A DNA stretch of 64,000 bases from an uncultured Chloroflexia bacterium. GTDB lineage: Bacteria > Chloroflexota > Anaerolineae > Anaerolineales > Anaerolineaceae. Below, piece after piece: positions 1 to 64,000 of the stretch (positions are counted from its first letter, which is position 1; the number at the start of each line of letters is the position of its first letter). Both the position numbers and the translations under genes were made by a program. Below the pieces are notes generated by a model. That model was not told where the DNA came from, did not search any database, and worked only from the letters and a program-made list of their open reading frames with translations. The DNA lies in contig CAWFCH010000003.1 in NCBI GenBank assembly GCA_963814295.1, forward strand, positions 598,366-662,365. Reading direction: 5' to 3'.

Positions 1-239
1 AAGGAACCACTTTCGGTAATGTGCCTTTGAACCTTGAAGCGAAACTTGAAGTCTGGGATTCACCCAATTCAGCCGGCGTCGTGATCGACGCGGTTCGCTG
101 CATCAAACTTGCGCTTGACCGGGGCATCTCCGGACCATTGATCGCGCCTTCCTCCTACTTCATGAAGACCCCGCCGCAGCAGTTCAGGGATGATGAGTGC
201 CGCGAAAAAACCGAAGCGTACATCCGCGGCGAAATTTAA
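1..239 (+). CDS. ino1: myo-inositol-1-phosphate synthase, C-terminal fragment (5' part outside window)
   Basis: Frame is open to the window edge. [27 protein letters not shown]...[10 protein letters not shown] matches the conserved C-terminus of bacterial/archaeal MIPS. Confidence 0.75.
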
Positions 240-334
240 CCATTTCAATTCCACCCGATAAAATACCACTTCCCTTTTTTACCCGGGAGGTGGTATTATT
301 TTCAGGCTCGAATATTGCAACCATTATTCAGGAT

Positions 335-694
335 ATGACTGACTGCGTTTTCTGCAACATCATCGCTGGCACCGCCCCCGCCGACCTGCTGTACGAGGAC
401 GAGGATGTGATCGTTATCCGTACTAATCGCCCGGTGGCCCCGGTGCACCTGCTGGTCATTCCGCGTAAACACATCTCCTCGCTGAACGAGCTCCAACCTG
501 AAGATTCCGAACTGGCCTCGCACCTGCTGCTCATTTTGCCGCGCATCGCCCGCCAGGTGCTGGGGAATGACGCTGCCTTCCGCACCGTCATCAACACCGG
601 CGCGGACGCGGGTCAGACGGTGTTCCACCTGCACGTGCATATCATCTCCGGGCGGCCGTTCGTGAGCCACCTTTTTACCCGGGGGCTGCGCTGA
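335..694 (+). CDS. HIT (histidine triad) family protein
   Basis: Internal ATG at 335 gives MTDCVFCNII... The HLHVHIISG histidine-triad motif is present. The stop overlaps the next start (TGATG). Confidence 0.85.
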   Translation: MTDCVFCNIIAGTAPADLLYEDEDVIVIRTNRPVAPVHLLVIPRKHISSLNELQPEDSELASHLLLILPRIARQVLGNDAAFRTVINTGADAGQTVFHLHVHIISGRPFVSHLFTRGLR

Positions 695-2220
695 TGAGAA
701 AAACAGCCCGCCTGCTTTTGGCCGTCTTCCTGGTATTGCTCGCCAGCGGCTGCGTCAAACCCGCGCCCGGCGCGAAACCGTGGCAGGCGTCCGCTTCGAC
801 CGAATCCCCCTCCATTGAACTGCCCGGCCCCACCTCGCCCACTCCCTGGATGCCCGCCACGCGCGTGCCGGGTTCACCCTATTACACACCCACCCCCGAA
901 GCGCCGCGCACCCTGCCCACGCTGCGCGCGGACGCGGAGTACTACACCGTCCAGTACGGCGACAGCCTGGGCAGCATCGCGCTGATGTATAACCTCGACC
1001 TGCCAACGCTCATCGCTGCCAATGACCTCGCTGACCCGGATGTCCTGGAGATTGGCGACGTCATCACCATCCCCGCGCCGCAGCCAGGAGCGGAGCCGTC
1101 GGACTTCAAGATCATCCCCGATTCCGAGCTGGTCTACGGCCCGGTCAGCTCAAGCCTGGATATTGCTGAATTCGTCAACAACCGCAACGGCTACCTTGAG
1201 ATCCACCGCGAAGAGGTCGAGGATGTGGAACTCACCGGCATCCAGATCGTGGAACGGGTCAGCCGGGAGTTTTCCGTCAACCCGCGCCTGCTGCTGGCGC
1301 TGCTCGAATACCGCTCCGGCTGGGTGACCTCCAGGCAGATCGATGAAACCACAAAAGATTACCCCATGGGGCTGCACGACCCGGTTCGTAAAGGGCTTTA
1401 CCTGCAGCTGGCATGGACCGCGAAGCAGCTCAACCGCGGTTATTACCTGTGGAAGATTGACGCCATCTCCTTTACCAGTTTCGCCAACGGCAGGCTGGCG
1501 CTGCTCTCTCCGGCCATCAACGCCGGTACCGCCGGTGTGCAGTATATGCTTGGTGTCAACTCCACCCCCGAAGCCTGGGAAAAAGCGGTTTCTGAGGAGG
1601 GGGTGTACCGCACCTTCACGAATTTCTTCGGCATTCCCTTTGACCTGGCGGTTGAACCGCTTATTCCAGCTGACCTGAGCCAGCCTGATATGGCGCTGCC
1701 TTTTGAGCCGGGCGCGCAGTGGTCTTTCACCAGCGGCCCGCACGCCGGCTGGGGTGAGGGTTCCGCCTGGGCAGCGCTCGACTTCGCCCCTCCCGGAGAG
1801 GAATTCGGCTGTGTCACCTCCGATGCATGGGTCACTGCCGTTGCGGATGGCCTGATCGTGCGCTCAGGCGGCGGCGCGGTGATACTCGACCTGGATGGTG
1901 ATGGGCTTGAGCAGACCGGCTGGACCATCCTCTACATGCACATTGAGACCCGCGACCGCGTCCCTGAGGGCACGTGGGTAGAGACCGGTGACCGCATCGG
2001 TCACGCCTCCTGCGAGGGAGGTTTCTCCAACGGCACCCATGTGCACATCGCCAGGCGTTATAACGGCGAATGGATCTCAGCCGACCGGGACATCCCGTTT
2101 GTGCTGGGCGGTTGGGTTTCTGCCGGTGATGGTGAGGAATACAGCGGAACGCTAACGAAAGACGGCGCTGTAGTTTATTCATGGAATGGACGCGTGGATG
2201 AGAACCAGATCAGTCACTAG
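694..2220 (+). CDS. LysM domain-containing M23 family metallopeptidase (lipoprotein), intact paralog 1
   Basis: Lipobox LLASGC, then LysM (YYTVQYGDSLGSIALMYNLDL...GDVITIP). M23 motifs PHAGWG..ALDFAP and GTHVHIARRYNGEWI are present. Confidence 0.85.
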   Translation: MRKTARLLLAVFLVLLASGCVKPAPGAKPWQASASTESPSIELPGPTSPTPWMPATRVPGSPYYTPTPEAPRTLPTLRADAEYYTVQYGDSLGSIALMYNLDLPTLIAANDLADPDVLEIGDVITIPAPQPGAEPSDFKIIPDSELVYGPVSSSLDIAEFVNNRNGYLEIHREEVEDVELTGIQIVERVSREFSVNPRLLLALLEYRSGWVTSRQIDETTKDYPMGLHDPVRKGLYLQLAWTAKQLNRGYYLWKIDAISFTSFANGRLALLSPAINAGTAGVQYMLGVNSTPEAWEKAVSEEGVYRTFTNFFGIPFDLAVEPLIPADLSQPDMALPFEPGAQWSFTSGPHAGWGEGSAWAALDFAPPGEEFGCVTSDAWVTAVADGLIVRSGGGAVILDLDGDGLEQTGWTILYMHIETRDRVPEGTWVETGDRIGHASCEGGFSNGTHVHIARRYNGEWISADRDIPFVLGGWVSAGDGEEYSGTLTKDGAVVYSWNGRVDENQISH

Positions 2221-3800
2221 GCTGTTTAAGATCGGCAGTGCCTGGGCAGTGCTGCTCACCTCGATGCTCGCCTGCTCGCAGGGGTACGTCACATCGGTTG
2301 AACTGACCGCGACCGCCGAAGTCCGCGGTGTGGTGAATCCCACCAGCGCGCCGACCACCTACATTCCCACCAATACCGCTGTCGCACCGTCCGATCCCCC
2401 CGCGCAACCGCTGGTACCCACGTTCACTGATCTGCCCTTATTCACCAGCACGCCCGCAGCCTACGCGCACCCCTGACCCAAACGCCACACCCAACCCTCC
2501 ACTGCAGTACTACACCCAGGCGGGAGATACGCTGGTTTCCATCGCCGGGCGTTTTGGTGTGAACGCGGACCAGATCGTATCAAACGAACCGCTGCCCGCT
2601 GCCGGTCTGATCAACCCGGGTGAGCTGCTCATCATCCCGGACGTGCTGGAGGATGTTTACGAATCCCTCACCGTGCTGCCAGACAGCGAAGTGGTTTACT
2701 CACCTTCCGCGGTCGGTTTTGACATCGTCGCCTACGTCGCGGAAAACGATGGATATCTCAATCATTACAAAGAGACGGTCGGACCTAAACAATATTCCGG
2801 AGCCGAACTGGTGCAGCGCGTGGCACTGGAGAATTCGATCAACCCTTACCTGCTGCTGACGCTGCTGGAATACAAGAGCCACTGGGTCACCGGGAACCCC
2901 ACCAACATGGCGGAAACCGAATACCCCATGGGCATGGTCAGGCTGGAATACCGGGGGCTTTACAAGCAGCTCTCATGGGCGGTGCAGCAGCTTTCAATCG
3001 GCTATTATGGCTGGCGGGCGGGTACTTTGAATTCACTCACTTTCAAGGATGGCTCCACTGTGCGCATCAGCCCGGGTTTGAACGCGGGAACCGCGGCCAT
3101 CCAGTACCTGTTCTCAAGGTGGTACAACGAGGCGGAATGGGCTGATGCCATATATGGACCGGACAATATGCCTGACCTGATGAGCCGCATGTTCGGGGAC
3201 CTGTGGGCGCGCTCGCGGGTGGTTGACCCGCTTTACCCCGCTGACCTGCAGCAGCCGGATTTCAGCCTCCCCTTTTACGCAGGGCGCGTGTGGAGTTACA
3301 CCGGCGGACCACACTCCGCCTGGGGAGCTGATGGCGCGCTGGCAGCGCTCGATTTCGCGCCTCCATCAGCAGTCTCAGGTTGTGCCCTTTCCAATGAATG
3401 GGTCACCGCCATGGCACCGGGTGTCATTGTCCGTACCGGAAACGGTATCGTCATCCAGGACCTGGACGGTGACGGCGTAGAGCAGACCGGCTGGAACATC
3501 ATGTACCTGCACGTTGAAACCCGTGACCGCGTCCAGGTTGGTACAATTGTCGAAACTGGTGATAAAATCGGACATCCATCCTGTGAAGGTGGTGTTTCCA
3601 CCGGTACGCATGTGCACGTGACGCGCAAGTTCAACGGAGAATGGATTCTGGCGGATGGACCGCTACCCTTTATGATGAGCGGTTACATGGCGAAGAATGG
3701 AGACAAACCATATGAAGGTCAGCTGGTGAACGGTGATCACACAGTCACTGCCGACGAGCTGGCTTCACCGAAGGCGAACATCCAGGTCCCCGGGTTCTGA
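2186..3800 (+). pseudogene. LysM/M23 metallopeptidase paralog 2, one frame break near 2474 (or assembly indel)
   Basis: The signal/lipobox part (LLTSMLACSQG) is in frame 2 and ends at TGA 2474-2476. The LysM (QYYTQAGDTLVSIAGRFGV) and M23 parts (PHSAWG..ALDFAP, GTHVHVTRKFNGEWI) continue in frame 0. Skipping 1 nt joins them. Confidence 0.7.
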
Positions 3801-3829
3801 TACAATTGCCCGGGTGATCGAATAAGAAA

Positions 3830-5349
3830 ATGAAATTTACAAAGCAAGTCGGGCATCTCAATATTTTTGCTATTCTCGCACGGATGGGCATCGTCCTCAC
3901 CCTGTTGCTGCTGGCCGCCTGCGCGCCGGCGTCACCCGCCACGGTTTACTACATCACCCCGCTGCCTCAAACGCCCCAACCCGAGGAGGAGGAGGTTAAA
4001 GAACCAACTCCCATCGCCACCCGCCCGGTATACGACCCTGGCACACTGGTGGATTACACCGCCCAGATCTGGCGACACCCTACCGGTGCTCGCGCTGCGC
4101 TTCAACACCACAATGGATGAGATACTTGAAGCCAACCCGGATCTGTCTGGTGACATAACCACCCTTTCCCCGGGTGATGAGATCAGGATACCCATCTACT
4201 ATGAAGCCTTGTGGGGCAATCCCTACCAGATCATCCCCGATTCCCTCTTCGTGAACGGTCCCGCCCAGGCCGATTTTGATACGCGCGCCTTCGTGGACGC
4301 TCACCCCGGCTGGTTGAAAAATTATTCATCACTCGCCGGTGGAGAGATTCGCCGTGGTGGCGACCTGGTTGATTATGTGGCGCTCAATTATTCCGTCAGC
4401 CCGCGCCTGCTGCTGGCGCTGGCCGAATTCCAGGTTGGCGCGTTAACCGCTGAGACCCTGCCGGAGGAAATGAAGCGCTACCCGCTGGGGTTCGAAGACC
4501 TGTTCCACGAGGGATTTTACCTGCAGCTTACCTGGGCAGCCAACGTGCTGAACAACGGTTATTACAACTGGCGCACCGGCACACTCGATACCATCACCAG
4601 GCTGGACGGCACCATCGAGCACCCGGATCCGTGGCAGAATGCTGCAAGTGTCGCGTTGCAATATTACTTCGCCGGTCAATTGCCTGTCGACGGATTATCA
4701 GAAGGCGATTTACAGCGAAGGTTTTTACAAAACTTACACAGAACTTTTCGGTGACCCCTGGCAGAACGTCGTCAACCATATTCCGGGTAACCTGCAGCAG
4801 CCGGAGCTGGCGTTGCCATTCGAGCTTGGCAAGACCTGGACCTACACAGGTGGACCGCACGCCGCCTGGGGGCACAGCGCGCCGTTGGCGGCAATTGATT
4901 TCGCTCCCCCGGCTGCAATCGGTGGGTGTGCGCCCAGCGATCAGTTTGTAACCGCTGTTGCAGATGGTCAAATCGTCAGGTCAGAACCAGCGATCGCGCT
5001 GCTCGACCTTGACGGGGACGGCGATGAGCGCACCGGTTGGGTGATCCTTTACCTCCACCTTGGATTGAATAACCAGATACAACCGGGCATGCTGGTGAAG
5101 ACCGGTGACCCCATCGGGCATCCCTCCTGCGAGGGCGGTTCGGCCACCGGGACGCATGTTCATATCGCGCGCAAATACAACGGCGAATGGGTTTCAGCCG
5201 GCGGCACACTTGCCTTCAACCTTGAAGGGTGGATCGCTGGTAACGGCATCGAGGAATATCAAGGAACCTTAAAGAAACACGGCAGGACAGTAGATGCCTG
5301 CACGTGCTCCGACCCTGCCAGCCAGATAACCGCTGGTTTATTCGATTAA
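3830..5349 (+). pseudogene. LysM/M23 metallopeptidase paralog 3, two frame breaks near 4067 and 4690 (or assembly indels)
   Basis: Three consecutive ORFs in frames 2, 0 and 1 together rebuild signal peptide, LysM (YTAQ|SGDTLPVLALRF), central domain and M23 (PHAAWG..AIDFAP, GTHVHIARKYNGEWV), colinear with paralog 1. Confidence 0.7.
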
Positions 5350-5380
5350 CCTGACAAAATATTCTATGTTAACTACTTCG

Positions 5381-5413
5381 AAAAAAGCTTCCTGTTGAAA
5401 GGAAGCCTTTTTT
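5381..5413. terminator. bidirectional intrinsic terminator between convergent genes
   Basis: A-run, stem gcttcct/aggaagc with a 6-nt loop, then ctttttt. Confidence 0.6.
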
Positions 5414-5414
5414 C

Positions 5415-5831
5415 TTATGCTTCTTCGATGCGGTAACTGGTAGTGATATTGGCTGCCTTGCGCAGCATGGCCATCCCGGGGCAGTACTTGTTCTCGCTCA
5501 ATTCAACAGCCCGCGCAACCGCCTCCGGGTCGATGTCCCTTCCCTTGATGACATATTCAATCGTGATATCCGTAAAAACCTTGGGGTGTTCCGTTGCCCG
5601 GTCACCATGTAGCTGAATCTCAAAATCGGTGACCTTCTGGCGTTTCTTTTCAAGGATCGAGATGACGTCCATTGCTGTGCAGCCGCCAAGACCCATCAGG
5701 ATCATCTCCATCGGCACCACGCCCTCCCCCGTGCCGCCGTGATCGATCGACGCGTCAAAGGGTACCTCAATATTCGAGTCTGCTACACCCTTAAACGCGA
5801 GCCCGTATTTCCATTTCAGTTTTGCATCCAT
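5415..5831 (-). CDS. OsmC family protein (peroxiredoxin-like)
   Basis: 138 aa with the typical OsmC/Ohr layout (GLGGCTAMDVISILEKK..., ...ENKYCPG). Confidence 0.8.
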   Translation of the reverse strand: MDAKLKWKYGLAFKGVADSNIEVPFDASIDHGGTGEGVVPMEMILMGLGGCTAMDVISILEKKRQKVTDFEIQLHGDRATEHPKVFTDITIEYVIKGRDIDPEAVARAVELSENKYCPGMAMLRKAANITTSYRIEEA

Positions 5832-5936
5832 GTGAATTTTCTCCTGATTAATGTTTTATTATTTCAATTCTTTAGCTATTTATCATAACATCAATGCCGT
5901 TCATCCTTTCTCCAAACTGGAGAAATGAGTTGCTTA

Positions 5937-6155
5937 TCAGGTGAATCCGCCGCCAGGTTCCCGGTAACCGCAGACGGAGCAGCATAAGATCAGCAGACCG
6001 TTGTAATTCATCTTGCCCTTCCCGCAAACCGGGCAGGGCTGACCGGGTCTTAGCGCCATACAACTGCTGCCTTGTGAATCTAAGTCTGCAGCTTTTCCGT
6101 TAGAAAAATCCTCCTCAGTCAGTCTATCCTGAGAACCTTTTTTGGATTCAATCAT
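5937..6155 (-). CDS. small zinc-ribbon protein, third gene of the sigma/anti-sigma operon
   Basis: Start MIESKK overlaps the anti-sigma stop (GATGATTGA). C-terminal CPVCG...CSVCG forms a four-Cys ribbon. Confidence 0.5.
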   Translation of the reverse strand: MIESKKGSQDRLTEEDFSNGKAADLDSQGSSCMALRPGQPCPVCGKGKMNYNGLLILCCSVCGYREPGGGFT

Positions 6156-6411
6156 CCTTGGCTTTCCCGCCAGGATCATCGAGTTTGAGCCTTGCAAACA
6201 ATCGGGATCGAATCTGTTCCGGCAAGGCGTCTTCGCTGCCATAAACATGGTATAGATCAATGGTTTTCTGCAACGTATTCAGTACAACACGGCAATTTTC
6301 ACATTCCTGCAGATGCGCTTCAAGAAGGGCACACAGTTCAGGCTGCAGTTCACCATCAATGTAAGCAGAGAACCGTGCCAGGTAATCTTTACAGTGACCA
6401 TACTCACTCAT
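6148..6411 (-). CDS. anti-sigma factor (zf-HC2 type)
   Basis: H-x3-C-x2-C motif (HLQECENC) in an 87-aa protein. It overlaps the sigma-factor stop by 8 nt. Confidence 0.75.
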   Translation of the reverse strand: MSEYGHCKDYLARFSAYIDGELQPELCALLEAHLQECENCRVVLNTLQKTIDLYHVYGSEDALPEQIRSRLFARLKLDDPGGKAKDD

Positions 6412-7012
6412 TGCTGTTAGACCCCTTCATCCGTTCGCGGAAATAATCGCCAAGCTCAGCGCGTAATTTTAACCTTGCTCTCACCAGTCGGGTTTTTACG
6501 GTATCCTCATTGATCTGTAATATTTCCGCCGTCTCTTGGGTTGAAAAACCCTGCACATCCCTTAATATAAATACCATTCTCAACGCCGGTGATAGTTGTT
6601 CTGCTGCTCTGGTCAACATGACCAGGGTTTCTTCAGAAAGAAACTCGTGCTCAGGCAGGCAACACCAATCCACAATATCAAGGTCATGCTCGCCATCTTC
6701 CTCTTCGCCGGCATAACCATCCACATGAACGATATTCTTGCTTTTCCTCAACAACATCAGGGCTTCATTGACCGCGATGCGGAAAAGCCAGGTGGTAACC
6801 GAAGAGCGCTTTTCAAATCCCGGCAGTGCTTTGAATGCCTTTATGTAAGTTTCCTGCAGCATATCCTCCGCGTCCTGAGGGTTGCCCAGCATGCGCAGTC
6901 CCAGGTTATAAATCCTCCCTGACGTCCTATCCACCAGTTCGCTAAAAGCCTGGCGATCCCCCGCCAGCAGCTGGTCGACGAACGCAACGGAGAATTCTTT
7001 ACCCTCGTTCAT
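6404..7012 (-). CDS. RNA polymerase sigma-70 family ECF sigma factor
   Basis: Region 2 (DAEDMLQETYIKAFK, WLFRIAVNEA) and region 4 HTH (FSTQETAEILQINEDTVKTRLVRAR). Confidence 0.9.
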   Translation of the reverse strand: MNEGKEFSVAFVDQLLAGDRQAFSELVDRTSGRIYNLGLRMLGNPQDAEDMLQETYIKAFKALPGFEKRSSVTTWLFRIAVNEALMLLRKSKNIVHVDGYAGEEEDGEHDLDIVDWCCLPEHEFLSEETLVMLTRAAEQLSPALRMVFILRDVQGFSTQETAEILQINEDTVKTRLVRARLKLRAELGDYFRERMKGSNSNE

Positions 7013-7040
7013 TTAGATGTACCTTTGTGGAAAAAGTGAC

Positions 7041-8069
7041 TTAACTCAACGGCCATGTCGGCAGCACATCCAGGTCAAGTGGATCTACATGCCCGGCACA
7101 GTAGTGATAATAACCGGCGCTGGCGATCATCGCCGCGTTATCCGTGCATAAAGACAATGGCGGAATGTGAACCGGGAATTCAGACTGGCTGATGAACGCG
7201 TTACGCAAGGCTTCATTGGCTGAGACCCCACCCGCCACCAGGATCGACCTGACCTCAAACTGGCGGGCAGCTTGCATGGTTTTTTCATAGAGAACATCCA
7301 CCACGGCTTCCTGGAAGCTGGCAGCAAGGTTGGCCACCGGCAGCAGACGGTTTACTTTTTCCAGCGCGCGCACCTCCCGCAGCACAGCGGTCTTCACCCC
7401 GCTGAACGAAAAGTTCCAGGTACCATCGAGGCGGGAGCGCGGGAAGGAAAAAGCATTGGGGTTGCCCTCCCTGGCTGCCTTCTGAATCGAAGGACCCCCT
7501 GGATAGGGCAATTTGAGCATGCGCGCTACCTTGTCGAATGCCTCACCGGAGGCGTCATCCAGTGTTCCACCGAGATGTTTATACTGAAGATGATCGGTCA
7601 CCAGGTTGAGTTCTGTGTGTCCGCCGGAGACCAGCAGCACCATCTGTGGGAATTCCGGTGGCGGGGGCGGTTTTGGGGTATCCGCCGGGTAAAGCCAGGC
7701 AGAGTAAATGTGCCCCTCAAGATGGTTGATGCCGATCAAAGGGATCTGCTTACCCAGCGCGAGCCCTTTGGCGGCGTTCATCCCCACTACCAATGAACCC
7801 GCCAACCCCGGCCCCCTGGTGACGGCGATGGCCTCAATATCCGCCAGGCTGAGGTTGGCGCGCTGCAGCGCTTCCTCGATCACCGGGTAAATGGTGCGGA
7901 TGTGTTGGCGGGATGCCACTTCGGGGAAAACCCCCCCGTATTTGACGTGGAGATCGATCTGGGTTGCCACAACGCTTGAGAGGATCTCGCGGCCGTTTTC
8001 AACCACTGCTGCCGCTGTTTCATCGCAGGAGGTTTCAATTCCGAGCACCCTGGCTGGTTTAAGATTCAT
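7041..8069 (-). CDS. tsaD: tRNA N6-adenosine threonylcarbamoyltransferase
   Basis: VLGIETSCDETAAAVV..., GGVFPEVASRQH and VSGGHTEL are Kae1/TsaD hallmarks. Length 342 aa. Confidence 0.9.
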   Translation of the reverse strand: MNLKPARVLGIETSCDETAAAVVENGREILSSVVATQIDLHVKYGGVFPEVASRQHIRTIYPVIEEALQRANLSLADIEAIAVTRGPGLAGSLVVGMNAAKGLALGKQIPLIGINHLEGHIYSAWLYPADTPKPPPPPEFPQMVLLVSGGHTELNLVTDHLQYKHLGGTLDDASGEAFDKVARMLKLPYPGGPSIQKAAREGNPNAFSFPRSRLDGTWNFSFSGVKTAVLREVRALEKVNRLLPVANLAASFQEAVVDVLYEKTMQAARQFEVRSILVAGGVSANEALRNAFISQSEFPVHIPPLSLCTDNAAMIASAGYYHYCAGHVDPLDLDVLPTWPLS

Positions 8070-8099
8070 ATTGACGATCCTTTTTCCAGTTCATCCTGC

Positions 8100-9350
8100 T
8101 TATTTCATCGGCAGTACAAGGTCCTTCGGGAAATCCACCAGGATTTCGAACTTTCCATCTGGTGTGACCCATAACGAATCCTCGATCCTTACACCCATAC
8201 CGCGTTCAGGGTAATACAAGCCCGGTTCAAGTGTGAAGGCTGACCCCGGTGCCAGGATATCGGTCGGCGAGGGATTTATAGCTGATGACCAGGGCTTTTC
8301 GTGCACCCGCAGGCCAATCCCGTGCCCCAGGCTGTGAACATAACCTTTTTCGATTGTCGGGTCTGATTTAATGGACGGGTGCCCCATCGCCTCGAACAGC
8401 TCACAGGTGCGCTCCTGGTATTTGTAGAAGGGTGCATTCACCTTCAGTTCACTGTAAACAGTATCGTAAACCTGCTTCACCTGGTCATAAACTTGCTGCA
8501 CTTCGTCCGTGGCATAACCCAGCGACCAGGTACGGGTGAAATCGTAGAAATAGCCGCCGCCTGCTTCACAGGGGTAAATATCGTAAACGATCGTCTGACC
8601 AAGTTTTAGCGCATCACCAGTCGTGCCAACGGAATGCGGAATCCCGGCATCCCTGCCGATGGCGAAAATGGTGCCCTCGGGGTTCTCCACCCCCCTTTCA
8701 GCAAGCCAAAGGTTGATCAGGTTTTTCACCTCGCCAATGGTTACTGGAGAACCATCCTTGTGAACAACTACTTCATTTTTGGTCTTATGCCCGGTAATAT
8801 AGTCCGCCGTTTTTGCCACCACCGCGGTGGTGATGCGCCCCATGTTGCGGATGTGCTCGATCTCATCAGCATCTTTGGTCATCATGGCGTTCATCAAAAT
8901 TTCATCGCGGACAAAACCGGTGAACTGCAAGTCAGGCATTAATTCCTGCAGACGGTTCATGACCGAAAAGAATGGTCCCACTTCATCTTTTCCGTAAAGA
9001 GCCACACGTCCGCGAGTCAGCTTCACATCCTCAAGGATCATTTTGAGCCTCAGGACGAATGCTTCGAGATAATTACCGCCAGCCTGTTTGATCAACTCGG
9101 CAATGGGATATTTCATCATGCTGACCAGGGGTAGCCCTGATTTTGCTGCTTCTTCACGCTCCATCGGGTAATGGAAGAGCACAGCCTCCTTGCCGCGCTG
9201 TTTAATGAGAATGGCATCGGAGACATGCGCTGTCCCCACGAAATAGATCATCGACGGGTTGTGCTGCGCTGACCCAATGATGAACAACGCGTCGATGTCA
9301 TGCTTTTTCATAAGCTTGTCAATATCAGTTTTCATTCGATACTCCTGCAA
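8100..9350 (-). CDS. M24 family metallopeptidase (Xaa-Pro aminopeptidase-like)
   Basis: Creatinase-like N-domain plus pita-bread motifs (HSVGT, HSLGHGIGLRVHEKP, EPG). The start could instead be the ATG at 9335. Confidence 0.8.
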   Translation of the reverse strand: MQEYRMKTDIDKLMKKHDIDALFIIGSAQHNPSMIYFVGTAHVSDAILIKQRGKEAVLFHYPMEREEAAKSGLPLVSMMKYPIAELIKQAGGNYLEAFVLRLKMILEDVKLTRGRVALYGKDEVGPFFSVMNRLQELMPDLQFTGFVRDEILMNAMMTKDADEIEHIRNMGRITTAVVAKTADYITGHKTKNEVVVHKDGSPVTIGEVKNLINLWLAERGVENPEGTIFAIGRDAGIPHSVGTTGDALKLGQTIVYDIYPCEAGGGYFYDFTRTWSLGYATDEVQQVYDQVKQVYDTVYSELKVNAPFYKYQERTCELFEAMGHPSIKSDPTIEKGYVHSLGHGIGLRVHEKPWSSAINPSPTDILAPGSAFTLEPGLYYPERGMGVRIEDSLWVTPDGKFEILVDFPKDLVLPMK

Positions 9351-10693
9351 TGTGGGTTTTCATGATTTTGATCAATATCTCATCTTCGTTTTCCAACACT
9401 GTGCGCGGGTCCAACAGCAGCCTGCCGCCCTGAACCCTTCCGATCAACGCGGGTTTCGCCTGCCGAAGTTGAGCAGCGAATGCAGTCCACCCGCGGGATG
9501 TTGAATGATAGCACAAAGGTTGGCAGTGTTTCTTCCGGCAGACTCCCGCCGCCAACTGTGGATCGTTCCTCCACCACTTCCCCGCTGCCGATCTGCTGCC
9601 GCCAGTATACAGCTCGTTGTTTGAGCTCTCCAGTTGAAATTGAGATCATCCGCCACACCGGGATCGCCTGTGTTGCGTCTCCTCGCAGATAATGCTGCAG
9701 TGTAGCGCTCAGCGCAGCCAGGCATAATTTATCCGCACGGATGGCGCGCGCCAGCGGGTGACGTTTGATCCTGGCAATTAACACCGCCTTACCGATGATG
9801 ATGCCTGCCTGCGGACCGCCGAGCAGTTTATCGCCGGAAAAACATACCAGGTCTACCCCCGCCTTAAGGGATTCCTGCACCATTGGCTCATGCGCCAAAC
9901 CGAAAAGGGTTGTGTCCAGCAACGCGCCGGAACCCAGGTCATCCAGCACGGGTACATCGTAGTGATGGGCCAGCGTGACGAGTTCCTCCAGGTCCGGTTG
10001 TGTGGTGAACCCGACCAATTTGAAGTTGGAGCTGTGCGCGCGCATCATCAATGCCGCGCCATCCTGCAGCGCATTCTCGTAATCCGCCAGGTTGACCCGG
10101 TTGGTGGTACCGACTTCGACCAGCCGAGCGCCCGATTGCTTCATCACATCCGGGATGCGAAAACCACCGCCGATCTCCACCAGCTGCGAGCGTGAGATCA
10201 CCACCCCCCGCCTTCTCGCGAGCGCTGATAAACACAACAAAACGGCGCCAGCGTTGTTATTGACCACCAGCGCGTCCTCCGCGCCGTTTAACCGGCACAA
10301 TAGGTTGCTGGCGTGCACACTGCGGGAACCCCGTTTGCCTTTTTCAAGGTCATACTCCAACGTGGAAAACCCACTGCCTATTGTGTAGATGGCTTCAAGT
10401 GCGCTCTGGCAGAGCGGTGCCCTGCCCAGGTTGGTGTGCAATATCACACCGCTGGCGTTGATCACCCTGTTAAGCGTGGGTTTCGACTGCTGAATGAGCA
10501 GCTTCTCGCATCGCTTTAACAAGACTTCCCCGGAAAGTTCATCCCCTTCCTGTTCAGGGTCCTGCCTGATACGTTCAAGGACCATTTGAATGGCATCAAC
10601 AACCTGGGTCCGCCCAAATTGCTCGATAAGTGCAACCGCGTTCGGATGGTTCACAAGCTTATCCACAGAAGGGAGCTTGCGTAGATCAATCAT
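9325..10693 (-). pseudogene. selA: L-seryl-tRNA(Sec) selenium transferase SelA with a C-terminal frame break near 9490 (or assembly indel)
   Basis: 437-aa ORF with SelA motifs (NASGVILHTNLGRAPL, FSGDKLLGGPQAG). The conserved C-terminus (AAQLRQAKPALIGRVQGGRLLLDPRTV) lies in overlapping ORF 9325..9555. The junction is at cccgcggg. Confidence 0.75.
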
Positions 10694-11129
10694 GGGGGTT
10701 TTTACGAGGCGAGAACCGGCTTTGCTCGCGCATGCGGATGATCAACTCAATGGCAATAAAGCCGATGGCAATGAAAATTGCCAGGGCGTAATTAAGAACC
10801 TTCCCGAACTGAAGCCACAGGAGAATGTTTGCGTAGATACCAAACCCGGCTGCTTCACGAATGATGACCTTTGAAGACACCGGTGGTTGTGATGGGAAGC
10901 GCAGGTGAAGGTAATAAATCACCGGCAGCGACAGTCCGCTAAAAAGCAGGGTGACAAGAAAGAACAATAGCCATCGCGGACCAAGCGTCGGGACAGTGAA
11001 AATGAACAAAGCCAACAACCCGATCAATCCTATACCGACCAGCACAAGGCTAGCGGTGAGTACCGGTAGAAATTTGGATTGTTGGGCTTGGGGTGCTTCC
11101 TGGCTCAAGAGAGGTTCCTTTAATTTCAA
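10686..11129 (-). CDS. hypothetical membrane protein (about 4 TM)
   Basis: Hydrophobic 147-aa ORF whose stop overlaps the selA start by 8 nt. Confidence 0.55.
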   Translation of the reverse strand: MKLKEPLLSQEAPQAQQSKFLPVLTASLVLVGIGLIGLLALFIFTVPTLGPRWLLFFLVTLLFSGLSLPVIYYLHLRFPSQPPVSSKVIIREAAGFGIYANILLWLQFGKVLNYALAIFIAIGFIAIELIIRMREQSRFSPRKNPHD

Positions 11130-11251
11130 TGATATTTCATTATATCAATAGCAGCGTTTAATGAGCAACTTCTTGGGGCTGGTAGCTCATAGGAAAGTTG
11201 TTGCAAGATTCAAACCCGCGGGGTATTGACAGATTTATCAGTTTTCATTCG

Positions 11252-11260
11252 TGGTAAAAT
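11252..11260 (+). promoter_or_regulatory. candidate extended -10 promoter element (TGGTAAAAT) for the metH leader
   Basis: TGnTAAAAT lies about 28 nt upstream of riboswitch P1. The nearby TTGACA (11226-11231) is spaced 23 nt away, too far for a standard -35. Confidence 0.3.
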
Positions 11261-11287
11261 CTACCTCATACAGGGTGAATGTCACCC

Positions 11288-11387
11288 GCTCATCAAGAGA
11301 GGTGGAGGGACCGGCCCGCAGAAACCTCGGCAACCGCGCAAGCAGCCTGGTGCCAACTCCGGCAGAAGGAATTCTGAAAGATGAGAG
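11288..11387 (+). promoter_or_regulatory. SAM-I (S-box) riboswitch
   Basis: gCTCATCAAGAGAGGTGGAGGGAccGGCCCgcaGAAACCtcGGCAACC...GGTGCCAActCCgGCAG...GAAAGATGAG matches the S-box consensus, including P1 pairing (gctcatc/gatgag). Confidence 0.85.
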
Positions 11388-11404
11388 AGATTGTTAAGTC
11401 TCAA

Positions 11405-11431
11405 GCACCTCTCTCACGAGAGGTTTTTTTA
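11405..11431 (+). terminator. riboswitch expression-platform intrinsic terminator
   Basis: Stem cctctc/gagagg with loop tcac, followed by seven T. The gagagaga run after P1 can pair with tctctc as an antiterminator. Confidence 0.75.
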
Positions 11432-11460
11432 TACGTGATCCGCTGATACAGGAGACCTGA

Positions 11461-14400
11461 ATGGAACGAAAATACACCAATCGCAAATACCTGGACGCGC
11501 TCAAGCACAAGATCATCGTTTTTGACGGGGCCATGGGCACCAACCTGCAGAACCAGGAACTGACCGCCGCACATTTCGGTGGTGAAAAGACAAACGGTTG
11601 CAACGATTACCTGGTCATCACCTTTCCGCAGGCTGTGGAAAAGGTCCACCGTTCTTTCCTTGAGGTTGGTGTGGATGTAATCGAAACCTGTACATTCCGA
11701 TCCAACCGTCTCACACTGGCGGAATACGGGCTCTCGGATAAAACTCACTTGATCAATAAGACAGCTGCTGAATTGGCACGCCGCCTGGCAGATGAATATT
11801 CCTCCTCCGGGCAGCAGCGCTTCGTTGCCGGGTCAATCGGTCCATCGGGTAAACTCCCGTCAATGAGCGACGCGGAACTCTCGAACATCACATTCGATGA
11901 ACTCGCCGCGATCTTCAAGGAACAGGCTACCGGATTGATCGAAGGTGGCGTGGACCTGATCCTGATTGAAACCTCTCAGGACATTCTCGAAGTTAAGGCC
12001 ATAATCCGCGGTATACAAGAAGCATTCACAGAAACAGGTGTTTACCTGCCGATACAGGCGCAAATCACGCTGGACACGACCGGGCGCATGCTGCTGGGAA
12101 CTGATATTTCAGCAGTGCTGGCGATCCTGGAAAAAATGGCCATCGACCTTATAGGCATGAATTGCTCCACCGGCCCTGACTTCATGCGTGAACCCATTCG
12201 CTTCCTTGGTGAAAATTCCCCGCTGCCGGTATCCTGCGTACCCAACGCCGGTCTGCCACTGAATGTGAATGGACAGGCGGTCTATCCATTGGAACCTGAA
12301 CCGTTCGCTCAAACCCTTTACGAGTTTGCTTCTAATAACGGAGTCAACGTGGTGGGCGGTTGCTGCGGCACCACTCCTGCTCACCTCGCCCTGCTGGTGA
12401 AAAAAGTTCGTGGTGTGCCGGTTACCCCCCGTCCTTCCTCCCTACCTGCGCGTCTTTCTTCAGCCATTCAGGCGCAGCCGATGCAGCAAGAGCCACCTCC
12501 CTTCTTCATCGCGGAAAGGCTGAATACCCAGGGTAGCCGCAATTTCAAGAAGATGGTGCTTGATGATGACTTTGAAAGCATTCTCACCCTCGCCCAGCAG
12601 CAGGTTGAAAGCGGCGCGCATGGGCTTGACCTATGCGTAGCACTCACTGAAAGGGCGGATGAAAAAGAGACCCTTCAACAACTCATCAAGACCGTCGCCC
12701 CCGTGATCAATCTGCCCCTGGTCATCGACACCACCGAGATCGATGTGCTTGAAACAGCGCTCAGAACCGCTCCCGGGCGCTGCTTGATCAACTCCACTCA
12801 CCTCGAAGGCGGCAGGGAAAAAGCCGACAGGATATTTGACCTGGCCAAAATGTATAACGCGGCAGTTATCGTCCTTACCATCGATGAGCAGGGAATGGCC
12901 AAGACCCGTGAACGCAAGCTGGAAGTGGCAAAACGTATTCACGACATCGCGGTTATCGAACACGGTCTGGATCCCGATGACCTGGTCTTCGACGACCTGA
13001 CCTTTACCCTCGCCACCGGATCAGATGAATTCGCGGCATCAGCCATAGAGACTATCGAAGGAATCCGCTTGATAAAAGACGCCCTGCCGGGTGTACTCAC
13101 ATCTCTTGGAGTCAGCAACGTATCCTTCGGGCTGGCACCCAACGCTCGCAAGGTCATCAACAGTGTCATGTTATATCACTGCGTGCAGGCGGGTCTTGAC
13201 ATGGCCATCGTCAACCCGGCAACCATCACCCCCTACCCGGATATCACTCCTGAAGAACGTGAATTGGCCGAGGACCTGATCTTCAACCGTACACCTGACG
13301 CGCTGCAGCAGTTGATTGAATACTTCCAGGAAGCCGGACCCGGTGAAGTCCAGGCGAACACGCAGCAGGAAGCCCTAAGCGCGATGACACCAGCTGAACG
13401 CCTTCACTGGAAGATCGTTCACCGCCACAAGGAGGAGATCGAAGCCGATATCGATACCCTGCTGGACGCTGGTGAGACCGGGGCGAGCCGCAATGATACT
13501 GCCGTTGGCATTCTTAACAATGTACTGCTGCCAGCGATGAAGGAAGTGGGCGATAAATTTGGCAGGGGTGAGCTTATCCTGCCATTCGTGCTGCAATCCG
13601 CTGAGGTGATGAAAAAGACGGTTACTTACCTTGAAAACTTCCTCGAACGCAAGGAAGGCACCAGTAAAGGTAAACTGGTGCTGGCCACCGTTTACGGTGA
13701 CGTTCACGATATTGGCAAGAACCTGGTCAAGACCATCCTCTCCAATAACGGGTACACCGTGGTCGATCTCGGAAAACAGGTACCGGCTGATACCATCATC
13801 ACCCGCGCGGTTGAAGAAAACGCTGATGCGATCGGTTTAAGCGCCCTGCTGGTGAGCACAAGTAAACAGATGCCGCTCATCGTCAATGAATTGCACCGGC
13901 GCGGACTCAAAATCCCCGTGCTGGTTGGGGGAGCGGCCATCAACCAGCGTTTCGGCAGGCGCATCCTGCAGACCGAAGACGGAACCTTTTATGAATCCGG
14001 TGTCTTTTACTGCAAGGATGCCTTTGAGGGACTTGCCACCATGGACGCGCTGTCTGATCCTGATAAGCGTGTCTCCATCGGGGAACGCATCTTGAGGGAA
14101 GCAAACATTGAACTCGAACGACCCGAGCCCGCGGCCAGAAGCGAAAGAAGCCCGCTTGAAAAAACCGTGAAACCAGCTCTCAGCATCCCAGGCGTTCCTG
14201 CTTATGGCGCACGCGTGGTCAACGAAATGCCGCTCGAGCTGGTCTTCGAAAACCTTGCGATAAATGAATTATTCCGCCTGTCATGGGGGGCAAAGAACGC
14301 CCATGGAGACGAATGGGAAAAGATCAAAGCCGATTATGAAAAGCGCCTGGCTTCCATGCGTAAGCAGGCAGCGGCTGAAAAATGGTTGAAACCAAGGGGG

Positions 14401-14976
14401 GTTTACGGCTACTGGCCGGCGCAGTCTGATGGCAACGACCTCATCCTTTATCAACCTGCCTCACTGGAGACGGGACAACCTGCAGAGCTAACCCGGTTCA
14501 GCTTCCCCAGGCAATCCAGCGGTGATTTCTTATGCCTGGCGGATTACTTTGCCAGCGTTGATTCCGGAAGGATGGACGTAGTGACCTTCCAGGTCGTCAC
14601 GGTCGGCGAAGAAGCCACAAGCCGCTTTGACCGCCTGCAAGCAGCGTCTGATTTCTCAGAAGCCTATTTCTCGCACGGCCTGGCGGTACAAACGGCAGAA
14701 GCCGCCGCAGAATACCTGCACCGCCACATCCGCCGCGAGCTTGGATTGAAAGAAGAACAGGGTAAGCGTTACAGCTGGGGTTACCCGGCGATACCAGACC
14801 TTGAAGACCACAGAAAGGTTTTCGAACTGCTGCTCGCGGAAAAGGAACTGGGAATGCGTTTGACGTCTGCCTGCCAGCTCGTGCCAGAGCAGTCTACCGC
14901 TGCCATCATCGTCCATCATCCAGACGCGAAATATTACAGTCTGGGCGAGACCCGGGTTGAACAGCTGATGAAATAA
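11461..14976 (+). CDS. metH: cobalamin-dependent methionine synthase
   Basis: 1171 aa containing Hcy-binding, pterin-binding, B12-binding (GDVHDIGKNLV) and AdoMet-activation domains. AGGAG RBS. Confidence 0.95.
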   Translation: MERKYTNRKYLDALKHKIIVFDGAMGTNLQNQELTAAHFGGEKTNGCNDYLVITFPQAVEKVHRSFLEVGVDVIETCTFRSNRLTLAEYGLSDKTHLINKTAAELARRLADEYSSSGQQRFVAGSIGPSGKLPSMSDAELSNITFDELAAIFKEQATGLIEGGVDLILIETSQDILEVKAIIRGIQEAFTETGVYLPIQAQITLDTTGRMLLGTDISAVLAILEKMAIDLIGMNCSTGPDFMREPIRFLGENSPLPVSCVPNAGLPLNVNGQAVYPLEPEPFAQTLYEFASNNGVNVVGGCCGTTPAHLALLVKKVRGVPVTPRPSSLPARLSSAIQAQPMQQEPPPFFIAERLNTQGSRNFKKMVLDDDFESILTLAQQQVESGAHGLDLCVALTERADEKETLQQLIKTVAPVINLPLVIDTTEIDVLETALRTAPGRCLINSTHLEGGREKADRIFDLAKMYNAAVIVLTIDEQGMAKTRERKLEVAKRIHDIAVIEHGLDPDDLVFDDLTFTLATGSDEFAASAIETIEGIRLIKDALPGVLTSLGVSNVSFGLAPNARKVINSVMLYHCVQAGLDMAIVNPATITPYPDITPEERELAEDLIFNRTPDALQQLIEYFQEAGPGEVQANTQQEALSAMTPAERLHWKIVHRHKEEIEADIDTLLDAGETGASRNDTAVGILNNVLLPAMKEVGDKFGRGELILPFVLQSAEVMKKTVTYLENFLERKEGTSKGKLVLATVYGDVHDIGKNLVKTILSNNGYTVVDLGKQVPADTIITRAVEENADAIGLSALLVSTSKQMPLIVNELHRRGLKIPVLVGGAAINQRFGRRILQTEDGTFYESGVFYCKDAFEGLATMDALSDPDKRVSIGERILREANIELERPEPAARSERSPLEKTVKPALSIPGVPAYGARVVNEMPLELVFENLAINELFRLSWGAKNAHGDEWEKIKADYEKRLASMRKQAAAEKWLKPRGVYGYWPAQSDGNDLILYQPASLETGQPAELTRFSFPRQSSGDFLCLADYFASVDSGRMDVVTFQVVTVGEEATSRFDRLQAASDFSEAYFSHGLAVQTAEAAAEYLHRHIRRELGLKEEQGKRYSWGYPAIPDLEDHRKVFELLLAEKELGMRLTSACQLVPEQSTAAIIVHHPDAKYYSLGETRVEQLMK

Positions 14977-14987
14977 GGGAAGGTTGA

Positions 14988-16859
14988 ATGCTCAACAACG
15001 AACAACTGAAGAAATTTCTCATCAATAACCGGGTATTATTTTCCGACGGCGCAATGGGTACCATTCTCAGCCAGCGCTTACCTGTTGGGCAAAACTGCCT
15101 GGATTGCGCTAACCTCACTCACCCGCGGATCATTGAAGCCATTCACCGTGAATACATCGTTGCCGGCGCGGATATGGTACAGACCAACACTTTCGGCGCT
15201 AACCGCTTCAAGCTGGCACAGCATGGACTGGAAGACAAGTTGCAGCAGATCAACACCGCGGGGGTGGAGATCGCCCGCCGCGCCGCCGCAGACAGCGGCA
15301 GATCCATTCTCATCGCCGGAGACATTGGTCCGCTGGGGGTGCGTATCGCTCCATTTGGAAGAGTACAACTGCCTGAAGCCCACGAAGCATTCGCGCAGCA
15401 GGCTACCGCCCTTTTGAATGCCGGGGCGGATATGATCATCATCGAAACCATGACCGATCTTTATGAAACTGTGGAAGCAATATCCGCGGTCCGCGAAATC
15501 TCAATGGAAGTACCTGTCATCGCCTCCATGACCTTCACGCGTGACAACCGCACGCTGCTCGGGGACCCTCCACCTAAGGTCGCGCAACTATTGCATGATG
15601 CCGGCGCGTCTGTCATCGGTGTCAACTGTTCCGGTGGACCCAACCAGATATTAAGTATCCTCAAGCAGATGCGACGCGCTTTGCCTGACGAGTTGTTTTC
15701 CGTCATGCCCAACGCCGGTTGGCCAGAGCAGGTTGAAGGGCGCATCATGTACCCCGCCGCACCTGAGTATTTCGGTACTTACGCACTGTCCTTCTGGCAG
15801 GCTGGAGCCAGTGTCATCGGCGGGTGCTGCGGAACGACCCCCACCCATATCGCCGCCATGGTGCAGGCTTTCCGCCATGCGCCAGAACTCGTACGCCAAC
15901 CGTTAGAAGTACTGACAGCAAGAGAATCCAATCTACATACCGGGACTGAAGCATTCCCTCCCACAAACCTGGCGCAAAAACTGGAGGCCGGGAAATTTGT
16001 TATCGCCGTGGAAATGGATCCACCCCGCGGTCTCTCAACCCACAAATTGATCGCCGGAGCCAGCCTGTTGGCAGAGGCCGGAGCGGACGTGATCGACGTC
16101 GCCGACAGCCCGATGGCCCGCATGCGAATGAGCCCCTGGGCGGTCTGCAGCCTGATCCAGCGCAGGGTGGGCATCGAAACCGTGCTGCATTTTCCCACCC
16201 GCGGCCGCAACGTACTGCGTGTTCAGGGTGACCTGTTGGCAGCTCACGCGCTGGATGTACGCAACATTTTCGTTGTCATGGGTGACCCAACCTCGATCGG
16301 AGATTACCCGGACGCCATGGATAATTACGACCTTGTGCCTTCAGGGTTGATCAAATTGGTCAAACAGGGTTTCAACGCCGGCCTTGATCACTCCGGCAGC
16401 GACATCGGGCAACCGACCAGTTTCTTCGTGGGGTGCGCGCTCAACCTCAAACCGCCTGACATGGGGGCTGAACTCAAGAACTTGCGCCGCAAGTTAAAGG
16501 CCGGTGCTGATTTCATCCTCACCCAGCCAATCTATCACTCTGCCCTGGTGACTGATTTTCTGCAATCCTATGAATCTGAATACGGTGAATTGCCCATCCC
16601 GCTAATTGTCGGTTTGCTGCCTTTGGCAAGCGCGCGGCACGCCGCCTTCCTGCAGGCCGAGGTGCCGGGCATCGAGATCCCTCAAGAAACCCGCGATCTG
16701 ATGAACGCCAGCGGGGACCAGGGCGCTAGCACGGGCATCCGGTTGACGATAGACCTGATCAACCAGATCAAACCACTGGTGCAGGGCATCTACCTCATGC
16801 CTGCCTTCCAGCGCTATGATCACGCCGCGGAGATCATCGAGGGGACAATAAACGCCTGA
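14988..16859 (+). CDS. bifunctional homocysteine S-methyltransferase / 5,10-methylenetetrahydrofolate reductase (YitJ-like fusion)
   Basis: N-terminal Hcy-MT domain (SDGAMGT, GGCCGTTP). C-terminal MTHFR domain (VEMDPPRG..., LTQPIY). Confidence 0.85.
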   Translation: MLNNEQLKKFLINNRVLFSDGAMGTILSQRLPVGQNCLDCANLTHPRIIEAIHREYIVAGADMVQTNTFGANRFKLAQHGLEDKLQQINTAGVEIARRAAADSGRSILIAGDIGPLGVRIAPFGRVQLPEAHEAFAQQATALLNAGADMIIIETMTDLYETVEAISAVREISMEVPVIASMTFTRDNRTLLGDPPPKVAQLLHDAGASVIGVNCSGGPNQILSILKQMRRALPDELFSVMPNAGWPEQVEGRIMYPAAPEYFGTYALSFWQAGASVIGGCCGTTPTHIAAMVQAFRHAPELVRQPLEVLTARESNLHTGTEAFPPTNLAQKLEAGKFVIAVEMDPPRGLSTHKLIAGASLLAEAGADVIDVADSPMARMRMSPWAVCSLIQRRVGIETVLHFPTRGRNVLRVQGDLLAAHALDVRNIFVVMGDPTSIGDYPDAMDNYDLVPSGLIKLVKQGFNAGLDHSGSDIGQPTSFFVGCALNLKPPDMGAELKNLRRKLKAGADFILTQPIYHSALVTDFLQSYESEYGELPIPLIVGLLPLASARHAAFLQAEVPGIEIPQETRDLMNASGDQGASTGIRLTIDLINQIKPLVQGIYLMPAFQRYDHAAEIIEGTINA

Positions 16860-16921
16860 TCCATTTCATGTACAATAAGACTGATGATGCATAGAAAATG
16901 AGTATCGGGGCGAATTAAAAA

Positions 16922-17650
16922 ATGAAAATCCTGGTAATCTCTGATGTTCATGCAAACCTGACAGCGCTGGAGGCTGTACTGGCTGAAGTAGGGGCTGTTA
17001 ATGCCGCCTGGTGCCTGGGTGACCTGGTGGGTTATGGACCTGACGGCAACGAATGTGTTCAACGCATTCGCAGCCTGCCCAACCTTTTATGCGTCAGGGG
17101 AAACCACGACCTTGCCATTTGCGGTGATACCGACCTGGATATCTTCAACAACGAGGCCAAAGAAGCAATTCTTGTATCACGAAAGATGATGGCTCCTGAG
17201 ACGCTCCAATTCCTCCACGGACTGCCTGAAGTTCTGACTTCTGACCTGGTAACGCTCGTCCACGGCAGCCCGCGCAACCCGGTATGGGAATATATTCTCG
17301 ATGCAGCCACCGCGGCGGAGAATTTCAACAATTTCAATACTCCTCTGGCATTTGTGGGTCATTCTCATCTCCCCTTGATGTTCACTGCTGACAATGAGAG
17401 CGGTCTGGTTGACCGCAGCTTTATCCTGCCGGGAACGAAGCACAACCTAGACAACCGAGCGATCCTGAACCCAGGATCGGTAGGGCAGCCGCGCGATAAT
17501 GACCCGCGGGCATCCTTCGGCATATTCGATCCGGAGGCAATGACCTGGGAGATTCACAGGGTTGATTATGATATCCCCGCCGTGCAAAAACGTATCGTAG
17601 ACGCAGGTCTTCCGGAAAAACATGCCCGCCGCTTGAGCGCGGGCTGGTAA
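16922..17650 (+). CDS. metallophosphoesterase family protein
   Basis: MKILVISDVHAN, GDLVGYGPD, GNHD and GHSH calcineurin-like motifs. Confidence 0.8.
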   Translation: MKILVISDVHANLTALEAVLAEVGAVNAAWCLGDLVGYGPDGNECVQRIRSLPNLLCVRGNHDLAICGDTDLDIFNNEAKEAILVSRKMMAPETLQFLHGLPEVLTSDLVTLVHGSPRNPVWEYILDAATAAENFNNFNTPLAFVGHSHLPLMFTADNESGLVDRSFILPGTKHNLDNRAILNPGSVGQPRDNDPRASFGIFDPEAMTWEIHRVDYDIPAVQKRIVDAGLPEKHARRLSAGW

Positions 17651-17735
17651 AAGGGAACTAATTCGTACTCGATTCCGTCAAATCAACAGGAATTCATATA
17701 AGTCACCCGGTTTGTTCATGTCAAGGAGGAAGGGA

Positions 17736-18734
17736 ATGAAAACAAGAAGCATTTTGATCGGAGTTATTGTCCTGGTACTTGTGCTTAGCGGCTGCGCATC
17801 GAGGGCTGCCACCACTGTAGATCGCCAATTGGGAGAAATGGATGCCTATTCGATGGAAGCCCCCGCTGCTGCGCCGCTTGCACCAATGAGTGAGGAATTC
17901 GCTGCTGATAGCGCGAAAGGTAATAGCGGTGTCACTGCGGCTGGTGCGGAATCGGTGCAAATGATCATGATGACAGCCAGCCTTTCGATCGCTGTGGATG
18001 ATCCATCCGTCACCCTGACCGATATTCAGAAAATGGCCAGGGGTATGGGCGGTTTTACCGTTTCTTCGAATCTCTACAAGACCTGGACGGGTTCCGGCGT
18101 AGAGGTCCCAGAGGCTAATGTCACCATCCGGGTTCCAGCGGATCGACTGGATGAAGCCATTGAAAAGATAAAGGCAATGACCGGGGACGCGAAGAAATAT
18201 ACATTGAACGAGAACATCTCCGGCCAGGACGTGACCAAAGAATATACCGATCTGAAATCCCGCTTGCGCAACCTGGAGGAAGCCGACGCCAAACTGTCGG
18301 AATTCTACGAACAGGCGACCAATACCGAGGAGGCCCTCGCCATCTACAGCCAAAAGATGCAGGTAACCGAACAGATCGAGATCATCAAAGGACAGATCAA
18401 GTACTACGATGAATCGGTATCCACCTCGGCCATCTCCGTGCAAATCCAATCCAAGGAAACCATCGCCCCCATCACTGTTGCGGGCTGGCAACCTTCGGGT
18501 GTGGCGCGTGACGCCCTCCAGGCGTTGCTTGACTTCGGCAAGGGATTGGTCAACTTCCTGATCTGGTTCGTTATCCTGGTGGTACCCATCGTCCTGCTCA
18601 TCGGTGTACCCGTATTCTTCCTGGTGCGCTGGCTAAAACGCCGCAGCGCCACCCGCAAGCAGGTAGCCGTTGAGCGCTGGTTAAAGGAAAACAAGTCGGA
18701 TTCGATCCCCCCAGTTCCGAACGAAAAAGAATAA
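17736..18734 (+). CDS. DUF4349-like lipoprotein with coiled coil and C-terminal TM
   Basis: ATG at 17736 is preceded by AAGGAGGAAGGGA. Lipobox LSGC, central coiled-coil region and C-terminal TM helices resemble the DUF4349 layout. Confidence 0.65.
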   Translation: MKTRSILIGVIVLVLVLSGCASRAATTVDRQLGEMDAYSMEAPAAAPLAPMSEEFAADSAKGNSGVTAAGAESVQMIMMTASLSIAVDDPSVTLTDIQKMARGMGGFTVSSNLYKTWTGSGVEVPEANVTIRVPADRLDEAIEKIKAMTGDAKKYTLNENISGQDVTKEYTDLKSRLRNLEEADAKLSEFYEQATNTEEALAIYSQKMQVTEQIEIIKGQIKYYDESVSTSAISVQIQSKETIAPITVAGWQPSGVARDALQALLDFGKGLVNFLIWFVILVVPIVLLIGVPVFFLVRWLKRRSATRKQVAVERWLKENKSDSIPPVPNEKE

Positions 18735-18751
18735 AGTAAGACAGGCTTATG

Positions 18752-18779
18752 AGGAGCGGATTGATCCGCTCCTTTTTTA
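18752..18779. terminator. intrinsic terminator shared by convergent genes
   Basis: Stem ggagcgga/tccgctcc, loop ttga, then tttttt. It overlaps the stop of the GH36 gene. Confidence 0.6.
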
Positions 18780-21131
18780 TTTCTTGATATGCAGCGTGCA
18801 AAATCCCTCAACCTGCACGGGAATGCTGTAAATTTCTCCATTTAACATGAGGGCATCAACGAGTGATCCATTCATCATGACGCTTACCGGCGCGAATGGC
18901 AGCTTTAGAAAAACCTTCCCCTCAGCCGTTCGCGGCAGCCGCAGGGTCATTTCCAAAGAATGCTCATCTTCACGCAACTCCGCCACCTCGTGACCCTGAG
19001 AGAAATGCAGATCGCTGCCGAGGTACTGCGCCTTATCCGCCTGCATCCTGCGAACCGCCATCAGTACACTGCCATGCGGCACCACATCTTCAACCACAAG
19101 TGGGTGGGCATTATCGAAGGTGTCGGTCTTCCCGCTCCAGAACTCGCGGTAAATATATTCCCCGTCTTCCAGCTTGTAAGCCGATGGCTCGATTCTCATA
19201 TCTGCTGGTTTATCCGACCAGTTAAAACACCCAAGGATGTACCAGGAATCGGTTCCTCTTAACATGTCTACACGAAGTTTATTTGGCACACCTGCATCAA
19301 ACCAGTCCAGCACCCTGACTTCCTCCTTCATCACAGGAAGCAGTACCTCAGCGATCTTCATGCGTTCAGGTGGCAATGCTGGCAGATCATCCGACAGCAG
19401 CAGCGACCCTCCGGTGAGTGCGATGACCGTTGCCAGTGAACGCACTTCGTCCAACGTCAGGCGTGTATCCGGCCGGATCAGCAGGCAGTCAGGGTCGTTC
19501 ACCCACCAGAGCCGGTTCAGATTTGCCCTGGTGAGAATATTGTTAATGGAATTACGTGCTGAAGGCATTGAAGGTTCCTGGCGGAAAAATGCCCGAATAT
19601 TATTGAAACTTGGATTCCAATCACCGCTCACATCCGGACCGATGCGCATGGCTTCTACAAGCCCAATCATCGAACCAAGCGGAGCGCCGCAGCCAAGCAG
19701 CGTGACCTGCTGACCAACCGCTTCTCGCAGCGCTTCCATTCCCAAGCGCATCACCTGCGCCCGGGTTTTAGTTTTATCGCAGTATTCACCCTTGAGCGCG
19801 GCGGCGTAAAGGAAATCGAGTTTCAGATAAGGGAATCCCCAATCATGAAATGCGGCACTGACCACGTCTCTTGCGTACTGCAGCGCTTCCGGGACGGTCA
19901 GGTCAAGGGCTGCATTCAATGCATTCCAGACAAACCCGGCGTTGACTGTTCTGCCGTTCGATTGACGCAGCATCCATTCCGGGTGCTCCTTTATCAAATT
20001 CGAGCCCGGATGCACAATGAAGGGTGCCAGCCAAAGTCCGGGGATCAACCCAGCCTGGCTGATTTTTTCTGCCAGCGGTTTGACGCCTTCCGGGAAGGTC
20101 GGCTTGAAATTAAACCAGTCACCTACTTGGGTCTCAAAGCCGTCGTCGATCTGTACCAGTTCTACCGGTAACCTCTCCTGGTTATCGAGGATCACCGACA
20201 GGTTTTCATCAATATTATTTGCTGTCACGTTTGTGTAGAAGTGATACCAGGAACACCAGCCCACCGGTGTGTCAGCTGGAACCAGCGCGTGGTTCTCGCG
20301 CGCGACCGCTTCAAGATAGTCCTCCAGCGGAGTGCGGTGATCCAGCAGCACAGGCGTGAAAACAGCCCAATCGGTTTCAATGCTCATCCCGGGTTCGAGA
20401 TGAGCGTCATCGCCGTTTGCCCACATCGAAATGCTTCCGGCATTTAGGTCTGCCAGGATGGATCCAAAATGATTCTTCTGCGCGAGAAACCCTACCAGGT
20501 AACCTGTCCTGGCTGAGCGATCCCCGACCACAGCAAACATGTCGCTCGAGAAAACCCCCATCCTGCGAGGTAGTGGCGTACCCGGGTTGTAGATCATCGG
20601 ATGCTGCAGCAACCCCAACCTACTGATGTTCATTTTACTGTCGCCACTGTACCACCTGCTGGGCGACCAGGATTGCCAGCCGTTGGAAAAGAAACCAAGT
20701 TCAGCGGAGTTGACCGCCCGCGGGTAGTGGATCTTTCCACCTCGCCTGCCATCCACATCCAGCAGGGTGATGCGGTTCATCGCCACGGTTTGCCCACCAT
20801 CATTGGTGACCCGGACCTTCCAAATCACCAGTGGATGTTCACGGGTGATGCCAAATGTTAGCGTTAAACCAATCTTATTGCCATCCTGCGCGAGCGTGAA
20901 TGTCAACAATTCCATTTCACCGTGTTCAAGCGTTTGAAGAACACCCCGCTGGGTGGATTCGCACCGCCAACCTCCATTTAAGACCTGGTATTTTTTCGCC
21001 CCAAGTGAATACTCACAACCGAGACGGATGCCATCCAATTTAGGAAAGCGCGCATCAGCTGGATGAATGGAGAATGAACCCTCTTCCGCATTTATACCAA
21101 GCGATAATGAAACGGTTTGAATGAGCTCCAA
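18777..21131 (-). CDS. glycoside hydrolase family 36 alpha-galactosidase-like protein
   Basis: 784 aa with VGWCSWYHFY, VQIDDGF and YLKLDFLYAA, which are typical of GH36/melibiase-type enzymes. Confidence 0.75.
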   Translation of the reverse strand: MELIQTVSLSLGINAEEGSFSIHPADARFPKLDGIRLGCEYSLGAKKYQVLNGGWRCESTQRGVLQTLEHGEMELLTFTLAQDGNKIGLTLTFGITREHPLVIWKVRVTNDGGQTVAMNRITLLDVDGRRGGKIHYPRAVNSAELGFFSNGWQSWSPSRWYSGDSKMNISRLGLLQHPMIYNPGTPLPRRMGVFSSDMFAVVGDRSARTGYLVGFLAQKNHFGSILADLNAGSISMWANGDDAHLEPGMSIETDWAVFTPVLLDHRTPLEDYLEAVARENHALVPADTPVGWCSWYHFYTNVTANNIDENLSVILDNQERLPVELVQIDDGFETQVGDWFNFKPTFPEGVKPLAEKISQAGLIPGLWLAPFIVHPGSNLIKEHPEWMLRQSNGRTVNAGFVWNALNAALDLTVPEALQYARDVVSAAFHDWGFPYLKLDFLYAAALKGEYCDKTKTRAQVMRLGMEALREAVGQQVTLLGCGAPLGSMIGLVEAMRIGPDVSGDWNPSFNNIRAFFRQEPSMPSARNSINNILTRANLNRLWWVNDPDCLLIRPDTRLTLDEVRSLATVIALTGGSLLLSDDLPALPPERMKIAEVLLPVMKEEVRVLDWFDAGVPNKLRVDMLRGTDSWYILGCFNWSDKPADMRIEPSAYKLEDGEYIYREFWSGKTDTFDNAHPLVVEDVVPHGSVLMAVRRMQADKAQYLGSDLHFSQGHEVAELREDEHSLEMTLRLPRTAEGKVFLKLPFAPVSVMMNGSLVDALMLNGEIYSIPVQVEGFCTLHIKK

Positions 21132-21232
21132 TGTTTTCCTCCAAGGCAGGACTTGAACAAAATTAATCTTATCACGGACATAAAAAAGCTCGACGAGTTA
21201 AGCCACATAAACCCGCGTGATATAATTGCCGC

Positions 21233-24025
21233 ATGCCCCCCATGGTAGCCATTGACATCGAAACCACCGGCCTTGATGCGCAGCGGGACGCGATCATTGA
21301 GATCGCAGCCGTGCGTTTTAACGGTCACAGGGTCGAAGGCGAATGGACCAGGCTCATCAATCCCGGGTGTCCAATTCCCCGCTTCGTTAACCAGTTGACC
21401 GGCATCAGCGATGAAATGGTACGCCACGCGCCCCCGCTCAAAGCGGTCATCCAGGAACTCGCAGATTTCGTTGGCAATGATCCGGTCCTGGGCCATAACG
21501 TTCGTTTTGACCTGGGATTCCTGCAAAAACAAAAGATCCTGCAATTCAATAAGGTTGTTGATACTTATGAAATGGCCGCCATAGCTTTGCCCAGCAACAG
21601 CCGCTATAACCTGGGCACACTCGGTCTCACGCTTGGTATATTGATCCCTAACTCTCACCGCGCCCTGGATGACGCACGGCTCACCCAGGCGGTCTATCAC
21701 ATCCTGTCGCAGAGATTGCTGGAACTACCCATCGAAATCCTCGCTGAAATCGTGCGCATGACGGAGGGCATCGAATGGGATGGCGAACTGTCATTTCAAC
21801 TGGCTTTGCAGCAGAAAGGCCGCATGCCTATTGAGGCTAAAAAGGTTTACCAGGATGATTTCGGGCTCCTCTTTGGCGGCACCAGGAATTACCCGCCGCT
21901 GGTACCGGTGGAAACCCCCACACCCCTGGATGCCGAGGAAATTGCCTCACAGATCGAGCATGGCGGACCCTTCTCGCGATACTTTGATAACTTCGAGAGC
22001 CGCCCGCAGCAGCTTGAAATGCTGCGCGCTGTGGCCAATGCCCTGTCCAACAGCCAGCACTTCATGGTTGAAGCCGGCACTGGCACTGGTAAATCCTTCG
22101 CTTATCTCATCCCTGCCGTGGAATGGGCGGTCCGCAATTCCATGCGCGTGGTCATCTCGACCAATACCATCACATTGCAGGACCAGCTGATCAAGAAGGA
22201 CATCCCCGACCTGGCAGCAGCGCTTGGTTCCGAGGTGCTCGCCACGGTCGTCAAGGGACGTGGAAATTACCTCTGCCCGCGCCGCTTCAGTGCCATGCGC
22301 AAGACCGGACCGCAAAACGCGGAGGAAGTCAGGATAATCGCAAAGACCCTGGTCTGGTTATACCTGGGCGGCAGTGGAGACCGTGGGGAGATAAACCTAA
22401 ATGGACCGATGGAACGCGAGATTTGGCAGCGCCTCTCAGCAGAGGATGAAGGCTGCAAAACTGAGGTCTGCGTTTCACGCATGGGCGGTGCCTGTCCGTT
22501 CTACCGCACCCACATGGCTGCCCAATCCTCGCACATCCTTGTGGTCAACCACGCGCTCCTGCTCGCTGACGTGGTTACTGGCAACCGCGTGTTGCCTGAA
22601 TACAATTACCTGATCGTCGATGAAGCCCATCACCTGGAATCTGCCACCACCAATGCCCTCTCCTTCCGCGTCACGCAAAACGATTTTGTGCGCATGCTGC
22701 GCGAAGTTGGCGGTATTTCCAGCGGGCTGCTCGGCAGGCTGTTAACCCTCATATCCCATACGCTCCCCCCCTCGGATTTTGCCGCGCTCAACCAGGCAGT
22801 CCATAAGATCTCCGATCTGTTATTTAAGCTGGAAGAGGAATTTAAAGACCTGATCTACAACCTGGAGTCCTTCATGGATGAACAACGCGATGGGCAGCCA
22901 GTGAACAGCTACGGTCAGCAAACACGCGTACTGCCGGCAACCCGCACTCTGCCCAGCTGGTCAGATGTTGAGATTGCCTGGGATAACTGCCAGGGTTCCA
23001 TGCAATCGACACTAAAACTAATCGCGGAACTGCAGAAGGCGGTGACAGACAGCCTTGACGAACTGCCCGAGGAGCTGGAAGACACCCTGGGCTCACTGGC
23101 AAGCGTGTACCGCCGCCTCACCGAGGCGGAGAATTACATTGACGCGCTGGTGAACCGCCCGGATGAGAGTTATGTTTACTGGGTTGAGATCATGCCCAAC
23201 ACCAACCGCCTGGCGTTGCATGTTGCGCCGCTGCACATCGGACCGTTAATGGAAAAATACCTGTGGCATGAGAAATCTTCTGTCATCCTCACTTCAGCCA
23301 CGCTCACCACCAACAACGAATTCGATTACATCCGCAACCGTCTCAACGCCGACGAAGCTGACGAACTGGTACTTGGTTCGCCTTTCGATTATGAAAACGC
23401 CACCCTGCTTTACCTGGTGAACGATATCCCTGAGCCGAACGAAGCCAACGCCTACCAGCGGGAAGTCGATAGTGCCATCATCCGACTTGCCAAGGCAACG
23501 GGCGGGCGCATGCTGGCGCTCTTTACCTCTTACGCACAGTTGAAAAGAACATCCCAGAACATCGGCCCCGCCATGGTTGCTTCCGGTATCCAGGTATTTG
23601 AACAGGGTGAAGGAGCTTCACCAAATACCCTGCTCGAAACCTTCCGCGAAGCCGACAAAGCCGTCCTGCTGGGGACGCGCGCTTTTTGGGAGGGTGTGGA
23701 CATCCCTGGCGAAGCGCTCTCGGTACTCGTCATTGTCAAGCTGCCATTCGACGTCCCGTCAGACCCGATCATCGCCGCGCGCGCGGAGACCTTCGAGGAT
23801 CCGTTCAATGAGTACAACCTGCCGGAGGCTATCCTACGCTTCAGGCAGGGCTTTGGTCGTCTGATACGTACCCAATCCGACCGCGGTGTGGTGGTGATAT
23901 TGGACAAACGCGTCTTGACCAAGAAGTATGGGCGCCAGTTCCTTGACTCGTTACCGTTGTGCACCCGCAAGGTCGCCTCAAGCCTGGAATTGCCTGCCGC
24001 GGCAGCGCGCTGGTTGAACATCTAA
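21233..24025 (+). CDS. dinG: DinG family ATP-dependent helicase with N-terminal DnaQ-like 3'-5' exonuclease domain
   Basis: Exo motif VAIDIETTGLD...HRALDDA. Helicase motifs EAGTGTGKS, DEAHHLE and a C-terminal RLIRTQSDRGVVVILD. Confidence 0.9.
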   Translation: MPPMVAIDIETTGLDAQRDAIIEIAAVRFNGHRVEGEWTRLINPGCPIPRFVNQLTGISDEMVRHAPPLKAVIQELADFVGNDPVLGHNVRFDLGFLQKQKILQFNKVVDTYEMAAIALPSNSRYNLGTLGLTLGILIPNSHRALDDARLTQAVYHILSQRLLELPIEILAEIVRMTEGIEWDGELSFQLALQQKGRMPIEAKKVYQDDFGLLFGGTRNYPPLVPVETPTPLDAEEIASQIEHGGPFSRYFDNFESRPQQLEMLRAVANALSNSQHFMVEAGTGTGKSFAYLIPAVEWAVRNSMRVVISTNTITLQDQLIKKDIPDLAAALGSEVLATVVKGRGNYLCPRRFSAMRKTGPQNAEEVRIIAKTLVWLYLGGSGDRGEINLNGPMEREIWQRLSAEDEGCKTEVCVSRMGGACPFYRTHMAAQSSHILVVNHALLLADVVTGNRVLPEYNYLIVDEAHHLESATTNALSFRVTQNDFVRMLREVGGISSGLLGRLLTLISHTLPPSDFAALNQAVHKISDLLFKLEEEFKDLIYNLESFMDEQRDGQPVNSYGQQTRVLPATRTLPSWSDVEIAWDNCQGSMQSTLKLIAELQKAVTDSLDELPEELEDTLGSLASVYRRLTEAENYIDALVNRPDESYVYWVEIMPNTNRLALHVAPLHIGPLMEKYLWHEKSSVILTSATLTTNNEFDYIRNRLNADEADELVLGSPFDYENATLLYLVNDIPEPNEANAYQREVDSAIIRLAKATGGRMLALFTSYAQLKRTSQNIGPAMVASGIQVFEQGEGASPNTLLETFREADKAVLLGTRAFWEGVDIPGEALSVLVIVKLPFDVPSDPIIAARAETFEDPFNEYNLPEAILRFRQGFGRLIRTQSDRGVVVILDKRVLTKKYGRQFLDSLPLCTRKVASSLELPAAAARWLNI

Positions 24026-24081
24026 ATTCCCCTTTCAGTGTTAATAGAAAACAGCTATAATCCGCGCTCAGGAGTAATGGT

Positions 24082-24966
24082 ATGAATTACGTGATCAGTA
24101 CAATGCGTCCGCGCTTTCTCATCCTCGCCCTGGCATGCGTGTTCCTGGGAACCGCCGCCGCCATCTGGACGGTGGGAGCGGTCAATCCCTGGCACGTGGT
24201 TCTGGCGTTTATCGGCGGTTTGGCCGCGCACGGCTGCGTGAATGCCATCAACGATTACACTGATATCAGGAGCGGACTGGATTTCCGCACCAACCGCACG
24301 CCTTTCAGCGGTGGCAGTGGCACTTTTGTGGCAGAGCCCGGTAAGATTCACCTGGCGCTCTGGACAACCATCGTCACAGCGGTCATTACGGCGGCCATTG
24401 GCATTTACTTCGCCATCACGGTCGGTTGGCCAATCCTCCTCATTGGCGCGGTCGGTATGATCGTCATTTTTACCTACACCAAATGGCTCAACAGGCAGGC
24501 TTTCCTGTGCCTTGTTTCACCGGGTGTCGGTTTCGGTACACTGATGGTCCTGGGGACTTTTTTCGTCCTCACCAGCAGGATTACATGGGCAGCGGTCATC
24601 GCGTCCTTTATTCCATTCTTCCTGGTGAGTAACCTGCTGTTGTTGAACCAGTTCCCGGATGTGGAAGCGGACAAGACTGTAAGCAGGAAACATTACCCCA
24701 TCCTCCTCGGCAGGCAAACCAGCGCGATTATTTACGTTTGTTTCCTGGCCGCCACCTATATCGTGATCATTCTCGGGGTTATCCTCAAACTTACCCCGGC
24801 ATGGACGCTGCTTGGCCTGCTTTCAGCCATCATCGCGTTCCCCACAGCAAGGAATGTCCTCCGAAACGCCGAGGATCTCCCCGCGCTGCTTCCATCACTC
24901 GTCCAGAATGTGCTTCTGAACCTGGTAACCCCGGTGTTGATGGGAGTTGGCTTCCTTATTGGTTAG
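24082..24966 (+). CDS. UbiA family prenyltransferase (MenA-like)
   Basis: Polytopic 294-aa protein carrying NAINDYTDIRSGLD and a second Asp-rich region (DVEADK). Confidence 0.8.
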   Translation: MNYVISTMRPRFLILALACVFLGTAAAIWTVGAVNPWHVVLAFIGGLAAHGCVNAINDYTDIRSGLDFRTNRTPFSGGSGTFVAEPGKIHLALWTTIVTAVITAAIGIYFAITVGWPILLIGAVGMIVIFTYTKWLNRQAFLCLVSPGVGFGTLMVLGTFFVLTSRITWAAVIASFIPFFLVSNLLLLNQFPDVEADKTVSRKHYPILLGRQTSAIIYVCFLAATYIVIILGVILKLTPAWTLLGLLSAIIAFPTARNVLRNAEDLPALLPSLVQNVLLNLVTPVLMGVGFLIG

Positions 24967-24993
24967 GGAACCATCAATCATAACGATTCTTTT

Positions 24994-25019
24994 AAAAGGC
25001 AGCGTGGCTGCCTTTTTAT
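24994..25019 (+). terminator. intrinsic terminator
   Basis: Stem aggcagc/gctgcct, loop gtg, then ttttt. Confidence 0.6.
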
Positions 25020-25140
25020 TCAATATCAGCGATATGTGTGATAACGTGCCGAGTGGTGGAAAAATATACTGTAACATCTTAGCAAAGAGGCTATAATACG
25101 AGTGTATTAGTCGTATTTACTTCCACCAGGAGGAAACCCG

Positions 25141-26544
25141 ATGTTCAGATATAAGACCATTTTGATCATGACTGCGCTGCTGCTTATCTCTCTTGCGAGC
25201 GTGGGTTGCGGTCTGGCCACCCCCAGCGGTGTGCCATCAGAAGATTTCATTGCCACCAGTGTTGCCGCCACGGTCAATGCCCAGCCAGGCGGAACAGCGG
25301 AACCAGCCATCACGGATTCACCCGCCCTTCCGACCATGGAATCAACTGGCTCTACCACCGAAACCTCCACGCCAATCACCCCCCCCGTGTCATATCCCTT
25401 GAGCGTGGCATTCGTAGCTCCTGACAAGAATGCGTATTATTGGAACGAAACCATGGCCACCTCAATCGCGCTGACAACCAGCGGAGACGTAGAGGATGCA
25501 ATTGTCTCGCCGGATGGCACGCAGGTAGCGCTCACACGCTCCACGGATTGGGTGAGTTATACGCTTGAAGTGGTCAATTCTGACGGTACTAACCTGCGTA
25601 CCCTTGTGCCTCCTTCCGGTTTTGATTCGCTTCCCCGCCCGACTGACGCAGTCGCTTCGGTTCCCAACCAGCTCAGTTGGGTGCATGGTACACGGCTACT
25701 GGCTATGACCACGCGCATTACATATGATGGACCCGGATATCAAACCGGTGAGAGTCTCTTCTTAATTGACAGCGATACTTCCTCCATGCGGGTTCTTCTT
25801 TCTGTGGTATCCCAATGGGGCTGGCACTACTACTTCTCTCCAGATGGAACGAAGATCGCCGTCGCCTACCCTGAGGGAATGGACATTTATGACAATACCG
25901 GTGCGAAACTCGATAGGCCAGTGCTGGTGTATCCATTCATTAATACCGCTTCTGAGTACGCATGGGTGGCGTCCCCCACCTGGTCTGCTGATAGCAGCAC
26001 CCTGGTCGCGGTCGTTCCACCGCAGGATCCATGGTCGACCCCACTTGCTGATTCCAGCGTTTATCGTGTTTCTTCTGATGGAATGACAGGTGAATTAATG
26101 TTTTCCTCCCGGATGACCTACTGGCCTTTACAGATTGCAGCCATCTCGCCTGACCTGGCAAAACTCGCCTTTCTCGTTCCAAGTGGCGCATCTGCAGATG
26201 GTCTTTTCACACTCCGCCTGGCTAACATTGATGGCAGCGGCATGACGGATTACACCACCGGAAAGATCTACGGCGTACCCGCGTGGTCAACTGGCAACAA
26301 CAAATTCTATTACCATGATGATGACAGCGGCGCGTGGATCGGGCAGGTTGGATCATCCCCTGTTTCCATACCCGACTTTAACAACACACCCACTGTAACC
26401 TGGATCGATGCCAACCGCTTTATCGGCGCTTCAGGACCAGAAGGAGGTTGGAAGCTGCTGCTGGGAACCGTTGGTTCACCGACTGGGGTTATTTTTTCCT
26501 CCTCCGCAGGTGATGAGAGGCTGCATTTCACTGTTAACCGCTAA
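25141..26544 (+). CDS. hypothetical lipoprotein with TolB-like (PD40) beta-propeller repeats
   Basis: Lipobox LASVGC. Repeated SPDGTQVAL / SPDGTKIAV / SPDLAKLAF motifs. Confidence 0.55.
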   Translation: MFRYKTILIMTALLLISLASVGCGLATPSGVPSEDFIATSVAATVNAQPGGTAEPAITDSPALPTMESTGSTTETSTPITPPVSYPLSVAFVAPDKNAYYWNETMATSIALTTSGDVEDAIVSPDGTQVALTRSTDWVSYTLEVVNSDGTNLRTLVPPSGFDSLPRPTDAVASVPNQLSWVHGTRLLAMTTRITYDGPGYQTGESLFLIDSDTSSMRVLLSVVSQWGWHYYFSPDGTKIAVAYPEGMDIYDNTGAKLDRPVLVYPFINTASEYAWVASPTWSADSSTLVAVVPPQDPWSTPLADSSVYRVSSDGMTGELMFSSRMTYWPLQIAAISPDLAKLAFLVPSGASADGLFTLRLANIDGSGMTDYTTGKIYGVPAWSTGNNKFYYHDDDSGAWIGQVGSSPVSIPDFNNTPTVTWIDANRFIGASGPEGGWKLLLGTVGSPTGVIFSSSAGDERLHFTVNR

Positions 26545-26608
26545 TCCGCGCGGATAAAAAGGAAAAATTCTTTATGCGTTATAATTTTGTTGATCAAAAC
26601 TCAATGAA

Positions 26609-27835
26609 ATGGCACAAACCGGAGCCCTCATGAACCTGATACGCAGACTTTTGATAATCACCATCATCCCATCCCTATTGCTGCTAACCGCTTGTGGTGG
26701 AAATACAGCGCTAACACCCACTCCGATAAGCCTCGAAGAAGCTGTGAGGCAAACCGTCGCGGCAATACCAACCGAGACCAGCACCCCCACGCCGACCGCC
26801 ACCCCCCTGCCCACAACCACGCCGACCCAGATCATTGTGCGCTACGGTCCGGATAACTTCCCCGCGAATGTGAACCCACTCACCGGCCTGGAGGTCTCTG
26901 ACGCGTCCATCCTTGATCGCCGCCCGTTGATGATCAAAGTCTCGAACTTCCCACGTGAAGGTCGTCCGCACGCAGGGTTATCCGCCGCGGATATCGTCTT
27001 TGATTACTATACCGGTGAAGGCGCGAACCGCTTCCTGGCGCTATTTTATGGCACGGAATCAGAACAAATCGGCCCCATTCGCTCTGGCAGGTTGATTGAC
27101 CGCTACCTTGTCTCGTTGTACCAGGGTGTGCTTGGCGCTGTCTATGCTTTTCCCTCCGAATGGGAGACGATCCTCAATTACCTGGGTTGGAGCCGGGTCA
27201 TCTCTGAAGGTCCCAATACCTGCCCGGCTATGTGCCGGCAGAAGGACGTTATGGCAGAGATCAGCGTGTTCGCTAATTCAGCCGAAATGACCAAGTATTA
27301 CGCTGCCCGACCCAATGCCAGCAATACCCGCCAGAATCTCAACGGAATGGCTTTTTACACACTGCCACCGGCAGGCGGTGTTGAAGCGCTCGAGCTAACC
27401 CATCAATTCGGCAAGAACAACTACGCCGGGTGGAAGTACAACCCTGAAATACATAAGTACCTGCGCTGGATTGACAGTATCAAGGACAATGGCGAAGTGG
27501 AGATGATCCCGCTTACAGACAGGAACACTGGAGAACAGCTTCAGTTCTCCAATATCATTCTGGTCTACGCCGAGATCGAAACCTTGCACCACGAAGACAC
27601 AATCCACGAAATCCATATTATCAACGCAACCGGGCGAGCCGTTGTTTTCCGCGATGGCTTAAAGTATGAGCTTACATGGAAATCTGGTTGGGATACACCG
27701 ATCCAGTTTTTGAACCAGGATGGAACACCCTTTGAGTTTCAACCCGGTAATTCATGGATGCACTTCACTGGCATGAATTCAGAGCTCACGGAAGAAAACC
27801 CCGGAGTCTGGTTCTCCAGGAACTGGAAACCTTGA
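26609..27835 (+). CDS. DUF3048 (YerB-like) domain lipoprotein
   Basis: Lipobox LLTACGG, then PLTGL...RRPLMIKVSNFP..RPHAGLSAADIVFDYYTGEGANRFLALFY..IGPIRSGR, typical of DUF3048. Confidence 0.75.
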   Translation: MAQTGALMNLIRRLLIITIIPSLLLLTACGGNTALTPTPISLEEAVRQTVAAIPTETSTPTPTATPLPTTTPTQIIVRYGPDNFPANVNPLTGLEVSDASILDRRPLMIKVSNFPREGRPHAGLSAADIVFDYYTGEGANRFLALFYGTESEQIGPIRSGRLIDRYLVSLYQGVLGAVYAFPSEWETILNYLGWSRVISEGPNTCPAMCRQKDVMAEISVFANSAEMTKYYAARPNASNTRQNLNGMAFYTLPPAGGVEALELTHQFGKNNYAGWKYNPEIHKYLRWIDSIKDNGEVEMIPLTDRNTGEQLQFSNIILVYAEIETLHHEDTIHEIHIINATGRAVVFRDGLKYELTWKSGWDTPIQFLNQDGTPFEFQPGNSWMHFTGMNSELTEENPGVWFSRNWKP

Positions 27836-27859
27836 TAGTAAAAAGCCAAATGGTTAATT

Positions 27860-27893
27860 AAAAATGCTGCTCCAATCTCGGAGCAGCATTTTA
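27860..27893. terminator. bidirectional intrinsic terminator
   Basis: 10-bp stem atgctgctcc/ggagcagcat flanked by an A-run and a T-run. Confidence 0.6.
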
Positions 27894-27898
27894 TGTTG

Positions 27899-28270
27899 TT
27901 ATGACGGATCAGAAGCGAATTGAATACGATTTCCTTCAGGGTCATAAAAGGTGCCGAAGCAGACCGTGCCGGGAATTGTGACCGCGTCATCGCAGCGCAC
28001 ACCGCGGGCGCGCAGTTTTTCAGTGACCGCTACCGCGTCATCAACGGCCAACACAGTGGTAGCACCGCCAATATACGGTGGCATCGGATCTACAGTATCC
28101 CAGCGGCTGATGGCGAGATGGGTCTCATTGTCGAACCCGAATTCCATCCAACCCATTTCCTCGCTCTCATAGGCTACCGGCCATTCAAGTATTTCTTTAT
28201 AGAACTTCCTGGCAGCATCCCAATCCTTCACATGGTATGACACGACACTGACACGCTTGAATAGAGACAT
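27899..28270 (-). CDS. VOC (glyoxalase/bleomycin resistance) family protein
   Basis: 123 aa with the betaalphabetabetabeta-type pattern, ending ...FGTFYDPEGNRIQF. Confidence 0.75.
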   Translation of the reverse strand: MSLFKRVSVVSYHVKDWDAARKFYKEILEWPVAYESEEMGWMEFGFDNETHLAISRWDTVDPMPPYIGGATTVLAVDDAVAVTEKLRARGVRCDDAVTIPGTVCFGTFYDPEGNRIQFASDPS

Positions 28271-28299
28271 TTTTTATCCTCCTGTAAGATAACAACAGA

Positions 28300-29166
28300 T
28301 CAGGGACGAATAAACGTACCGTCACGAAGTTCGCGCAGCGTTTGCTGGATCTCCTCCGCGGTATTCATCACGATCGGTCCATAACGCACGATCGGTTCAC
28401 CAAGAGGCTTACCGGCGACAAGCAGGAACCTTGTACCAAACAGACCGCCCTTAACATTGATTCCTTCGCCATCTCCCAGCACCAGCAACCGGGTGGCTTC
28501 GGTGGTCGTCCCGCAGAACTCGCCATCACCCTTAAACACATAAATAAACGCGTTATGCCCTTTTGGGATACTGTGCGTGAAAAAATCCCCGCCATCCACA
28601 GCCACATCCATGTAAAGCGGTTCAGCCGCTATCCCAGTGACTGGGCCTTCCACCTCCGCGTACTTGCCGGCAATCAGCCTGACGGCGACACCCTTATCCG
28701 GGTTCAGCCACGGAATCTTCGCAGCCTTTATTTCCTGGTAACGCGGTGGACTCATCTTTAGTTCCGCCGGCAGGTTGACCCAAAGCTGGAAACCTTCCAT
28801 ATGCCCCCCCAAACCTTCCGGCATTTCCTCGTGCAAAATCGCTCTCCCGGCCGTCATCCACTGCACATCACCTGAACTGATTTCCCCTTTATTGCCAAGG
28901 CTGTCTTTATGTCTGACAAGACCAGCCAGCATATAGGTCACGGTTTCGATGCCGCGGTGCGGATGCATGGGAAAGCCGCGGATGTAATCTTCAGGATTGT
29001 GCGAACCGAAATGATCGAGCAGCAAAAATGGGTCCAGGTGATCGAAACCTGATGAACCGATCGTGCGGCGTAATTTAACCCCCGCACCCTCGCGCACCCA
29101 CTGCGGCTCAATGATCTCTACTACTTCTCTCATTGTGATACTCCTGTTCATCGTCAGCTTCACCAA
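28300..29166 (-). CDS. pirin family protein
   Basis: HPHRGIETVTYMLAG..., GDVQWMTAGRAILHEE and the bicupin length of 288 aa. Confidence 0.85.
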   Translation of the reverse strand: MVKLTMNRSITMREVVEIIEPQWVREGAGVKLRRTIGSSGFDHLDPFLLLDHFGSHNPEDYIRGFPMHPHRGIETVTYMLAGLVRHKDSLGNKGEISSGDVQWMTAGRAILHEEMPEGLGGHMEGFQLWVNLPAELKMSPPRYQEIKAAKIPWLNPDKGVAVRLIAGKYAEVEGPVTGIAAEPLYMDVAVDGGDFFTHSIPKGHNAFIYVFKGDGEFCGTTTEATRLLVLGDGEGINVKGGLFGTRFLLVAGKPLGEPIVRYGPIVMNTAEEIQQTLRELRDGTFIRP

Positions 29167-29194
29167 TATTAATCACACCACAATGTTAATTATA

Positions 29195-29221
29195 AATGAC
29201 TCCCGGTTGTTTTTCCGGGAG
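29195..29221 (-). terminator. candidate terminator downstream of gyrB
   Basis: Stem ctcccgg/ccgggag, followed on the minus strand by a T-containing tract. Confidence 0.4.
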
Positions 29222-29247
29222 CCAATCGTTTTCATGTATTGATTTTT

Positions 29248-31185
29248 TTATATATCCAGGTTGCGCACCGCGTGGGCGTGCGTGGAGATGAAGCGCGTTC
29301 GCGGGGGCACCGCCGAGCCCATTAACATGTCGAATGTATGGTCTGCCGCAGCAGCGTCATCGATCGAAACCTGCAGTAGCGTGCGCGATTCGGGGTTCAT
29401 GGTCGTGTCCCATAATTGCTGGGGGTTCATTTCACCCAACCCTTTATATCGCTGCAGCGTGGCTTTTTCAGCGGTTGCGCCAAGTGATTTGAGGTACTCA
29501 TCCTTCTCGGCTTCCGTGTAAGTGTAATGCCCCTGACCCTTGTGCGCGATGCGGTACAGCGGGGGTTGCGCGATGTACAGGTGTCCTTCCTCGATAATAT
29601 GCGGCATATAGCGGAAGAAGAACGTCAGCAGCAGTGTACGGATATGGCTGCCGTCAACATCCGCATCCGTCATGATGATCACTTTGCCATAGCGCAGGTT
29701 CTTGATATCAAAGTTATCACCAATACCAGTGCCAAGCGCCGAGATGATCGCCTTGATCTCCTCGTTGCCAAGGATTTTGTCGAGACGCGCGCGTTCTGTG
29801 TTGAGAATCTTGCCGCGCAGCGGCAGGATGGCCTGGAAATGCCGGTCGCGGCCCTGTTTGGCCGACCCGCCTGCCGAGTTACCCTCAACGATATACATTT
29901 CGGTCTTGTTGCTATCCTTGTCTGAACAATCCGCCAGCTTGCCCGGCAGGGTAAGCGATTCAAGCGCGGATTTGCGGATAACCAGGTCACGCGCCTTGCG
30001 CGCTGCGTCACGCGCGCGGGCCGAGGTGAGGCACTTACTCACAATGGCTTTACCGGCCGAAGGGTTCTCCTCCAGGAAAGCACCGAGGGATTCGCCCACC
30101 ACCTGCTGCACGTAGGTTTGAACCTCCGGGTTCATCAATTTAACCTTCGTCTGGCTTTCAAATTGCGGGTCGGGGTGCTTGACGCTGACGATGGCGGTCA
30201 TCCCCTCGCGGGTATCATCTCCGGTGAAGTTGGTGTCGGCATCTTTCAGTAAATTGGCACGGCGCGCGTAATCATTGATCACGCGGGTAACCGCGGTGCG
30301 CAGACCGGTGAGATGCGTACCGCCGTCGATGGTGTTGATGGTATTGGCAAAAGAGTACACCGATTCGCTGTAAGCGTCAGTGAATTGCACTGCGATCTCG
30401 ATGCCGATGTTGTCGATCTCTTTTTCGACATAATAGACTGGGTGCAGCACATCCCGGGAGCGGTTGATGTACCGAACAAAGGATACGATCCCGCCCTCGA
30501 AGAGGAACGTGGTTTCCTTTTCCGGCGGACGTTCATCCACCAGCTTGATCTTGACGTTGCGGGTAACGAACGCCATTTCGCGGAAGCGCTGAGCGAGGGT
30601 ATCAAAGCGGAAATCCACCTCCCCCTTAAAAATCTCCCGGTCAAATTTGAAGGTTGTGGTCGTGCCGGTTTGCTGGGTAGGCGCTTTGCCGATCATTTTG
30701 ACAGGTTCCTGCGGAATACCGCGCTCGTAGCGTTGGAAATACTCATGACCATCACGGTAAACATGCACCTCGCACCACTCTGAAAGCGCGTTTACTGCTG
30801 AAACACCTACACCATGCAAACCGCCAGACACCTTGTAAGAGGAATGTCCGAATTTCCCTCCCGCGTGCAGCACCGTCATGACCACTTCCAGCGCGGACTT
30901 CCCCTTTTCAGGATGGATGTCTACCGGGATGCCGCGTCCATCGTCTATGACGGTAACGCTGCTGTCAGGATGTATGATGATTTCGATGCTGCTGCATTCG
31001 CCCATGAGGGCTTCATCGATGGAATTATCGACCACTTCGTAAACAAGATGATGTAGCGCCTTAAGGTCGGTTCCGCCCACGTACATGCCAGGCCGGCGGC
31101 GTACCGCCTCCAGGCCTTCGAGCACCTGGATATCTTTGGCGCCATAACTGGTGGATTTATTGTTGCTCAACGGATGTACCTCCAT
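29248..31185 (-). CDS. gyrB: DNA topoisomerase (ATP-hydrolyzing) subunit B (gyrase B; ParE not excluded)
   Basis: [28 protein letters not shown] ATPase, Toprim ([23 protein letters not shown]) and C-terminal tail. Length 645 aa. Confidence 0.9.
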
Positions 31186-32197
31186 CTTCCTGCTTTTTCA
31201 TGGCATCTGTCATCTTTTGAATATTGTATTGCATCCACTTTAAACCATCCCGGTAGTAAAGGAAACTGGCTGCCAGCAGCGCTGTGACAATAAAGGCGTG
31301 CCCACCGATTCCCAGGACCATCAACCAGGAATCCGTGCCGGGTAACGTCCAAACCATGTTGAGACCTTCGCTTATGAGGATCGAAAACAGGATGAATAAA
31401 CTGGTGCCAGGCAGGAAAAAACGCACCATCCTGAGACTGAGCAGCATGGAAGGAACAACCTTCTGGTCCAGCGCAAAAATACCATGGGGAGAGAACACCA
31501 GCGGCAGCACCAGCCATAACGCCATAAAAACGATCATCATCATGAAAAATTGCGCCAAACCGGCGCTGATCAAAGAAAGGACCGAGACCAGGATCAGCAT
31601 TGGTATTGAGATTGCGATCAGGAGCCCAACCAGTATCAGGAAGAAGACAAGGGTTTGCGCATACTGCGAAAAAAGCTTGTTCCAACTGAAATCGGTCGGT
31701 TCCACCTGCGAAAAGCGTGACAGGGAATTGAAATAGATCGTACCGAGGAAGAATCCCAGCATTAAGAGTCCGCCGATGGCTGCGATACCCACACGCAGGG
31801 AGGGTGTTTCAAAGATCCATGACAACGGAATCGGTGATGTAACCTCGCCCAGACGAGCCATCAGGCTGGGCACGCCAACAGGTAAAGTGCGGATGGCGGC
31901 AAACAGGTTGAGCTGCTCCAGCATTTCCGTATAAATGGTCGTGGCGGTCTTGACCGTGTCCAGCATCTCAGCCGGGGCGAGCTTGAGCATGTTGGCTGTG
32001 ATCGAATTCATCATCGGTACCAACAGGTCGTAGACGCGCAGCTTCGGTCCAAGCCACAGGAAAAGGTCCAACAGCACCGGCAGCAGGATAAGATGTACCT
32101 GCCCGGCTACTGTGTTGAAACCTTTTACGAGGGTGGGTAATAGCCTGGGAGGGGTTGCGGTTAGGATCGGTTCATTCGTATTCATACAATCTATCAT
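31157..32197 (-). CDS. hypothetical polytopic membrane protein
   Basis: 346 aa with multiple TM helices. The stop overlaps the gyrB start region by 29 nt. Confidence 0.5.
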
Positions 32198-32274
32198 TTT
32201 ACCATATCTGCACTTGCACTTCGGGTATTGAACGCCCGTCTGCCGCTCGCAACGGGATAAGGTAAAATAACCCT

Positions 32275-33087
32275 GTGAACGAACATAAACATCTCCCGGA
32301 TCTTGAACGACTGAGCGTGGTCATCGCTCTCATCCTGCTGGCGTATGCCACTACCGCCTTTGTAACGCTTCCCACCCAAACTTTGGCACTTCAGTTGCCA
32401 GGAATCCTGCTGGTGGTTAATTTAAATTTCACAACCATAGTTGCCGTCGTGGCAGCCGTGCTGGCTGCGGCTGGGAGCGAATGGGTCGTTTCCTCACACC
32501 CCCACCTGACAGGTCAAAACCACTGGCACCACTGGCTTGTGCCCGCCTTCACGGCTATCGCCATTGGTATCACACTCGGCACCCTTCCGGTTGGACCAGC
32601 CTATTGGATTGTTTTTGGACTGGGCGGTGTGCTTCTGGCAGCCGTCCTCACCGTTGAATACATTTCAGCCGATGCCGCAGACCTGCGCTACTCATTCGCC
32701 GTGTTGGGCCTTGACGCGGTCAGTTTCGCCCTCTTCCTGATCATTGTGGCAGCGATCAACGGCGCTGGTCTGAGGTTGTATGTTCTTCTGGCAGTCATCA
32801 TCCCGGTGGTGTTCCTCATCAGCGCGCGATCGTTATACCTGAGGCTTCGCGGTAGCTGGCGGTTGGGATGGGCTACTGGTATTGCCCTGATTGTCGCGCA
32901 ACTGGCCGCGGCGATGTTTTACCTCCCCCTCCGTCCTCTTCAGTTCAGCCTCATTCTCTTAGGTATCCTCTACGGGTTGATAACCGTGGCGTCAAATATC
33001 GAGGAAAAAGCCAGTTGGCGGACTTTATGGATCGAGCCTGCCATTGTGGCGTTAACCTTTACGGTGTTGGGTTTTTTGCTGCGCTAA
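32275..33087 (+). CDS. hypothetical polytopic membrane protein (GTG start)
   Basis: 270 aa, 7-8 hydrophobic helices, divergent from the preceding gene. Confidence 0.5.
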   Translation: MNEHKHLPDLERLSVVIALILLAYATTAFVTLPTQTLALQLPGILLVVNLNFTTIVAVVAAVLAAAGSEWVVSSHPHLTGQNHWHHWLVPAFTAIAIGITLGTLPVGPAYWIVFGLGGVLLAAVLTVEYISADAADLRYSFAVLGLDAVSFALFLIIVAAINGAGLRLYVLLAVIIPVVFLISARSLYLRLRGSWRLGWATGIALIVAQLAAAMFYLPLRPLQFSLILLGILYGLITVASNIEEKASWRTLWIEPAIVALTFTVLGFLLR

Positions 33088-33111
33088 AGAGAAAATCGGC
33101 GTGACGCTGTT

Positions 33112-33963
33112 TTAAGATTGCTCAGCGCTGGTTTCTTCTGCAGAGAGTGTTTTATACAGGTACATTACATTACGTTTATGCAGTTCCACCCCCAACCCTC
33201 CAAGGGTTACACGGCTTTTACCACAGGATTCAATATCGATTTCAGCCAGCGCTTCCATCGGTTCACGTCGTTTGGAGGCAGCGCGCACTGCTTTGCGCAC
33301 CGTGTTAATGTACGCCAGGTTGGACCGGGTGGCTTCTTCAATCTCGCCTCGCAGAATGATATCGCCATGCCCCTGGATGATGTTCTCCAATCCCATTTTG
33401 CCGATGCGCTTGATCGTCGTTAAGATCTCATCCGGGTTGCCATCGACCATGTAAGGCAGCGGCATGAAGGCATCCCCGGCGAACAGCACCCGGTCCTCCT
33501 CCACCAACACGGAAATGCCATCCGCGGAATGACCGGGCGTGGCGAACATGACCAGCGATTTCTTGCCTACGCGCAACGTGAGATTGCCTTCTGAGAACGT
33601 CAGGTGCGGCGGGACCAATTTGGTCTGTTTGAATGCCGCGTTCTGCTTCTTTATCGATTCCAGTGAAGCCTCTCCTCTTTCCAGCAGCGTCTCGCGCGCC
33701 AGCGAATGAGCAATTACAGTCGCCCCCGGGAAGAAGCAGTTTCCCCATGCATGATCAGCATGATAATGTGTGTTGATAACGTACCGTACCGGAACCCCCA
33801 GGTTATCTTCGATGTAGGCGCGCATTTCCAGCGCTTCCTCCGGTAAGGCTAATGTGTCGATCATCACCGCCCACTGCGGGCCAGTGACCGCCCCGGCCGT
33901 CACCTGGGCATAAACTTCGCTTTGAAACCAGTACACGTTATCAGAAACCCGTTCACGGTGCAT
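33112..33963 (-). CDS. MBL fold metallo-hydrolase
   Basis: HYHADHAWGN (HxHxDH) with downstream GH..D and H motifs. Confidence 0.85.
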   Translation of the reverse strand: MHRERVSDNVYWFQSEVYAQVTAGAVTGPQWAVMIDTLALPEEALEMRAYIEDNLGVPVRYVINTHYHADHAWGNCFFPGATVIAHSLARETLLERGEASLESIKKQNAAFKQTKLVPPHLTFSEGNLTLRVGKKSLVMFATPGHSADGISVLVEEDRVLFAGDAFMPLPYMVDGNPDEILTTIKRIGKMGLENIIQGHGDIILRGEIEEATRSNLAYINTVRKAVRAASKRREPMEALAEIDIESCGKSRVTLGGLGVELHKRNVMYLYKTLSAEETSAEQS

Positions 33964-34193
33964 ATCGATTTTTCCTTAATACCTGATATTCGTTCAAATT
34001 CCCATCTAATGAAGTAGCATAGCATAAATGAATTGAAAAGTCAAAAAATTGGCTTTTTCAGCTTGAAAGATTTATAAATTATCTCTTTTGCGCTCATCAA
34101 CAACCGTCCAACCTGCAAAAACAGTACCTTACAGCCGTGTAAACTGATGCTTCATTTATTATCGGTATAATTAACGCCGGGAGAATAAAAACG

Positions 34194-35183
34194 ATGATAA
34201 CCGATACGCGCCAGAATTACCGCGTGCTGCTGCCTGGATTGCTGCTGGGGTTGGCAGCCTTTATCATCCTGATCTTCCTTAGCAACTCCACACGGGTCTT
34301 CACACTTTTCGGGTCGTTCAAGTGGACGTACTTCGGGGTAGCCGTAGGTCTCAATTTAGTGCATCACGCGCTGCGTTTTCTCAATCTCTCCTTATCCCTT
34401 AATTTATCCGGTATCCGCAGGCTCTCTCTCAAGAAGAGGATGATCTTTTACATCTCCAGTTCAGCGCTGACCGCGGCTGACCCGAAGTCGAACGATTCTT
34501 ACCGCTCGGTCTGGCTCAGCAAAGCCTGCGGCATCCCTCTCATCCGCATCGATTCCATTTTCCTCATCGACCAGCTTTCTGATGGTTTGAGCATCCTTGC
34601 GCTGGCAACACTCGGCATCCTTGCCTATCCGGCGTTCTGGCCGTTTTTCGCGGTCATGCTCGGTCTTTTCATTTTGTCGATCGTCTTCCTGCAGATCAAA
34701 TCCGCCGGAGAAGGGTTGCTGGACGCGGGAGAAAAGTTACCCCTGTTTAGGCTTTATAGCCGGCAGTTGCGCCAATGTATGGAAGGCAATGAGTGTTTGT
34801 TTAAGACATTTCCCATGACCCTCTCACTGCTGCTTAATGTGCTGTCTTGGATCGCGCTGGCAGCGGCGCTCTTTTTTATCCTGATCGGATTCGGTTTGAC
34901 CGCCGACCTGACCCTGGCGGCCGTCGCCTGCCTGGTGCTGGCGTTTTCCATCATGATCGGATTCTTTTCCACCGTTCCCGGCGGCCTGGGCGTGATCGAA
35001 TTAGCGCTGGCCGGTTTGCTCACCTTCCTGCTGGGTTTTCAGCCCGAGCTTGCCGTCACCGCCACCATCCTCTTCCGTATGTCCACCTTCTGGATCAGCC
35101 TGCTCTTTGGTATACTTTTCTGGTCTGCCGCGGCAAAGTCATGCGCGGTAGAACCGGGAGCGGGCAGCGTTGCTGAAGGTTGA
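34194..35183 (+). CDS. flippase-like membrane protein (LPG synthase TM / UPF0104 family)
   Basis: Eight predicted TM helices and a TVPGGLGVIELALAGLL motif. Confidence 0.65.
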   Translation: MITDTRQNYRVLLPGLLLGLAAFIILIFLSNSTRVFTLFGSFKWTYFGVAVGLNLVHHALRFLNLSLSLNLSGIRRLSLKKRMIFYISSSALTAADPKSNDSYRSVWLSKACGIPLIRIDSIFLIDQLSDGLSILALATLGILAYPAFWPFFAVMLGLFILSIVFLQIKSAGEGLLDAGEKLPLFRLYSRQLRQCMEGNECLFKTFPMTLSLLLNVLSWIALAAALFFILIGFGLTADLTLAAVACLVLAFSIMIGFFSTVPGGLGVIELALAGLLTFLLGFQPELAVTATILFRMSTFWISLLFGILFWSAAAKSCAVEPGAGSVAEG

Positions 35184-35820
35184 TTTTCACACCCACACAC
35201 ATTACTCCAAAGACAGCCTCACGCGCATCGATAAGCTGATTGCTGCCGCGCGTTCACGCGGACTGGACCGGATCGTGGTGACCGACCACAATGTGCTGGC
35301 AGGCGCGCTTGAAGCCTGGCGCGCGGCACCCGACCTGGTGATTCCCGGCGAAGAAGTGCAAACCACTGAGGGCGAGTTCCTCGCTGCTTACGTGACGATT
35401 GAGGTCCCCCGCGGGCTCGAGCCGCTGGAAGCGCTCAAGCGCCTGCGCGACCAGGGTGCCTTCATCAGCATCTCCCATCCCTTCGACCCCCAACGCTCCG
35501 GCTGGAGCCGCGCCACGCTGGACCTCATCGCCCCACTGGTGGACGCCATCGAGACCGGCAACGCGCGCGTGTTCGTGCCCAGGTACAACCGCCAGGCCGC
35601 GGCTTACGCAGAAATGCTTGACCTGCCGGGCACCGCCGGCTCAGACGCGCATCACCAGAGCGAGGTTGGCTGTATGTATGCCCTGCTGCCTGATTTCCAC
35701 GACGCCGAAAGCCTGCGCGCCGCCATTCGCTCTGCCCAGGTGCACGGCAGATCCTCCTCCCCGCTGGTGCATCTCTATTCCATGCGCGCACGGGTGGTGA
35801 AAGTTTTACGAAAATCGTGA
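35170..35820 (+). CDS. PHP domain metal-dependent phosphoesterase (TTG start)
   Basis: KVDFHTHTHYSKDS, VTDHN and GSDAHH motifs. It overlaps the upstream gene by 14 nt. Confidence 0.75.
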   Translation: MLKVDFHTHTHYSKDSLTRIDKLIAAARSRGLDRIVVTDHNVLAGALEAWRAAPDLVIPGEEVQTTEGEFLAAYVTIEVPRGLEPLEALKRLRDQGAFISISHPFDPQRSGWSRATLDLIAPLVDAIETGNARVFVPRYNRQAAAYAEMLDLPGTAGSDAHHQSEVGCMYALLPDFHDAESLRAAIRSAQVHGRSSSPLVHLYSMRARVVKVLRKS

Positions 35821-35893
35821 ATCGAGAATAGAGAACGGAGAATCGTGAAAGTTAGGAGGATTCTCAACTCTCGATTCCCTACTCTCGTTTTTG
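35821..35893 (+). terminator. long imperfect hairpin plus T-run, candidate terminator
   Basis: Core gagaatc/gattctc and outer cgaga/tctcg pairings, followed by ttttt. Confidence 0.4.
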
Positions 35894-35920
35894 TGAATTG
35901 CGATAAAATAGAACTTGCCT

Positions 35921-36004
35921 GGGGCGATGGCGGAATAGGCAGACGCAACGGACTTAAAATCCGTCGATGGTGACATCGTGAGGGTTCGACCCCCTCTCGC
36001 CCCA
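35921..36004 (+). tRNA. tRNA-Leu(UAA), class II with long variable arm; CCA not encoded
   Basis: Acceptor GGGGCGA/TCGCCCC plus discriminator A. Anticodon arm ACGGA-CTTAAAA-TCCGT, variable arm cgatggtgacatcg, T arm GAGGG-TTCGACC-CCCTC. Confidence 0.9.
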
Positions 36005-36062
36005 CTTTTTGTTCTAATGTTTTCATTGATCCCGCTTGACTTGAAAATCTCATCAAGTCACA

Positions 36063-36117
36063 GGGGGGCAAGCCCCGCCCTTCGCGAAGAACGCTCGGGT
36101 GCATGCCTCTCGCCCCA
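36063..36117 (+). repeat. modular repeat copy R1 (GC hairpin + 30-nt spacer + tRNA-3'-end-like 11-mer)
   Basis: ggggggcaagcccc | gcccttcgcgaagaacgctcgggtgcatgc | ctctcgcccca. Confidence 0.8.
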
Positions 36118-36148
36118 CAAATTCTGTAAATAACCGACACGCCTGCCT

Positions 36149-36273
36149 GGAGCGATTGGCGGCGACCGCAGGGAGGGCAGCTAGCACCGGACTTAAAATC
36201 CGTCGATGGTGACATCGTGAGGGTTCGACCCCGCCCTTCGCGAAGAACGCTCGGGTGCACGCCTCTCGCTCCA
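36149..36273 (+). other. rearranged tRNA-Leu(UAA)-like gene copy (contains repeat copy R2 at 36219-36273)
   Basis: 36188-36232 is identical over 45 nt to 35949-35993. Acceptor is GGAGCGA/TCGCTCC (compensated). The D region is expanded, and 30 nt are inserted in the T-stem 3' strand. Confidence 0.65.
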
Positions 36274-36287
36274 CAAATGGATCTGTT

Positions 36288-37391
36288 TTATGGTTCTAAC
36301 TCTGTACAATATTGATCATGATCGCAGTCACTAAAATACGTAATCGATGCTACCGTACCCCAACATTCATCTTGACCCCAATCATCGCATAATTGATGGC
36401 CAATAGTTAGATCTGAATAAGTGTAATCTGTTTGGGGTTCAACGTACCTGATACCCTTATCAGATGTTTCAAACGCCACAAAAGCATGACCAATCTCTCC
36501 ATTGGTGAAATCCACACCAACTATCCAAGCATTGATGTTCTCCATTCTTGCATTCTCAACTAGGTCTATTGCATAGTCCAGACATACATAATTATCTATG
36601 TCATATGGTTTCCAATTGGTATGATCCCGAGCTATAAAGTCAGCCAGCTCCTTCCATGTTATTGAGTGGTAAGATGGTGTGGGGGTTTCTTCTGGTCTTT
36701 TCGGGGTAGTTGAACTCAATGGATTGTAATTAACAACGGTTATATTATCAAAAGCGTATTCTGCATCACTAGAACTACTTGGAAATATACACAAACCGAT
36801 ATCACCTGACGTGAAAGAAGAATCATTTACACTACCGACAAAGGTATTGTTAACATAGAAATCTAAAATGTTGTTGTTCATTGAGATGGTAATATTGTTT
36901 GTTCTAGTTCCGGTTAATATACTTGTGGAATTCACCATACGTAATAATGAACTTGGAGTGTTGTTAACGTACTTCTCAACATGAAAATAACCATCATTCT
37001 TAATTAAGAATAAATACCCATTACTATCTCTGTTGTCCCTAAAAAGAATCCCGGCTTCGGAATCACTACCTCCTGAGATTTGACGAATATCTGCATTGAT
37101 CACACCATCCGAAAAAGCCCCTCCTGCATAAACACAATTACCCATATCGCCCTTATAGTTCAGGAAATGATATTGTTCATTAGAAATATATGATTTCCCC
37201 TCATCATCTTCACCAATCCACCAACTACTCTGCGCATCTGAAAAATCTTCGAAGTATAGAATATCTGAATTAGCTGATTCATTTGTACTGGTGGGATCTA
37301 CTAAACTGTCCGGTTGTGTTATACCCGTGGAAGTACATCCTGACAGCAGCAGTATAAAAAATATAACAATAGTATTTCTCATGAACAACAT
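36288..37391 (-). CDS. hypothetical lipoprotein: LamG/jelly-roll-like N-domain plus putative Cys-His (transglutaminase/papain-like) C-domain
   Basis: Lipobox LLSGC and AT-rich codon usage. C-terminal YVCLDYA ... GHAFVAF ... YVEPQTD is spaced like a Cys-His-Asp triad. Confidence 0.5.
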   Translation of the reverse strand: MLFMRNTIVIFFILLLSGCTSTGITQPDSLVDPTSTNESANSDILYFEDFSDAQSSWWIGEDDEGKSYISNEQYHFLNYKGDMGNCVYAGGAFSDGVINADIRQISGGSDSEAGILFRDNRDSNGYLFLIKNDGYFHVEKYVNNTPSSLLRMVNSTSILTGTRTNNITISMNNNILDFYVNNTFVGSVNDSSFTSGDIGLCIFPSSSSDAEYAFDNITVVNYNPLSSTTPKRPEETPTPSYHSITWKELADFIARDHTNWKPYDIDNYVCLDYAIDLVENARMENINAWIVGVDFTNGEIGHAFVAFETSDKGIRYVEPQTDYTYSDLTIGHQLCDDWGQDECWGTVASITYFSDCDHDQYCTELEP

Positions 37392-37393
37392 GT

Positions 37394-39054
37394 TTAAAGT
37401 TTCTCAAACCCTTTCCTGATCACCTGGGCCATTGCTTTTCCACGCGCTTCAAGAAAATCAGGATATTTCATGTCGTACCATCGATCAGGTAAGGCATGAA
37501 GGAAGTTGATCTTTTTCCATTCATCTTTTGAATATCTATCTTGATAAACTTTGAAATACTTGGATGGAGGAACATCCGAAATATCGATATTGTCATTCCA
37601 CTCCACAAGTGCAAAGTTCGCCACCTGGTTTGTATCACGGACCTCTTTTATCCCTATTGAGTAGAGATACCCTTTCGGAAATAGGTGATGCCTCTCGACT
37701 GCTGATTTTTTTGCATTGATCTTGGGATCAAGAAGGTCGGCGACAGATAGGTTAGAGAAAAGAACTGGGGCTTTTAGGTTAGACGAATGCTGCGTAATAA
37801 GCCAACATCGATGGAGGTCTTGGGAAAGAGGTTTCCATTTGGTTTGGTAATGTAATCGCCCAGAAATCCTCAGTAAGCGCATCATCAATGAGGTGGTTTA
37901 ATCATTCAATGTATTCTTCACCTGTTTTGATGTCCCGTAATCGATTTAGGTCCTGTTCCATGACCGTTTCAAATGAGCCCGAATATCTACTCGTGAGAGC
38001 GGTCATAAAGAACCATTTAGATATCAATTTCCTCAACCGTTGATGGTCGATGTCGTAATCATATTTTCCGATCAGGTAAAAGACATAGGCATACATCAGT
38101 CCATTTTGCGAACTGATCAACTGGTCACTCACATAACCTGCTGAAAGGATGGCTTTAAGAAATTCATGCCAATTCTGTAAATCAAGAACTCTACTCTGCG
38201 CTTTTTCCAGAACAAGGAATTGCTGATCTCTTCGGGCATCAGAAAACTCTTCTGTTTCGAGGTCTTTTCCTCGGAGGATCAAATACGCATATTTCAGTCT
38301 TGCACGTTTGAACCCAAAGCCAACACAGGTCCTCAATAGTTGATCAGGATCTGGTTGAATATAGTAATTAAATGACGTAGGCTTCTTGTCTACGGGTGCA
38401 ATTCGAGATTCTCTGCAAAATGCTTCTAATTGTTTGCGTCCTTCTTCCCAGAAAACAGACATCAACGTAAGGATGAAATCCGCCTGGTTGAGCGGAGTAC
38501 CCTTACTATTCACACGAACAAATATTTCAGATACTTCTTCTTCGTTTGCTGCACTACTGACCTCTAAAACCGTAAATGGATATAACCTGATGTTATCCAG
38601 ATTGTTGATGTTAGTTTGGATAAGAGTTTCATCATCTTCGCTTACTGGTCTTGATTCAGCCAGCCTAGTAATATAATCCTTTGCTACACCGAATATTCCA
38701 TTCTTGTGTGACCAAATCAGGGAAATATCACTAATGAATTCTGGATTTCTCGCAATCGCCGCATCATATACCTCAAATTTTTCAGTCAAAGGGTTGAAAG
38801 CAATCAGAATTTTTTCTTTTCTAAAATCCTCCCGGAGCACCGGTATGTTGAAACCCAGGTGGATGAAGCAACACGACGTGATCATTCTGACCGATACTGG
38901 ATTTATCGACGAGCATTACCAGGAAACAAAAACCTCCGCCTGCTGTTACTTCACCTTCGCCGGTGTGGATAAACCCCAGAACGATGCGTCGATTTTTAAA
39001 GAAAACGCTATAAGCCAGGGTAGCGTTTTTATGATCACTTTTAAATTTCACCAA
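37394..39054 (-). pseudogene. decayed DUF262/DUF1524 (GmrSD-like type IV restriction family) gene
   Basis: Three ORF pieces in different frames. DUF262 core is FVRVNSKGTPLNQADFI. An in-frame TGA at 37902-37904 is followed by 40 more protein-like codons. The DUF1524 His-Me motif is ERHHLFPKGYL...NFALVEWNDN. The N-terminal motif region is missing at repeat R3. Confidence 0.7.
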
Positions 39055-39059
39055 GTTGT

Positions 39060-39115
39060 GGGGGGGTACGACCCGCCATACTCAAAGAACGCTCGGGTGC
39101 ATACCTATCGCCCCA
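39060..39115 (+). repeat. modular repeat copy R3
   Basis: gggggggtacgaccc | gccatactcaaagaacgctcgggtgcatac | ctatcgcccca. Confidence 0.8.
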
Positions 39116-39150
39116 TAAAATTTGACCATCGCCGATACGTACCTGGAGGA

Positions 39151-40585
39151 CTAAGCCGCTTTTTCCTGCGTGTGAGCAGCACAATCACGACCACTGCCGC
39201 GACCACGACTGACGGCCACCGCGAAATAGATGCCCAGGAACCACCCGATACGCGGAGCAGGAGCCTCTGCAGTGTCTGGTGATAACTCCTCAGCCTCAGC
39301 GCCGTAAGGAAGGACAACAATATTGGGTTCACCGGGTCCAGCCGTTCTGGCGTTGCCCGCGTCAACGGCTGCCACCTGTGGCCAGCTAGCGCTCTCGGCG
39401 GCGATATCGAAGATTTGCAGTTCGCCTAACCCCTCTGAATCCGCGGAGAGCAAGCTGCCGGTTTCGACCATCACGCGATTCGCCGGTCGCTTTCGATGTG
39501 AACTCCACAGTGCCTTCTATGACTTTTACAGTTGAGCTGGTGCCATCATCTTCCAGGACAAGTGTGGTGCCTTTGATCCCGGTTACTGCTTGACCCATCT
39601 CAATCTCCATCGAGCCATCCTTTATCATTCTTTTAAAATTGATCCATAGCTGTCCGCCAAGCAGTTTAAATTGACCAGGTTTTGCCTGCGGTTTCGACAA
39701 ATAGATTTCCGTTTCAGGCTTCATGGAAAAGGTTGTCATATCGGCAAAAGACAGGATGACTGTGCTTCTGTCGCTTGTTTTTATTCGCGTTCCTTCGGGA
39801 AGCGTCATATCAAGTTTGGCAATCGTCCAGGCTTCCTCATCCCAATCCGGCTCGCCGTCTGCCATATATCCTTTCGGGATCAACACTTCCACCTGCCCTG
39901 ATAAATCGCTGAAGCGGGCACCTGAATCCGGGAAGGTCACGGCGGGGGGTACCAAGGGAGCAACGATTGGGATTGGGTTAGTAGATGGTGGATTGCCCTT
40001 CAGTCCAGTAACTGTGACCCAGATTTCATCTGCTGCTGCTGAACTGGCATAACCGAGAAAGACTGAAACAGAAAAGCCATTCGCTCTTATTTCGTCGGTG
40101 ATAGTGACCACCACCGGTTTTGGTGAAAAACTCCATCCCGGCGCACCGTTACTATCCGGGGCACGGAAAGTTTCAATTTTTTCGTTGTTCAACCGAACAT
40201 CACCATCAGTTGCCCAACTTCCTGTGATGCTATAGGGTCCATAAACCGTACATTGAATTGTCACCTGGCTTCCGGTTGGATACCCGTCTATAACTGCCGA
40301 AGGATAAAATGATTCATTTGATTGAACCGCAAGTCCCTCAACGGTATACTCGATAACGAGCCCTTTTCTACCTTCTATTTTCCCGGATGCGGAATCATCG
40401 TTCTGGAGAGAAATGTTATTCAGCGGACCTTCCCAACCTTTTCCGGAAAATGTCAATTCTTCGGGCTGTAAATAGCGGCTGGATGTCGATTCCTGCTTTG
40501 CGGGAAAGGAGGAAACTGAGAGTGGGGTTGCCAGCAGGAAGGCAGTCAGGATACAGTTCGTGAAAATAAAAGTTGAACGGTTCAT
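39151..40585 (-). pseudogene. secreted FecR-domain protein with C-terminal hydrophobic anchor, frame break near 39476 (possibly a second near 39200)
   Basis: Signal peptide, a beta-rich N-region, then a FecR-like segment (ARFSDLSGQVEVL...GIKGTTLVLEDDG..VKVIEGTVEF). The sequence continues in ORF 39151..39474 (VMVETGSLLSA...). A TM plus RRKKR lies in a third frame. Confidence 0.6.
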
Positions 40586-40782
40586 CGTTGCTCCTTTATC
40601 AAAACCAGGCTCGGCAATAGATGGTACGGATCGGTTGTGTCGTGATACACCAATGTATCCAGCACAGGAGCTTCATGCAACACCCCTACCGCAATGAGTG
40701 AAAAGTCGGAAGCCGCGAGTCCGCTTTGTATAGGCATGAAAAACATGAAAAGGGCGATTAAACAGATGAATATTTTTTTCAT
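40582..40782 (-). CDS. small secreted hypothetical protein
   Basis: 66 aa with signal peptide MKKIFICLIALFMFFMPIQSGLA. The stop overlaps the start of the FecR-domain gene (ATGA). Confidence 0.45.
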   Translation of the reverse strand: MKKIFICLIALFMFFMPIQSGLAASDFSLIAVGVLHEAPVLDTLVYHDTTDPYHLLPSLVLIKEQR

Positions 40783-41053
40783 TTCACACCCCTAAATTTT
40801 CATAATAATTGGGTTAAAAGGCTGTACGCCAAGTCAATAAACCTATTCTATTTAAATTATAGGCTCTATTTTTTAAATCATCCTTGAATTTTGCGGGTAC
40901 ATGCTGACCCCCCGTACAAAAAACCTGATATGCTGCATCGCTTTGCGCCCTAAGTGCTATAATCATTAACAGGGTATCATCACATTAGTTCATCAAGTCC
41001 TGTTCCAAAAGGTCGTTTATAGAAAATAATTCATACAACAACAGAGGGAGATT

Positions 41054-42202
41054 ATGATGAGTATGATAAAGCGTTTTAGGCCTTTTATATTCTTTGCATG
41101 TGTCATATTGAGCGTATCGCTTGCTTGTGGCAGCAGCACCCCTACCCCAACAGAATCTACCGCTGTTGGTGAAGTAGGTCAATTGGACACAATAAACACG
41201 CTTGTATCCACAATGATGCCTGAACCCATTGCTACACCAGAGCCGGCCAGTATCCCGACCGCCATGCCTGTAGGGTTAAGCCGTTCTCAACCATTCCCGC
41301 GTTCAGAAATTGTGCCTGCTCCCAATTGGGATGTCCAGGTGCTCGAAGTAAAACGCGGTGATGAGGCATGGAATGAGATCCTCGCCGCAAATCAGTATAA
41401 CGACGCTGCCCCGGAAGGTATGGAATATCTCTTAATAAAGTTGCACGTTATGAGTACATATGCAGATAATGAAGAACACACCATCGGTCATTGTGATTTT
41501 AATGTTACAGGTGACCGGTTAATCCTGTATTCTTGTCTGTCAACTTTTGCTGTTTCGCCAGAACCACAACTGGACGCAACACTTTTCACTGGCGGTGAGA
41601 CAGAAGGCTGGATCTCATATTTAGTTGGGAAGGGCGAAGGAAACTTGATTCTTATTGTAGATGAAGGTCTTAACTTCGATGATGGTTCTAGTCGATTCAT
41701 TGCCATTGATGAAGGTGCTTCCATAAGTGTATCTCCTGATTTTGCTTCACTTGCACCCACCAATTTGGGGACAGATAGAATGTCTCCGGCACCAATGGGT
41801 GAAAAACTTGTTTCGGATGATTGGGAAATCACGATTCTTGAATCCATCCGCGGTGAAGAGGCGTGGAATATTGTTCTGGAAGCAAATCAGTATAATGACC
41901 CGCCTGAGGCGGGTATGGAATTTATTTTAGTAAAAGTACACGCCCGGAACATAAGCACACAGGATATCGCCCAGTCCATGGATTTCACTTCCTTTACAAC
42001 CACTGGAAGTGCAAATGAAATCTATGATGCTCCGTGGGCTGTTGCTCCAGAACCTATTCTTACTTCATCCTTATTTCCAGGTGGAGAAACCGAAGGTTGG
42101 ATAGTGGTACAAGCGGCAATATCCGAAACAGGCGTGAATCTGATCTTTGCACCACTTTGGGATTTCAGCGGAAATTCTAAACGTTACATATCTCTTGAAT
42201 AG
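41054..42202 (+). CDS. lipoprotein with two tandem DUF4352-like domains
   Basis: Lipobox SLACGS. Internal duplication: WDVQVLEVKRGDEAWNEILAANQYNDAAPEGMEYLLIKLHV versus WEITILESIRGEEAWNIVLEANQYNDPPEAGMEFILVKVHA. Confidence 0.65.
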   Translation: MMSMIKRFRPFIFFACVILSVSLACGSSTPTPTESTAVGEVGQLDTINTLVSTMMPEPIATPEPASIPTAMPVGLSRSQPFPRSEIVPAPNWDVQVLEVKRGDEAWNEILAANQYNDAAPEGMEYLLIKLHVMSTYADNEEHTIGHCDFNVTGDRLILYSCLSTFAVSPEPQLDATLFTGGETEGWISYLVGKGEGNLILIVDEGLNFDDGSSRFIAIDEGASISVSPDFASLAPTNLGTDRMSPAPMGEKLVSDDWEITILESIRGEEAWNIVLEANQYNDPPEAGMEFILVKVHARNISTQDIAQSMDFTSFTTTGSANEIYDAPWAVAPEPILTSSLFPGGETEGWIVVQAAISETGVNLIFAPLWDFSGNSKRYISLE

Positions 42203-42221
42203 ACCCAAGGGGTATATATAA

Positions 42222-42274
42222 GGGGCATGCCCCGCTTTTCACAAAGAACGCTCGGGTGCATGTCTCTCGCCCCG
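42222..42274 (+). repeat. modular repeat copy R4
   Basis: ggggcatgcccc | gcttttcacaaagaacgctcgggtgcatgt | ctctcgccccg. Confidence 0.8.
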
Positions 42275-42319
42275 CAAGTGAATAGTTTTGGTGCGTTTTC
42301 AACGCACCAACGAAAATCC

Positions 42320-43300
42320 CTACGGTTGCCACGCCGGGGAGGAGGCGGTGATCCCCTCGGGCAGCTCCAGCAGCGTTCTCACTTCCCCCGTCTCCACGTT
42401 AACAATAAAGATATTACGCATCACCACGCTGTTGCCCACGGCGATCTCGCGCGCGTCCGGTGACCAGGTGCACATCACCTCCTCGGAGAATTCCGGTTCA
42501 GTCAGCCGGTGCACATCACTACCGTCCCTGTTCATCACGTACAACGCGAACAGGTTGTAGGTGCCGTCGCGCTCCGAGAAGAAGGCGATCTGCTGCCCAT
42601 CATGCGACCAGGTGGGCTTGATGTTCGCCCACACGTCATTAGTGAGTGCAATATCGCTCGAGTCCGCCAGGTTCTTCACATGGATCTGGCTGGAGCCGTC
42701 GTTGCGTTCCTGCTGCTCGACGAGCGACATGTACGCCAGGTACTGACCGTCCGGTGACCACGCCGGGGTCTGGAAGAAGAAATCATACGAGGGTACGCTG
42801 AATTTCGTGATCTCGTGCGTATCCAGGTCGTACATGCGCCACCACCACACGCCGTTGCCATCGTGGGTTCGGAACACCACCTGGTGACCGTTGGGTAGCC
42901 AGATGGGATGGTCGTTCTCATTGTCCTCGGTCAGGCGCTGGGGATACTTGCCGTCCGCGTCCATGATGTAGATCTGGCTTGCCCCACCGCCGCGCGTTGA
43001 TGTGAAGGCGATGCGCCTGCCATCCGGTGACCACGCCGGGTCGGTATCGATTAGCCACTCGTTGGTGATGTTCACCAGGTTGCTGCCGTCTGGGCAGACG
43101 GTGTGAATATCCGCGTTCGCGCCGTCGGTGATCACAAACGCGATTTTCGAGCAATCTCCGGCAGTTGTCGCGGTCACGGTGGGAACGGGTTCCGCGGTCT
43201 CCATCGGGAGTATAGCGGGAAGCTCTGTTGGCGCGTTGCTGCCGCACGCGGTGAGGACCATGATGAAGGCAAGATAGATCAACAGGCATAATTTTTTCAT
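42320..43300 (-). CDS. TolB-like PD40 beta-propeller lipoprotein
   Basis: Start MKKLCLL with lipobox LTACGS. Repeats SPDGRRIAFTS, SPDGQYLAY, SHDGQQIAFFS and SPDAREIAV. Confidence 0.75.
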   Translation of the reverse strand: MKKLCLLIYLAFIMVLTACGSNAPTELPAILPMETAEPVPTVTATTAGDCSKIAFVITDGANADIHTVCPDGSNLVNITNEWLIDTDPAWSPDGRRIAFTSTRGGGASQIYIMDADGKYPQRLTEDNENDHPIWLPNGHQVVFRTHDGNGVWWWRMYDLDTHEITKFSVPSYDFFFQTPAWSPDGQYLAYMSLVEQQERNDGSSQIHVKNLADSSDIALTNDVWANIKPTWSHDGQQIAFFSERDGTYNLFALYVMNRDGSDVHRLTEPEFSEEVMCTWSPDAREIAVGNSVVMRNIFIVNVETGEVRTLLELPEGITASSPAWQP

Positions 43301-43365
43301 GGGTACATTATAATCAGAATGTTCACATCCTTTCCGGGTCAATTCTTAAACAATTTTTTGATCTT

Positions 43366-43857
43366 ATGCCTGCTGCCACTGCCAATAAAAAGCTAATCCT
43401 GATATTCAGTCTGATCGGCCTGGTAATCATCATGCTATTTACCGCAGCCATGCTGATCGATTTCATCCGCATTCAACCCGCGCCAACAGCTGAACTTTCC
43501 AACAATACTCCAGTCCAGTGGAAAGTGGATCCGGTGTCTTATGGTGACCACTTCATAACCATCACCGGCTGGGCGTTGATACCCGGTGAGCCTCCGGTAA
43601 CGTTCAACAGCCGCGTGGTACTTGAGAACGTTGAAACCGGCAGGCTTATCCGCATCCCCACCATGTTGATTCCGCGTGATGGACTGAACGAGCAATTTCC
43701 GGATGGCATTGATTACACTCAAAGTGGCTTTTTAGCCAAGGTCAACAGGAAGCTGATCGGACTTGATGTTAACACCTGGCGGGTATTTCTCGATTATCAG
43801 AACAACGGACATGCATATTTCCTCAACATGAACCTTGTCCTGGAGCATACACAATGA
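43366..43857 (+). CDS. hypothetical N-terminally anchored protein
   Basis: 163 aa with a single TM helix. The stop overlaps the next start (ATGA). Confidence 0.45.
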   Translation: MPAATANKKLILIFSLIGLVIIMLFTAAMLIDFIRIQPAPTAELSNNTPVQWKVDPVSYGDHFITITGWALIPGEPPVTFNSRVVLENVETGRLIRIPTMLIPRDGLNEQFPDGIDYTQSGFLAKVNRKLIGLDVNTWRVFLDYQNNGHAYFLNMNLVLEHTQ

Positions 43858-45209
43858 GAGCGCTCCGGTTGGGCTTCTCACGGCTGGCGCGGAACGAGTA
43901 CTTTCCGTTCGTGATCCTGTTCCTGGTTATGCTGGTGCTCCATGCCTTCATCCCCATGAGCCTGATGGATGACCGTCATTACAAGCGCATGACGGAGATC
44001 TCCAGGTTGTTCCCATACCTGGTGGATATCTACGGGGAATGGAGTTCACGGCTGATCATCCTCACAGCTGTTCGCGGGATGCTGGGCACCTTCCCGCCGT
44101 TCGTTTGGCGCGTTCTCAACCCGGCAGTCTTCGCCATGCTTGGTCTGATCATCTCGAGACTGGTGACCAGGAAAGCCTCAGCGCGCGTCAACTGGTTCAT
44201 CACGTTCCTGCTCTTCACGTTCCCTTTTATCGATATGCGTTCAGCGGGATGGGTTACGACAAGCCTGAATTACCTCTGGGTCGCAGCCTTCGGGTTGTAC
44301 GCGATCTTGCTGGCGAAGAAAACCCTTGCGGGGGACCCGGTTCATCCAATAGAATACGCCCTCGCTATCCCGGCGTTGTTGTATGGTGCGAACCAGGAAC
44401 AGATGGCAGTGATCCTGGTGATAGTTTTTATGGTGATGACCGTGATCATGATTTACCAGAAAAAATATTATTGGTACCTACCGACCGGATTGCTGCTATC
44501 GATCGCCAGCCTTTTATTCTCACTTTTCTCCCCAGGGAATGCCGCGAGGAAATTGGTGGAAATGGATGAGTTCATCGATTTCGATGTGCTTTCAGTTGTC
44601 GATAAACTGGAAATTGGTTTTTCGTCGACAATGGAACGTCTCGTCTTCCGCCCCAACCTGTTATTTGCCTTGTTCTGCCTCGTCCTGGCGATGGTAGTAA
44701 TAAAAAGGTTTCCCACAACTTTTCACCGCGTCTATGCCCTGCTCCTTTTCTTCGGCGTGTTTTATTTTGGCTTCTTGATCCGGCTGGGCGAGAACTTCTT
44801 CCCGTTTCTCCAGGGAATTCAATATCAGATCACGGATAGGGGATTCATCACGCTTGAGAATTTTACCCATGTCAGCAGCTTTTTCCCCTTCTTCATCGCG
44901 AGCGGCTTGATGGTAATGGTCTTCAGCTTATTATTGACCTTTTTCCGCCAGCGCCGAGGATTTATCGCAGGAGGCATCCTGTTATTAGGTTTTTTATCCC
45001 GGGTGATGCTGGGGTTCTCTCCCTCCATTTGGGCTTCCTCCTCAAGAACCATGATGTTCCTGTATATCGCCATCATCCTGTGTGCTGCGATGCTTTTTGA
45101 TGATGAAATCCAGGATAATCTTCATTATCAATCATCTGAATTGACGGTTAGTGGAATTGTTGCCTTGATCTCGCTACTAAATTTGGTCACAATAATCCTC
45201 CAGGTTTGA
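43854..45209 (+). CDS. hypothetical polytopic membrane protein (glycosyltransferase-C-like topology)
   Basis: 451 aa with more than 10 hydrophobic helices. It is translationally coupled to the upstream gene. Confidence 0.5.
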   Translation: MRALRLGFSRLARNEYFPFVILFLVMLVLHAFIPMSLMDDRHYKRMTEISRLFPYLVDIYGEWSSRLIILTAVRGMLGTFPPFVWRVLNPAVFAMLGLIISRLVTRKASARVNWFITFLLFTFPFIDMRSAGWVTTSLNYLWVAAFGLYAILLAKKTLAGDPVHPIEYALAIPALLYGANQEQMAVILVIVFMVMTVIMIYQKKYYWYLPTGLLLSIASLLFSLFSPGNAARKLVEMDEFIDFDVLSVVDKLEIGFSSTMERLVFRPNLLFALFCLVLAMVVIKRFPTTFHRVYALLLFFGVFYFGFLIRLGENFFPFLQGIQYQITDRGFITLENFTHVSSFFPFFIASGLMVMVFSLLLTFFRQRRGFIAGGILLLGFLSRVMLGFSPSIWASSSRTMMFLYIAIILCAAMLFDDEIQDNLHYQSSELTVSGIVALISLLNLVTIILQV

Positions 45210-45372
45210 ATATCATAACCTCAGCCATCTAAAACTAATCGGACTTTATTTTTATACAGGGCGGGTGCCTGGCCAGTTGTGTTCGTTATTTTTGAAAATT
45301 GCTAATAACCTCTACATCCACGTCGTTTGTATTAGAATAGAGCCTGCTGCGCAATATTGAAGACGCCGCCTC

Positions 45373-47327
45373 ATGACAAAACTTCGACCCTTACTGAAAT
45401 CATTTTTCCAGCCATTCGCCTGCATCGCCTGGTCGCCCGTGAGCCTGCTGGTGATAACCGCTGCCATTGCCGCGCTCTATGTCACCATGGAGTGGGTTTT
45501 CATATTCACCCGTCCGTCATTCCTGCAAACGATCCCGTTCCTGGAAAAATCTCAGTCCTTCGTCAGCGCGGCCGGATTGCTTATCCTTGTTTGTTTCCTC
45601 ATTCTCTCCCCGCTCCTGCTGCTCGGTCTGATTGTTAGAAACCAACGTTCAGGAAAATCCTCACCGCAATCGCGTTCCTGTTACCGTCATTCCTGCTCAC
45701 CTCGCTGGCCTTGGTGATGCTGGATAACTTCACCTACACGGTCTTTAATTTTGGCATTGTCTCCACCAGCGGAATAACCCGTGCGCTCTACACCGCCCTC
45801 TACCTGGCAGCGGCATTGTTCCTCTTCACCCGGCTCATCGCTTTTCACAATCTGCTGGCTGCCTTCTTTTCCAGGACGCAACCAAAAAAACGCCTGCTCC
45901 TCATAGGCACGATCCTGCTGCTGGCAGGGGCAGGCGCAGTGCTGCCCGCCGAATCCATCCTCAATACCGCACAGGGCGTGGGCAGGCACCGCCCCACGCC
46001 GAACAGTACCACCCCGCCTGACATCCTGCTCATCACGGTTGACGGTGTCAACGCCGAATACACCTCGATTTACGATCATGAAGAGGATACAACTCCATTC
46101 CTGCGAAAAATGTCCGGTGAATCGCTGAAAGCCCTGAACGCGTTCTCCAACGCCCAGGGAACCATCGGGTCACTCACCGCCATCCTGACGGGGAAACACC
46201 CGGTTGATACGCGTGTCATCAATTCCTCCGATATGCTGAAGGGTGAAGATGCCTACCAGCACTTGCCTGATATCCTGGAGGATTACGGGTATTACACCGC
46301 CCAGCTGAGCAATAATGTTTATGCCGATGCCTACAAGACCAACTTCCAGGATGCATTTAGCGAAGCCAACGGCCGCTCAGCTGAGAATGACCCGCTGATG
46401 TTCACACTCGCGAAGCTGTACCCGGGGATCAACCACATCTTCCAGCAGGAGGTCATCGAGCGGCTAATCTCCAGGCTGGGGCATATCTTCTTTATAAGCG
46501 ACATGGCCAATCCCTATCAACAGGTCACCGAGGCACCGGTAAAGTTCGATGACCAGCAAAAGCTTGAGCAAGTCTTTAACCTGCTCAATGAAATTCGTCA
46601 GCCCCTGTTCATTCACCTGCACTGGATGGGTACTCACGGACCGAACTATTTACCGGAGGAACAGGTCTTCTCGGCTGGTATTAATGTGGAACACCAGGAG
46701 CAGTACAAGCAATTGTTTTACTATGACACGGTGCTCGAGTTTGACCGGGCGGTGGAGGAAATTTACGCTTACCTGGAAGAGAACGACCGCCTCGAGAACA
46801 CCATCATTGTGGTCACCAGCGACCACAGCCAGAAATGGACCAATTCGCGCATCCCGCTGCTGATCCGCTTTCCGGAAAGCGCACACTCGAGCGTTCTTTC
46901 TCAGAATGTTCAGACCATGGATATCGCGCCTACCCTGCTGGATTACCTGTCTATTGAGAAACCCGAATGGATGGCGGGTCAATCCCTGATCTCTTCTTCT
47001 TATGAAGAACACCCCATTTTCACCGCCAAGATTCCAAAATCAAGGAAAGACCTTGTGACCGGCAAGGTCGTCTACCCTGAATCCAAACCGCCTTTTTACC
47101 AGTTCGGCCGAATGTCGGTCATTGTTTGCGACCAATGGTTTGAACTTGATCTGCAGATATTGGCCATGACCAAAGGGACAGTAAAAAAATACCAGTCCCC
47201 ATGTGGTGAGCCTATCAATAATATCCAGGCGCTTGAATTGCTTATTGAACACCTGGAGCATTACGGTTTCGATACCAGTTCGCTTGGAGAATTGAAGACA
47301 GATTTGGGTGACTCGACCGGGAATTGA
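45373..47327 (+). pseudogene. membrane-anchored sulfatase / LTA-synthase-like (alkaline phosphatase superfamily) protein, frame break near 45638 (or assembly indel)
   Basis: N-terminal TM helices are in frame 1 and stop making sense at ...GLIVRNQRSG. Frame 0 continues KPTFRKILTAIAFLLPSFLL... into the catalytic domain (DILLITVDGVNAEY, TGKHP, VVTSDHS). Confidence 0.65.
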
Positions 47328-47348
47328 ACCGGGGATGGGTAAAACAAC

Positions 47349-49307
47349 TTACCGGTCAAAATGCAGGATAAGCACGTTCCCTGAAAAGGAATCTGCCAGA
47401 CGCTCAGGAAGATTGCCCAGATTTGCCAGAAAACGTTTCCTTGATCCAAATCCGGGTATCACCAACAGATCACTTTCGGCATTCTTGTGCAGGTCTGATG
47501 GTCTTAATGAGCCTATCATTTCGCGGACTATAATCAATTGACCACGATGGTTTTTCCCTAATATATGCTGCACGGTTGTCAGGTAGCTTTTATCTGCCAG
47601 CATTTCCAGCGGAACATTTAATTCTTTCGCGATAGTCAGGTTAGCCTGGAGCACTCTTCGCAGTGCAGCCGGGGTTACCGCCCCGGCGGGTATGATCAGC
47701 AGTACCCGGCGGATGCCGTTCAATGCATGGGTTAGTTTACCCACCATCACAGGTGTGTCAGAACCCCATATCACTTCATCCAGCACCGTTCCCAGTACAC
47801 TTGTTTTGAAGGTGCGTTTTCCTCGCCACCCCATTAAGATCAGCGTTGATTCACGCTCTCTGGAGACCTGTAAAATTCCACGAGCATATGAGTCTGCCAA
47901 CCGTGGCATCAGTTCATAACGCGTCTCAGGATCCTTGAGTATTTCAGGGACGCTGTCAAGTAGTTCTTTTTGGTGCTGCAGGTTGGCTCCCTGATCGCTG
48001 CGATCGATTACTACATTCAACGCTACAACCTCTCCTCCGCCGCTCTTAGCCAGCAACCCGGCTAAGGAGAGGATATGCTCCTGCGTTGCCGGGTTCGCGA
48101 TGGGAACGAGGATACGTTGGAACAGCGGAAGCTCCTCCAGTTCCTCCACACCCTGGTGCAACCTAGGGGCGAAATTTTGCACGATCAACGGGGAGGTGAT
48201 CGAGGTCAGCAGGATCATCATCATCGCAGCATTGAAAAGCTCAGTTGTAAAAAGACCTAACTGCATACCGATGATCAACGTGGGGATTGTGACAGCTGCC
48301 TGCGCGTGGGATAAACCAAACACAGTCCAGAATTCCGCCTTGCTGTAATGGAAGATTTTCGAGGTGATGAACGATGCCAGGAACTTGGAAAGATACGCCA
48401 CAACAAGAATACCCAGCGCCAACAGGATGGCGTCTGGATTACGCACCAGTGTCAGTGGATCAGTGATCATTCCACTGTAAAGCAAAAAGACCGGAATAAA
48501 GAAGGACTCTCCCATGAAGAGGACATGCCCTGATACCGGGCTGTGGCGTGGAAGCGTGGCATTGATTGCCAGACCGGCGAGGAAAGCGCCCACTACCTCA
48601 TGCACCCCGATCAACTTGGCACCCATGGCAGCGATAAAAAGCAGGACGATAACAAACTGGAATTCTACGGTCCGCCCCTTAACCTTTTGAAAAAACCATT
48701 TCCCTATCCTGGGCAAAACGAAAAGGATGGCAAGTGTGAAAATGATCAGTAATGAGAGCAGCTTGAGAAAGTAACCAATTTCCAGCTGACCGCCATCCGC
48801 GCCTAAAACAATAGCCAGGATGATGAAAGCGCCAACATCCGTGAGAATGGTTGCCCCGGCGGTGACCGCCACTGCCTCGTTACGCGTAACGCCCAACCTG
48901 GTAAGTATCGGGAAGGCTAAAAGCGTGTGCGATGCGAAAGCCGACCCCAGCAGGATGCAACCGAGCAAAGGGAGTCCAATTAACCATCCCAATGCCATAC
49001 CAATCACCTGGGGGATGGTGAAGGTCAGTAAGCCAAAGATGGCTGCCTTGCCTTTTACCCGCATGAATTGATGGAAATCGACTTCCATCCCAGCGCTGAA
49101 CATTAGGTAGATCAACCCGATGGTCGAAAGGAATTCCATACGGTCATTAGCCGGCAGGATATTAAATCCGTTGGGACCAATCAACATACCCCCGATGATC
49201 ACACCCACGATCCCGGGCAGGCGAACGCGCTCCGAGAGCAGCGGCATGACCAGGATGAGGGTCATAATAACGAGGAAAAAGATTACCGGCTCCTCGATAG
49301 GCTGCAT
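47349..49307 (-). CDS. cation:proton antiporter (CPA2-type) with C-terminal USP-like domains
   Basis: An N-terminal Na+/H+ exchanger membrane domain of about 390 aa, then two UspA-like alpha/beta modules. Confidence 0.8.
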   Translation of the reverse strand: MQPIEEPVIFFLVIMTLILVMPLLSERVRLPGIVGVIIGGMLIGPNGFNILPANDRMEFLSTIGLIYLMFSAGMEVDFHQFMRVKGKAAIFGLLTFTIPQVIGMALGWLIGLPLLGCILLGSAFASHTLLAFPILTRLGVTRNEAVAVTAGATILTDVGAFIILAIVLGADGGQLEIGYFLKLLSLLIIFTLAILFVLPRIGKWFFQKVKGRTVEFQFVIVLLFIAAMGAKLIGVHEVVGAFLAGLAINATLPRHSPVSGHVLFMGESFFIPVFLLYSGMITDPLTLVRNPDAILLALGILVVAYLSKFLASFITSKIFHYSKAEFWTVFGLSHAQAAVTIPTLIIGMQLGLFTTELFNAAMMMILLTSITSPLIVQNFAPRLHQGVEELEELPLFQRILVPIANPATQEHILSLAGLLAKSGGGEVVALNVVIDRSDQGANLQHQKELLDSVPEILKDPETRYELMPRLADSYARGILQVSRERESTLILMGWRGKRTFKTSVLGTVLDEVIWGSDTPVMVGKLTHALNGIRRVLLIIPAGAVTPAALRRVLQANLTIAKELNVPLEMLADKSYLTTVQHILGKNHRGQLIIVREMIGSLRPSDLHKNAESDLLVIPGFGSRKRFLANLGNLPERLADSFSGNVLILHFDR

Positions 49308-49518
49308 CAGGAGATTCCTCTCACAGGGTCTGAATGGTATTGAGATTTTTTAAAGGGAGTTTTCGTATGTGTGAACCCCGGTCAGTCCCGGTTTCCTTGA
49401 TCAAGTATCATAAAATCTTTTCATGTGTATTATACGTTCAATTCAGGAATTATTAGCGAGAATGTTTTTTAGTTTATTGCGTTTCGTTTAGGAAACATCA
49501 GATAAACTTGGCAATAGC

Positions 49519-49549
49519 AAACCGCGCCTTGTGAGGGGCGCGGTTTTAC
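49519..49549. terminator. GC-rich hairpin, candidate terminator downstream of the small zinc-ribbon gene
   Basis: 9-bp stem aaccgcgcc/ggcgcggtt with flanking A and T residues. Confidence 0.45.
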
Positions 49550-49568
49550 TTGGTGGAAAAGATACAGT

Positions 49569-49715
49569 TTACTTGCCGAGGATTTTGTACATCCCGGTGC
49601 CGCAGACTGCGCATTTTCCTTTCATCGCTTTGCGGCCATTTTTCATGGTCACTTCTTCGGTCTCTTTCATTTCTGTCTTTTTCTTGCATTTCATGCAATA
49701 TCCAATTACTGCCAT
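49569..49715 (-). CDS. 48-aa zinc-ribbon protein (DUF5679-like); not in the ORF track because it is under 60 aa
   Basis: AAGGAGGTAAAA ATG, translating to MAVIGYCMKCKKKTEMKETEEVTMKNGRKAMKGKCAVCGTGMYKILGK with CxxC...CxxC. Confidence 0.65.
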   Translation of the reverse strand: MAVIGYCMKCKKKTEMKETEEVTMKNGRKAMKGKCAVCGTGMYKILGK

Positions 49716-49916
49716 TTTTACCTCCTTTGGAATTGGCAATTTCAAATTAGAATCACTCTAATCTGAATTCATTATAGCAGTAACTTTATTGAATTTGTCA
49801 ACCAGTTTTTTACGAGATTTCTTGCCAAAAAAATAACTTTTTTCTTCCACCGCTTGCCATTCCGACCATTTTAGTCTTTAATAAGGATGATCAGATCAAT
49901 CGTCAAGGAGACCGAT

Positions 49917-51848
49917 ATGACCCCATCTTCCGAGAAATTCCACGGTCGCAAAGCCTTCACTCCCACCGCATTGAAGCGACGCACACCCGTACCATCCGAT
50001 ATCGATATCGCGCAGGAAGCCACGCTCAAACCCATTACGCTGGTGGCACAAGAACTTGGGCTTCTACCCTCTGAGACTGAACCTTACGGCGATACCAAGG
50101 CCAAGGTGCGGCTCGAGGTCCTGCAGCGGCTGCAACACATCCCCGATGGCAAGTATATCGATGTGACAGCCATCACCCCCACCCCGTTGGGAGAGGGCAA
50201 GACCACAACCACAGTTGGATTAAGCCAGGCGCTTGGTGCCCATCTCGGTAAGAGCGTGGTGACCTGCATCCGCCAGCCCTCGCAGGGTCCCACCTTCGGC
50301 ATCAAGGGTGGCGCTGCCGGTGGCGGCTATTCGCAGGTCGTGCCGATGGAGGAGTTCAACCTGCACCTTACCGGCGACATCCATGCCATTACCGCTGCCA
50401 ACAATTTGATGGCAGCCGCCATCGACGCGCGCATGTTCCACGAGAGCCAGGCAACGGATGAGCAGCTGTTCAACCGCCTGCTACCGCCAGATAAGAGCGG
50501 CAAGCGCCACTTTACCCGCGGCATGGTGGCCAGATTGGAAAAACTCGGCATTACTGCGTATGACCCTGACGAGTTGAACGAGGAACAGAGACGCAAGCTC
50601 TGCCGCCTGGATATCGATCCCGATACCATAACCTGGCGGCGTGTGGTGGATACCTCCGACCGCTTCCTGCGCGGTATCACCATCGGGCAGGGGCCGGAAG
50701 AGAAGGGCTTCACTCGTGAGACTGGCTATGACATCACCGTCGCTTCCGAAATTATGGCCATCCTCGCTTTAACCACCAGCTTGATGGATATGCGGGAGCG
50801 CTTCGGACGCATCGTCATCGGCATCAGCCGGAGCGGAGAACCTGTCACGGCTGAAGACATTGGCGTCGCTGGCGCGATGACCGTGCTCATGCGCGACGCC
50901 ATAAAACCCACACTGATGCAGACCGTAGAGGGAACACCCGTCTTCGTCCACGCCGGACCGTTCGCCAATATCGCCCACGGCAATTCCAGCATCCTCGCTG
51001 ATAAGATCGCGCTCAAATTGGCGGATTACGTTGTCACCGAGAGCGGTTTCGGGGCTGACATGGGTATGGAAAAATTCATGAACATCAAGTGCCGCTATTC
51101 CGGTTTAGCCCCCTCCGCGGTGGTGCTGGTTGCCACTGTGCGCGCGCTAAAGATGCATGGCGGAGGACCCAAAGTAGTGGCAGGCAAGCCGCTTGACCCG
51201 GCTTATACCTCCGAGAACCTGGAACTGCTGCAAGCGGGGCTGCCCAACATGCTGCATCACATCAAAATTTCGCGCAAATTCGGCGTCCCGGTGGTAGTGG
51301 CGGTCAACCGCTTTATGCACGACACACCCGCCGAACTGGAACTGATCTGTAAAGCCGCGGTGGAGCAAGGTGGCGCTGAGGACGCGGTGATCTGTGAACA
51401 CTGGGAGAAAGGCGGCGCTGGCGCGGTCGACCTGGCACACGCGGTCATCAAGGCGGCTGAGAAGCCCTCAAAATTCGAATTCCTTTACCCGCTGGAATGG
51501 TCGATCAAAGAAAAGATCGAGATCATCGCGCGCGAGATTTACGGCGCAGAAGGTGTCGATTACCTTCCCGAAGCCGAGGAACGCATTGCGGAGTACACCC
51601 GACTGGGGTTTGACAAGCTGCCCATCTGCATGGCCAAGACTCATCTCAGCCTCTCGCATGACGCCACCTTGAAAGGTGTGCCCAAAGGCGTGCGCATCCC
51701 CATCCGCGATGTCCGCGCGTCGGTAGGCGCAGGCTTTCTGTACCCGCTGCTGGGAACCATGTCCACCATGCCCGGGCTGCCCACCCGCCCGATGTTCATG
51801 GAGATCGATATCGAACCCGAAACCGGCAGGATCATCGGATTGAGCTAA
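49917..51848 (+). CDS. fhs: formate--tetrahydrofolate ligase
   Basis: [16 protein letters not shown]-loop and the overall FTHFS sequence. The ATG at 49917 follows AAGGAG. Confidence 0.9.
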
Positions 51849-51920
51849 AACTCAGGAGAATGCTTGATTTTAAATTCTTTGGCTGTTTACATTTCTTGAC
51901 TGTTGAATTCACAACCTGTC

Positions 51921-51963
51921 ACCCTGGTTCCATGAACGACACGGAACCAGGGTCTTCTTTTAT
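51921..51963 (+). terminator. intrinsic terminator of fhs
   Basis: 10-bp stem ccctggttcc/ggaaccaggg, followed by tcttctttt. Confidence 0.7.
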
Positions 51964-52088
51964 AGAAAGAGTAAAGTTGAACTAATCTCCAAGTTTCTTG
52001 ATCAATTCGTTTTTATCATTAGAAGGTCAACTCTTCGAGCACGCAGTTATAATTAAATCCAATTCATATTCGTATTGGAGTCAATCAC

Positions 52089-53168
52089 ATGCCATACTAC
52101 CCCATCCAGGAACTGAAGGAATACGCCGCCCGCTATCTCACCCGTTGGGGTATCACGGATGAAGACGCCGCCATCGCCGCCGACGTGCTGGTCAGTGCGG
52201 ATATGCGCGGGGTGGATTCCCACGGGCTGATCCGCCTGCAGAATTATTACGGCTCCCGTCTTGAGCAAGGGTTGATCAATCCCCACGCTACATTCACTGT
52301 GCTGCGTGAGACACCGACCACCCTTTCCATTGACGCCAACAACGGGTTGGGTCATCCGGCAGGTGTGAAGGCAATGCGCCTGTGCATCGAAAAAGCCAGG
52401 CAAGCCGGGCTGGCCATGGCAACGGTGTGCAACAGCAACCATTACGGCATCGCCGGCTACTACGCCATGATGGCGTTATCAGAGGGAATGATCGGTGTGA
52501 GCTTCACCAATTCCGGTCCGCTGGTAGCGCCCACCCACGGCCGGAAGGCGATGCTGGGTACCAACCCCATCGCGGTGGCGGTACCCGCTGGTACCAGCCG
52601 TCCCTTCGTACTGGATATGGCTACCAGCATCGTCCCGATCGGACGCGTCTCCGTTTACCACAAGAACGGTAAACCCATCCCTTCCGGATGGGGAATTGAC
52701 AGCGAGGGACGCGTCACTGAAGACCCGGCCATGGTGATCAACGGCGGCGCGCTGATGCCGCTTGGCGGCCCGGAACTGCTGCGCGGATATAAGGGCTACG
52801 GGCTGGGTCTGCTTGTGGACATTTTTTCCGGCGTTCTGGCAGGCGCTGGTTTCGGAGAGCAGGTCTACGGTTCTTCCGCTCCTGGAGCGTCGCGTATCGG
52901 ACATTTCTTCGCTGCAATCCGCATTGACGCCTTCCGCGACCCGGTTGAATTCGCAAGCGACATGGACGCTCTCCTGGGTACGCTGAGGGATTCGCCCAAA
53001 GCTGCGGGTGAAGAACGCATATACATCCACGGTGAGAAGGAATTCGAAAAAGCTGAACGCGCCCTTGTGGAAGGGGTACCGCTATCAGATTTGGCGGTAA
53101 AGACGCTCATCGAGGCCGGGGAACAGGCGGGTGTGCCCTTCAACCTCACCCCGATGACATCGGTGTAA
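52089..53168 (+). CDS. Ldh family (malate/L-lactate dehydrogenase family 2) oxidoreductase
   Basis: GVDSHGLIRL, NSNHYGIAGYY and GGxKGYGLGLLVDI are motifs typical of Ldh_2. Confidence 0.8.
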   Translation: MPYYPIQELKEYAARYLTRWGITDEDAAIAADVLVSADMRGVDSHGLIRLQNYYGSRLEQGLINPHATFTVLRETPTTLSIDANNGLGHPAGVKAMRLCIEKARQAGLAMATVCNSNHYGIAGYYAMMALSEGMIGVSFTNSGPLVAPTHGRKAMLGTNPIAVAVPAGTSRPFVLDMATSIVPIGRVSVYHKNGKPIPSGWGIDSEGRVTEDPAMVINGGALMPLGGPELLRGYKGYGLGLLVDIFSGVLAGAGFGEQVYGSSAPGASRIGHFFAAIRIDAFRDPVEFASDMDALLGTLRDSPKAAGEERIYIHGEKEFEKAERALVEGVPLSDLAVKTLIEAGEQAGVPFNLTPMTSV

Positions 53169-53176
53169 CCCTCAAG

Positions 53177-54781
53177 TCATTTCTGTATCAAGATACAGGC
53201 TTCGTAGCTGCCCAATTTCAGCCAGCCTTTTTCAAATATTGGCTGGCTTCGTTCTTTATTGGAGAGCAGCACTTCCCATCGATGGCGGGTTACCTCGCCG
53301 CCGACTGCCAGTTTCGAGCGCCGCCGGGCGAAGTTCAGCGCCACCAGGATGGTCTGATCAGTGTCCTGGCGCATATAGGCAAGGATCCGCTGCGGGTTGT
53401 GGTGGAGTGGGATGAACATGCCCCGCTGCAACGCCGGGTGCGCGCGCCGCAGATGCAGCAGGGATTTGTAGAAACTGAGCAGGGAGTGCGGGTCAGCTTC
53501 TTGTTCTTCGACGTTGCGATTGCTGAATCCTGGATTCAGCTTCAACCACGGCGTGCCTTTGGTGAAACCGGCATTCACATCCGCGTTCCATTGCATGGGT
53601 GAACGGCAGCCGTCCCTCCCGACCGGAGCAGGCCAGTAACGCTTGCCAACCGGGTCCTGTATTTCGGACCGTTTTACTTGAATGTCGCGCATCCCAATCT
53701 CTTCACCATAATAGAGATAGGGCGTACCACGCAGGGTGAGCAGCATCGCCGCTGCCACTTTGAGTTTTTCGTCACCACTGCCCGCCCTAAGGCGCGTCGC
53801 TGACCTGGGATTGTCATGATTGTTCATCACGTGGTTTGGCCATGCGCCATCATGGAGAACCTTTTCCTGCCTAAGTACGTATTCCAGGTAGCGAGCCGGG
53901 TTCCATTGGCTTTTAAGCATCGAGAAATCAAAAGTCGCGTGCAGCTTTCCCGGACCGCTGTAACTGGCAGCTATCTCAGGAGTTGCCATGAAGGTCTCTC
54001 CAACCACGTAACGTTCAGGATATTCTTCCAGTAGCGACCGGATATCAGCGACCACACTCTGCATCTCCGGCTGGTTGGTATCGTACAGGTGGCGCTGACG
54101 GTCAAACGATCGAATACCAAACCTGGGCGGGTTATCGCTGAACTGCTCATCCTTGAAGTACTCGTTGAACACATCCAGTCTGAAGCCATCCACCCTACGG
54201 TCTGCCCAGAAACGGAAAATATCCATCATTTCCTTATAAACCTCATGATTACGCCAATTGAGGTCAGGCTGTTTATTACAGAACATGTGGTAGTAATACT
54301 GGCCGGTCACATCGTCGAACGCCCAGGCCTTGCCACCAAAAAATGACAGCCAGTTATTTGGAGGGATCTGCTTCCCGTTTGGATTTTCCCGCCAGAGATA
54401 CCAGTCACGCTTGGGGTTATCGGTTGAAGACCGCGACTCGATGAACCAGGAATGCTGGTCGGAAGTATGGTTCAGTACCAGGTCAACAATAACGCGGATC
54501 CCACGCTGGTGCGCGCTTGCCACCAGGCGGTCAAAATCCGCCAGCGTGCCGTATTTCGGGTCAATGTCCAGGTAGTTCGCAACATCATAGCCGAAGTCAA
54601 CATCCGGTGACGGGTTGATGGGTGAAAGCCAGATGGCATCGATACCCAGTTCAGCCAAATAATCGAGCTTTTGAATGATCCCGTTCAGGTCACCGATTCC
54701 ATCGCCATTGCTATCTGCAAAGGAACGCGGATAAATCTGGTAAATCACCCCGTCTTTCCACCACAAACCTGTATACTCCAT
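53177..54781 (-). CDS. GH13 alpha-glucosidase / oligo-1,6-glucosidase-like
   Basis: WWKDGVIYQIYPRSFADSNGDGIGDL, DLVLNHTS, GFRLDV, GE and NHDN are the conserved regions. Confidence 0.85.
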   Translation of the reverse strand: MEYTGLWWKDGVIYQIYPRSFADSNGDGIGDLNGIIQKLDYLAELGIDAIWLSPINPSPDVDFGYDVANYLDIDPKYGTLADFDRLVASAHQRGIRVIVDLVLNHTSDQHSWFIESRSSTDNPKRDWYLWRENPNGKQIPPNNWLSFFGGKAWAFDDVTGQYYYHMFCNKQPDLNWRNHEVYKEMMDIFRFWADRRVDGFRLDVFNEYFKDEQFSDNPPRFGIRSFDRQRHLYDTNQPEMQSVVADIRSLLEEYPERYVVGETFMATPEIAASYSGPGKLHATFDFSMLKSQWNPARYLEYVLRQEKVLHDGAWPNHVMNNHDNPRSATRLRAGSGDEKLKVAAAMLLTLRGTPYLYYGEEIGMRDIQVKRSEIQDPVGKRYWPAPVGRDGCRSPMQWNADVNAGFTKGTPWLKLNPGFSNRNVEEQEADPHSLLSFYKSLLHLRRAHPALQRGMFIPLHHNPQRILAYMRQDTDQTILVALNFARRRSKLAVGGEVTRHRWEVLLSNKERSQPIFEKGWLKLGSYEACILIQK

Positions 54782-54986
54782 GCCTGCCTCCTGGGTTGGT
54801 TGATTTTAGCATAGTACAATATTTCAAGGACAGCGCGCCTTACTCTAAACACTGATAAATATCAATCTCTGATATCATCGTTGCAGGTCAAAAGGTTACA
54901 CAGCGGAATTTGATGCTTGTCAAAATTGCTCGGGACAATTTGATTTGACCTTTCACATCAATGGATTGCCTTGGAGGGGATGATAC

Positions 54987-56267
54987 GTGTACTTTGATCT
55001 TTCCGCTTTTTTTCGCTATAACTTCAAAGCTTTCTTTAAGGCCAGGGGGAAGCATTACCGTTTGACTCCCAGGCGATTCCTGGTGCTTTTTATCTGGCTG
55101 ATCCTCTACATCCCAGCTCAGCTTATCAACCGTTTCTTTTTCCTCCTGGATGAAGTGCTCTTCCCGCGTTACCGCCAGCAGGAGGTCAGGCAGCCGGTAT
55201 TCATCATCGGCAACCCGCGCAGCGGTACCACATTCCTCCATAGGCTCTTGGACGAGGATAAACAGCATTTCACCTCCTTCAAGGTTTGGGAACTTATCTT
55301 TGCCCCATCTGTCACACAACGCAAGCTTATCTGGGCGCTCATCCGGGTTGCCCGCCTGGTAGGTGCGCCGTTACAGAAAATGACGCAGAATTTGAACAAA
55401 AGCATTGAGAAGCAATCGAAAGCGCATGCCGTGCGGATCGATGCCGCTGAAGAGGACGACCACATTCTGATCCACGCCTGGTCTAGTGAAACCCTCTGGT
55501 CACTTTACCCGATAGAGGAGGAAATGCTCCCCTATTTCTTTTTTGACAGGGACATTCCGCGCCCGCAGCAGGATAGGGTGATGAAGTTTTACCGCAGCAT
55601 GCTTCAGCGGCACCTTTATGCGCATGGCGGAAAGCTCACTTTACTATCAAAAAACCCTGCCCAAACCCCCAAGGTCGATAGCCTGCTGCGCACCTTCCCT
55701 GACGCGCGCTTCATCGATCTTGCCCGCAACCCCCTCGAATGCATTCCCTCAATGATGAGCCTGATGGCAATGGGTTGGCACCTCCTGTGCGATCCGCTTG
55801 AACAGTACCCGCATCAACAGGAATTTCTCGATGTCATGGGATTTTTTTACCGCTACCCCCTTGAATACTTCGAAGACAAACCCGGCCTCTGCTTCTTTAT
55901 CCGGTACGAAAACATGGTCCAGGATCCGAGGAAAACTATTGAATCCGTGTACGAATTCCTTGGAATGGCAATCACCCCTGAATTTGATATCGTGGTGAAT
56001 AGGGAAACCGAAAAAGCCAGTCATTACCAGAGCCAGCATCATTACTCGCTGGAAGAAATGAACTTAAGTGAAAAGCACCTGCTCGAAACTTATTCAGATA
56101 TCTTCAGTTTTTACGAATTCAGTGAAACCCGCATTGAATTGCCTGATGAGGGTCACTTATCAAGGATCAAGGAATGGCATATCACGAAAAAACGTTACAA
56201 GCGGTTGCAGGCCAGGCAGTTGAGGAAAGCGAAGCGGCAGGAAAAAAGGATGATTCGCCTTGATTAA
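54987..56267 (+). CDS. sulfotransferase family protein with N-terminal hydrophobic segment (GTG start)
   Basis: PAPS 5'-PSB loop IIGNPRSGTTFLHRLL and a 3'-PB-like region LLSKNP. The C-terminal tail is basic. Confidence 0.65.
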   Translation: MYFDLSAFFRYNFKAFFKARGKHYRLTPRRFLVLFIWLILYIPAQLINRFFFLLDEVLFPRYRQQEVRQPVFIIGNPRSGTTFLHRLLDEDKQHFTSFKVWELIFAPSVTQRKLIWALIRVARLVGAPLQKMTQNLNKSIEKQSKAHAVRIDAAEEDDHILIHAWSSETLWSLYPIEEEMLPYFFFDRDIPRPQQDRVMKFYRSMLQRHLYAHGGKLTLLSKNPAQTPKVDSLLRTFPDARFIDLARNPLECIPSMMSLMAMGWHLLCDPLEQYPHQQEFLDVMGFFYRYPLEYFEDKPGLCFFIRYENMVQDPRKTIESVYEFLGMAITPEFDIVVNRETEKASHYQSQHHYSLEEMNLSEKHLLETYSDIFSFYEFSETRIELPDEGHLSRIKEWHITKKRYKRLQARQLRKAKRQEKRMIRLD

Positions 56268-56374
56268 GAATTGCAGTTTTTGGGTAACTTTTCAATATAA
56301 TTCCGATAATCCAAAAGAATTCAATATAATAATGCATGATGGTGTTCACTCATTACGCAATATAAGGAGCATCA

Positions 56375-57835
56375 ATGTTCACGTCACACCTCGTTCGAAC
56401 TGCATCTCTGGTTATTTTTACCCTGGTTCTCACGGCCTGCTCGGGTTCTCAGCAAGTCTTACCCACAGCGCAGGTCCATGAGCCGACACCAGCAGTTGTA
56501 AGCGTACCGACAGCTTCTGAGCTACCAACACCTGCAGCGGATGATACAGAGGTGGTCGTTGATGATGACCTAATCCATCTCTGGGCAGAGAGTGGTATTC
56601 TCAGCCCGTTCGAGATACCGGACGTTGCCATTGGTTCACCGGACTCCTCTCCCGGCTGCGGCAGCGGGAACCTGGCTGGTCTCGAGGAAACGGATGGCGA
56701 GATATACCTCACTCTTCAATACAATCAACCATTGATCCCGCAACTGGTCAAACTTGTCCTTGAAGACCAGGCCGATGGAATCGAGCGGGTAGAGATACTC
56801 AACACAAGCACAGGCCTGGGCAGGGAAATCTATAATTCGAATAATGCCATAACCAAAAATGTGCTTGATGACAATGACTGCGCTCTGAGCATCAGCCTTC
56901 CCGTTGAAATAGATTTTGAAGTGAACACGGTAATCATCGGTTTCAGTAACCTTGCTACCGCGCGTATGCTGGATGCGGTTGAACTTGTGGGTGCCCCGGT
57001 GATTTATGATGAACCGCTCGTCTACTGGCGCGTTCCATTACCCGGCATCCCGGTGAGCGTTACTGTGGATGCCCTCAACCAGGTCGTTGTCTCAACTGAA
57101 CCCAATAACCTTTTGAAATTTGATGTCGAAGGCAACCTGTTGGAGGAACTGCCTCCGCCTACCGCCGGGAGGATCACCGACATGACCACCGATGCTGGCG
57201 GTAACCTGGTGCTGAGCGATGGGGATTTTGGCGAATTTGTCGTCCTGAAACAGGATGGTGAACAGGAAAGAGGTGGAGGAGATGCTCCCGCAGTTCAGGT
57301 GGCAGTGGGTCCGGGGCAGGAAAATATCTACCTGCTGGGTGACCTGGGTGGTCTGTATTACCTGCTCAGCTATCTTCCCGGCACATACGAAATCATCAAC
57401 CCGCTGCCGCTTGATGGCACCTCATACGCTGGTCTTTTTTTCAATCCTGAGAACAAACTGTACACCATGCGGGATGAGGATGGCTTCCTGGTGGAAATCG
57501 ACCCAATAACCGGGCTTGAGATCGACAGTATTCCCTTAATGGAATACGATGAAGAAGGCGTCTTACCGCGTGACCTGGCAATTGATTGGGACGGAAACTT
57601 TTATGTCCTCTTCACCTCCAATACGGATAATACCGCCGTGCACGTCCTTGACCCGAGTGGTTTCCATATTCAAAGTCTCGGGACACTCGTTTACGAACCC
57701 GATGGCGATTGGCCCGAAGGAAGTTATTATGATCCGCGGGGCATCGCTCTCAGCCCCGATGCCCGCTTTGCGTTCATCATCGATGGAAATGGTGAAATCA
57801 ATTACCTTACCTGCCTGCTGCTTCGGTTTGATTGA
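56375..57835 (+). CDS. hypothetical lipoprotein, beta-propeller-like C-terminal half
   Basis: Lipobox LTACSG, an acidic linker and repeated beta-strand-rich segments. Confidence 0.45.
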   Translation: MFTSHLVRTASLVIFTLVLTACSGSQQVLPTAQVHEPTPAVVSVPTASELPTPAADDTEVVVDDDLIHLWAESGILSPFEIPDVAIGSPDSSPGCGSGNLAGLEETDGEIYLTLQYNQPLIPQLVKLVLEDQADGIERVEILNTSTGLGREIYNSNNAITKNVLDDNDCALSISLPVEIDFEVNTVIIGFSNLATARMLDAVELVGAPVIYDEPLVYWRVPLPGIPVSVTVDALNQVVVSTEPNNLLKFDVEGNLLEELPPPTAGRITDMTTDAGGNLVLSDGDFGEFVVLKQDGEQERGGGDAPAVQVAVGPGQENIYLLGDLGGLYYLLSYLPGTYEIINPLPLDGTSYAGLFFNPENKLYTMRDEDGFLVEIDPITGLEIDSIPLMEYDEEGVLPRDLAIDWDGNFYVLFTSNTDNTAVHVLDPSGFHIQSLGTLVYEPDGDWPEGSYYDPRGIALSPDARFAFIIDGNGEINYLTCLLLRFD

Positions 57836-57898
57836 TAAAATTGAGGATTTCTGGTATTAACGAAAGATATGATAATAGCAAGTAAGTAAAAATTAACC

Positions 57899-57928
57899 TT
57901 GACCCCAAAGGATGGATTGTGATAAAAT
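57899..57928 (+). promoter_or_regulatory. candidate sigma-70 promoter of the nusA operon
   Basis: TTGACC, an 18-nt spacer, then TAAAAT with an upstream TG (TGATAAAAT extended -10). Confidence 0.5.
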
Positions 57929-57965
57929 GATTTCTGTACGAAAAACATTTGAGGTTTCAACACCG

Positions 57966-57992
57966 AAAAGTGGGCATCCCCCACTTTTCTTA
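57966..57992 (+). terminator. terminator-like hairpin in the nusA leader (possible attenuator)
   Basis: Stem aaaagtggg/cccactttt, loop catc, followed by a T-rich tract about 50 nt upstream of the nusA ATG. Confidence 0.5.
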
Positions 57993-58043
57993 TTATCATA
58001 AACTTCATATAGATCAATTCAAGACCAGGTGGAGATAAAAGCA

Positions 58044-59966
58044 ATGAAGAACGAATTTACACTCGCGTTCAACGAAGTACTCGAAGAAAAGGGGTTGCCC
58101 AAGGATGTCATCCTTGAAGCGCTCGAATCTGCGATGGTTTCTGCCTACCGGCGATCTGTGAACGCCTCGAACGAACAGCAAATTGAGGCCAGGGTCGATA
58201 TTGAAACCGGCAAGGTGACCATTTTTGCACAGAAAGAGGTCGTTGACTCCGTTGAAAACGACGTCACCGAGGTTGAACTCGAAATTGCTCGCCAGGTGGA
58301 CCCCGAAGCACAACTGGGTGACCTGGTGATCGTTGAATCCACTCCCGGTGATTTCGGGCGTGTTGCCGCCCAAACCGCCCGGCAGGTGATTCAGCAGCGC
58401 ATCCGCGACGCTGAGCGTAAAGCTCAGGTAGGGTTCTATGAGAAGCAGCTGGGTGAGATTGTCAGCGGCGTAGTGCAGGCTGTTGGCGCAGCCGGTTTGA
58501 CCATCGGTCTCGAGATGAAAACCGAAGCCAGCATGCCTCGTAAGGAAATGATCCCCGGGGAACGTTTCCATATTCACGATCGGGTTCGCGCCCTGGTTGC
58601 CGAAGTGAAGGATTCACAACGCGGACCGCAAATTATTCTTTCACGCACCCACCGCGATTTTCTGCGGCGCCTGCTTGAGAACGAAGTCCCCGAGATCTTT
58701 CATGGTATCGTGGAGATTCGCTCCATTGCCCGCGAGCCGGGAGACCGCGCCAAGGTGGCCGTATCCGCCACTCAGCAGGGTATCGACCCTGTGGGTGCCT
58801 GCGTAGGTATTCGCGGCGTGCGCATCCAGGCGATCGTCAAGGAACTGCATGATGAAAAGATCGATGTCATTGAGTGGAATCCAGACCCGGCAGTGTTTAT
58901 TGCCAAAGCCATCAGCCCGGCCAGGGTAAGTGGTGTCTACCTCACTGATCAGCGGACCAGCAGCGGTAAAACAGCCACCGTGGTCGTTCCCGAAGATATG
59001 CTCAGCCTGGCTATTGGCCGTGTGGGGCAGAACGCCCGCCTGGCTGCCAAGCTCACCGGGTGGCGCATCGACATTAAAAGTCTGCCTGAAGCCGCTGGTG
59101 ATGCACTTGCGAAACTGGCAAAGGATTCAACCCTCGAAGCTCTGAAAGAAAGCGAAAAAGAGAACGCTGCCCGTATCCAGGAATTTTTAGCACGTAAAGC
59201 TGAAGGCAAACCTCTCTCACCGGAGGAATACGACCTCATGACGAAATTCGTAGACCGGGTGGAGCGAAAAGCCATCGATAAGAACGAGGAACAATACAGG
59301 CTGGAAGAGCAAAAACTTGCAGAGGTCAAAAAATCGATCCCTGCCTCAGCTTTCGAAACCAGCATTCTTGATAGTGGCCTTCCCGAACACATCGCCGTCC
59401 TAATGCAAGAGGCTGGTTACTTCAGCCTTGGTGAATTGGCGATGCAGGTAAAACGTGATGCAGACAAAATACTTGGTATTAACGGCATCGGCACGCGCGC
59501 CATGGATAACATCAACGATCGAATCGCTGAATTGGATAAACAACTGGCTGAAGAACAGGCAGCGCTAGAGGCTGCAGCCAGGGTCGAAACCCTGGCGGAG
59601 GAAATGGCCGTCGAAGAACCGGTCGCCGAAGTAGAGACTCCACAAGAAGTTGCTGTGATGACGCCTGAAGAGGTTGAACAAGTAATTGAAACCGTTGTGG
59701 ACGAACCAGTTGTATCTACCGGCATCGCTGGAGAAGTAGAACCGGAGAAAGAACCATCTCTTGAGGAACTGTTCACCCTGCGTCCAGAAGTACTGGATAC
59801 AACCAATATCGTGGACGAAGAAGACAATGACGAAGGTGGCAAAGCCAAGAAGAAAGGCAAGAAGAAAGGTAAGAACGTTGTGGTTACCTACGACCCAGAT
59901 CGCGACATGACCGTGGTGCAGAAAAAGCACAAACGCGGCGACGGCGGTTGGGGTTGGGAAGAGTAA
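58044..59966 (+). CDS. nusA: transcription termination/antitermination factor NusA with a long C-terminal extension
   Basis: NTD, S1 and KH1/KH2 ([41 protein letters not shown]) are followed by about 290 aa of HhH-like, acidic and lysine-rich sequence. Confidence 0.9.
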
Positions 59967-59983
59967 AGTAGCGAGAAAGACAG

Positions 59984-60313
59984 GTGGTGAAAAAACCGCA
60001 AAAACGGATGAAGCACGTCCCACAGCGCACCTGCATCGGCTGCAGAACGGTTCTCGCCAAACGGGAACTGGTCCGGTTGGTCCGCACTCCGGAAGGAGTG
60101 AAGTTGGATCCGACCGGTAAAACCGCAGGCAGGGGAGCTTACGTGCACAACATCCGTTCGTGCTGGGAACAGGCACTGAAAGGTCCGATCAATCATGCCC
60201 TGCGAATGGAGATCAACGCGGAAGACAGGCAAATGTTGAAGGATTACATCAGCCGCCTTCCCGAGAGTGAAACCGCAGAAATGAGCGTCAAGAGCGATAA
60301 CATGGCAGAGTAA
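59984..60313 (+). CDS. ylxR: YlxR/RnpM family RNA-binding protein (DUF448), GTG start
   Basis: PQRTCIGCR...KRELVRLV...GRGAYV motif and the conserved position between nusA and infB. Confidence 0.85.
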   Translation: MVKKPQKRMKHVPQRTCIGCRTVLAKRELVRLVRTPEGVKLDPTGKTAGRGAYVHNIRSCWEQALKGPINHALRMEINAEDRQMLKDYISRLPESETAEMSVKSDNMAE

Positions 60314-60418
60314 TCCGGTCATCTTGCTCACGGCGCATAAACCAGCCTGTCTGCATTGCAGGATTTTTTAGGGGTAAAAAGGCAGGAAAAACAGGGGGAA
60401 CATCTTTGGAGGTGTGTT

Positions 60419-62194
60419 ATGAGTGAGAAACAGATAGAATTTCCATCTCAGATCACCGTACGCGATCTGGCGCAACGCATGGAAGCCAGTCCGATACAGG
60501 TCATCAAGGTCCTCATGTCAAATGGCGTGATGGCCAACATCAACCAGCAGGTTGATTTTGATACTGCTGCAATCGTCGCCTCAGAACTGGGTTTTGAGGC
60601 CATCCCTGTATCTGTTAAAGAAACAACTACCGTTGAAGATACAGGAGAGGTTCCTGAATGGCGTAAATTGATCGAGAATGAAGATCCCGCCAAGTTGATC
60701 AACCGCCCGGCGGTCGTCACCATCCTTGGTCATGTGGACCATGGTAAAACCACCCTGCTGGACGCGATCCGCCATACGAATGTTGCCAGCGGCGAAGCCG
60801 GCGGAATCACGCAGCATATCGGTGCCTACCAGGTGGAACATAAAGGTAAACTGATCACCTTCCTGGATACACCGGGGCACGCGGCATTTACTGCCATGCG
60901 CGCCCGTGGTGCGCAGGGGGCTGATATTGTTATCCTCGTGGTTGCCGCGGATGATGGCGTGATGCCGCAGACGCGCGAAGCCATATCCCACGCCAAGGCT
61001 GCCAGGGTTCCAATTATCGTGGCGCTTAACAAAATGGACCGCCCGGATGCGAATCCCGATTTCGTCAAACGCCAGCTCGCAGAAAATGGCCTTGTTCCGG
61101 ATGAATGGGAAGGAAATACCATCGTCGTACCCGTATCCGCCAAACAAAAGAAGGGATTGGAAGATATCCTTGAAGCTATCCTGTTGGTGAGCGAAAGCCT
61201 CGATATCAAGGCTAACCCGCAAGGGACGGTCATTGGCACAGTAATTGAAGCCCAGGTGGATAAAACCCGCGGTGTCATCGCCACTCTACTGGTACAGAAC
61301 GGCACACTCCAAACCGGAGACACAGTCATTGCCGGAGAAACTTACGGCAAGATTCGCGCCATGCTCGACTTCACTGGTAATAAGGTAAGAAGCGCCCCTC
61401 CCTCCACGCCCATCCAGGTGCTGGGTCTTGGTAACGTACCCCCTGCTGGAGAGCTTTTCCAGGTGGTAACGAACGAGAAGGAAGCCCGCAGCTTACTGGC
61501 TACCCGCGAATCGGAAAAAATCAACGGTGCGGTGGTATCCACCAGGACAACACTCGAGCAATTGTTCGAGAAATTCCAGGCCGGAGAGATTCGTGAATTA
61601 CCCCTCATTCTCAAAGTGGACGTCCAGGGATCCATGGAACCGATCGTGAATTCTCTCAATGAACTGAGTCAGGGTGAGATCAAGATCAATGTCATCCACG
61701 CGGAAACCGGAAATATCAGCGAAAGTGATGTGATGCTGGCTGCCGCTTCACGTGCCATCCTCCTTGGGTTCAACGTGATCACTGACCAGGCTGCCCGCAA
61801 CCTGGCTGAGCAGGAAGGGGTTTCGATCCGCTTGTACGAGATCATCTATCGCATGATCGAGGACATTGAAAAAGCCCTCAAAGGCATGCTGGAACCGGAA
61901 ACCCGCGAGATCCCGGTAGGCACCGCCCAGGTGCGTGCTGTTTTTAAGATCAACAAAGTGGGAACTATCGCCGGCTGCCGCGTGCTTACCGGAGAAATAC
62001 GACGCAATGCCCGCATCCGCCTGGTGCGTAATGGAGCCACCCTGTTTGAGGGCGAAATTTCTTCTCTAAAACATGAAAAGGATGACGTCAGGGAAGTGCG
62101 CCAGGGATTTGAGTGCGGCGTCTCGTTGAAAGGATATAATGATATCAACGAGGGCGATCTTCTTGAAAATTTCACAATAGAAAAGTCCGGCTGA
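60419..62194 (+). CDS. infB: translation initiation factor IF-2
   Basis: GTPase motifs [17 protein letters not shown] and NKMD, plus the C-terminal domains. The ATG at 60419 follows GGAGG. Confidence 0.9.
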
Positions 62195-62224
62195 AAAAGG
62201 TCATTGAAATAAAGGAACTACACC

Positions 62225-62599
62225 ATGCCTACACCATTAAGATTGAGACGCATCGGCGACCGATTCCGTAAGGAATTATCCGAGATGCTGGTAAAAGAAG
62301 AAATACGAGATCCAAGATTGAGTGGGATTTCCGTCACGGAAGTAAAAATTGACCGTGAGTTATCCTACGCTGATATCTATGTATCAGCCGTTGAAGGTGT
62401 TTCCAGATCTAAAGAGGTCCTTGAGGGACTGGAAAGCGCCAGCGGCTTTATCCGCAAGACGCTAGCAGAGCGCATCGACCTGCGCGCTTTCCCGCGCCTG
62501 CGCTTTCATTGGGATATCACCCCTGAGCGCGCAGACCGGATCGAGCAGTTGTTGGCTTCCATCCGTGAAGAAGAAAAAAAGCAGAAGAAAAAGAAATGA
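62225..62599 (+). CDS. rbfA: ribosome-binding factor A
   Basis: 124 aa with R..R....L...L.......DPRL and ...LRFHWD, ending in a lysine-rich tail. Confidence 0.9.
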   Translation: MPTPLRLRRIGDRFRKELSEMLVKEEIRDPRLSGISVTEVKIDRELSYADIYVSAVEGVSRSKEVLEGLESASGFIRKTLAERIDLRAFPRLRFHWDITPERADRIEQLLASIREEEKKQKKKK

Positions 62600-63582
62600 T
62601 CGACCACGAGATCAGTGAATTAATCCAGCGATCGCAAAAGATCGGCATTACCTCTCACGTCCATCCTGATGGAGACGCGATCGGATCTGTGCTCGGTCTT
62701 GGGCTGGCATTGACTGCCGCTGGAAAAACAGTAGAGATGGTGCTGCGCAGCGGCGTTTCGAAAACCTTTAAACACCTGGCGGGCGCTGATCAGATCAAGA
62801 AATCCTTCTCGTCAGAAAATGATATTTATATTGTCGTGGACTGCAGTGACCTTGATCGTACTGGTGAAGTGCTCAACGACCATCCGGTGGATATCGTGAT
62901 CGACCATCACATCACCAATAAAGCATTCGGAAAGCTCAACCTGATTGAACCTGAATCTGTTGCCGCATGCGCCATCCTGGCGGAACATTTGCCCAAATGG
63001 GGGCTTACGATCGATGCTGACGTTGCAGCCGCATTGCTTTCAGGTATTATCAGCGACTCCATCGGCTTCCGCACCTCTAATACAACGGCTTCGTCGTTAA
63101 GGATTGCAGCTGATTTGATGGATAAAGGGGCTGATATCACCAGGTTATACAACAAAGCGCTCATCAGCAAATCTTTCGAAAGCGTCAACTACTGGGGATA
63201 CGGACTCGCCAAGCTGGAACGTGAAAATGGATTGGTGTGGACAACCTTATCGCTTGAAGACCGTCGCAACGCGGGTTACCAGGGTGAGGATGATGCGGAC
63301 TTAACCAATATCCTTTCAAGTATCGAGGATATCGATGTAGCCGTCTTGTTCATTGAGCAGCGACAGGACCTGGTAAAGGTAAGCTGGCGTGCTCGGCCTG
63401 GGATAGACGTGTCCTCCATTGCCGATTCCCTCGGCGGGGGTGGCCACCCTGCCGCGTCTGGTGTGGAAATTAAAGGGGACTTGTTACAGGTTAAGGAAAT
63501 GATCTTAAATAAAACACGGGAATCCCTCCGGAAAGAGCACAACGACACCGGAACTTCCCTGGGTTCAGAGAGAACGGAGTAA
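62596..63582 (+). CDS. nrnA: DHH family phosphoesterase (NrnA-like oligoribonuclease/pAp phosphatase)
   Basis: HVHPDGDAIGS, DHH and GGGH motifs. The ATGA overlaps the rbfA stop. Confidence 0.8.
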   Translation: MIDHEISELIQRSQKIGITSHVHPDGDAIGSVLGLGLALTAAGKTVEMVLRSGVSKTFKHLAGADQIKKSFSSENDIYIVVDCSDLDRTGEVLNDHPVDIVIDHHITNKAFGKLNLIEPESVAACAILAEHLPKWGLTIDADVAAALLSGIISDSIGFRTSNTTASSLRIAADLMDKGADITRLYNKALISKSFESVNYWGYGLAKLERENGLVWTTLSLEDRRNAGYQGEDDADLTNILSSIEDIDVAVLFIEQRQDLVKVSWRARPGIDVSSIADSLGGGGHPAASGVEIKGDLLQVKEMILNKTRESLRKEHNDTGTSLGSERTE

Positions 63583-63586
63583 AAAG

Positions 63587-64000
63587 ATGGAAAATAGTAG
63601 CGGGTATGATGTAAAGAATGCAATATCGGGTGTTTTGGTCGTTGACAAACCAATAGGCATGACCTCGCATGACGTGGTACAGGTGATCCGAAAAGGTTCA
63701 AACATCAGGCGAGCCGGTCACACTGGCACGCTTGACCCGCGTGCTTCCGGCGTTCTGGTGGTGCTGGTTGGCCCCGCAGTGCGGTTGAGCGAATATGTCT
63801 CCGCTTCGGATAAACGCTACCAGGCAGTGCTCATGCTTGGAACCACTACAGATACTTATGATGCTGATGGAAAAACAACATCCTCCTCACCGGTGAATGT
63901 TACCGAAGAGCAGTTTGATAGTGAACTTCAGAAATTCGTCGGACAGATCGAACAGGTTCCCCCACCGTACTCTGCTGTGAAAGTGCAGGGTCGAAAAGCA
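63587..64000 (+). CDS. truB: tRNA pseudouridine(55) synthase, N-terminal part (3' end outside window)
   Basis: Own translation from ATG 63587: ...GVLVVDKPIGMTSHDVV...RRAGHTGTLDPRASGVLVV...YQAVLMLGTTTDTYD. Confidence 0.85.
   Translation, partial: MENSSGYDVKNAISGVLVVDKPIGMTSHDVVQVIRKGSNIRRAGHTGTLDPRASGVLVVLVGPAVRLSEYVSASDKRYQAVLMLGTTTDTYDADGKTTSSSPVNVTEEQFDSELQKFVGQIEQVPPPYSAVKVQGRKA

Follow-up and report, generated by a model that had tools for sequence, protein, structure and literature searches.

Genomic islands at tRNA and tmRNA genes are assigned to the sublocation classes of Williams (2002, as cited in PMC4383910). Islander-type tDNA islands have an intact tRNA gene at one end and direct-orientation 3′ fragments at the island boundaries, and an integrase gene at the tRNA junction, a sharp repeat boundary and foreign GC content are the classic marks of such site-specific integration (PMC4383910). 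In the tandem ssrA islands of Dehalococcoides, each 20-bp repeat is immediately preceded by a conserved 15-bp motif that has no alignment to the target gene and indicates where insertion took place; some of these islands have no integration genes and have been discussed as cis-mobilizable elements or as accretion (PMC3146451). In the Prochlorococcus tycheposon arrays, elements are stacked by a tRNA gene with only partial tRNA copies between them (bioRxiv 10.1101/2020.12.28.424599). Further, integration of a mobile element can leave a partial tRNA gene (attR) next to the genuine tRNA with the same anticodon, and such partial genes have been mis-read as tRNAs (PMC9897764). A literature search for an Anaerolineae-specific description found nothing.

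The locus analyzed here lies downstream of a tRNA-Leu(UAA) gene in a 64,000-nt stretch of an uncultured Anaerolineaceae genome (the window). Similar to Islander-type islands, it has the intact tRNA at one end and direct-orientation 3′ fragments at the island boundaries, as well as a foreign composition, a tandem arrangement, a tyrosine integrase beside the tRNA in relatives and a likely crossover in the T-stem/3′ region. However, Islander requires one integrase per island, while the islands of the window have lost their own integrases or never had them, and Pfam found none there. In addition, the T-arm-like part and the 3′ end of the window's fragments are separated by an extra, conserved box of 30 nt, and one of the fragments keeps a diverged 5′ half and so mimics a full gene. 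The closest parallel in the same phylum, Chloroflexota, is with the Dehalococcoides ssrA islands, as in both a single-copy tRNA-like gene is followed by multiple low-GC islands in tandem, each island ends in a short repeat of the target 3′ end, and a conserved non-target motif stands immediately upstream of each repeat. The two differ in the target (tmRNA there, tRNA-Leu here), in the recombinase (the serine recombinase DsiB there, tyrosine integrases in relatives here), and in the sites (20-bp repeat and 15-bp motif vs. 11–13 bp, 30-nt box and pseudo-tRNA arm). Like tycheposon arrays, the locus has stacked elements separated by partial tRNA copies only, degenerate remnants (fragmented integrases and extra partial tRNAs), and defence and adaptation cargo; but the host phylum is another, the cassettes are smaller (~1–3 kb), and no tycheposon hallmark genes were seen. 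The same-anticodon tRNA-like sequence beside the real tRNA also resembles the mis-read attR genes, except that it is not called by ARAGORN or Rfam, is unusually complete in having a 5′ half, and is interrupted. This tRNA-like sequence, 125 nt at 36149–36273 and hereafter the look-alike, is very probably a mosaic pseudo-tRNA that forms an att-type junction of mobile elements inserting at the 3′ part of tRNA-Leu(UAA), and not a gene. With it, an already known and common kind of genome scar gains a further example, here within a tandem array of islands.

The gene at 35921..36004 (plus strand) is a functional tRNA-Leu(UAA), the integration target and the regenerated attL side. In agreement with the first-pass annotation, which had described a canonical tRNA here, ARAGORN called tRNA-Leu(taa) at 35921–36005, the Rfam tRNA model scored 58.1 bits at 35921–36004, and the MFE fold is a clean cloverleaf; the gene is kept beside a PHP gene in ~20 related loci. 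The look-alike contains a 45-nt block at 36188..36232 (plus strand), comprising the anticodon arm, variable arm, T-stem 5′ strand, T loop and CCCC, whose 100% identity to 35949–35993 was reproduced (repeat family D4, 49 nt, 98% identity). The preceding 5′ pseudo-half at 36149..36187 (plus strand), with a GGAGCGA acceptor strand, a D region ~12 nt longer than that of the tRNA and a GCAC junction, aligned to tRNA positions 1–28 with 3 mismatches, 1 deletion, 12 inserted nt and six gaps. As the first 28 positions are diverged and the next 45 nt are without differences, the look-alike is regarded as a mosaic (Fisher p = 0.019 for the contrast of the two parts, substitutions alone). The initial description of the two copies as homologous end to end was generous for the D region. 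Direct reading bore out that tgcct stands directly 5′ of both the tRNA and the look-alike, and that the acceptor strands GGGGCGA/TCGCCCC of the tRNA are GGAGCGA/TCGCTCC in the look-alike, where a 7-bp acceptor stem with an A3:T70 pair is retained. The change of A28 to C, which breaks the first anticodon-stem pair, was likewise confirmed, as was the position of the extra 30 nt within the T-stem 3′ strand (gcccttcgcgaagaacgctcgggtgcacgc, 36233–36262, between ...gacccc and ctctcgctcca).

These 30 nt had been taken for a T-arm insertion particular to the look-alike, but they proved to be a box common to four repeat units. The box, with the invariant core AAGAACGCTCGGGTGCA, is followed by the tRNA 3′ end (CTCTCGCCCCA) in four copies, at 36065, 36221, 39063 and 42222, and all four 3′-end repeats lie on the same strand as the tRNA, in direct orientation. 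None of 100 shuffles gave a match to the 30-mer, so the real match is far beyond chance. The first-pass annotation had missed the box and 3′ end between the two tRNA-Leu copies (36077–36117, 1 mismatch) and two further ones at 39075–39115 and 42234–42274. In detail, unit 1 (36039..36122, plus strand; direct reading and repeat analysis) shares 56 nt at 96% identity with a unit of the related locus L034, and contains a degenerate anticodon-arm-like hairpin (36036–36060), a T-arm-like hairpin GGGGCAAGCCCC (36065–36076), the box (36077–36106) and the 3′-end repeat CTCTCGCCCCA (36107–36117). Unit 2 is the look-alike, whose box (36233..36262, plus strand) is composed of an 18-nt linker and a degenerate T-arm-like hairpin CGGGTGCACGC, and is followed by the 3′-end direct repeat CTCTCGCTCCA (36263..36273, plus strand; CTCTCGCCCCA in L034), which holds the likely crossover segment. 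Unit 3 (39037..39119, plus strand) has its box at 39075–39104 and its 3′-end repeat CTATCGCCCCA at 39105–39115, and shares 75% identity with unit 1 when the flanks are counted in (repeat family D2, 103 nt). Unit 4 (42190..42278, plus strand), with its box at 42234–42263 and 3′-end repeat CTCTCGCCCCG at 42264–42274, forms the outermost attR-type junction. The sequence CGGGTGCACGCC recurs unchanged as the T-arm-like hairpin in a unit from locus L016, at the same place before CTCTCGCCCC. The box is best read as a linker followed by another T-arm-like hairpin, a degenerate one, which makes it element-side att sequence beside the crossover.

The inserted DNA would comprise everything from the tRNA end (36004) to a flank hairpin at 42290, in the order tRNA, collapsed remnants (units 1 and 2), cassette A, unit 3, cassette B and unit 4. 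GC content is 40–45% in the island vs. 52–60% outside. Directly 3′ of the tRNA, a T-rich segment (36005..36038, plus strand) is unlike the CAAAA-type flank of simple loci and shows weak similarity (~65%, gapped) to the post-tRNA sequence of L001, where a 2.3-kb island starts; the segment is probably the left end of the latest inserted element, now almost wholly deleted. Cassette A (36277..39036, minus strand; ~40–43% GC; composition, ORFs and Pfam) encodes a 367-aa secreted or lipoprotein-like ORF (36288–37391, minus strand) and a split GmrSD-like restriction gene (37394–37888 and 37902–38885, minus strand), the only Pfam match being a sub-threshold one to GmrSD_N (30.7 bits). Cassette B (39120..42189, both strands; Pfam and composition; 44–45% GC over 40–42 kb) encodes a FecR-domain protein (39386–40585, minus strand), a 66-aa ORF (40582–40782, minus strand) and a DUF4352 protein (41054–42202, plus strand). 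Neither cassette carries an integrase, and tblastn of the L001 and L003 integrases against the whole window gave no match. The far edge of the inserted DNA is marked by the flank hairpin GGTGCGTTTTCAACGCACC (42290..42308, plus strand), which follows the tRNA directly in the simple relatives L008 and L013/L014 and each unit in L012, and which stands after unit 4 in the window, just before a beta-propeller gene (42320–43342, minus strand). The four units mark out exactly ~6.3 kb of DNA that this uncultured Anaerolineaceae genome has acquired horizontally; it encodes several secreted proteins and includes the broken restriction gene of GmrSD type.

The stretch from the tRNA to the beta-propeller gene was found to be a variable island in 20+ related Anaerolineaceae genomes, with syntenic flanking genes and different content in the interval (3.3 kb in L001, 4.1 kb in L034 and ~8 kb in L012). 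A tyrosine integrase stands immediately after the tRNA in L003 (PF00589, E = 7.7e-30) and also in L021, and integrase remnants are present at the tRNA in L001 and L034. A displaced, plain 3′ fragment in L001 shows the GCAC|CGGACTT junction that is also seen in the look-alike. In the close relative L034, with flanks ~93% identical, the anticodon loop to T loop, box and CTCTCGCCCCA are conserved at 97% identity, but the 5′ half is missing; L034 also holds the unit-1-like copy, and its unit order differs from that of the window. Rearranged or duplicated tRNA-Leu copies recur elsewhere, at 13265–13350 of L012 and as a whole-gene repeat in L016. As the contigs of the closest PHP relatives (93%, 87% and 84% identity) end ~170 nt past the gene, inside the tRNA, they are uninformative downstream, and the comparison was made from the beta-propeller side. 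These results indicated that tRNA-Leu(UAA) is a recurrent integration hot spot across the family, which explains the contig breaks inside it. Among the origins first proposed for the second copy, a recombination target for the downstream cassettes is thus the one supported, by the four direct repeats bounding low-GC cassettes, the variable island and the tyrosine integrases of relatives, and a decaying duplicate overlaps with it.

In this scheme, each unit would be the element-side sequence, composed of a decayed tRNA-like arm, the 18-nt linker and the second T-arm-like hairpin, the latter two making up the 30-nt box, and would abut the short tRNA-shared segment CTCTCGCCCCA, where the crossover may take place. 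We infer that the crossover fell in or beside CTCTCGCCCC and that the recombinase was a tyrosine integrase, either one lost in the meantime or one working in trans; as the island has no integrase, the activity is not tied to a specific enzyme in the window. The invariant 17-mer would be a putative protein-binding site, for the integrase or an accessory protein, and exchange with the adjacent tRNA, by recombination or gene conversion, presumably produced the perfect 45-nt block. A single-crossover origin of the look-alike was tried at the anticodon loop, the T loop and the 3′ end and was rejected; as none of these alone gives the 5′ half, the perfect block and the box, a multi-step history is assumed, with at least one extra step of recombination, conversion or deletion. 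The 17-nt core and the recurring post-tRNA units could help to pin down the att site used by a Chloroflexota integrase family that is so far uncharacterised, which would extend a known theme rather than reveal a new mechanism.

It was further considered that the cassettes without integrases are mobile as modules, their 'double T-arm' units being dedicated recombination sites like integron attC or those of cis-mobilizable elements, and that a tRNA-Leu-specific tyrosine recombinase encoded elsewhere captures them at the tRNA 3′ end; this combination is quite unlikely. Several small unit-bounded cassettes without integrases, in the window, in L012 (1.1-kb single-gene cassettes) and in L016, are in line with such a system. 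The 17-nt core is invariant in 6 box copies from 2 genomes while neighbouring positions vary, and diverged box versions are kept in L005 and L008, which share only ~70% PHP-protein identity; this persistence suggests function, though not necessarily one within the att-type scheme above. In the units, an imperfect inverted repeat of 14 bp also had 87% of its cells paired, vs. 35–60% in slid controls. However, its covariation amounted to a single compensatory cell, not above shuffles, so that no structured-RNA or attC-like fold is claimed, and attC-type R/L core motifs were not seen in the units. The exact box pattern AAGAACGCTCGGGTGCANNNCTNTCGC had 0 matches in genome contigs and 0 in metagenome contigs, and the 17-mer alone had 0 in viral contigs; because these exact-pattern scans were empty, no wider box family is claimed at the DNA level. 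Genes in both orientations, with 2–3 per cassette, and a window without an adjacent dedicated integrase or promoter weigh against modular cassettes as well. An integron cassette array proper was rejected on the same gene arrangement, the lack of an integrase in the island and the lack of GTTRRRY-type cores in the aligned units. It is unlikely that the box units are selectively maintained sites of an Anaerolineaceae family of integrase-less cassettes, captured and shuffled at the tRNA-Leu 3′ end by a trans-acting tRNA-Leu-specific tyrosine recombinase; if they were, the locus would parallel an integron cassette array, but be anchored at a tRNA, with the 17-mer as the binding site of the recombinase or an accessory protein.

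Compared with the att-type scar, an origin without any site-specific recombination is very unlikely. The array would then stem from whole or partial duplications of the tRNA region, its repeats would have undergone homologous recombination and unequal crossing-over, and strains would have swapped cassettes through flanking homology, as in a RecA-maintained flexible genomic island. Homology-driven events could account for the 177-nt direct repeats of L016, which cover the whole tRNA and trailer, for the similarity of the look-alike to the tRNA that continues into the 5′ flank, for the joining of the L034 integrase remnant and a tRNA-like piece at the microhomology CCGGA..AA, and for the contigs of close relatives that break inside the tRNA. 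In contrast, the integrase genes that L003, L021 and L034 have right at the tRNA junction, the sharp repeat/tRNA boundary at CTCTCGCCCC, preceded by conserved non-tRNA sequence, and the foreign GC of the cassettes all argue for site-specific integration.

The reading of the look-alike as a rearranged tRNA-like gene did not hold, as neither ARAGORN nor the Rfam tRNA model called it, even at E up to 10. Its sole covariance-model match was a partial one to tRNA-Sec (36172–36239; 23.5 bits vs. a gathering score of 47), and it fails the canonical arm test, with the D arm expanded, the anticodon stem broken and the T stem, whose 3′ strand is interrupted after CC, shortened to 2–3 bp. In its MFE fold (−56.2 kcal/mol, z = −2.36; 0/200 shuffles as stable), the 7-bp acceptor helix and the anticodon and variable hairpins are kept, and the D-region expansion pairs with the 30 nt. 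A z-score of this size is expected from the embedded tRNA arms by themselves (the genuine tRNA gives −2.48). The complementary A3:T70 change is not what pure drift would lead one to expect (~1 in 20, given one change per strand), and L034 carries C70 instead of the 'compensating' T; the match is inferred to be coincidence or ancestry, not a selected compensatory pair as had been suggested. In a comparison for whole-gene conservation with covariation, the look-alike was absent from 27 related loci. A functional tRNA-like RNA, with the acceptor helix extended into a long rod by pairing of the D-region expansion with the 30-nt element, capped by the anticodon, variable and T hairpins, and with A3:U70 kept by selection, is hardly credible, since despite the stable fold with its kept helices and the complementary acceptor pair, no promoter or terminator was found in the scan of 35700–36500, L034 conserves the 3′ composite without the 5′ half, and the five other box units entirely lack an acceptor 5′ strand. 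Therefore, 36149–36273 should be annotated as neither a tRNA nor a novel tRNA-like RNA, but as an integration scar.

The exclusion of a group I intron in tRNA-Leu(UAA) stood, as such an intron is expected at the anticodon-loop site, with ~200+ nt and a catalytic core, while the CTTAAAA loop is intact here, the extra segment is 30 nt, and no Rfam intron family matched. An inverted partial match to the box at 46879–46906 lies within a sulfatase ORF (unit-HMM E = 0.5) and was taken as chance.

Within the 64-kb window, ARAGORN found tRNA-Leu(taa) at 35921–36005 as the sole tRNA, and the Rfam tRNA model scored 35921–36004 at 58.1 bits. The sequence facts given by the first-pass annotation for the 125-nt look-alike at 36149–36273 were confirmed by direct reading and alignment: a 45-nt block (36188–36232) is 100% identical to 35949–35993 of the tRNA, tgcct lies directly 5′ of both, the acceptor strands are GGAGCGA/TCGCTCC in the copy vs. 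GGGGCGA/TCGCCCC in the tRNA, A28 of the tRNA is C in the copy, and gcccttcgcgaagaacgctcgggtgcacgc occupies 36233–36262, flanked by ...GACCCC and CTCTCGC. Compared with the tRNA, the first 28 positions of the copy held four differences and 12 inserted nt, and the next 45 none (Fisher p = 0.019). The copy is a mosaic, because its D region could be aligned only with many gaps.

The 30 nt had been taken as an insertion particular to the copy, a view overturned by the recurrence of this box in four units within the window. It was found again, with one mismatch, at 36077–36106, between the tRNA and the copy, and shuffles gave no matches. A repeat search of the window returned a 56-nt family with members at 36065, 36221 (the copy), 39063 and 42222, hereafter units 1–4, each consisting of a GC hairpin (GGGGCAAGCCCC; in the copy, genuine T-arm sequence), the box, and the tRNA 3′ end CTCTCGCCCCA. 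In the alignment AAGAACGCTCGGGTGCA was invariant in all four units, whose likeness reaches ~25 nt further on either side (75% identity over 103 nt for units 1 vs. 3); unit 1 ends 113 nt past the tRNA end. The two stretches bounded by units have 40–45% GC vs. a background of 52–60%: cassette A (36277–39036) encodes a 367-aa secreted-type ORF and a split GmrSD-like gene, and cassette B (39120–42189) a FecR-domain protein, a small ORF and a DUF4352 protein. No recombinase was found among the genes of either cassette. The adjacent minus-strand ORFs of 164 and 327 aa at 37394–38885 resemble a frameshifted, N-terminally truncated GmrSD/DUF262-type type IV restriction enzyme (GmrSD_N at 30.7 bits, slightly under cut-off; ERHHLFPK motif in the short ORF) and would be a decayed defence gene of cassette A. 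The same island carries Mrr in one relative (locus L012) and HEPN/AbiU2 in another (L001).

That the copy is itself a gene, as its complementary A3:T70 change had suggested, was not supported. We estimate the chance of such a change at roughly 1 in 20, given one change per 7-nt strand, and the A of GGAGCGA may belong to the repeated flank and is not necessarily a mutated G3, because CCTGGAG is also present 3′ of unit 3. Both ARAGORN and the Rfam tRNA model left the copy uncalled, even with E values of up to 10 allowed, and its sole tRNA-clan match was a partial tRNA-Sec (23.5 bits vs. a cut-off of 47). Its minimum free energy fold kept the acceptor, anticodon and variable hairpins and lost the T stem and the D arm; its z-score of -2.36 does not surpass the -2.48 of the tRNA by itself, and a search for promoter-like or terminator-like sites of the copy found none.

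The comparison of orthologs told against a gene as well. L034, the closest relative, found by search from the side of the downstream beta-propeller gene, spans the complete locus, with flanks ~93% identical in DNA to the window. Read in the tRNA orientation, the locus starts with an intact tRNA; next come the N-terminal remnant of an integrase, joined to a tRNA-like piece, a pair of genes for secreted proteins, two units and the beta-propeller gene. Its first unit joins the tRNA anticodon loop to T loop with ACCCTTCGCAAAGAACGCTCGGGTGCACGC and CTCTCGCCCCA and is 97% identical to copy positions 45–121; the second lies 56 nt beyond and is 96% identical to unit 1 of the window. The composite of T arm, box and 3′ end is thus conserved between the window and L034. 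The 5′ half is absent there, and the acceptor 3′ strand has C where the window has the T pairing with A3. In this check, which the first-pass annotation had proposed, the box was kept, but neither the "compensated" pair nor a tRNA-like molecule of full length was. The integrase remnant (MFLNSHELRTNLKSNVDDYIETWMEAFLVDRK; L034 14849–14714, on the minus strand of this locus) continues in frame into the tRNA-like piece, and the CCGGA..AA microhomology at their joint suggests that an illegitimate deletion took place. Many genes of this contig are split (e.g., FTHFS in four pieces), suggesting indel errors of long-read assembly.

The reading of the copy as an att site or scar, also among the first-pass candidates, was supported by the array of unit-bounded foreign cassettes and by integrases at the same tRNA in relatives. 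The PHP-domain gene just upstream (35170–35820) assigns the window to an uncultured Anaerolineaceae (Chloroflexota), and 27 loci from species-representative genomes and metagenome contigs were compared. Virtually all Anaerolineaceae loci have the tRNA-Leu 3′ of the PHP gene (95–100% identity); the DNA after it differs among relatives, and the far flank is syntenic (beta-propeller gene, 163-aa ORF, DUF6056, sulfatase, Na/H exchanger). An intact tyrosine integrase (PF00589, E = 7.7e-30 in L003) is encoded ~100 nt past the tRNA in L003 and L021. The 3.3-kb island of L001, which includes the HEPN/AbiU2 gene, ends in a plain displaced 62-nt tRNA 3′ fragment, after which a truncated integrase N-terminus is found; the fragment begins at a GCAC|CGGACTT junction, as in the window's copy. 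The 8-kb array of L012, including Mrr, contains 1.1-kb single-gene cassettes, each bounded by pseudo-3′-end units, and, as a second case of this kind, a rearranged pseudo-tRNA-Leu (13265–13350) made of tRNA positions 3–37, ~40 unrelated nt, CGCGCCCCA and the usual flank. In L016, a 177-nt direct repeat (11142–11318 and 12655–12831) of the complete tRNA-Leu plus the first trailer unit surrounds a 1.2-kb single-gene cassette, and a G-to-A change in the second tRNA copy disrupts an anticodon-stem pair.

In the simple loci L008 and L013/L014, a hairpin GGTG(G/C)GTTTTC(A/G)AC... lies directly 3′ of the tRNA. Because it comes after unit 4 in the window (42290–42308), the DNA from 36005 to about 42289 is inserted and unit 4 is its outermost junction. 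This hairpin (GGTGCGTTTTCAACGCACC) follows the tRNA or a unit 3′ end also in L012 (10904–10922, 11188–11206 and about 12127–12145, repeated after every unit), L008 (about 10872–10890) and L013 (about 9573–9590), and has undergone compensatory change from genome to genome (window GCG/CGC vs. L012 GGG/CCC). It is no obvious terminator, since no T run follows it on either strand. On the PHP side, the contigs of the nearest relatives (L030, L031, L032 and L033, all metagenomic) stop within the tRNA-Leu, ~170 nt past the PHP gene, as would be expected if assemblies break at a hot spot that is rich in repeats and varies between strains.

From these alignments, the "30-nt insertion" is more aptly regarded as two parts, an 18-nt linker and a second T-arm-like hairpin that is slightly truncated, because its 3′ part CGGGTGCACGCC exactly matches the T-arm-like hairpin found in a short unit of L016 (ttaCGGGTGCACGCCCCCTCTCGCCCCC) in the same place, directly before the acceptor 3′ strand, and the units of relatives end alike. 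The L016 layout ACGGG/TGCACGC/CCCTC/TCGCCCC parallels T stem, 7-nt loop, T stem and acceptor. Likewise, one or two tandem 82–86-nt units directly follow the tRNA in L009 (10849–10934), L012 (10805–10890, 12027–12111), L016 (11232–11396, 12745–12827) and L022 (1756–1920), each ending in a T-arm-like hairpin and CTCTCGCCCCA. On this description the copy would therefore be a tRNA-like arm to which the tail of a trailer-type unit has been fused. The trailer units begin with a terminator-like hairpin and T run, and the two-unit arrangement of L016 and L022 looks orthologous; they may be old att scars, but are constant in length and have been retained. An HMM of six box units gave weak diverged matches (E about 0.01–0.02) in L005, 40 nt past the tRNA, and in L008, the latter laid out as variable arm, T-arm-like part, linker and hairpin. 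The units also hold a 14-bp imperfect inverted repeat, first hairpin vs. second hairpin plus CCTCTC (87% paired cells vs. 35–60% when slid). A selected fold is not claimed, because covariation in it amounted to one compensatory cell, not above shuffles.

These comparisons showed that foreign cassettes are arrayed in tandem here, with direct repeats of the tRNA 3′ end between them, at a site where tyrosine integrases are found in relatives. The locus fits the standard picture of islands that target tDNA, whose ends are marked by the regenerated target together with displaced fragments and which can form tandem arrays (PMC4383910). Stacks of elements with partial tRNAs between them and with degenerate remnants have been described (bioRxiv 10.1101/2020.12.28.424599), and tRNA fragments at attR sites are known to give rise to false tRNA genes (PMC9897764). 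Most similar of all, and likewise from Chloroflexota, are the ssrA islands of Dehalococcoides, tandem arrays with a conserved 15-bp motif before each 20-bp repeat. This motif does not align with ssrA and shows where insertion occurs, and islands lacking an integrase were discussed as cis-mobilizable elements or accretion (PMC3146451). The box of the window has the same descriptive role as the 15-bp motif. In contrast, the target here is tRNA-Leu, the recombinases of relatives are of the tyrosine and not the serine type, the element-side motif is longer and includes tRNA-like arms, and one junction mimics a full-length gene. A literature search found no description of this locus in Anaerolineae; the array is a new instance of an already known phenomenon.

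We infer that site-specific recombination integrated the elements, crossing over within or next to CTCTCGCCCC, which comprises the T-stem and acceptor 3′ strands. An intact tRNA would remain on the left, and older junctions would be shifted right, each keeping its element-side arm (pseudo-tRNA arm, linker and second hairpin) beside the shared segment. The integrases would have been lost, or the cassettes mobilised in trans; it seems quite unlikely that the units serve as dedicated sites for a trans-mobilised system of cassettes with its anchor at tRNA-Leu. Under the att-scar reading, units 1 and 2 would be two elements shrunk by deletions to about 60–100 nt, recombination or gene conversion with the tRNA, 228 nt upstream, probably accounts for the perfect 45-nt block of unit 2, and the invariant 17-mer would most simply be a putative protein-binding site of the att region.

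Long spurious antisense ORFs with the peptide ...GREGVEPSRCHHRRILSPLRLPIPP... run across the tRNA and units in the window (35775–36260, minus strand), L021 (9481–9675, minus) and L034 (14868–15119, plus), and gene callers annotated such ORFs in some assemblies. Unrelated to the tRNA-Leu locus, a SAM riboswitch (S-box leader) was found at 11287–11387 (plus strand) of the window, with 86.8 bits vs. a gathering score of 44.4.

Follow-up and report, generated by a model that had tools for sequence, protein, structure and literature searches.

The tRNA-Leu(UAA) locus and its repeat units

In the window, by which we mean the whole stretch of 64,000 nucleotides analysed from an uncultured Chloroflexia bacterium, ARAGORN and Rfam call a single tRNA-Leu(UAA) gene at the locus, without an insert. 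Between this gene and the first conserved host gene on the right, which encodes a PD40 beta-propeller protein, lie four same-strand repeat units (R1 to R4), a pseudo-tRNA-Leu that includes R2, and two gene blocks, B and C (Table 1). Each block is bracketed by units, and the cargo consists only of lipoprotein, GmrSD-like, FecR and DUF4352 genes, whereas the interval between R1 and R2 is nearly empty. The decayed GmrSD-like gene matches Pfam GmrSD_N (E = 4e-7), two of its fragments match PADLOC HEC-05 collinearly, and its 5′ end abuts R3. These annotations agree with the gene content given in a preliminary description made from the sequence, which had also noted by eye a compositional shift and a return of GC-rich host-like genes right after R4. 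The blocks have lower computed GC contents (0.396 and 0.470) than the flanks (0.544 and 0.520), and synteny with relatives restarts at 42319.

Table 1. Features of the locus, with positions counted from the first nucleotide of the window
Feature	Position	Strand	Parts and evidence
tRNA-Leu(UAA) gene, intact, anchor of the hot spot	35921–36005	+	ARAGORN; Rfam tRNA, 58.1 bits
R1, extended unit	36039–36141	+	core 36063–36117: hairpin 36063–36076, spacer 36077–36106, 17-mer 36087–36103, 11-mer 36107–36117; 17-mer count and register alignment
Pseudo-tRNA-Leu including R2	36149–36273	+	R2 36219–36273: spacer 36233–36262, 17-mer 36243–36259, 11-mer 36263–36273; body match to the real tRNA, 17-mer
Block B	36274–39059	-	GC 0.396; absent from all relatives
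Lipoprotein-like ORF (block B)	36288–37391	-	
Decayed GmrSD/HEC-05-like defence gene (block B)	37394 to about 39054	-	at least three fragments
R3, extended unit	39037–39139	+	core 39060–39115: hairpin 39060–39074, spacer 39075–39104, 17-mer 39085–39101, 11-mer 39105–39115; 17-mer count and register alignment
Block C	39116–42221		GC 0.470; absent from all relatives
FecR-domain gene (block C)	39386–40585	-	probably frameshifted, tail to 39151
Small ORF (block C)	40582–40782	-	
DUF4352 lipoprotein gene (block C)	41054–42202	+	
R4	42222–42274	+	hairpin 42222–42233, spacer 42234–42263, 17-mer 42244–42260, 11-mer 42264–42274
PD40 beta-propeller gene, first conserved host gene right of the variable interval	42320–43342	-	Pfam

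The units share a common plan, in which a GC hairpin is followed by a 30-nt spacer including the 17-mer AAGAACGCTCGGGTGCA and then by an 11-mer. The 17-mer occurs exactly four times on the plus strand; allowing up to three mismatches, the chance expectation is 0.21, and the observed count was reached in none of 100 shuffles. The four copies align without gaps in a 56-nt register, at 82–88% identity, and all therefore have a spacer of exactly 30 nt. The exact count and this alignment confirm the four-copy architecture originally described. The unit length of about 55 nt given at that time holds for the core, but R1 and R3 have at least 103 nt in common, with 31 of the 47 flank positions outside the core identical in register (p ~ 4e-7). 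The 11-mers (ctctcgcccca, ctctcgctcca, ctatcgcccca and ctctcgccccg in the order R1 to R4) equal or nearly equal the tRNA-Leu 3′ end, as had been proposed, the last 11 nt of the tRNA-Leu(UAA) gene in the window being ctctcgcccca. A displaced 11-nt copy of the tRNA 3′ end, as expected of a tDNA island, thus closes four of four units in direct orientation. All units are intergenic, share the orientation of the tRNA, and stand exactly at block edges.

Across six copies (those of the window and the two of the relative L070), the alignment contains an invariant run of 17 columns among 21 variable columns of 56 (p ~ 0.0009), and spacer length is invariant in seven copies when that of the relative L083 is included. 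The claimed invariance of the 17-mer itself applies to the window copies and not to L083, which differs by two substitutions (15/17). The first 10 and last 3 nt of the spacer vary among copies to about the same degree as the adjoining hairpins. Unit position 22 is G in R1 and R2, and A in R3, R4, and both L070 copies; this pattern shows homogenisation within genomes, and part of the 17-mer invariance may thus stem from gene conversion rather than protein binding. At the junction of spacer and 11-mer, no dyad symmetry of the core-site kind was found (about 8 of 22 positions complementary).

The units might conceivably act as folded nucleic acid: as RNA, they would be small tRNA-like molecules with the acceptor 3′ strand at their end; as single-stranded DNA, they would form hairpins that are recognised in the manner of integron attC sites and allow cassettes to be captured. 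Each can form an imperfect 14-bp inverted repeat (columns 1–15 with 34–49), in which 86.9% of cells are paired as against 35–60% when the partner strand is slid; the resulting helix has bulged bases and one compensatory change (C-G to T-A in R3), and R4 folds with z = -2.7. However, covariation is no better than in shuffles (170–256 of 500), the folds of R1 to R3 reach z values of only -0.6 to -1.4, many pairs are G-T, and the units have no Rfam match even at E ≤ 10 and no promoter or terminator consensus. The AAC...GTT boxes of attC are also absent, as is IntI, and the blocks comprise several genes of differing orientation. In the pseudo-tRNA, moreover, the D-region insert is not significantly complementary to the spacer (p = 0.22). 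We therefore regard a function of the units as folded nucleic acid as very improbable.

The sequence that carries R2 has an acceptor GGAGCGA/TCGCTCC and a diverged, expanded D region. From the anticodon stem to the T loop (36184–36232) it equals the real tRNA at 48 of 49 positions, after which the 30 nt follow, and it bears the CACCGGACTT signature common to the displaced fragment of the relative L022. To the right of GACCCC, R2 equals R1 at 50 of 52 positions. ARAGORN does not call the segment 36149–36273 as a tRNA gene, and in Rfam it scores best with tRNA-Sec, reaching 23.5 bits where the gathering score is 47. The preliminary description had taken it for a tRNA-like gene; it is not a conserved gene, since L070 keeps only its 3′ half.

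The possibility that the unit is a genome-wide dispersed, REP-like repeat unrelated to island boundaries, raised at the outset, found no support in the window, the relatives' loci, or three public collections. A six-copy HMM detected no further unit in the 64-kb window or the relatives' flanks, and no copy lies off this locus in the window and about 17 kb of L070. The unit recurs only in the closest relatives, twice in L070 (~94%) and once in L083 (84%). It was not found in GTDB representative genomes, JGI metagenomes, or IMG/VR, although the exact 17-mer has single, chance-like matches in the first two collections and none in the third. The reported lack of an integrase likewise holds: Pfam scans of the island ORFs and of 20 further ORFs of the window detected no recombinase domain; the remaining window ORFs correspond by synteny to housekeeping genes of L066; and the integrase remnants of the relatives, used as tblastn queries, gave no match in the window.

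The same locus in related genomes

The locus from tRNA-Leu to PD40 was compared among related Anaerolineaceae contigs (L022, L065, L066, L070, L071, L079, and L083). The tRNA-Leu gene and its 5′ flank are kept in L022, L065, L066, L070, and L071. Synteny stops exactly at the tRNA 3′ end (36005), where the alignment to L070 also ends, and restarts at 42319 (42319–42324 with L070, L022, and L083). Between these syntenic flanks the interval is hypervariable, and its cargo differs in each relative. It measures 6.3 kb in the window and 3.9 kb, with other cargo, in L070 (~94% nucleotide identity), contains an HEPN_AbiU2 islet in L022 and 1.8 kb of other small genes in L079, and is an empty site in L066. 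The suggested synteny comparison with relatives lacking 36.3–42.2 kb thus yielded both an empty site and different cargo; no relative carries block B or C, so that neither block occurs at the same place without flanking repeats. Blocks B and C are foreign and strain-specific, and the region beside tRNA-Leu(UAA) is a hot spot of integration. Among the features that define a tDNA island, an intact target tRNA at one end (ARAGORN, Rfam) and foreign, variable content with an empty or differently filled site in relatives are present, whereas an integrase gene inside the island was not found in the window. The blocks have the structure of cis-mobilizable elements, lacking recombination and transfer genes and being flanked by att-type repeats.

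A truncated tyrosine-integrase gene lies beside the tRNA 3′ end in three relatives. In L071, the integrase remnant and then 4.5 kb of cargo lie between the tRNA and a perfect direct repeat of ~76 nt of its 3′ part; in L022, a 64-nt displaced tRNA fragment is followed by the same remnant; and in L070, the remnant directly follows the tRNA. The islands of two of these relatives, L071 and L022, are of the classic type, in which the displaced tRNA 3′ fragment is plain. Because the repeats of the remnant-bearing islands lack the 30 nt, the lost integrase of the relatives is probably not the enzyme of the units described here.

L070 has two units with the exact 17-mer and cargo different from that of the window. 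It also contains a 3.5-kb island between direct repeats of 44–47 nt that include the first 7 spacer nucleotides, which places this island inside an R2-type unit. In the L070 copy B, as in R2, the tRNA sequence from anticodon loop to 3′ end contains exactly 30 additional nt and is preserved on either side of them. L070 and L083 each have a unit at a distance of 7 nt from the PD40 stop, within a single continuous alignment; this PD40-adjacent unit is therefore an ancestral boundary mark, and no other unit was found in L083. R4 has 45 nt to its right, as against the ancestral 7 nt, and it is R1 that best matches the PD40-adjacent unit of L070 and L083 (89–94%).

Origin of the array

On balance, and with slightly better than even confidence, we read the four units as att-type recombination junctions of integrase-less islets at the tRNA-Leu(UAA) hot spot. 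Each unit would consist of an island-side arm, comprising a T-arm-like GC hairpin and 30 nt with the 17-bp box, and, joined to this arm, a displaced copy of the last 11 nt of the tRNA gene. The units would delimit small foreign islets, namely blocks B and C and the nearly empty R1–R2 interval, and the box itself is presumably a binding site for the recombinase or an accessory protein. R2 has a hybrid structure: its left part is the pseudo-tRNA arm of an L022-type element and its right part an R1-like unit, the two being joined at the T-arm/hairpin boundary. Such a structure indicates that the units recombine with tRNA-type att sites. We infer site-specific recombination as the generating process, and likewise the position of the crossover.

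Several observations favour att-type junctions, including the units at block edges, the hypervariable interval, the canonical tRNA islands of relatives, the exact units with other cargo in L070, the ancestral unit on the PD40 side, the invariant 17-column run, and the direct precedent of the Dehalococcoides ssrA islands within the same phylum. Against them stand the failure to find a recombinase able to use the units, the pairing of the relatives' remnants with plain repeats, the missing dyad symmetry at the spacer/11-mer junction, and the 45 nt (instead of 7 nt) to the right of R4; no circular or empty-site intermediate was observed. The array is also not a simple oldest-farthest accretion at the tRNA, because R1, the oldest-looking copy and the one most like the ancestral PD40-adjacent unit, adjoins the tRNA. 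As the copy order misfits simple accretion, the units themselves probably serve as insertion points, and the data suggest that they were used in this way besides the tRNA. Serial integration at the tRNA 3′ end with loss of the recombinase, as initially proposed, therefore survives in part: the hot spot, the foreign strain-specific blocks, the lack of a recombinase, and the decayed integrases and displaced tRNA fragments of relatives support it, whereas simple accretion, the relatives' lost integrase as the enzyme, and the tRNA as the only target (given the L070 island inside an R2-type unit) are not supported.

Another model offers a simpler account of R2 and the L070 copy B, both of which resemble a perfect tRNA fragment into which 30 nt were precisely inserted. 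The 30 nt, with or without the 11-mer, could be a miniature element that inserts site-specifically where a T-arm-like GC hairpin meets a CTCTCGCCCCA sequence, targeting displaced, non-essential tRNA-Leu fragments and the pseudo-tRNA arms of earlier integrations, so that island edges would derive from older tRNA fragments and not from the 30 nt. The spacer length common to all seven copies would fit such an element, as would the base at position 22, which is genome-specific and the same in R1-type and R2-type spacers of one genome, as though one had been copied from the other; gene conversion between copies 111–156 nt apart explains this base equally well. However, terminal inverted repeats and target duplications are absent, the spacer ends diverge like the hairpins, so that co-divergence of the whole unit fits better, and no copy was found away from the locus in the genomic regions and collections searched. 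An apparent empty R1 site in L022 was not significant either (117 of 500 shuffles). A mobile 30-nt insertion, akin to the hairpin-targeting miniature element that the preliminary description gave as its alternative, is therefore unlikely.

The similarity of R1 to R3 over at least 103 nt in register and of R1 to R2 right of the hairpin, together with concerted evolution at position 22 and the lack of a recombinase in the window, could also be accounted for if a module of ~100–230 nt (the R1 unit together with the pseudo-tRNA) had undergone local segmental duplication and gene conversion, no dedicated site-specific recombination being involved; the foreign blocks would then have arrived by other routes, and the repeats would be incidental. 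Yet every repeat is a boundary of both composition and gene content, L070 keeps repeats with wholly different cargo and has an island between direct repeats inside a unit, and bona fide integrase-type islands occupy the same locus in relatives. We consider this duplication scenario decidedly improbable.

Known systems and the status of the islets

Islands targeted to tRNA or tmRNA genes combine a regenerated target gene with a displaced 3′ fragment, the principle used by Islander, and only 4 arrays of three or more were recorded among 3919 islands (PMC4383910). The present locus resembles them in its intact tRNA at one end, direct same-strand 3′-end copies at island edges, and cargo that is foreign in composition and strain-specific, with the textbook form in L071 and L022; since the 11-nt copy starts at the T-stem 3′ strand, it also matches the Islander "T-stem region" crossover class. 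It differs in having no integrase in the window, a displaced copy of just 11 nt that comes after a pseudo-T-arm and 30 conserved nt foreign to the tRNA, and four junctions in a row whose order misfits insertion at the tRNA alone.

In Dehalococcoides, every repeat of the ssrA islands comes after a conserved 15-bp motif without a match in ssrA, many islands encode the large serine recombinase DsiB, and 15 without an integration module were interpreted as cis-mobilizable (PMC3146451). These islands belong to the same phylum (Chloroflexota), are likewise arranged in tandem downstream of one small-RNA gene, and are edged by a short direct repeat of the gene 3′ end, with their 15-bp motif corresponding in placement to the 17-mer box. 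In contrast to the ssrA target and serine recombinase there, the locus described here involves tRNA-Leu, no enzyme was found in the window, and the relatives' remnants are of the tyrosine type and associated with plain repeats. Furthermore, the units add a hairpin, and one lies within a pseudo-tRNA.

Integron attC sites and CALINs are similar in that repeated, same-strand, imperfectly palindromic sites of ~55 nt separate unrelated gene blocks with no integrase nearby. Here, however, the sites end in a tRNA 3′ copy, and unit pairing lacks covariation support. Inspection of the aligned units revealed no R″/R′ boxes (RYYYAAC ... GTTRRRY) and no AAC...GTT pair at the inverted-repeat ends, and the blocks (2.8 and 3.1 kb, with 2–3 genes on both strands) differ from the short, mostly single-gene, same-orientation cassettes of integrons. 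Small dispersed or MITE-like repeats nested in hairpins have reportedly been described in cyanobacteria (Elhai et al. 2008). In the units, too, ~30 nt appear inserted at one constant position next to a GC hairpin, even within RNA-gene-like sequence, but terminal repeats were not seen, and all known copies occur at one locus, whereas the cyanobacterial repeats are highly dispersed.

Cis-mobilizable elements and their accretion are said to have been described for the ICESt1 family (Pavlovic et al. 2004, cited in PMC3146451). Such elements are, like the islets, att-bounded, devoid of integrase and transfer genes, and arranged in tandem at one attachment site, although for the islets no helper element or integrase was identified. 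In this Anaerolineae-type bacterium, the array represents a well-known kind of genome scar in a locally unusual form rather than a new system. Because they no longer encode a recombinase, its islets would be either fixed relics or cis-mobilizable elements served in trans.

Repeat units and their tRNA anchor

Downstream of tRNA-Leu(UAA), four same-strand repeat units (R1 to R4) share one order, in which a short GC hairpin is followed by exactly 30 nt and then by an 11-mer that equals or nearly equals the final 11 nt of the tRNA gene and starts with the 3′ strand of its T stem. The spacer holds an exact 17-mer for which 0.21 occurrences would be expected by chance, even allowing three mismatches, and the four copies are 82-88% identical in a gapless 56-nt register, which confirms the design put forward in the preliminary description. 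The length of about 55 nt given there stands for the register common to all four copies, but the likeness between R1 and R3 spans 103 nt, with 31 of 47 flank positions outside the core identical in register (p ~ 4e-7).

Coordinates of features at the tRNA-Leu(UAA) locus in the window and in contigs of relatives (L numbers)
Feature	Location	Remarks
tRNA-Leu(UAA)	35921-36005	single bona fide gene in the window; ARAGORN; Rfam 58 bits
R1	36063-36117	
R2	36219-36273	
R3	39060-39115	
R4	42222-42274	
Exact 17-mer AAGAACGCTCGGGTGCA	36087, 36243, 39085, 42244	all +; only four occurrences in the window
tRNA-like sequence holding R2	36149-36273	48/49 positions as in the real tRNA, anticodon stem to T loop
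Block B	36274-39059	GC 0.396
Block C	39116-42221	GC 0.470
Tyrosine-integrase remnant	L070 10906-10998; L071 305-777; L022 13196-13540	N-terminal SAM-like domain only; after tRNA-Leu 3′ end

The tRNA-like sequence around R2, initially described as a tRNA-like gene, is accepted as a tRNA by neither ARAGORN nor Rfam; its 5′ part has diverged, and the 30 nt sit between GACCCC and CTCTCGCTCCA. R2 is a hybrid, the left part being pseudo-tRNA that bears the CACCGGACTT signature, the right part being identical to R1 at 50 of 52 positions, and the join falling at the T-arm/hairpin boundary. The same signature marks the element-side arm of a displaced tRNA fragment in a relative (L022). A functional RNA was considered for the pseudo-tRNA and rejected, as the duplex energy of a helix between its D-region insert and the 30-nt spacer does not surpass that of shuffles (p = 0.22), the whole-molecule z-score is -1.05, and the 5′ half is missing from a close relative, L070.

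The unit was found in two relatives, L070 and L083. L070 carries two copies with the exact 17-mer, of which copy B consists of the tRNA 3′ half, 30 nt and the 11-mer, and copy C, 57 nt further on, is R1-like (94% identical to R1) and stops 7 nt before the stop codon of the PD40 gene, the first conserved host gene to the right of the variable interval. L083, whose PD40 protein is 84% identical, has one copy, and its contig ends in this unit, at a distance of 7 nt from the PD40 stop; the spacer still measures 30 nt, the box matches at 15 of 17 positions (CAGAACGCTTGGGTGCA) and the 11-mer reads TTCTCGCCCCA, so that the invariance first claimed for the 17-mer holds in the window and L070 but not in L083. 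Because the alignment of L083 with L070 runs unbroken from the PD40 gene into the unit, the unit beside PD40 must be ancestral to both lineages. A distance of exactly 57 nt also separates a ...CTCTCGCCCCA end from an R1-type hairpin in both genomes, the end belonging to the real tRNA in the window (36006-36062) and to copy B in L070 (14657-14713), and these two stretches are barely alike apart from their final ~12 nt.

Across the six copies from the window and L070, an invariant run of 17 columns contrasts with 21 columns, of 56 in all, that vary (p ~ 0.0009), a pattern that fits a putative protein-binding site retained by every incoming element. Unit position 22 (36086 and 36242 in the window; 14624 and 14735 in L070) is G in R1 and R2 and A in R3, R4 and both L070 copies, and both R2-type copies have C directly behind the 17-mer. 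Judged from these bases, the mosaic suggests gene conversion among neighbouring units of one genome; given the two L083 substitutions and the genome-specific base shared at position 22, drift and gene conversion appear to be at work as well.

Beyond these genomes, the exact 17-mer has 21 matches in GTDB representative genomes, 41 in JGI metagenomes and none in IMG/VR, all of them single, in unrelated contexts and without hairpin and 11-mer, and two degenerate patterns gave only chance matches in IMG/VR. An HMM built from the six copies detected no further unit in the window, L022, L066-L069, L071 or L079-L082. The repeat architecture is lineage-restricted and somewhat unusual.

A structural role, in which the unit would act as a folded nucleic acid, is highly improbable: an imperfect inverted repeat of 14 bp is possible in every unit (pairing in 87% of cells, compared with 35-60% when slid), but covariation equals that of shuffles, fold z-scores are weak except for R4, and neither an Rfam match nor attC boxes were found. 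A conserved long hairpin was likewise rejected, showing good pairing but no covariation, as was a promoter or terminator role, no consensus sites occurring at the units.

An integration hot spot in related genomes

A PHP-domain gene lies just 5′ of tRNA-Leu, and its homologues assign the window to Anaerolineaceae. Between the two genes lies a 28-nt inverted repeat (35808-35835/35861-35888; 79% complementary, 25-nt loop), which is conserved in that the same sequence occurs upstream of the tRNA in L065 and L070; a role as terminator or processing structure is possible.

For comparison, the locus was recovered in seven related versions. In L070 (from ENA) the flanks are syntenic on both sides at 93-94% nucleotide identity, yet homology breaks off exactly at the tRNA 3′ end and restarts at the PD40 stop codon, the 3.9 kb in between being wholly unlike the window DNA. 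In L022 (PHP protein 83% identical) a HEPN_AbiU2 gene lies on a 2.3-kb islet, behind which come a displaced tRNA 3′ fragment of 64 nt and then an N-terminal tyrosine-integrase remnant. In L071 the tRNA precedes an integrase remnant of the L022 type and 4.5 kb of cargo, beyond which the tRNA 3′ part is perfectly repeated over ~76 nt; other small genes fill the interval in L079-L082, and in L066 a sulfatase gene directly follows the tRNA, representing an empty site. The synteny comparison proposed in the preliminary description thus reveals different cargo in L070, L022, L071 and L079-L082 and an empty site in L066, which identifies the interval downstream of tRNA-Leu(UAA) as an integration hot spot in this clade. 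Displaced fragments are the signature of classic tRNA islands (PMC4383910), and this signature is present in the relatives.

Three relatives' contigs break inside the T-arm or the unit (L065 at 1299, L079 at 8411 and L083 at 1428), as expected where repeats confuse assembly, which suggests that short-read assemblies are routinely broken at this locus. Another contig, L023, ends at 10761, just short of the tRNA. A second variable spot adjoins the island locus at 43366-45209, where the window, L070 and L022 have a 163-aa ORF and a GT_STM0557_N glycosyltransferase gene between PD40 and the sulfatase gene; both are missing from L079-L083, in which PD40 abuts the sulfatase gene.

No trace of the relatives' integrase was detected in the window, and Pfam searches of the island ORFs and 20 other window ORFs returned no other recombinase, only housekeeping families; the four remaining ORFs have synteny matches to housekeeping regions of L066. 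A search for a full-length version of the integrase yielded only five homologues, all of 58-134 aa, and the truncated gene looks like an old pseudogene persisting across the clade. In L070 the remnant is cut at 'gaccggaaa' and fused to a tRNA 3′ half. Because the relatives' canonical islands use plain tRNA repeats, this decayed enzyme is probably not the one that served the units.

Units as proposed junctions and putative recombination points

The units are most simply read as att-type junctions, at which the target gene's 3′ end, present as a displaced copy, would be joined to an island-side arm. Among documented cases the closest is that of the ssrA islands of Dehalococcoides, from the same phylum: every repeat there is directly preceded by a conserved 15-bp motif that does not align with ssrA and that marks where insertion occurs in the T-loop, and 15 islands without any integration module were interpreted as cis-mobilizable elements (PMC3146451). 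The counterpart of that motif here is the 30-nt segment with its 17-bp box. The feature is of a known kind, namely a tandem series of islets without integrase at a tRNA gene, with composite att-like repeats as their boundaries.

Several observations complicate this reading. L070 contains a 3.5-kb island between 44-47-nt direct repeats that run on into the first 7 nt of the spacer, the island lying inside an R2-type unit; the window copy closest to the ancestral PD40-adjacent unit is R1, beside the tRNA; and R4 is followed by 45 nt, compared with the ancestral 7 nt. Together with the plain repeats in relatives and the hybrid R2, they lead us to infer that recombination or insertion takes place at the units themselves and that the array did not simply stack up at the tRNA. 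Integration at the tRNA 3′ end with recombinase loss, as originally proposed, is accordingly supported in outline, through the hot spot and the relatives' islands, and corrected in its details, given R2, the position of R1 and the plain-repeat integrase. Core-site-like dyad symmetry at the spacer/11-mer junction was rejected, only about 8 of 22 positions being complementary.

A bolder and very unlikely proposal would make the ~55-nt unit the site at which a so far unrecognised Anaerolineae cassette-exchange platform, anchored between tRNA-Leu and PD40, recombines; in it a recombinase encoded elsewhere would read the 17-bp box, and possibly also the imperfect hairpin in its folded form, and multi-gene cassettes would be inserted, deleted and shuffled at any copy, including those in pseudo-tRNAs. 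It would account for two ~94%-identical genomes keeping units without common cargo and for the permuted unit order.

A 30-nt mini-insertion targeting hairpin plus CTCTCGCCCCA sites would neatly explain R2 and L070 copy B, but it is rather unlikely, as terminal repeats and target duplications are absent, the variable parts of the spacer diverge in step with the hairpins, and all known copies lie at the tRNA-Leu locus. For the R1 core, L022 seemed to offer an 'empty site', which was discarded because the alignment is not significant past the first 20 nt downstream of the tRNA. Local duplication and gene conversion alone, which leaves unexplained both the placement of every copy on a content boundary and the replacement of cargo between close relatives, is quite unlikely.

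Cargo, neighbouring genes and significance

Both blocks are AT-richer, as noted at the outset, than the flanks (GC 0.544 and 0.520), and the first gene calls within them are upheld. Block B encodes a lipoprotein-like ORF and a GmrSD/HEC-05-like gene split into at least three frames, its 5′ end abutting R3, and block C a FecR-domain gene, a small ORF and a DUF4352 lipoprotein gene. The FecR-domain gene (39151-40585, -) is seemingly frameshifted, its 399-aa ORF finishing with a tail rich in arginine; the true C-terminus of the protein may be a 107-aa ORF that overlaps it (39151-39474; GC 0.61 in the unique part).

Elsewhere in the window, a SAM (S-box) riboswitch (11287-11387, +; Rfam 86.8 bits) closely precedes a 1171-aa ORF (11461-14976), followed by a homocysteine S-methyltransferase/MTHFR fusion gene (14988-16859), a series that looks like a SAM-controlled methionine-cycle operon. 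Four ORFs with LysM and/or M23-peptidase domains (694-2220, 2559-3800, 3867-4754 and 4639-5349, +) appear to form a tandem cluster of paralogues, in which a frameshift may separate the last two.

For Anaerolineae, descriptions of genome dynamics are poor, since metagenome bins, which break at such repeats, make up most of the genomes. The locus provides a precisely mapped tRNA-linked hot spot at which near-identical strains differ through the turnover of small islets encoding defence and surface proteins, and its boundary repeat could act as a search key both for the missing recombinase and for further islets. Should the units prove active, with a recombinase acting in trans, the locus would offer a simple natural landing pad; otherwise, it would be a tidy fossil record of past integrations.
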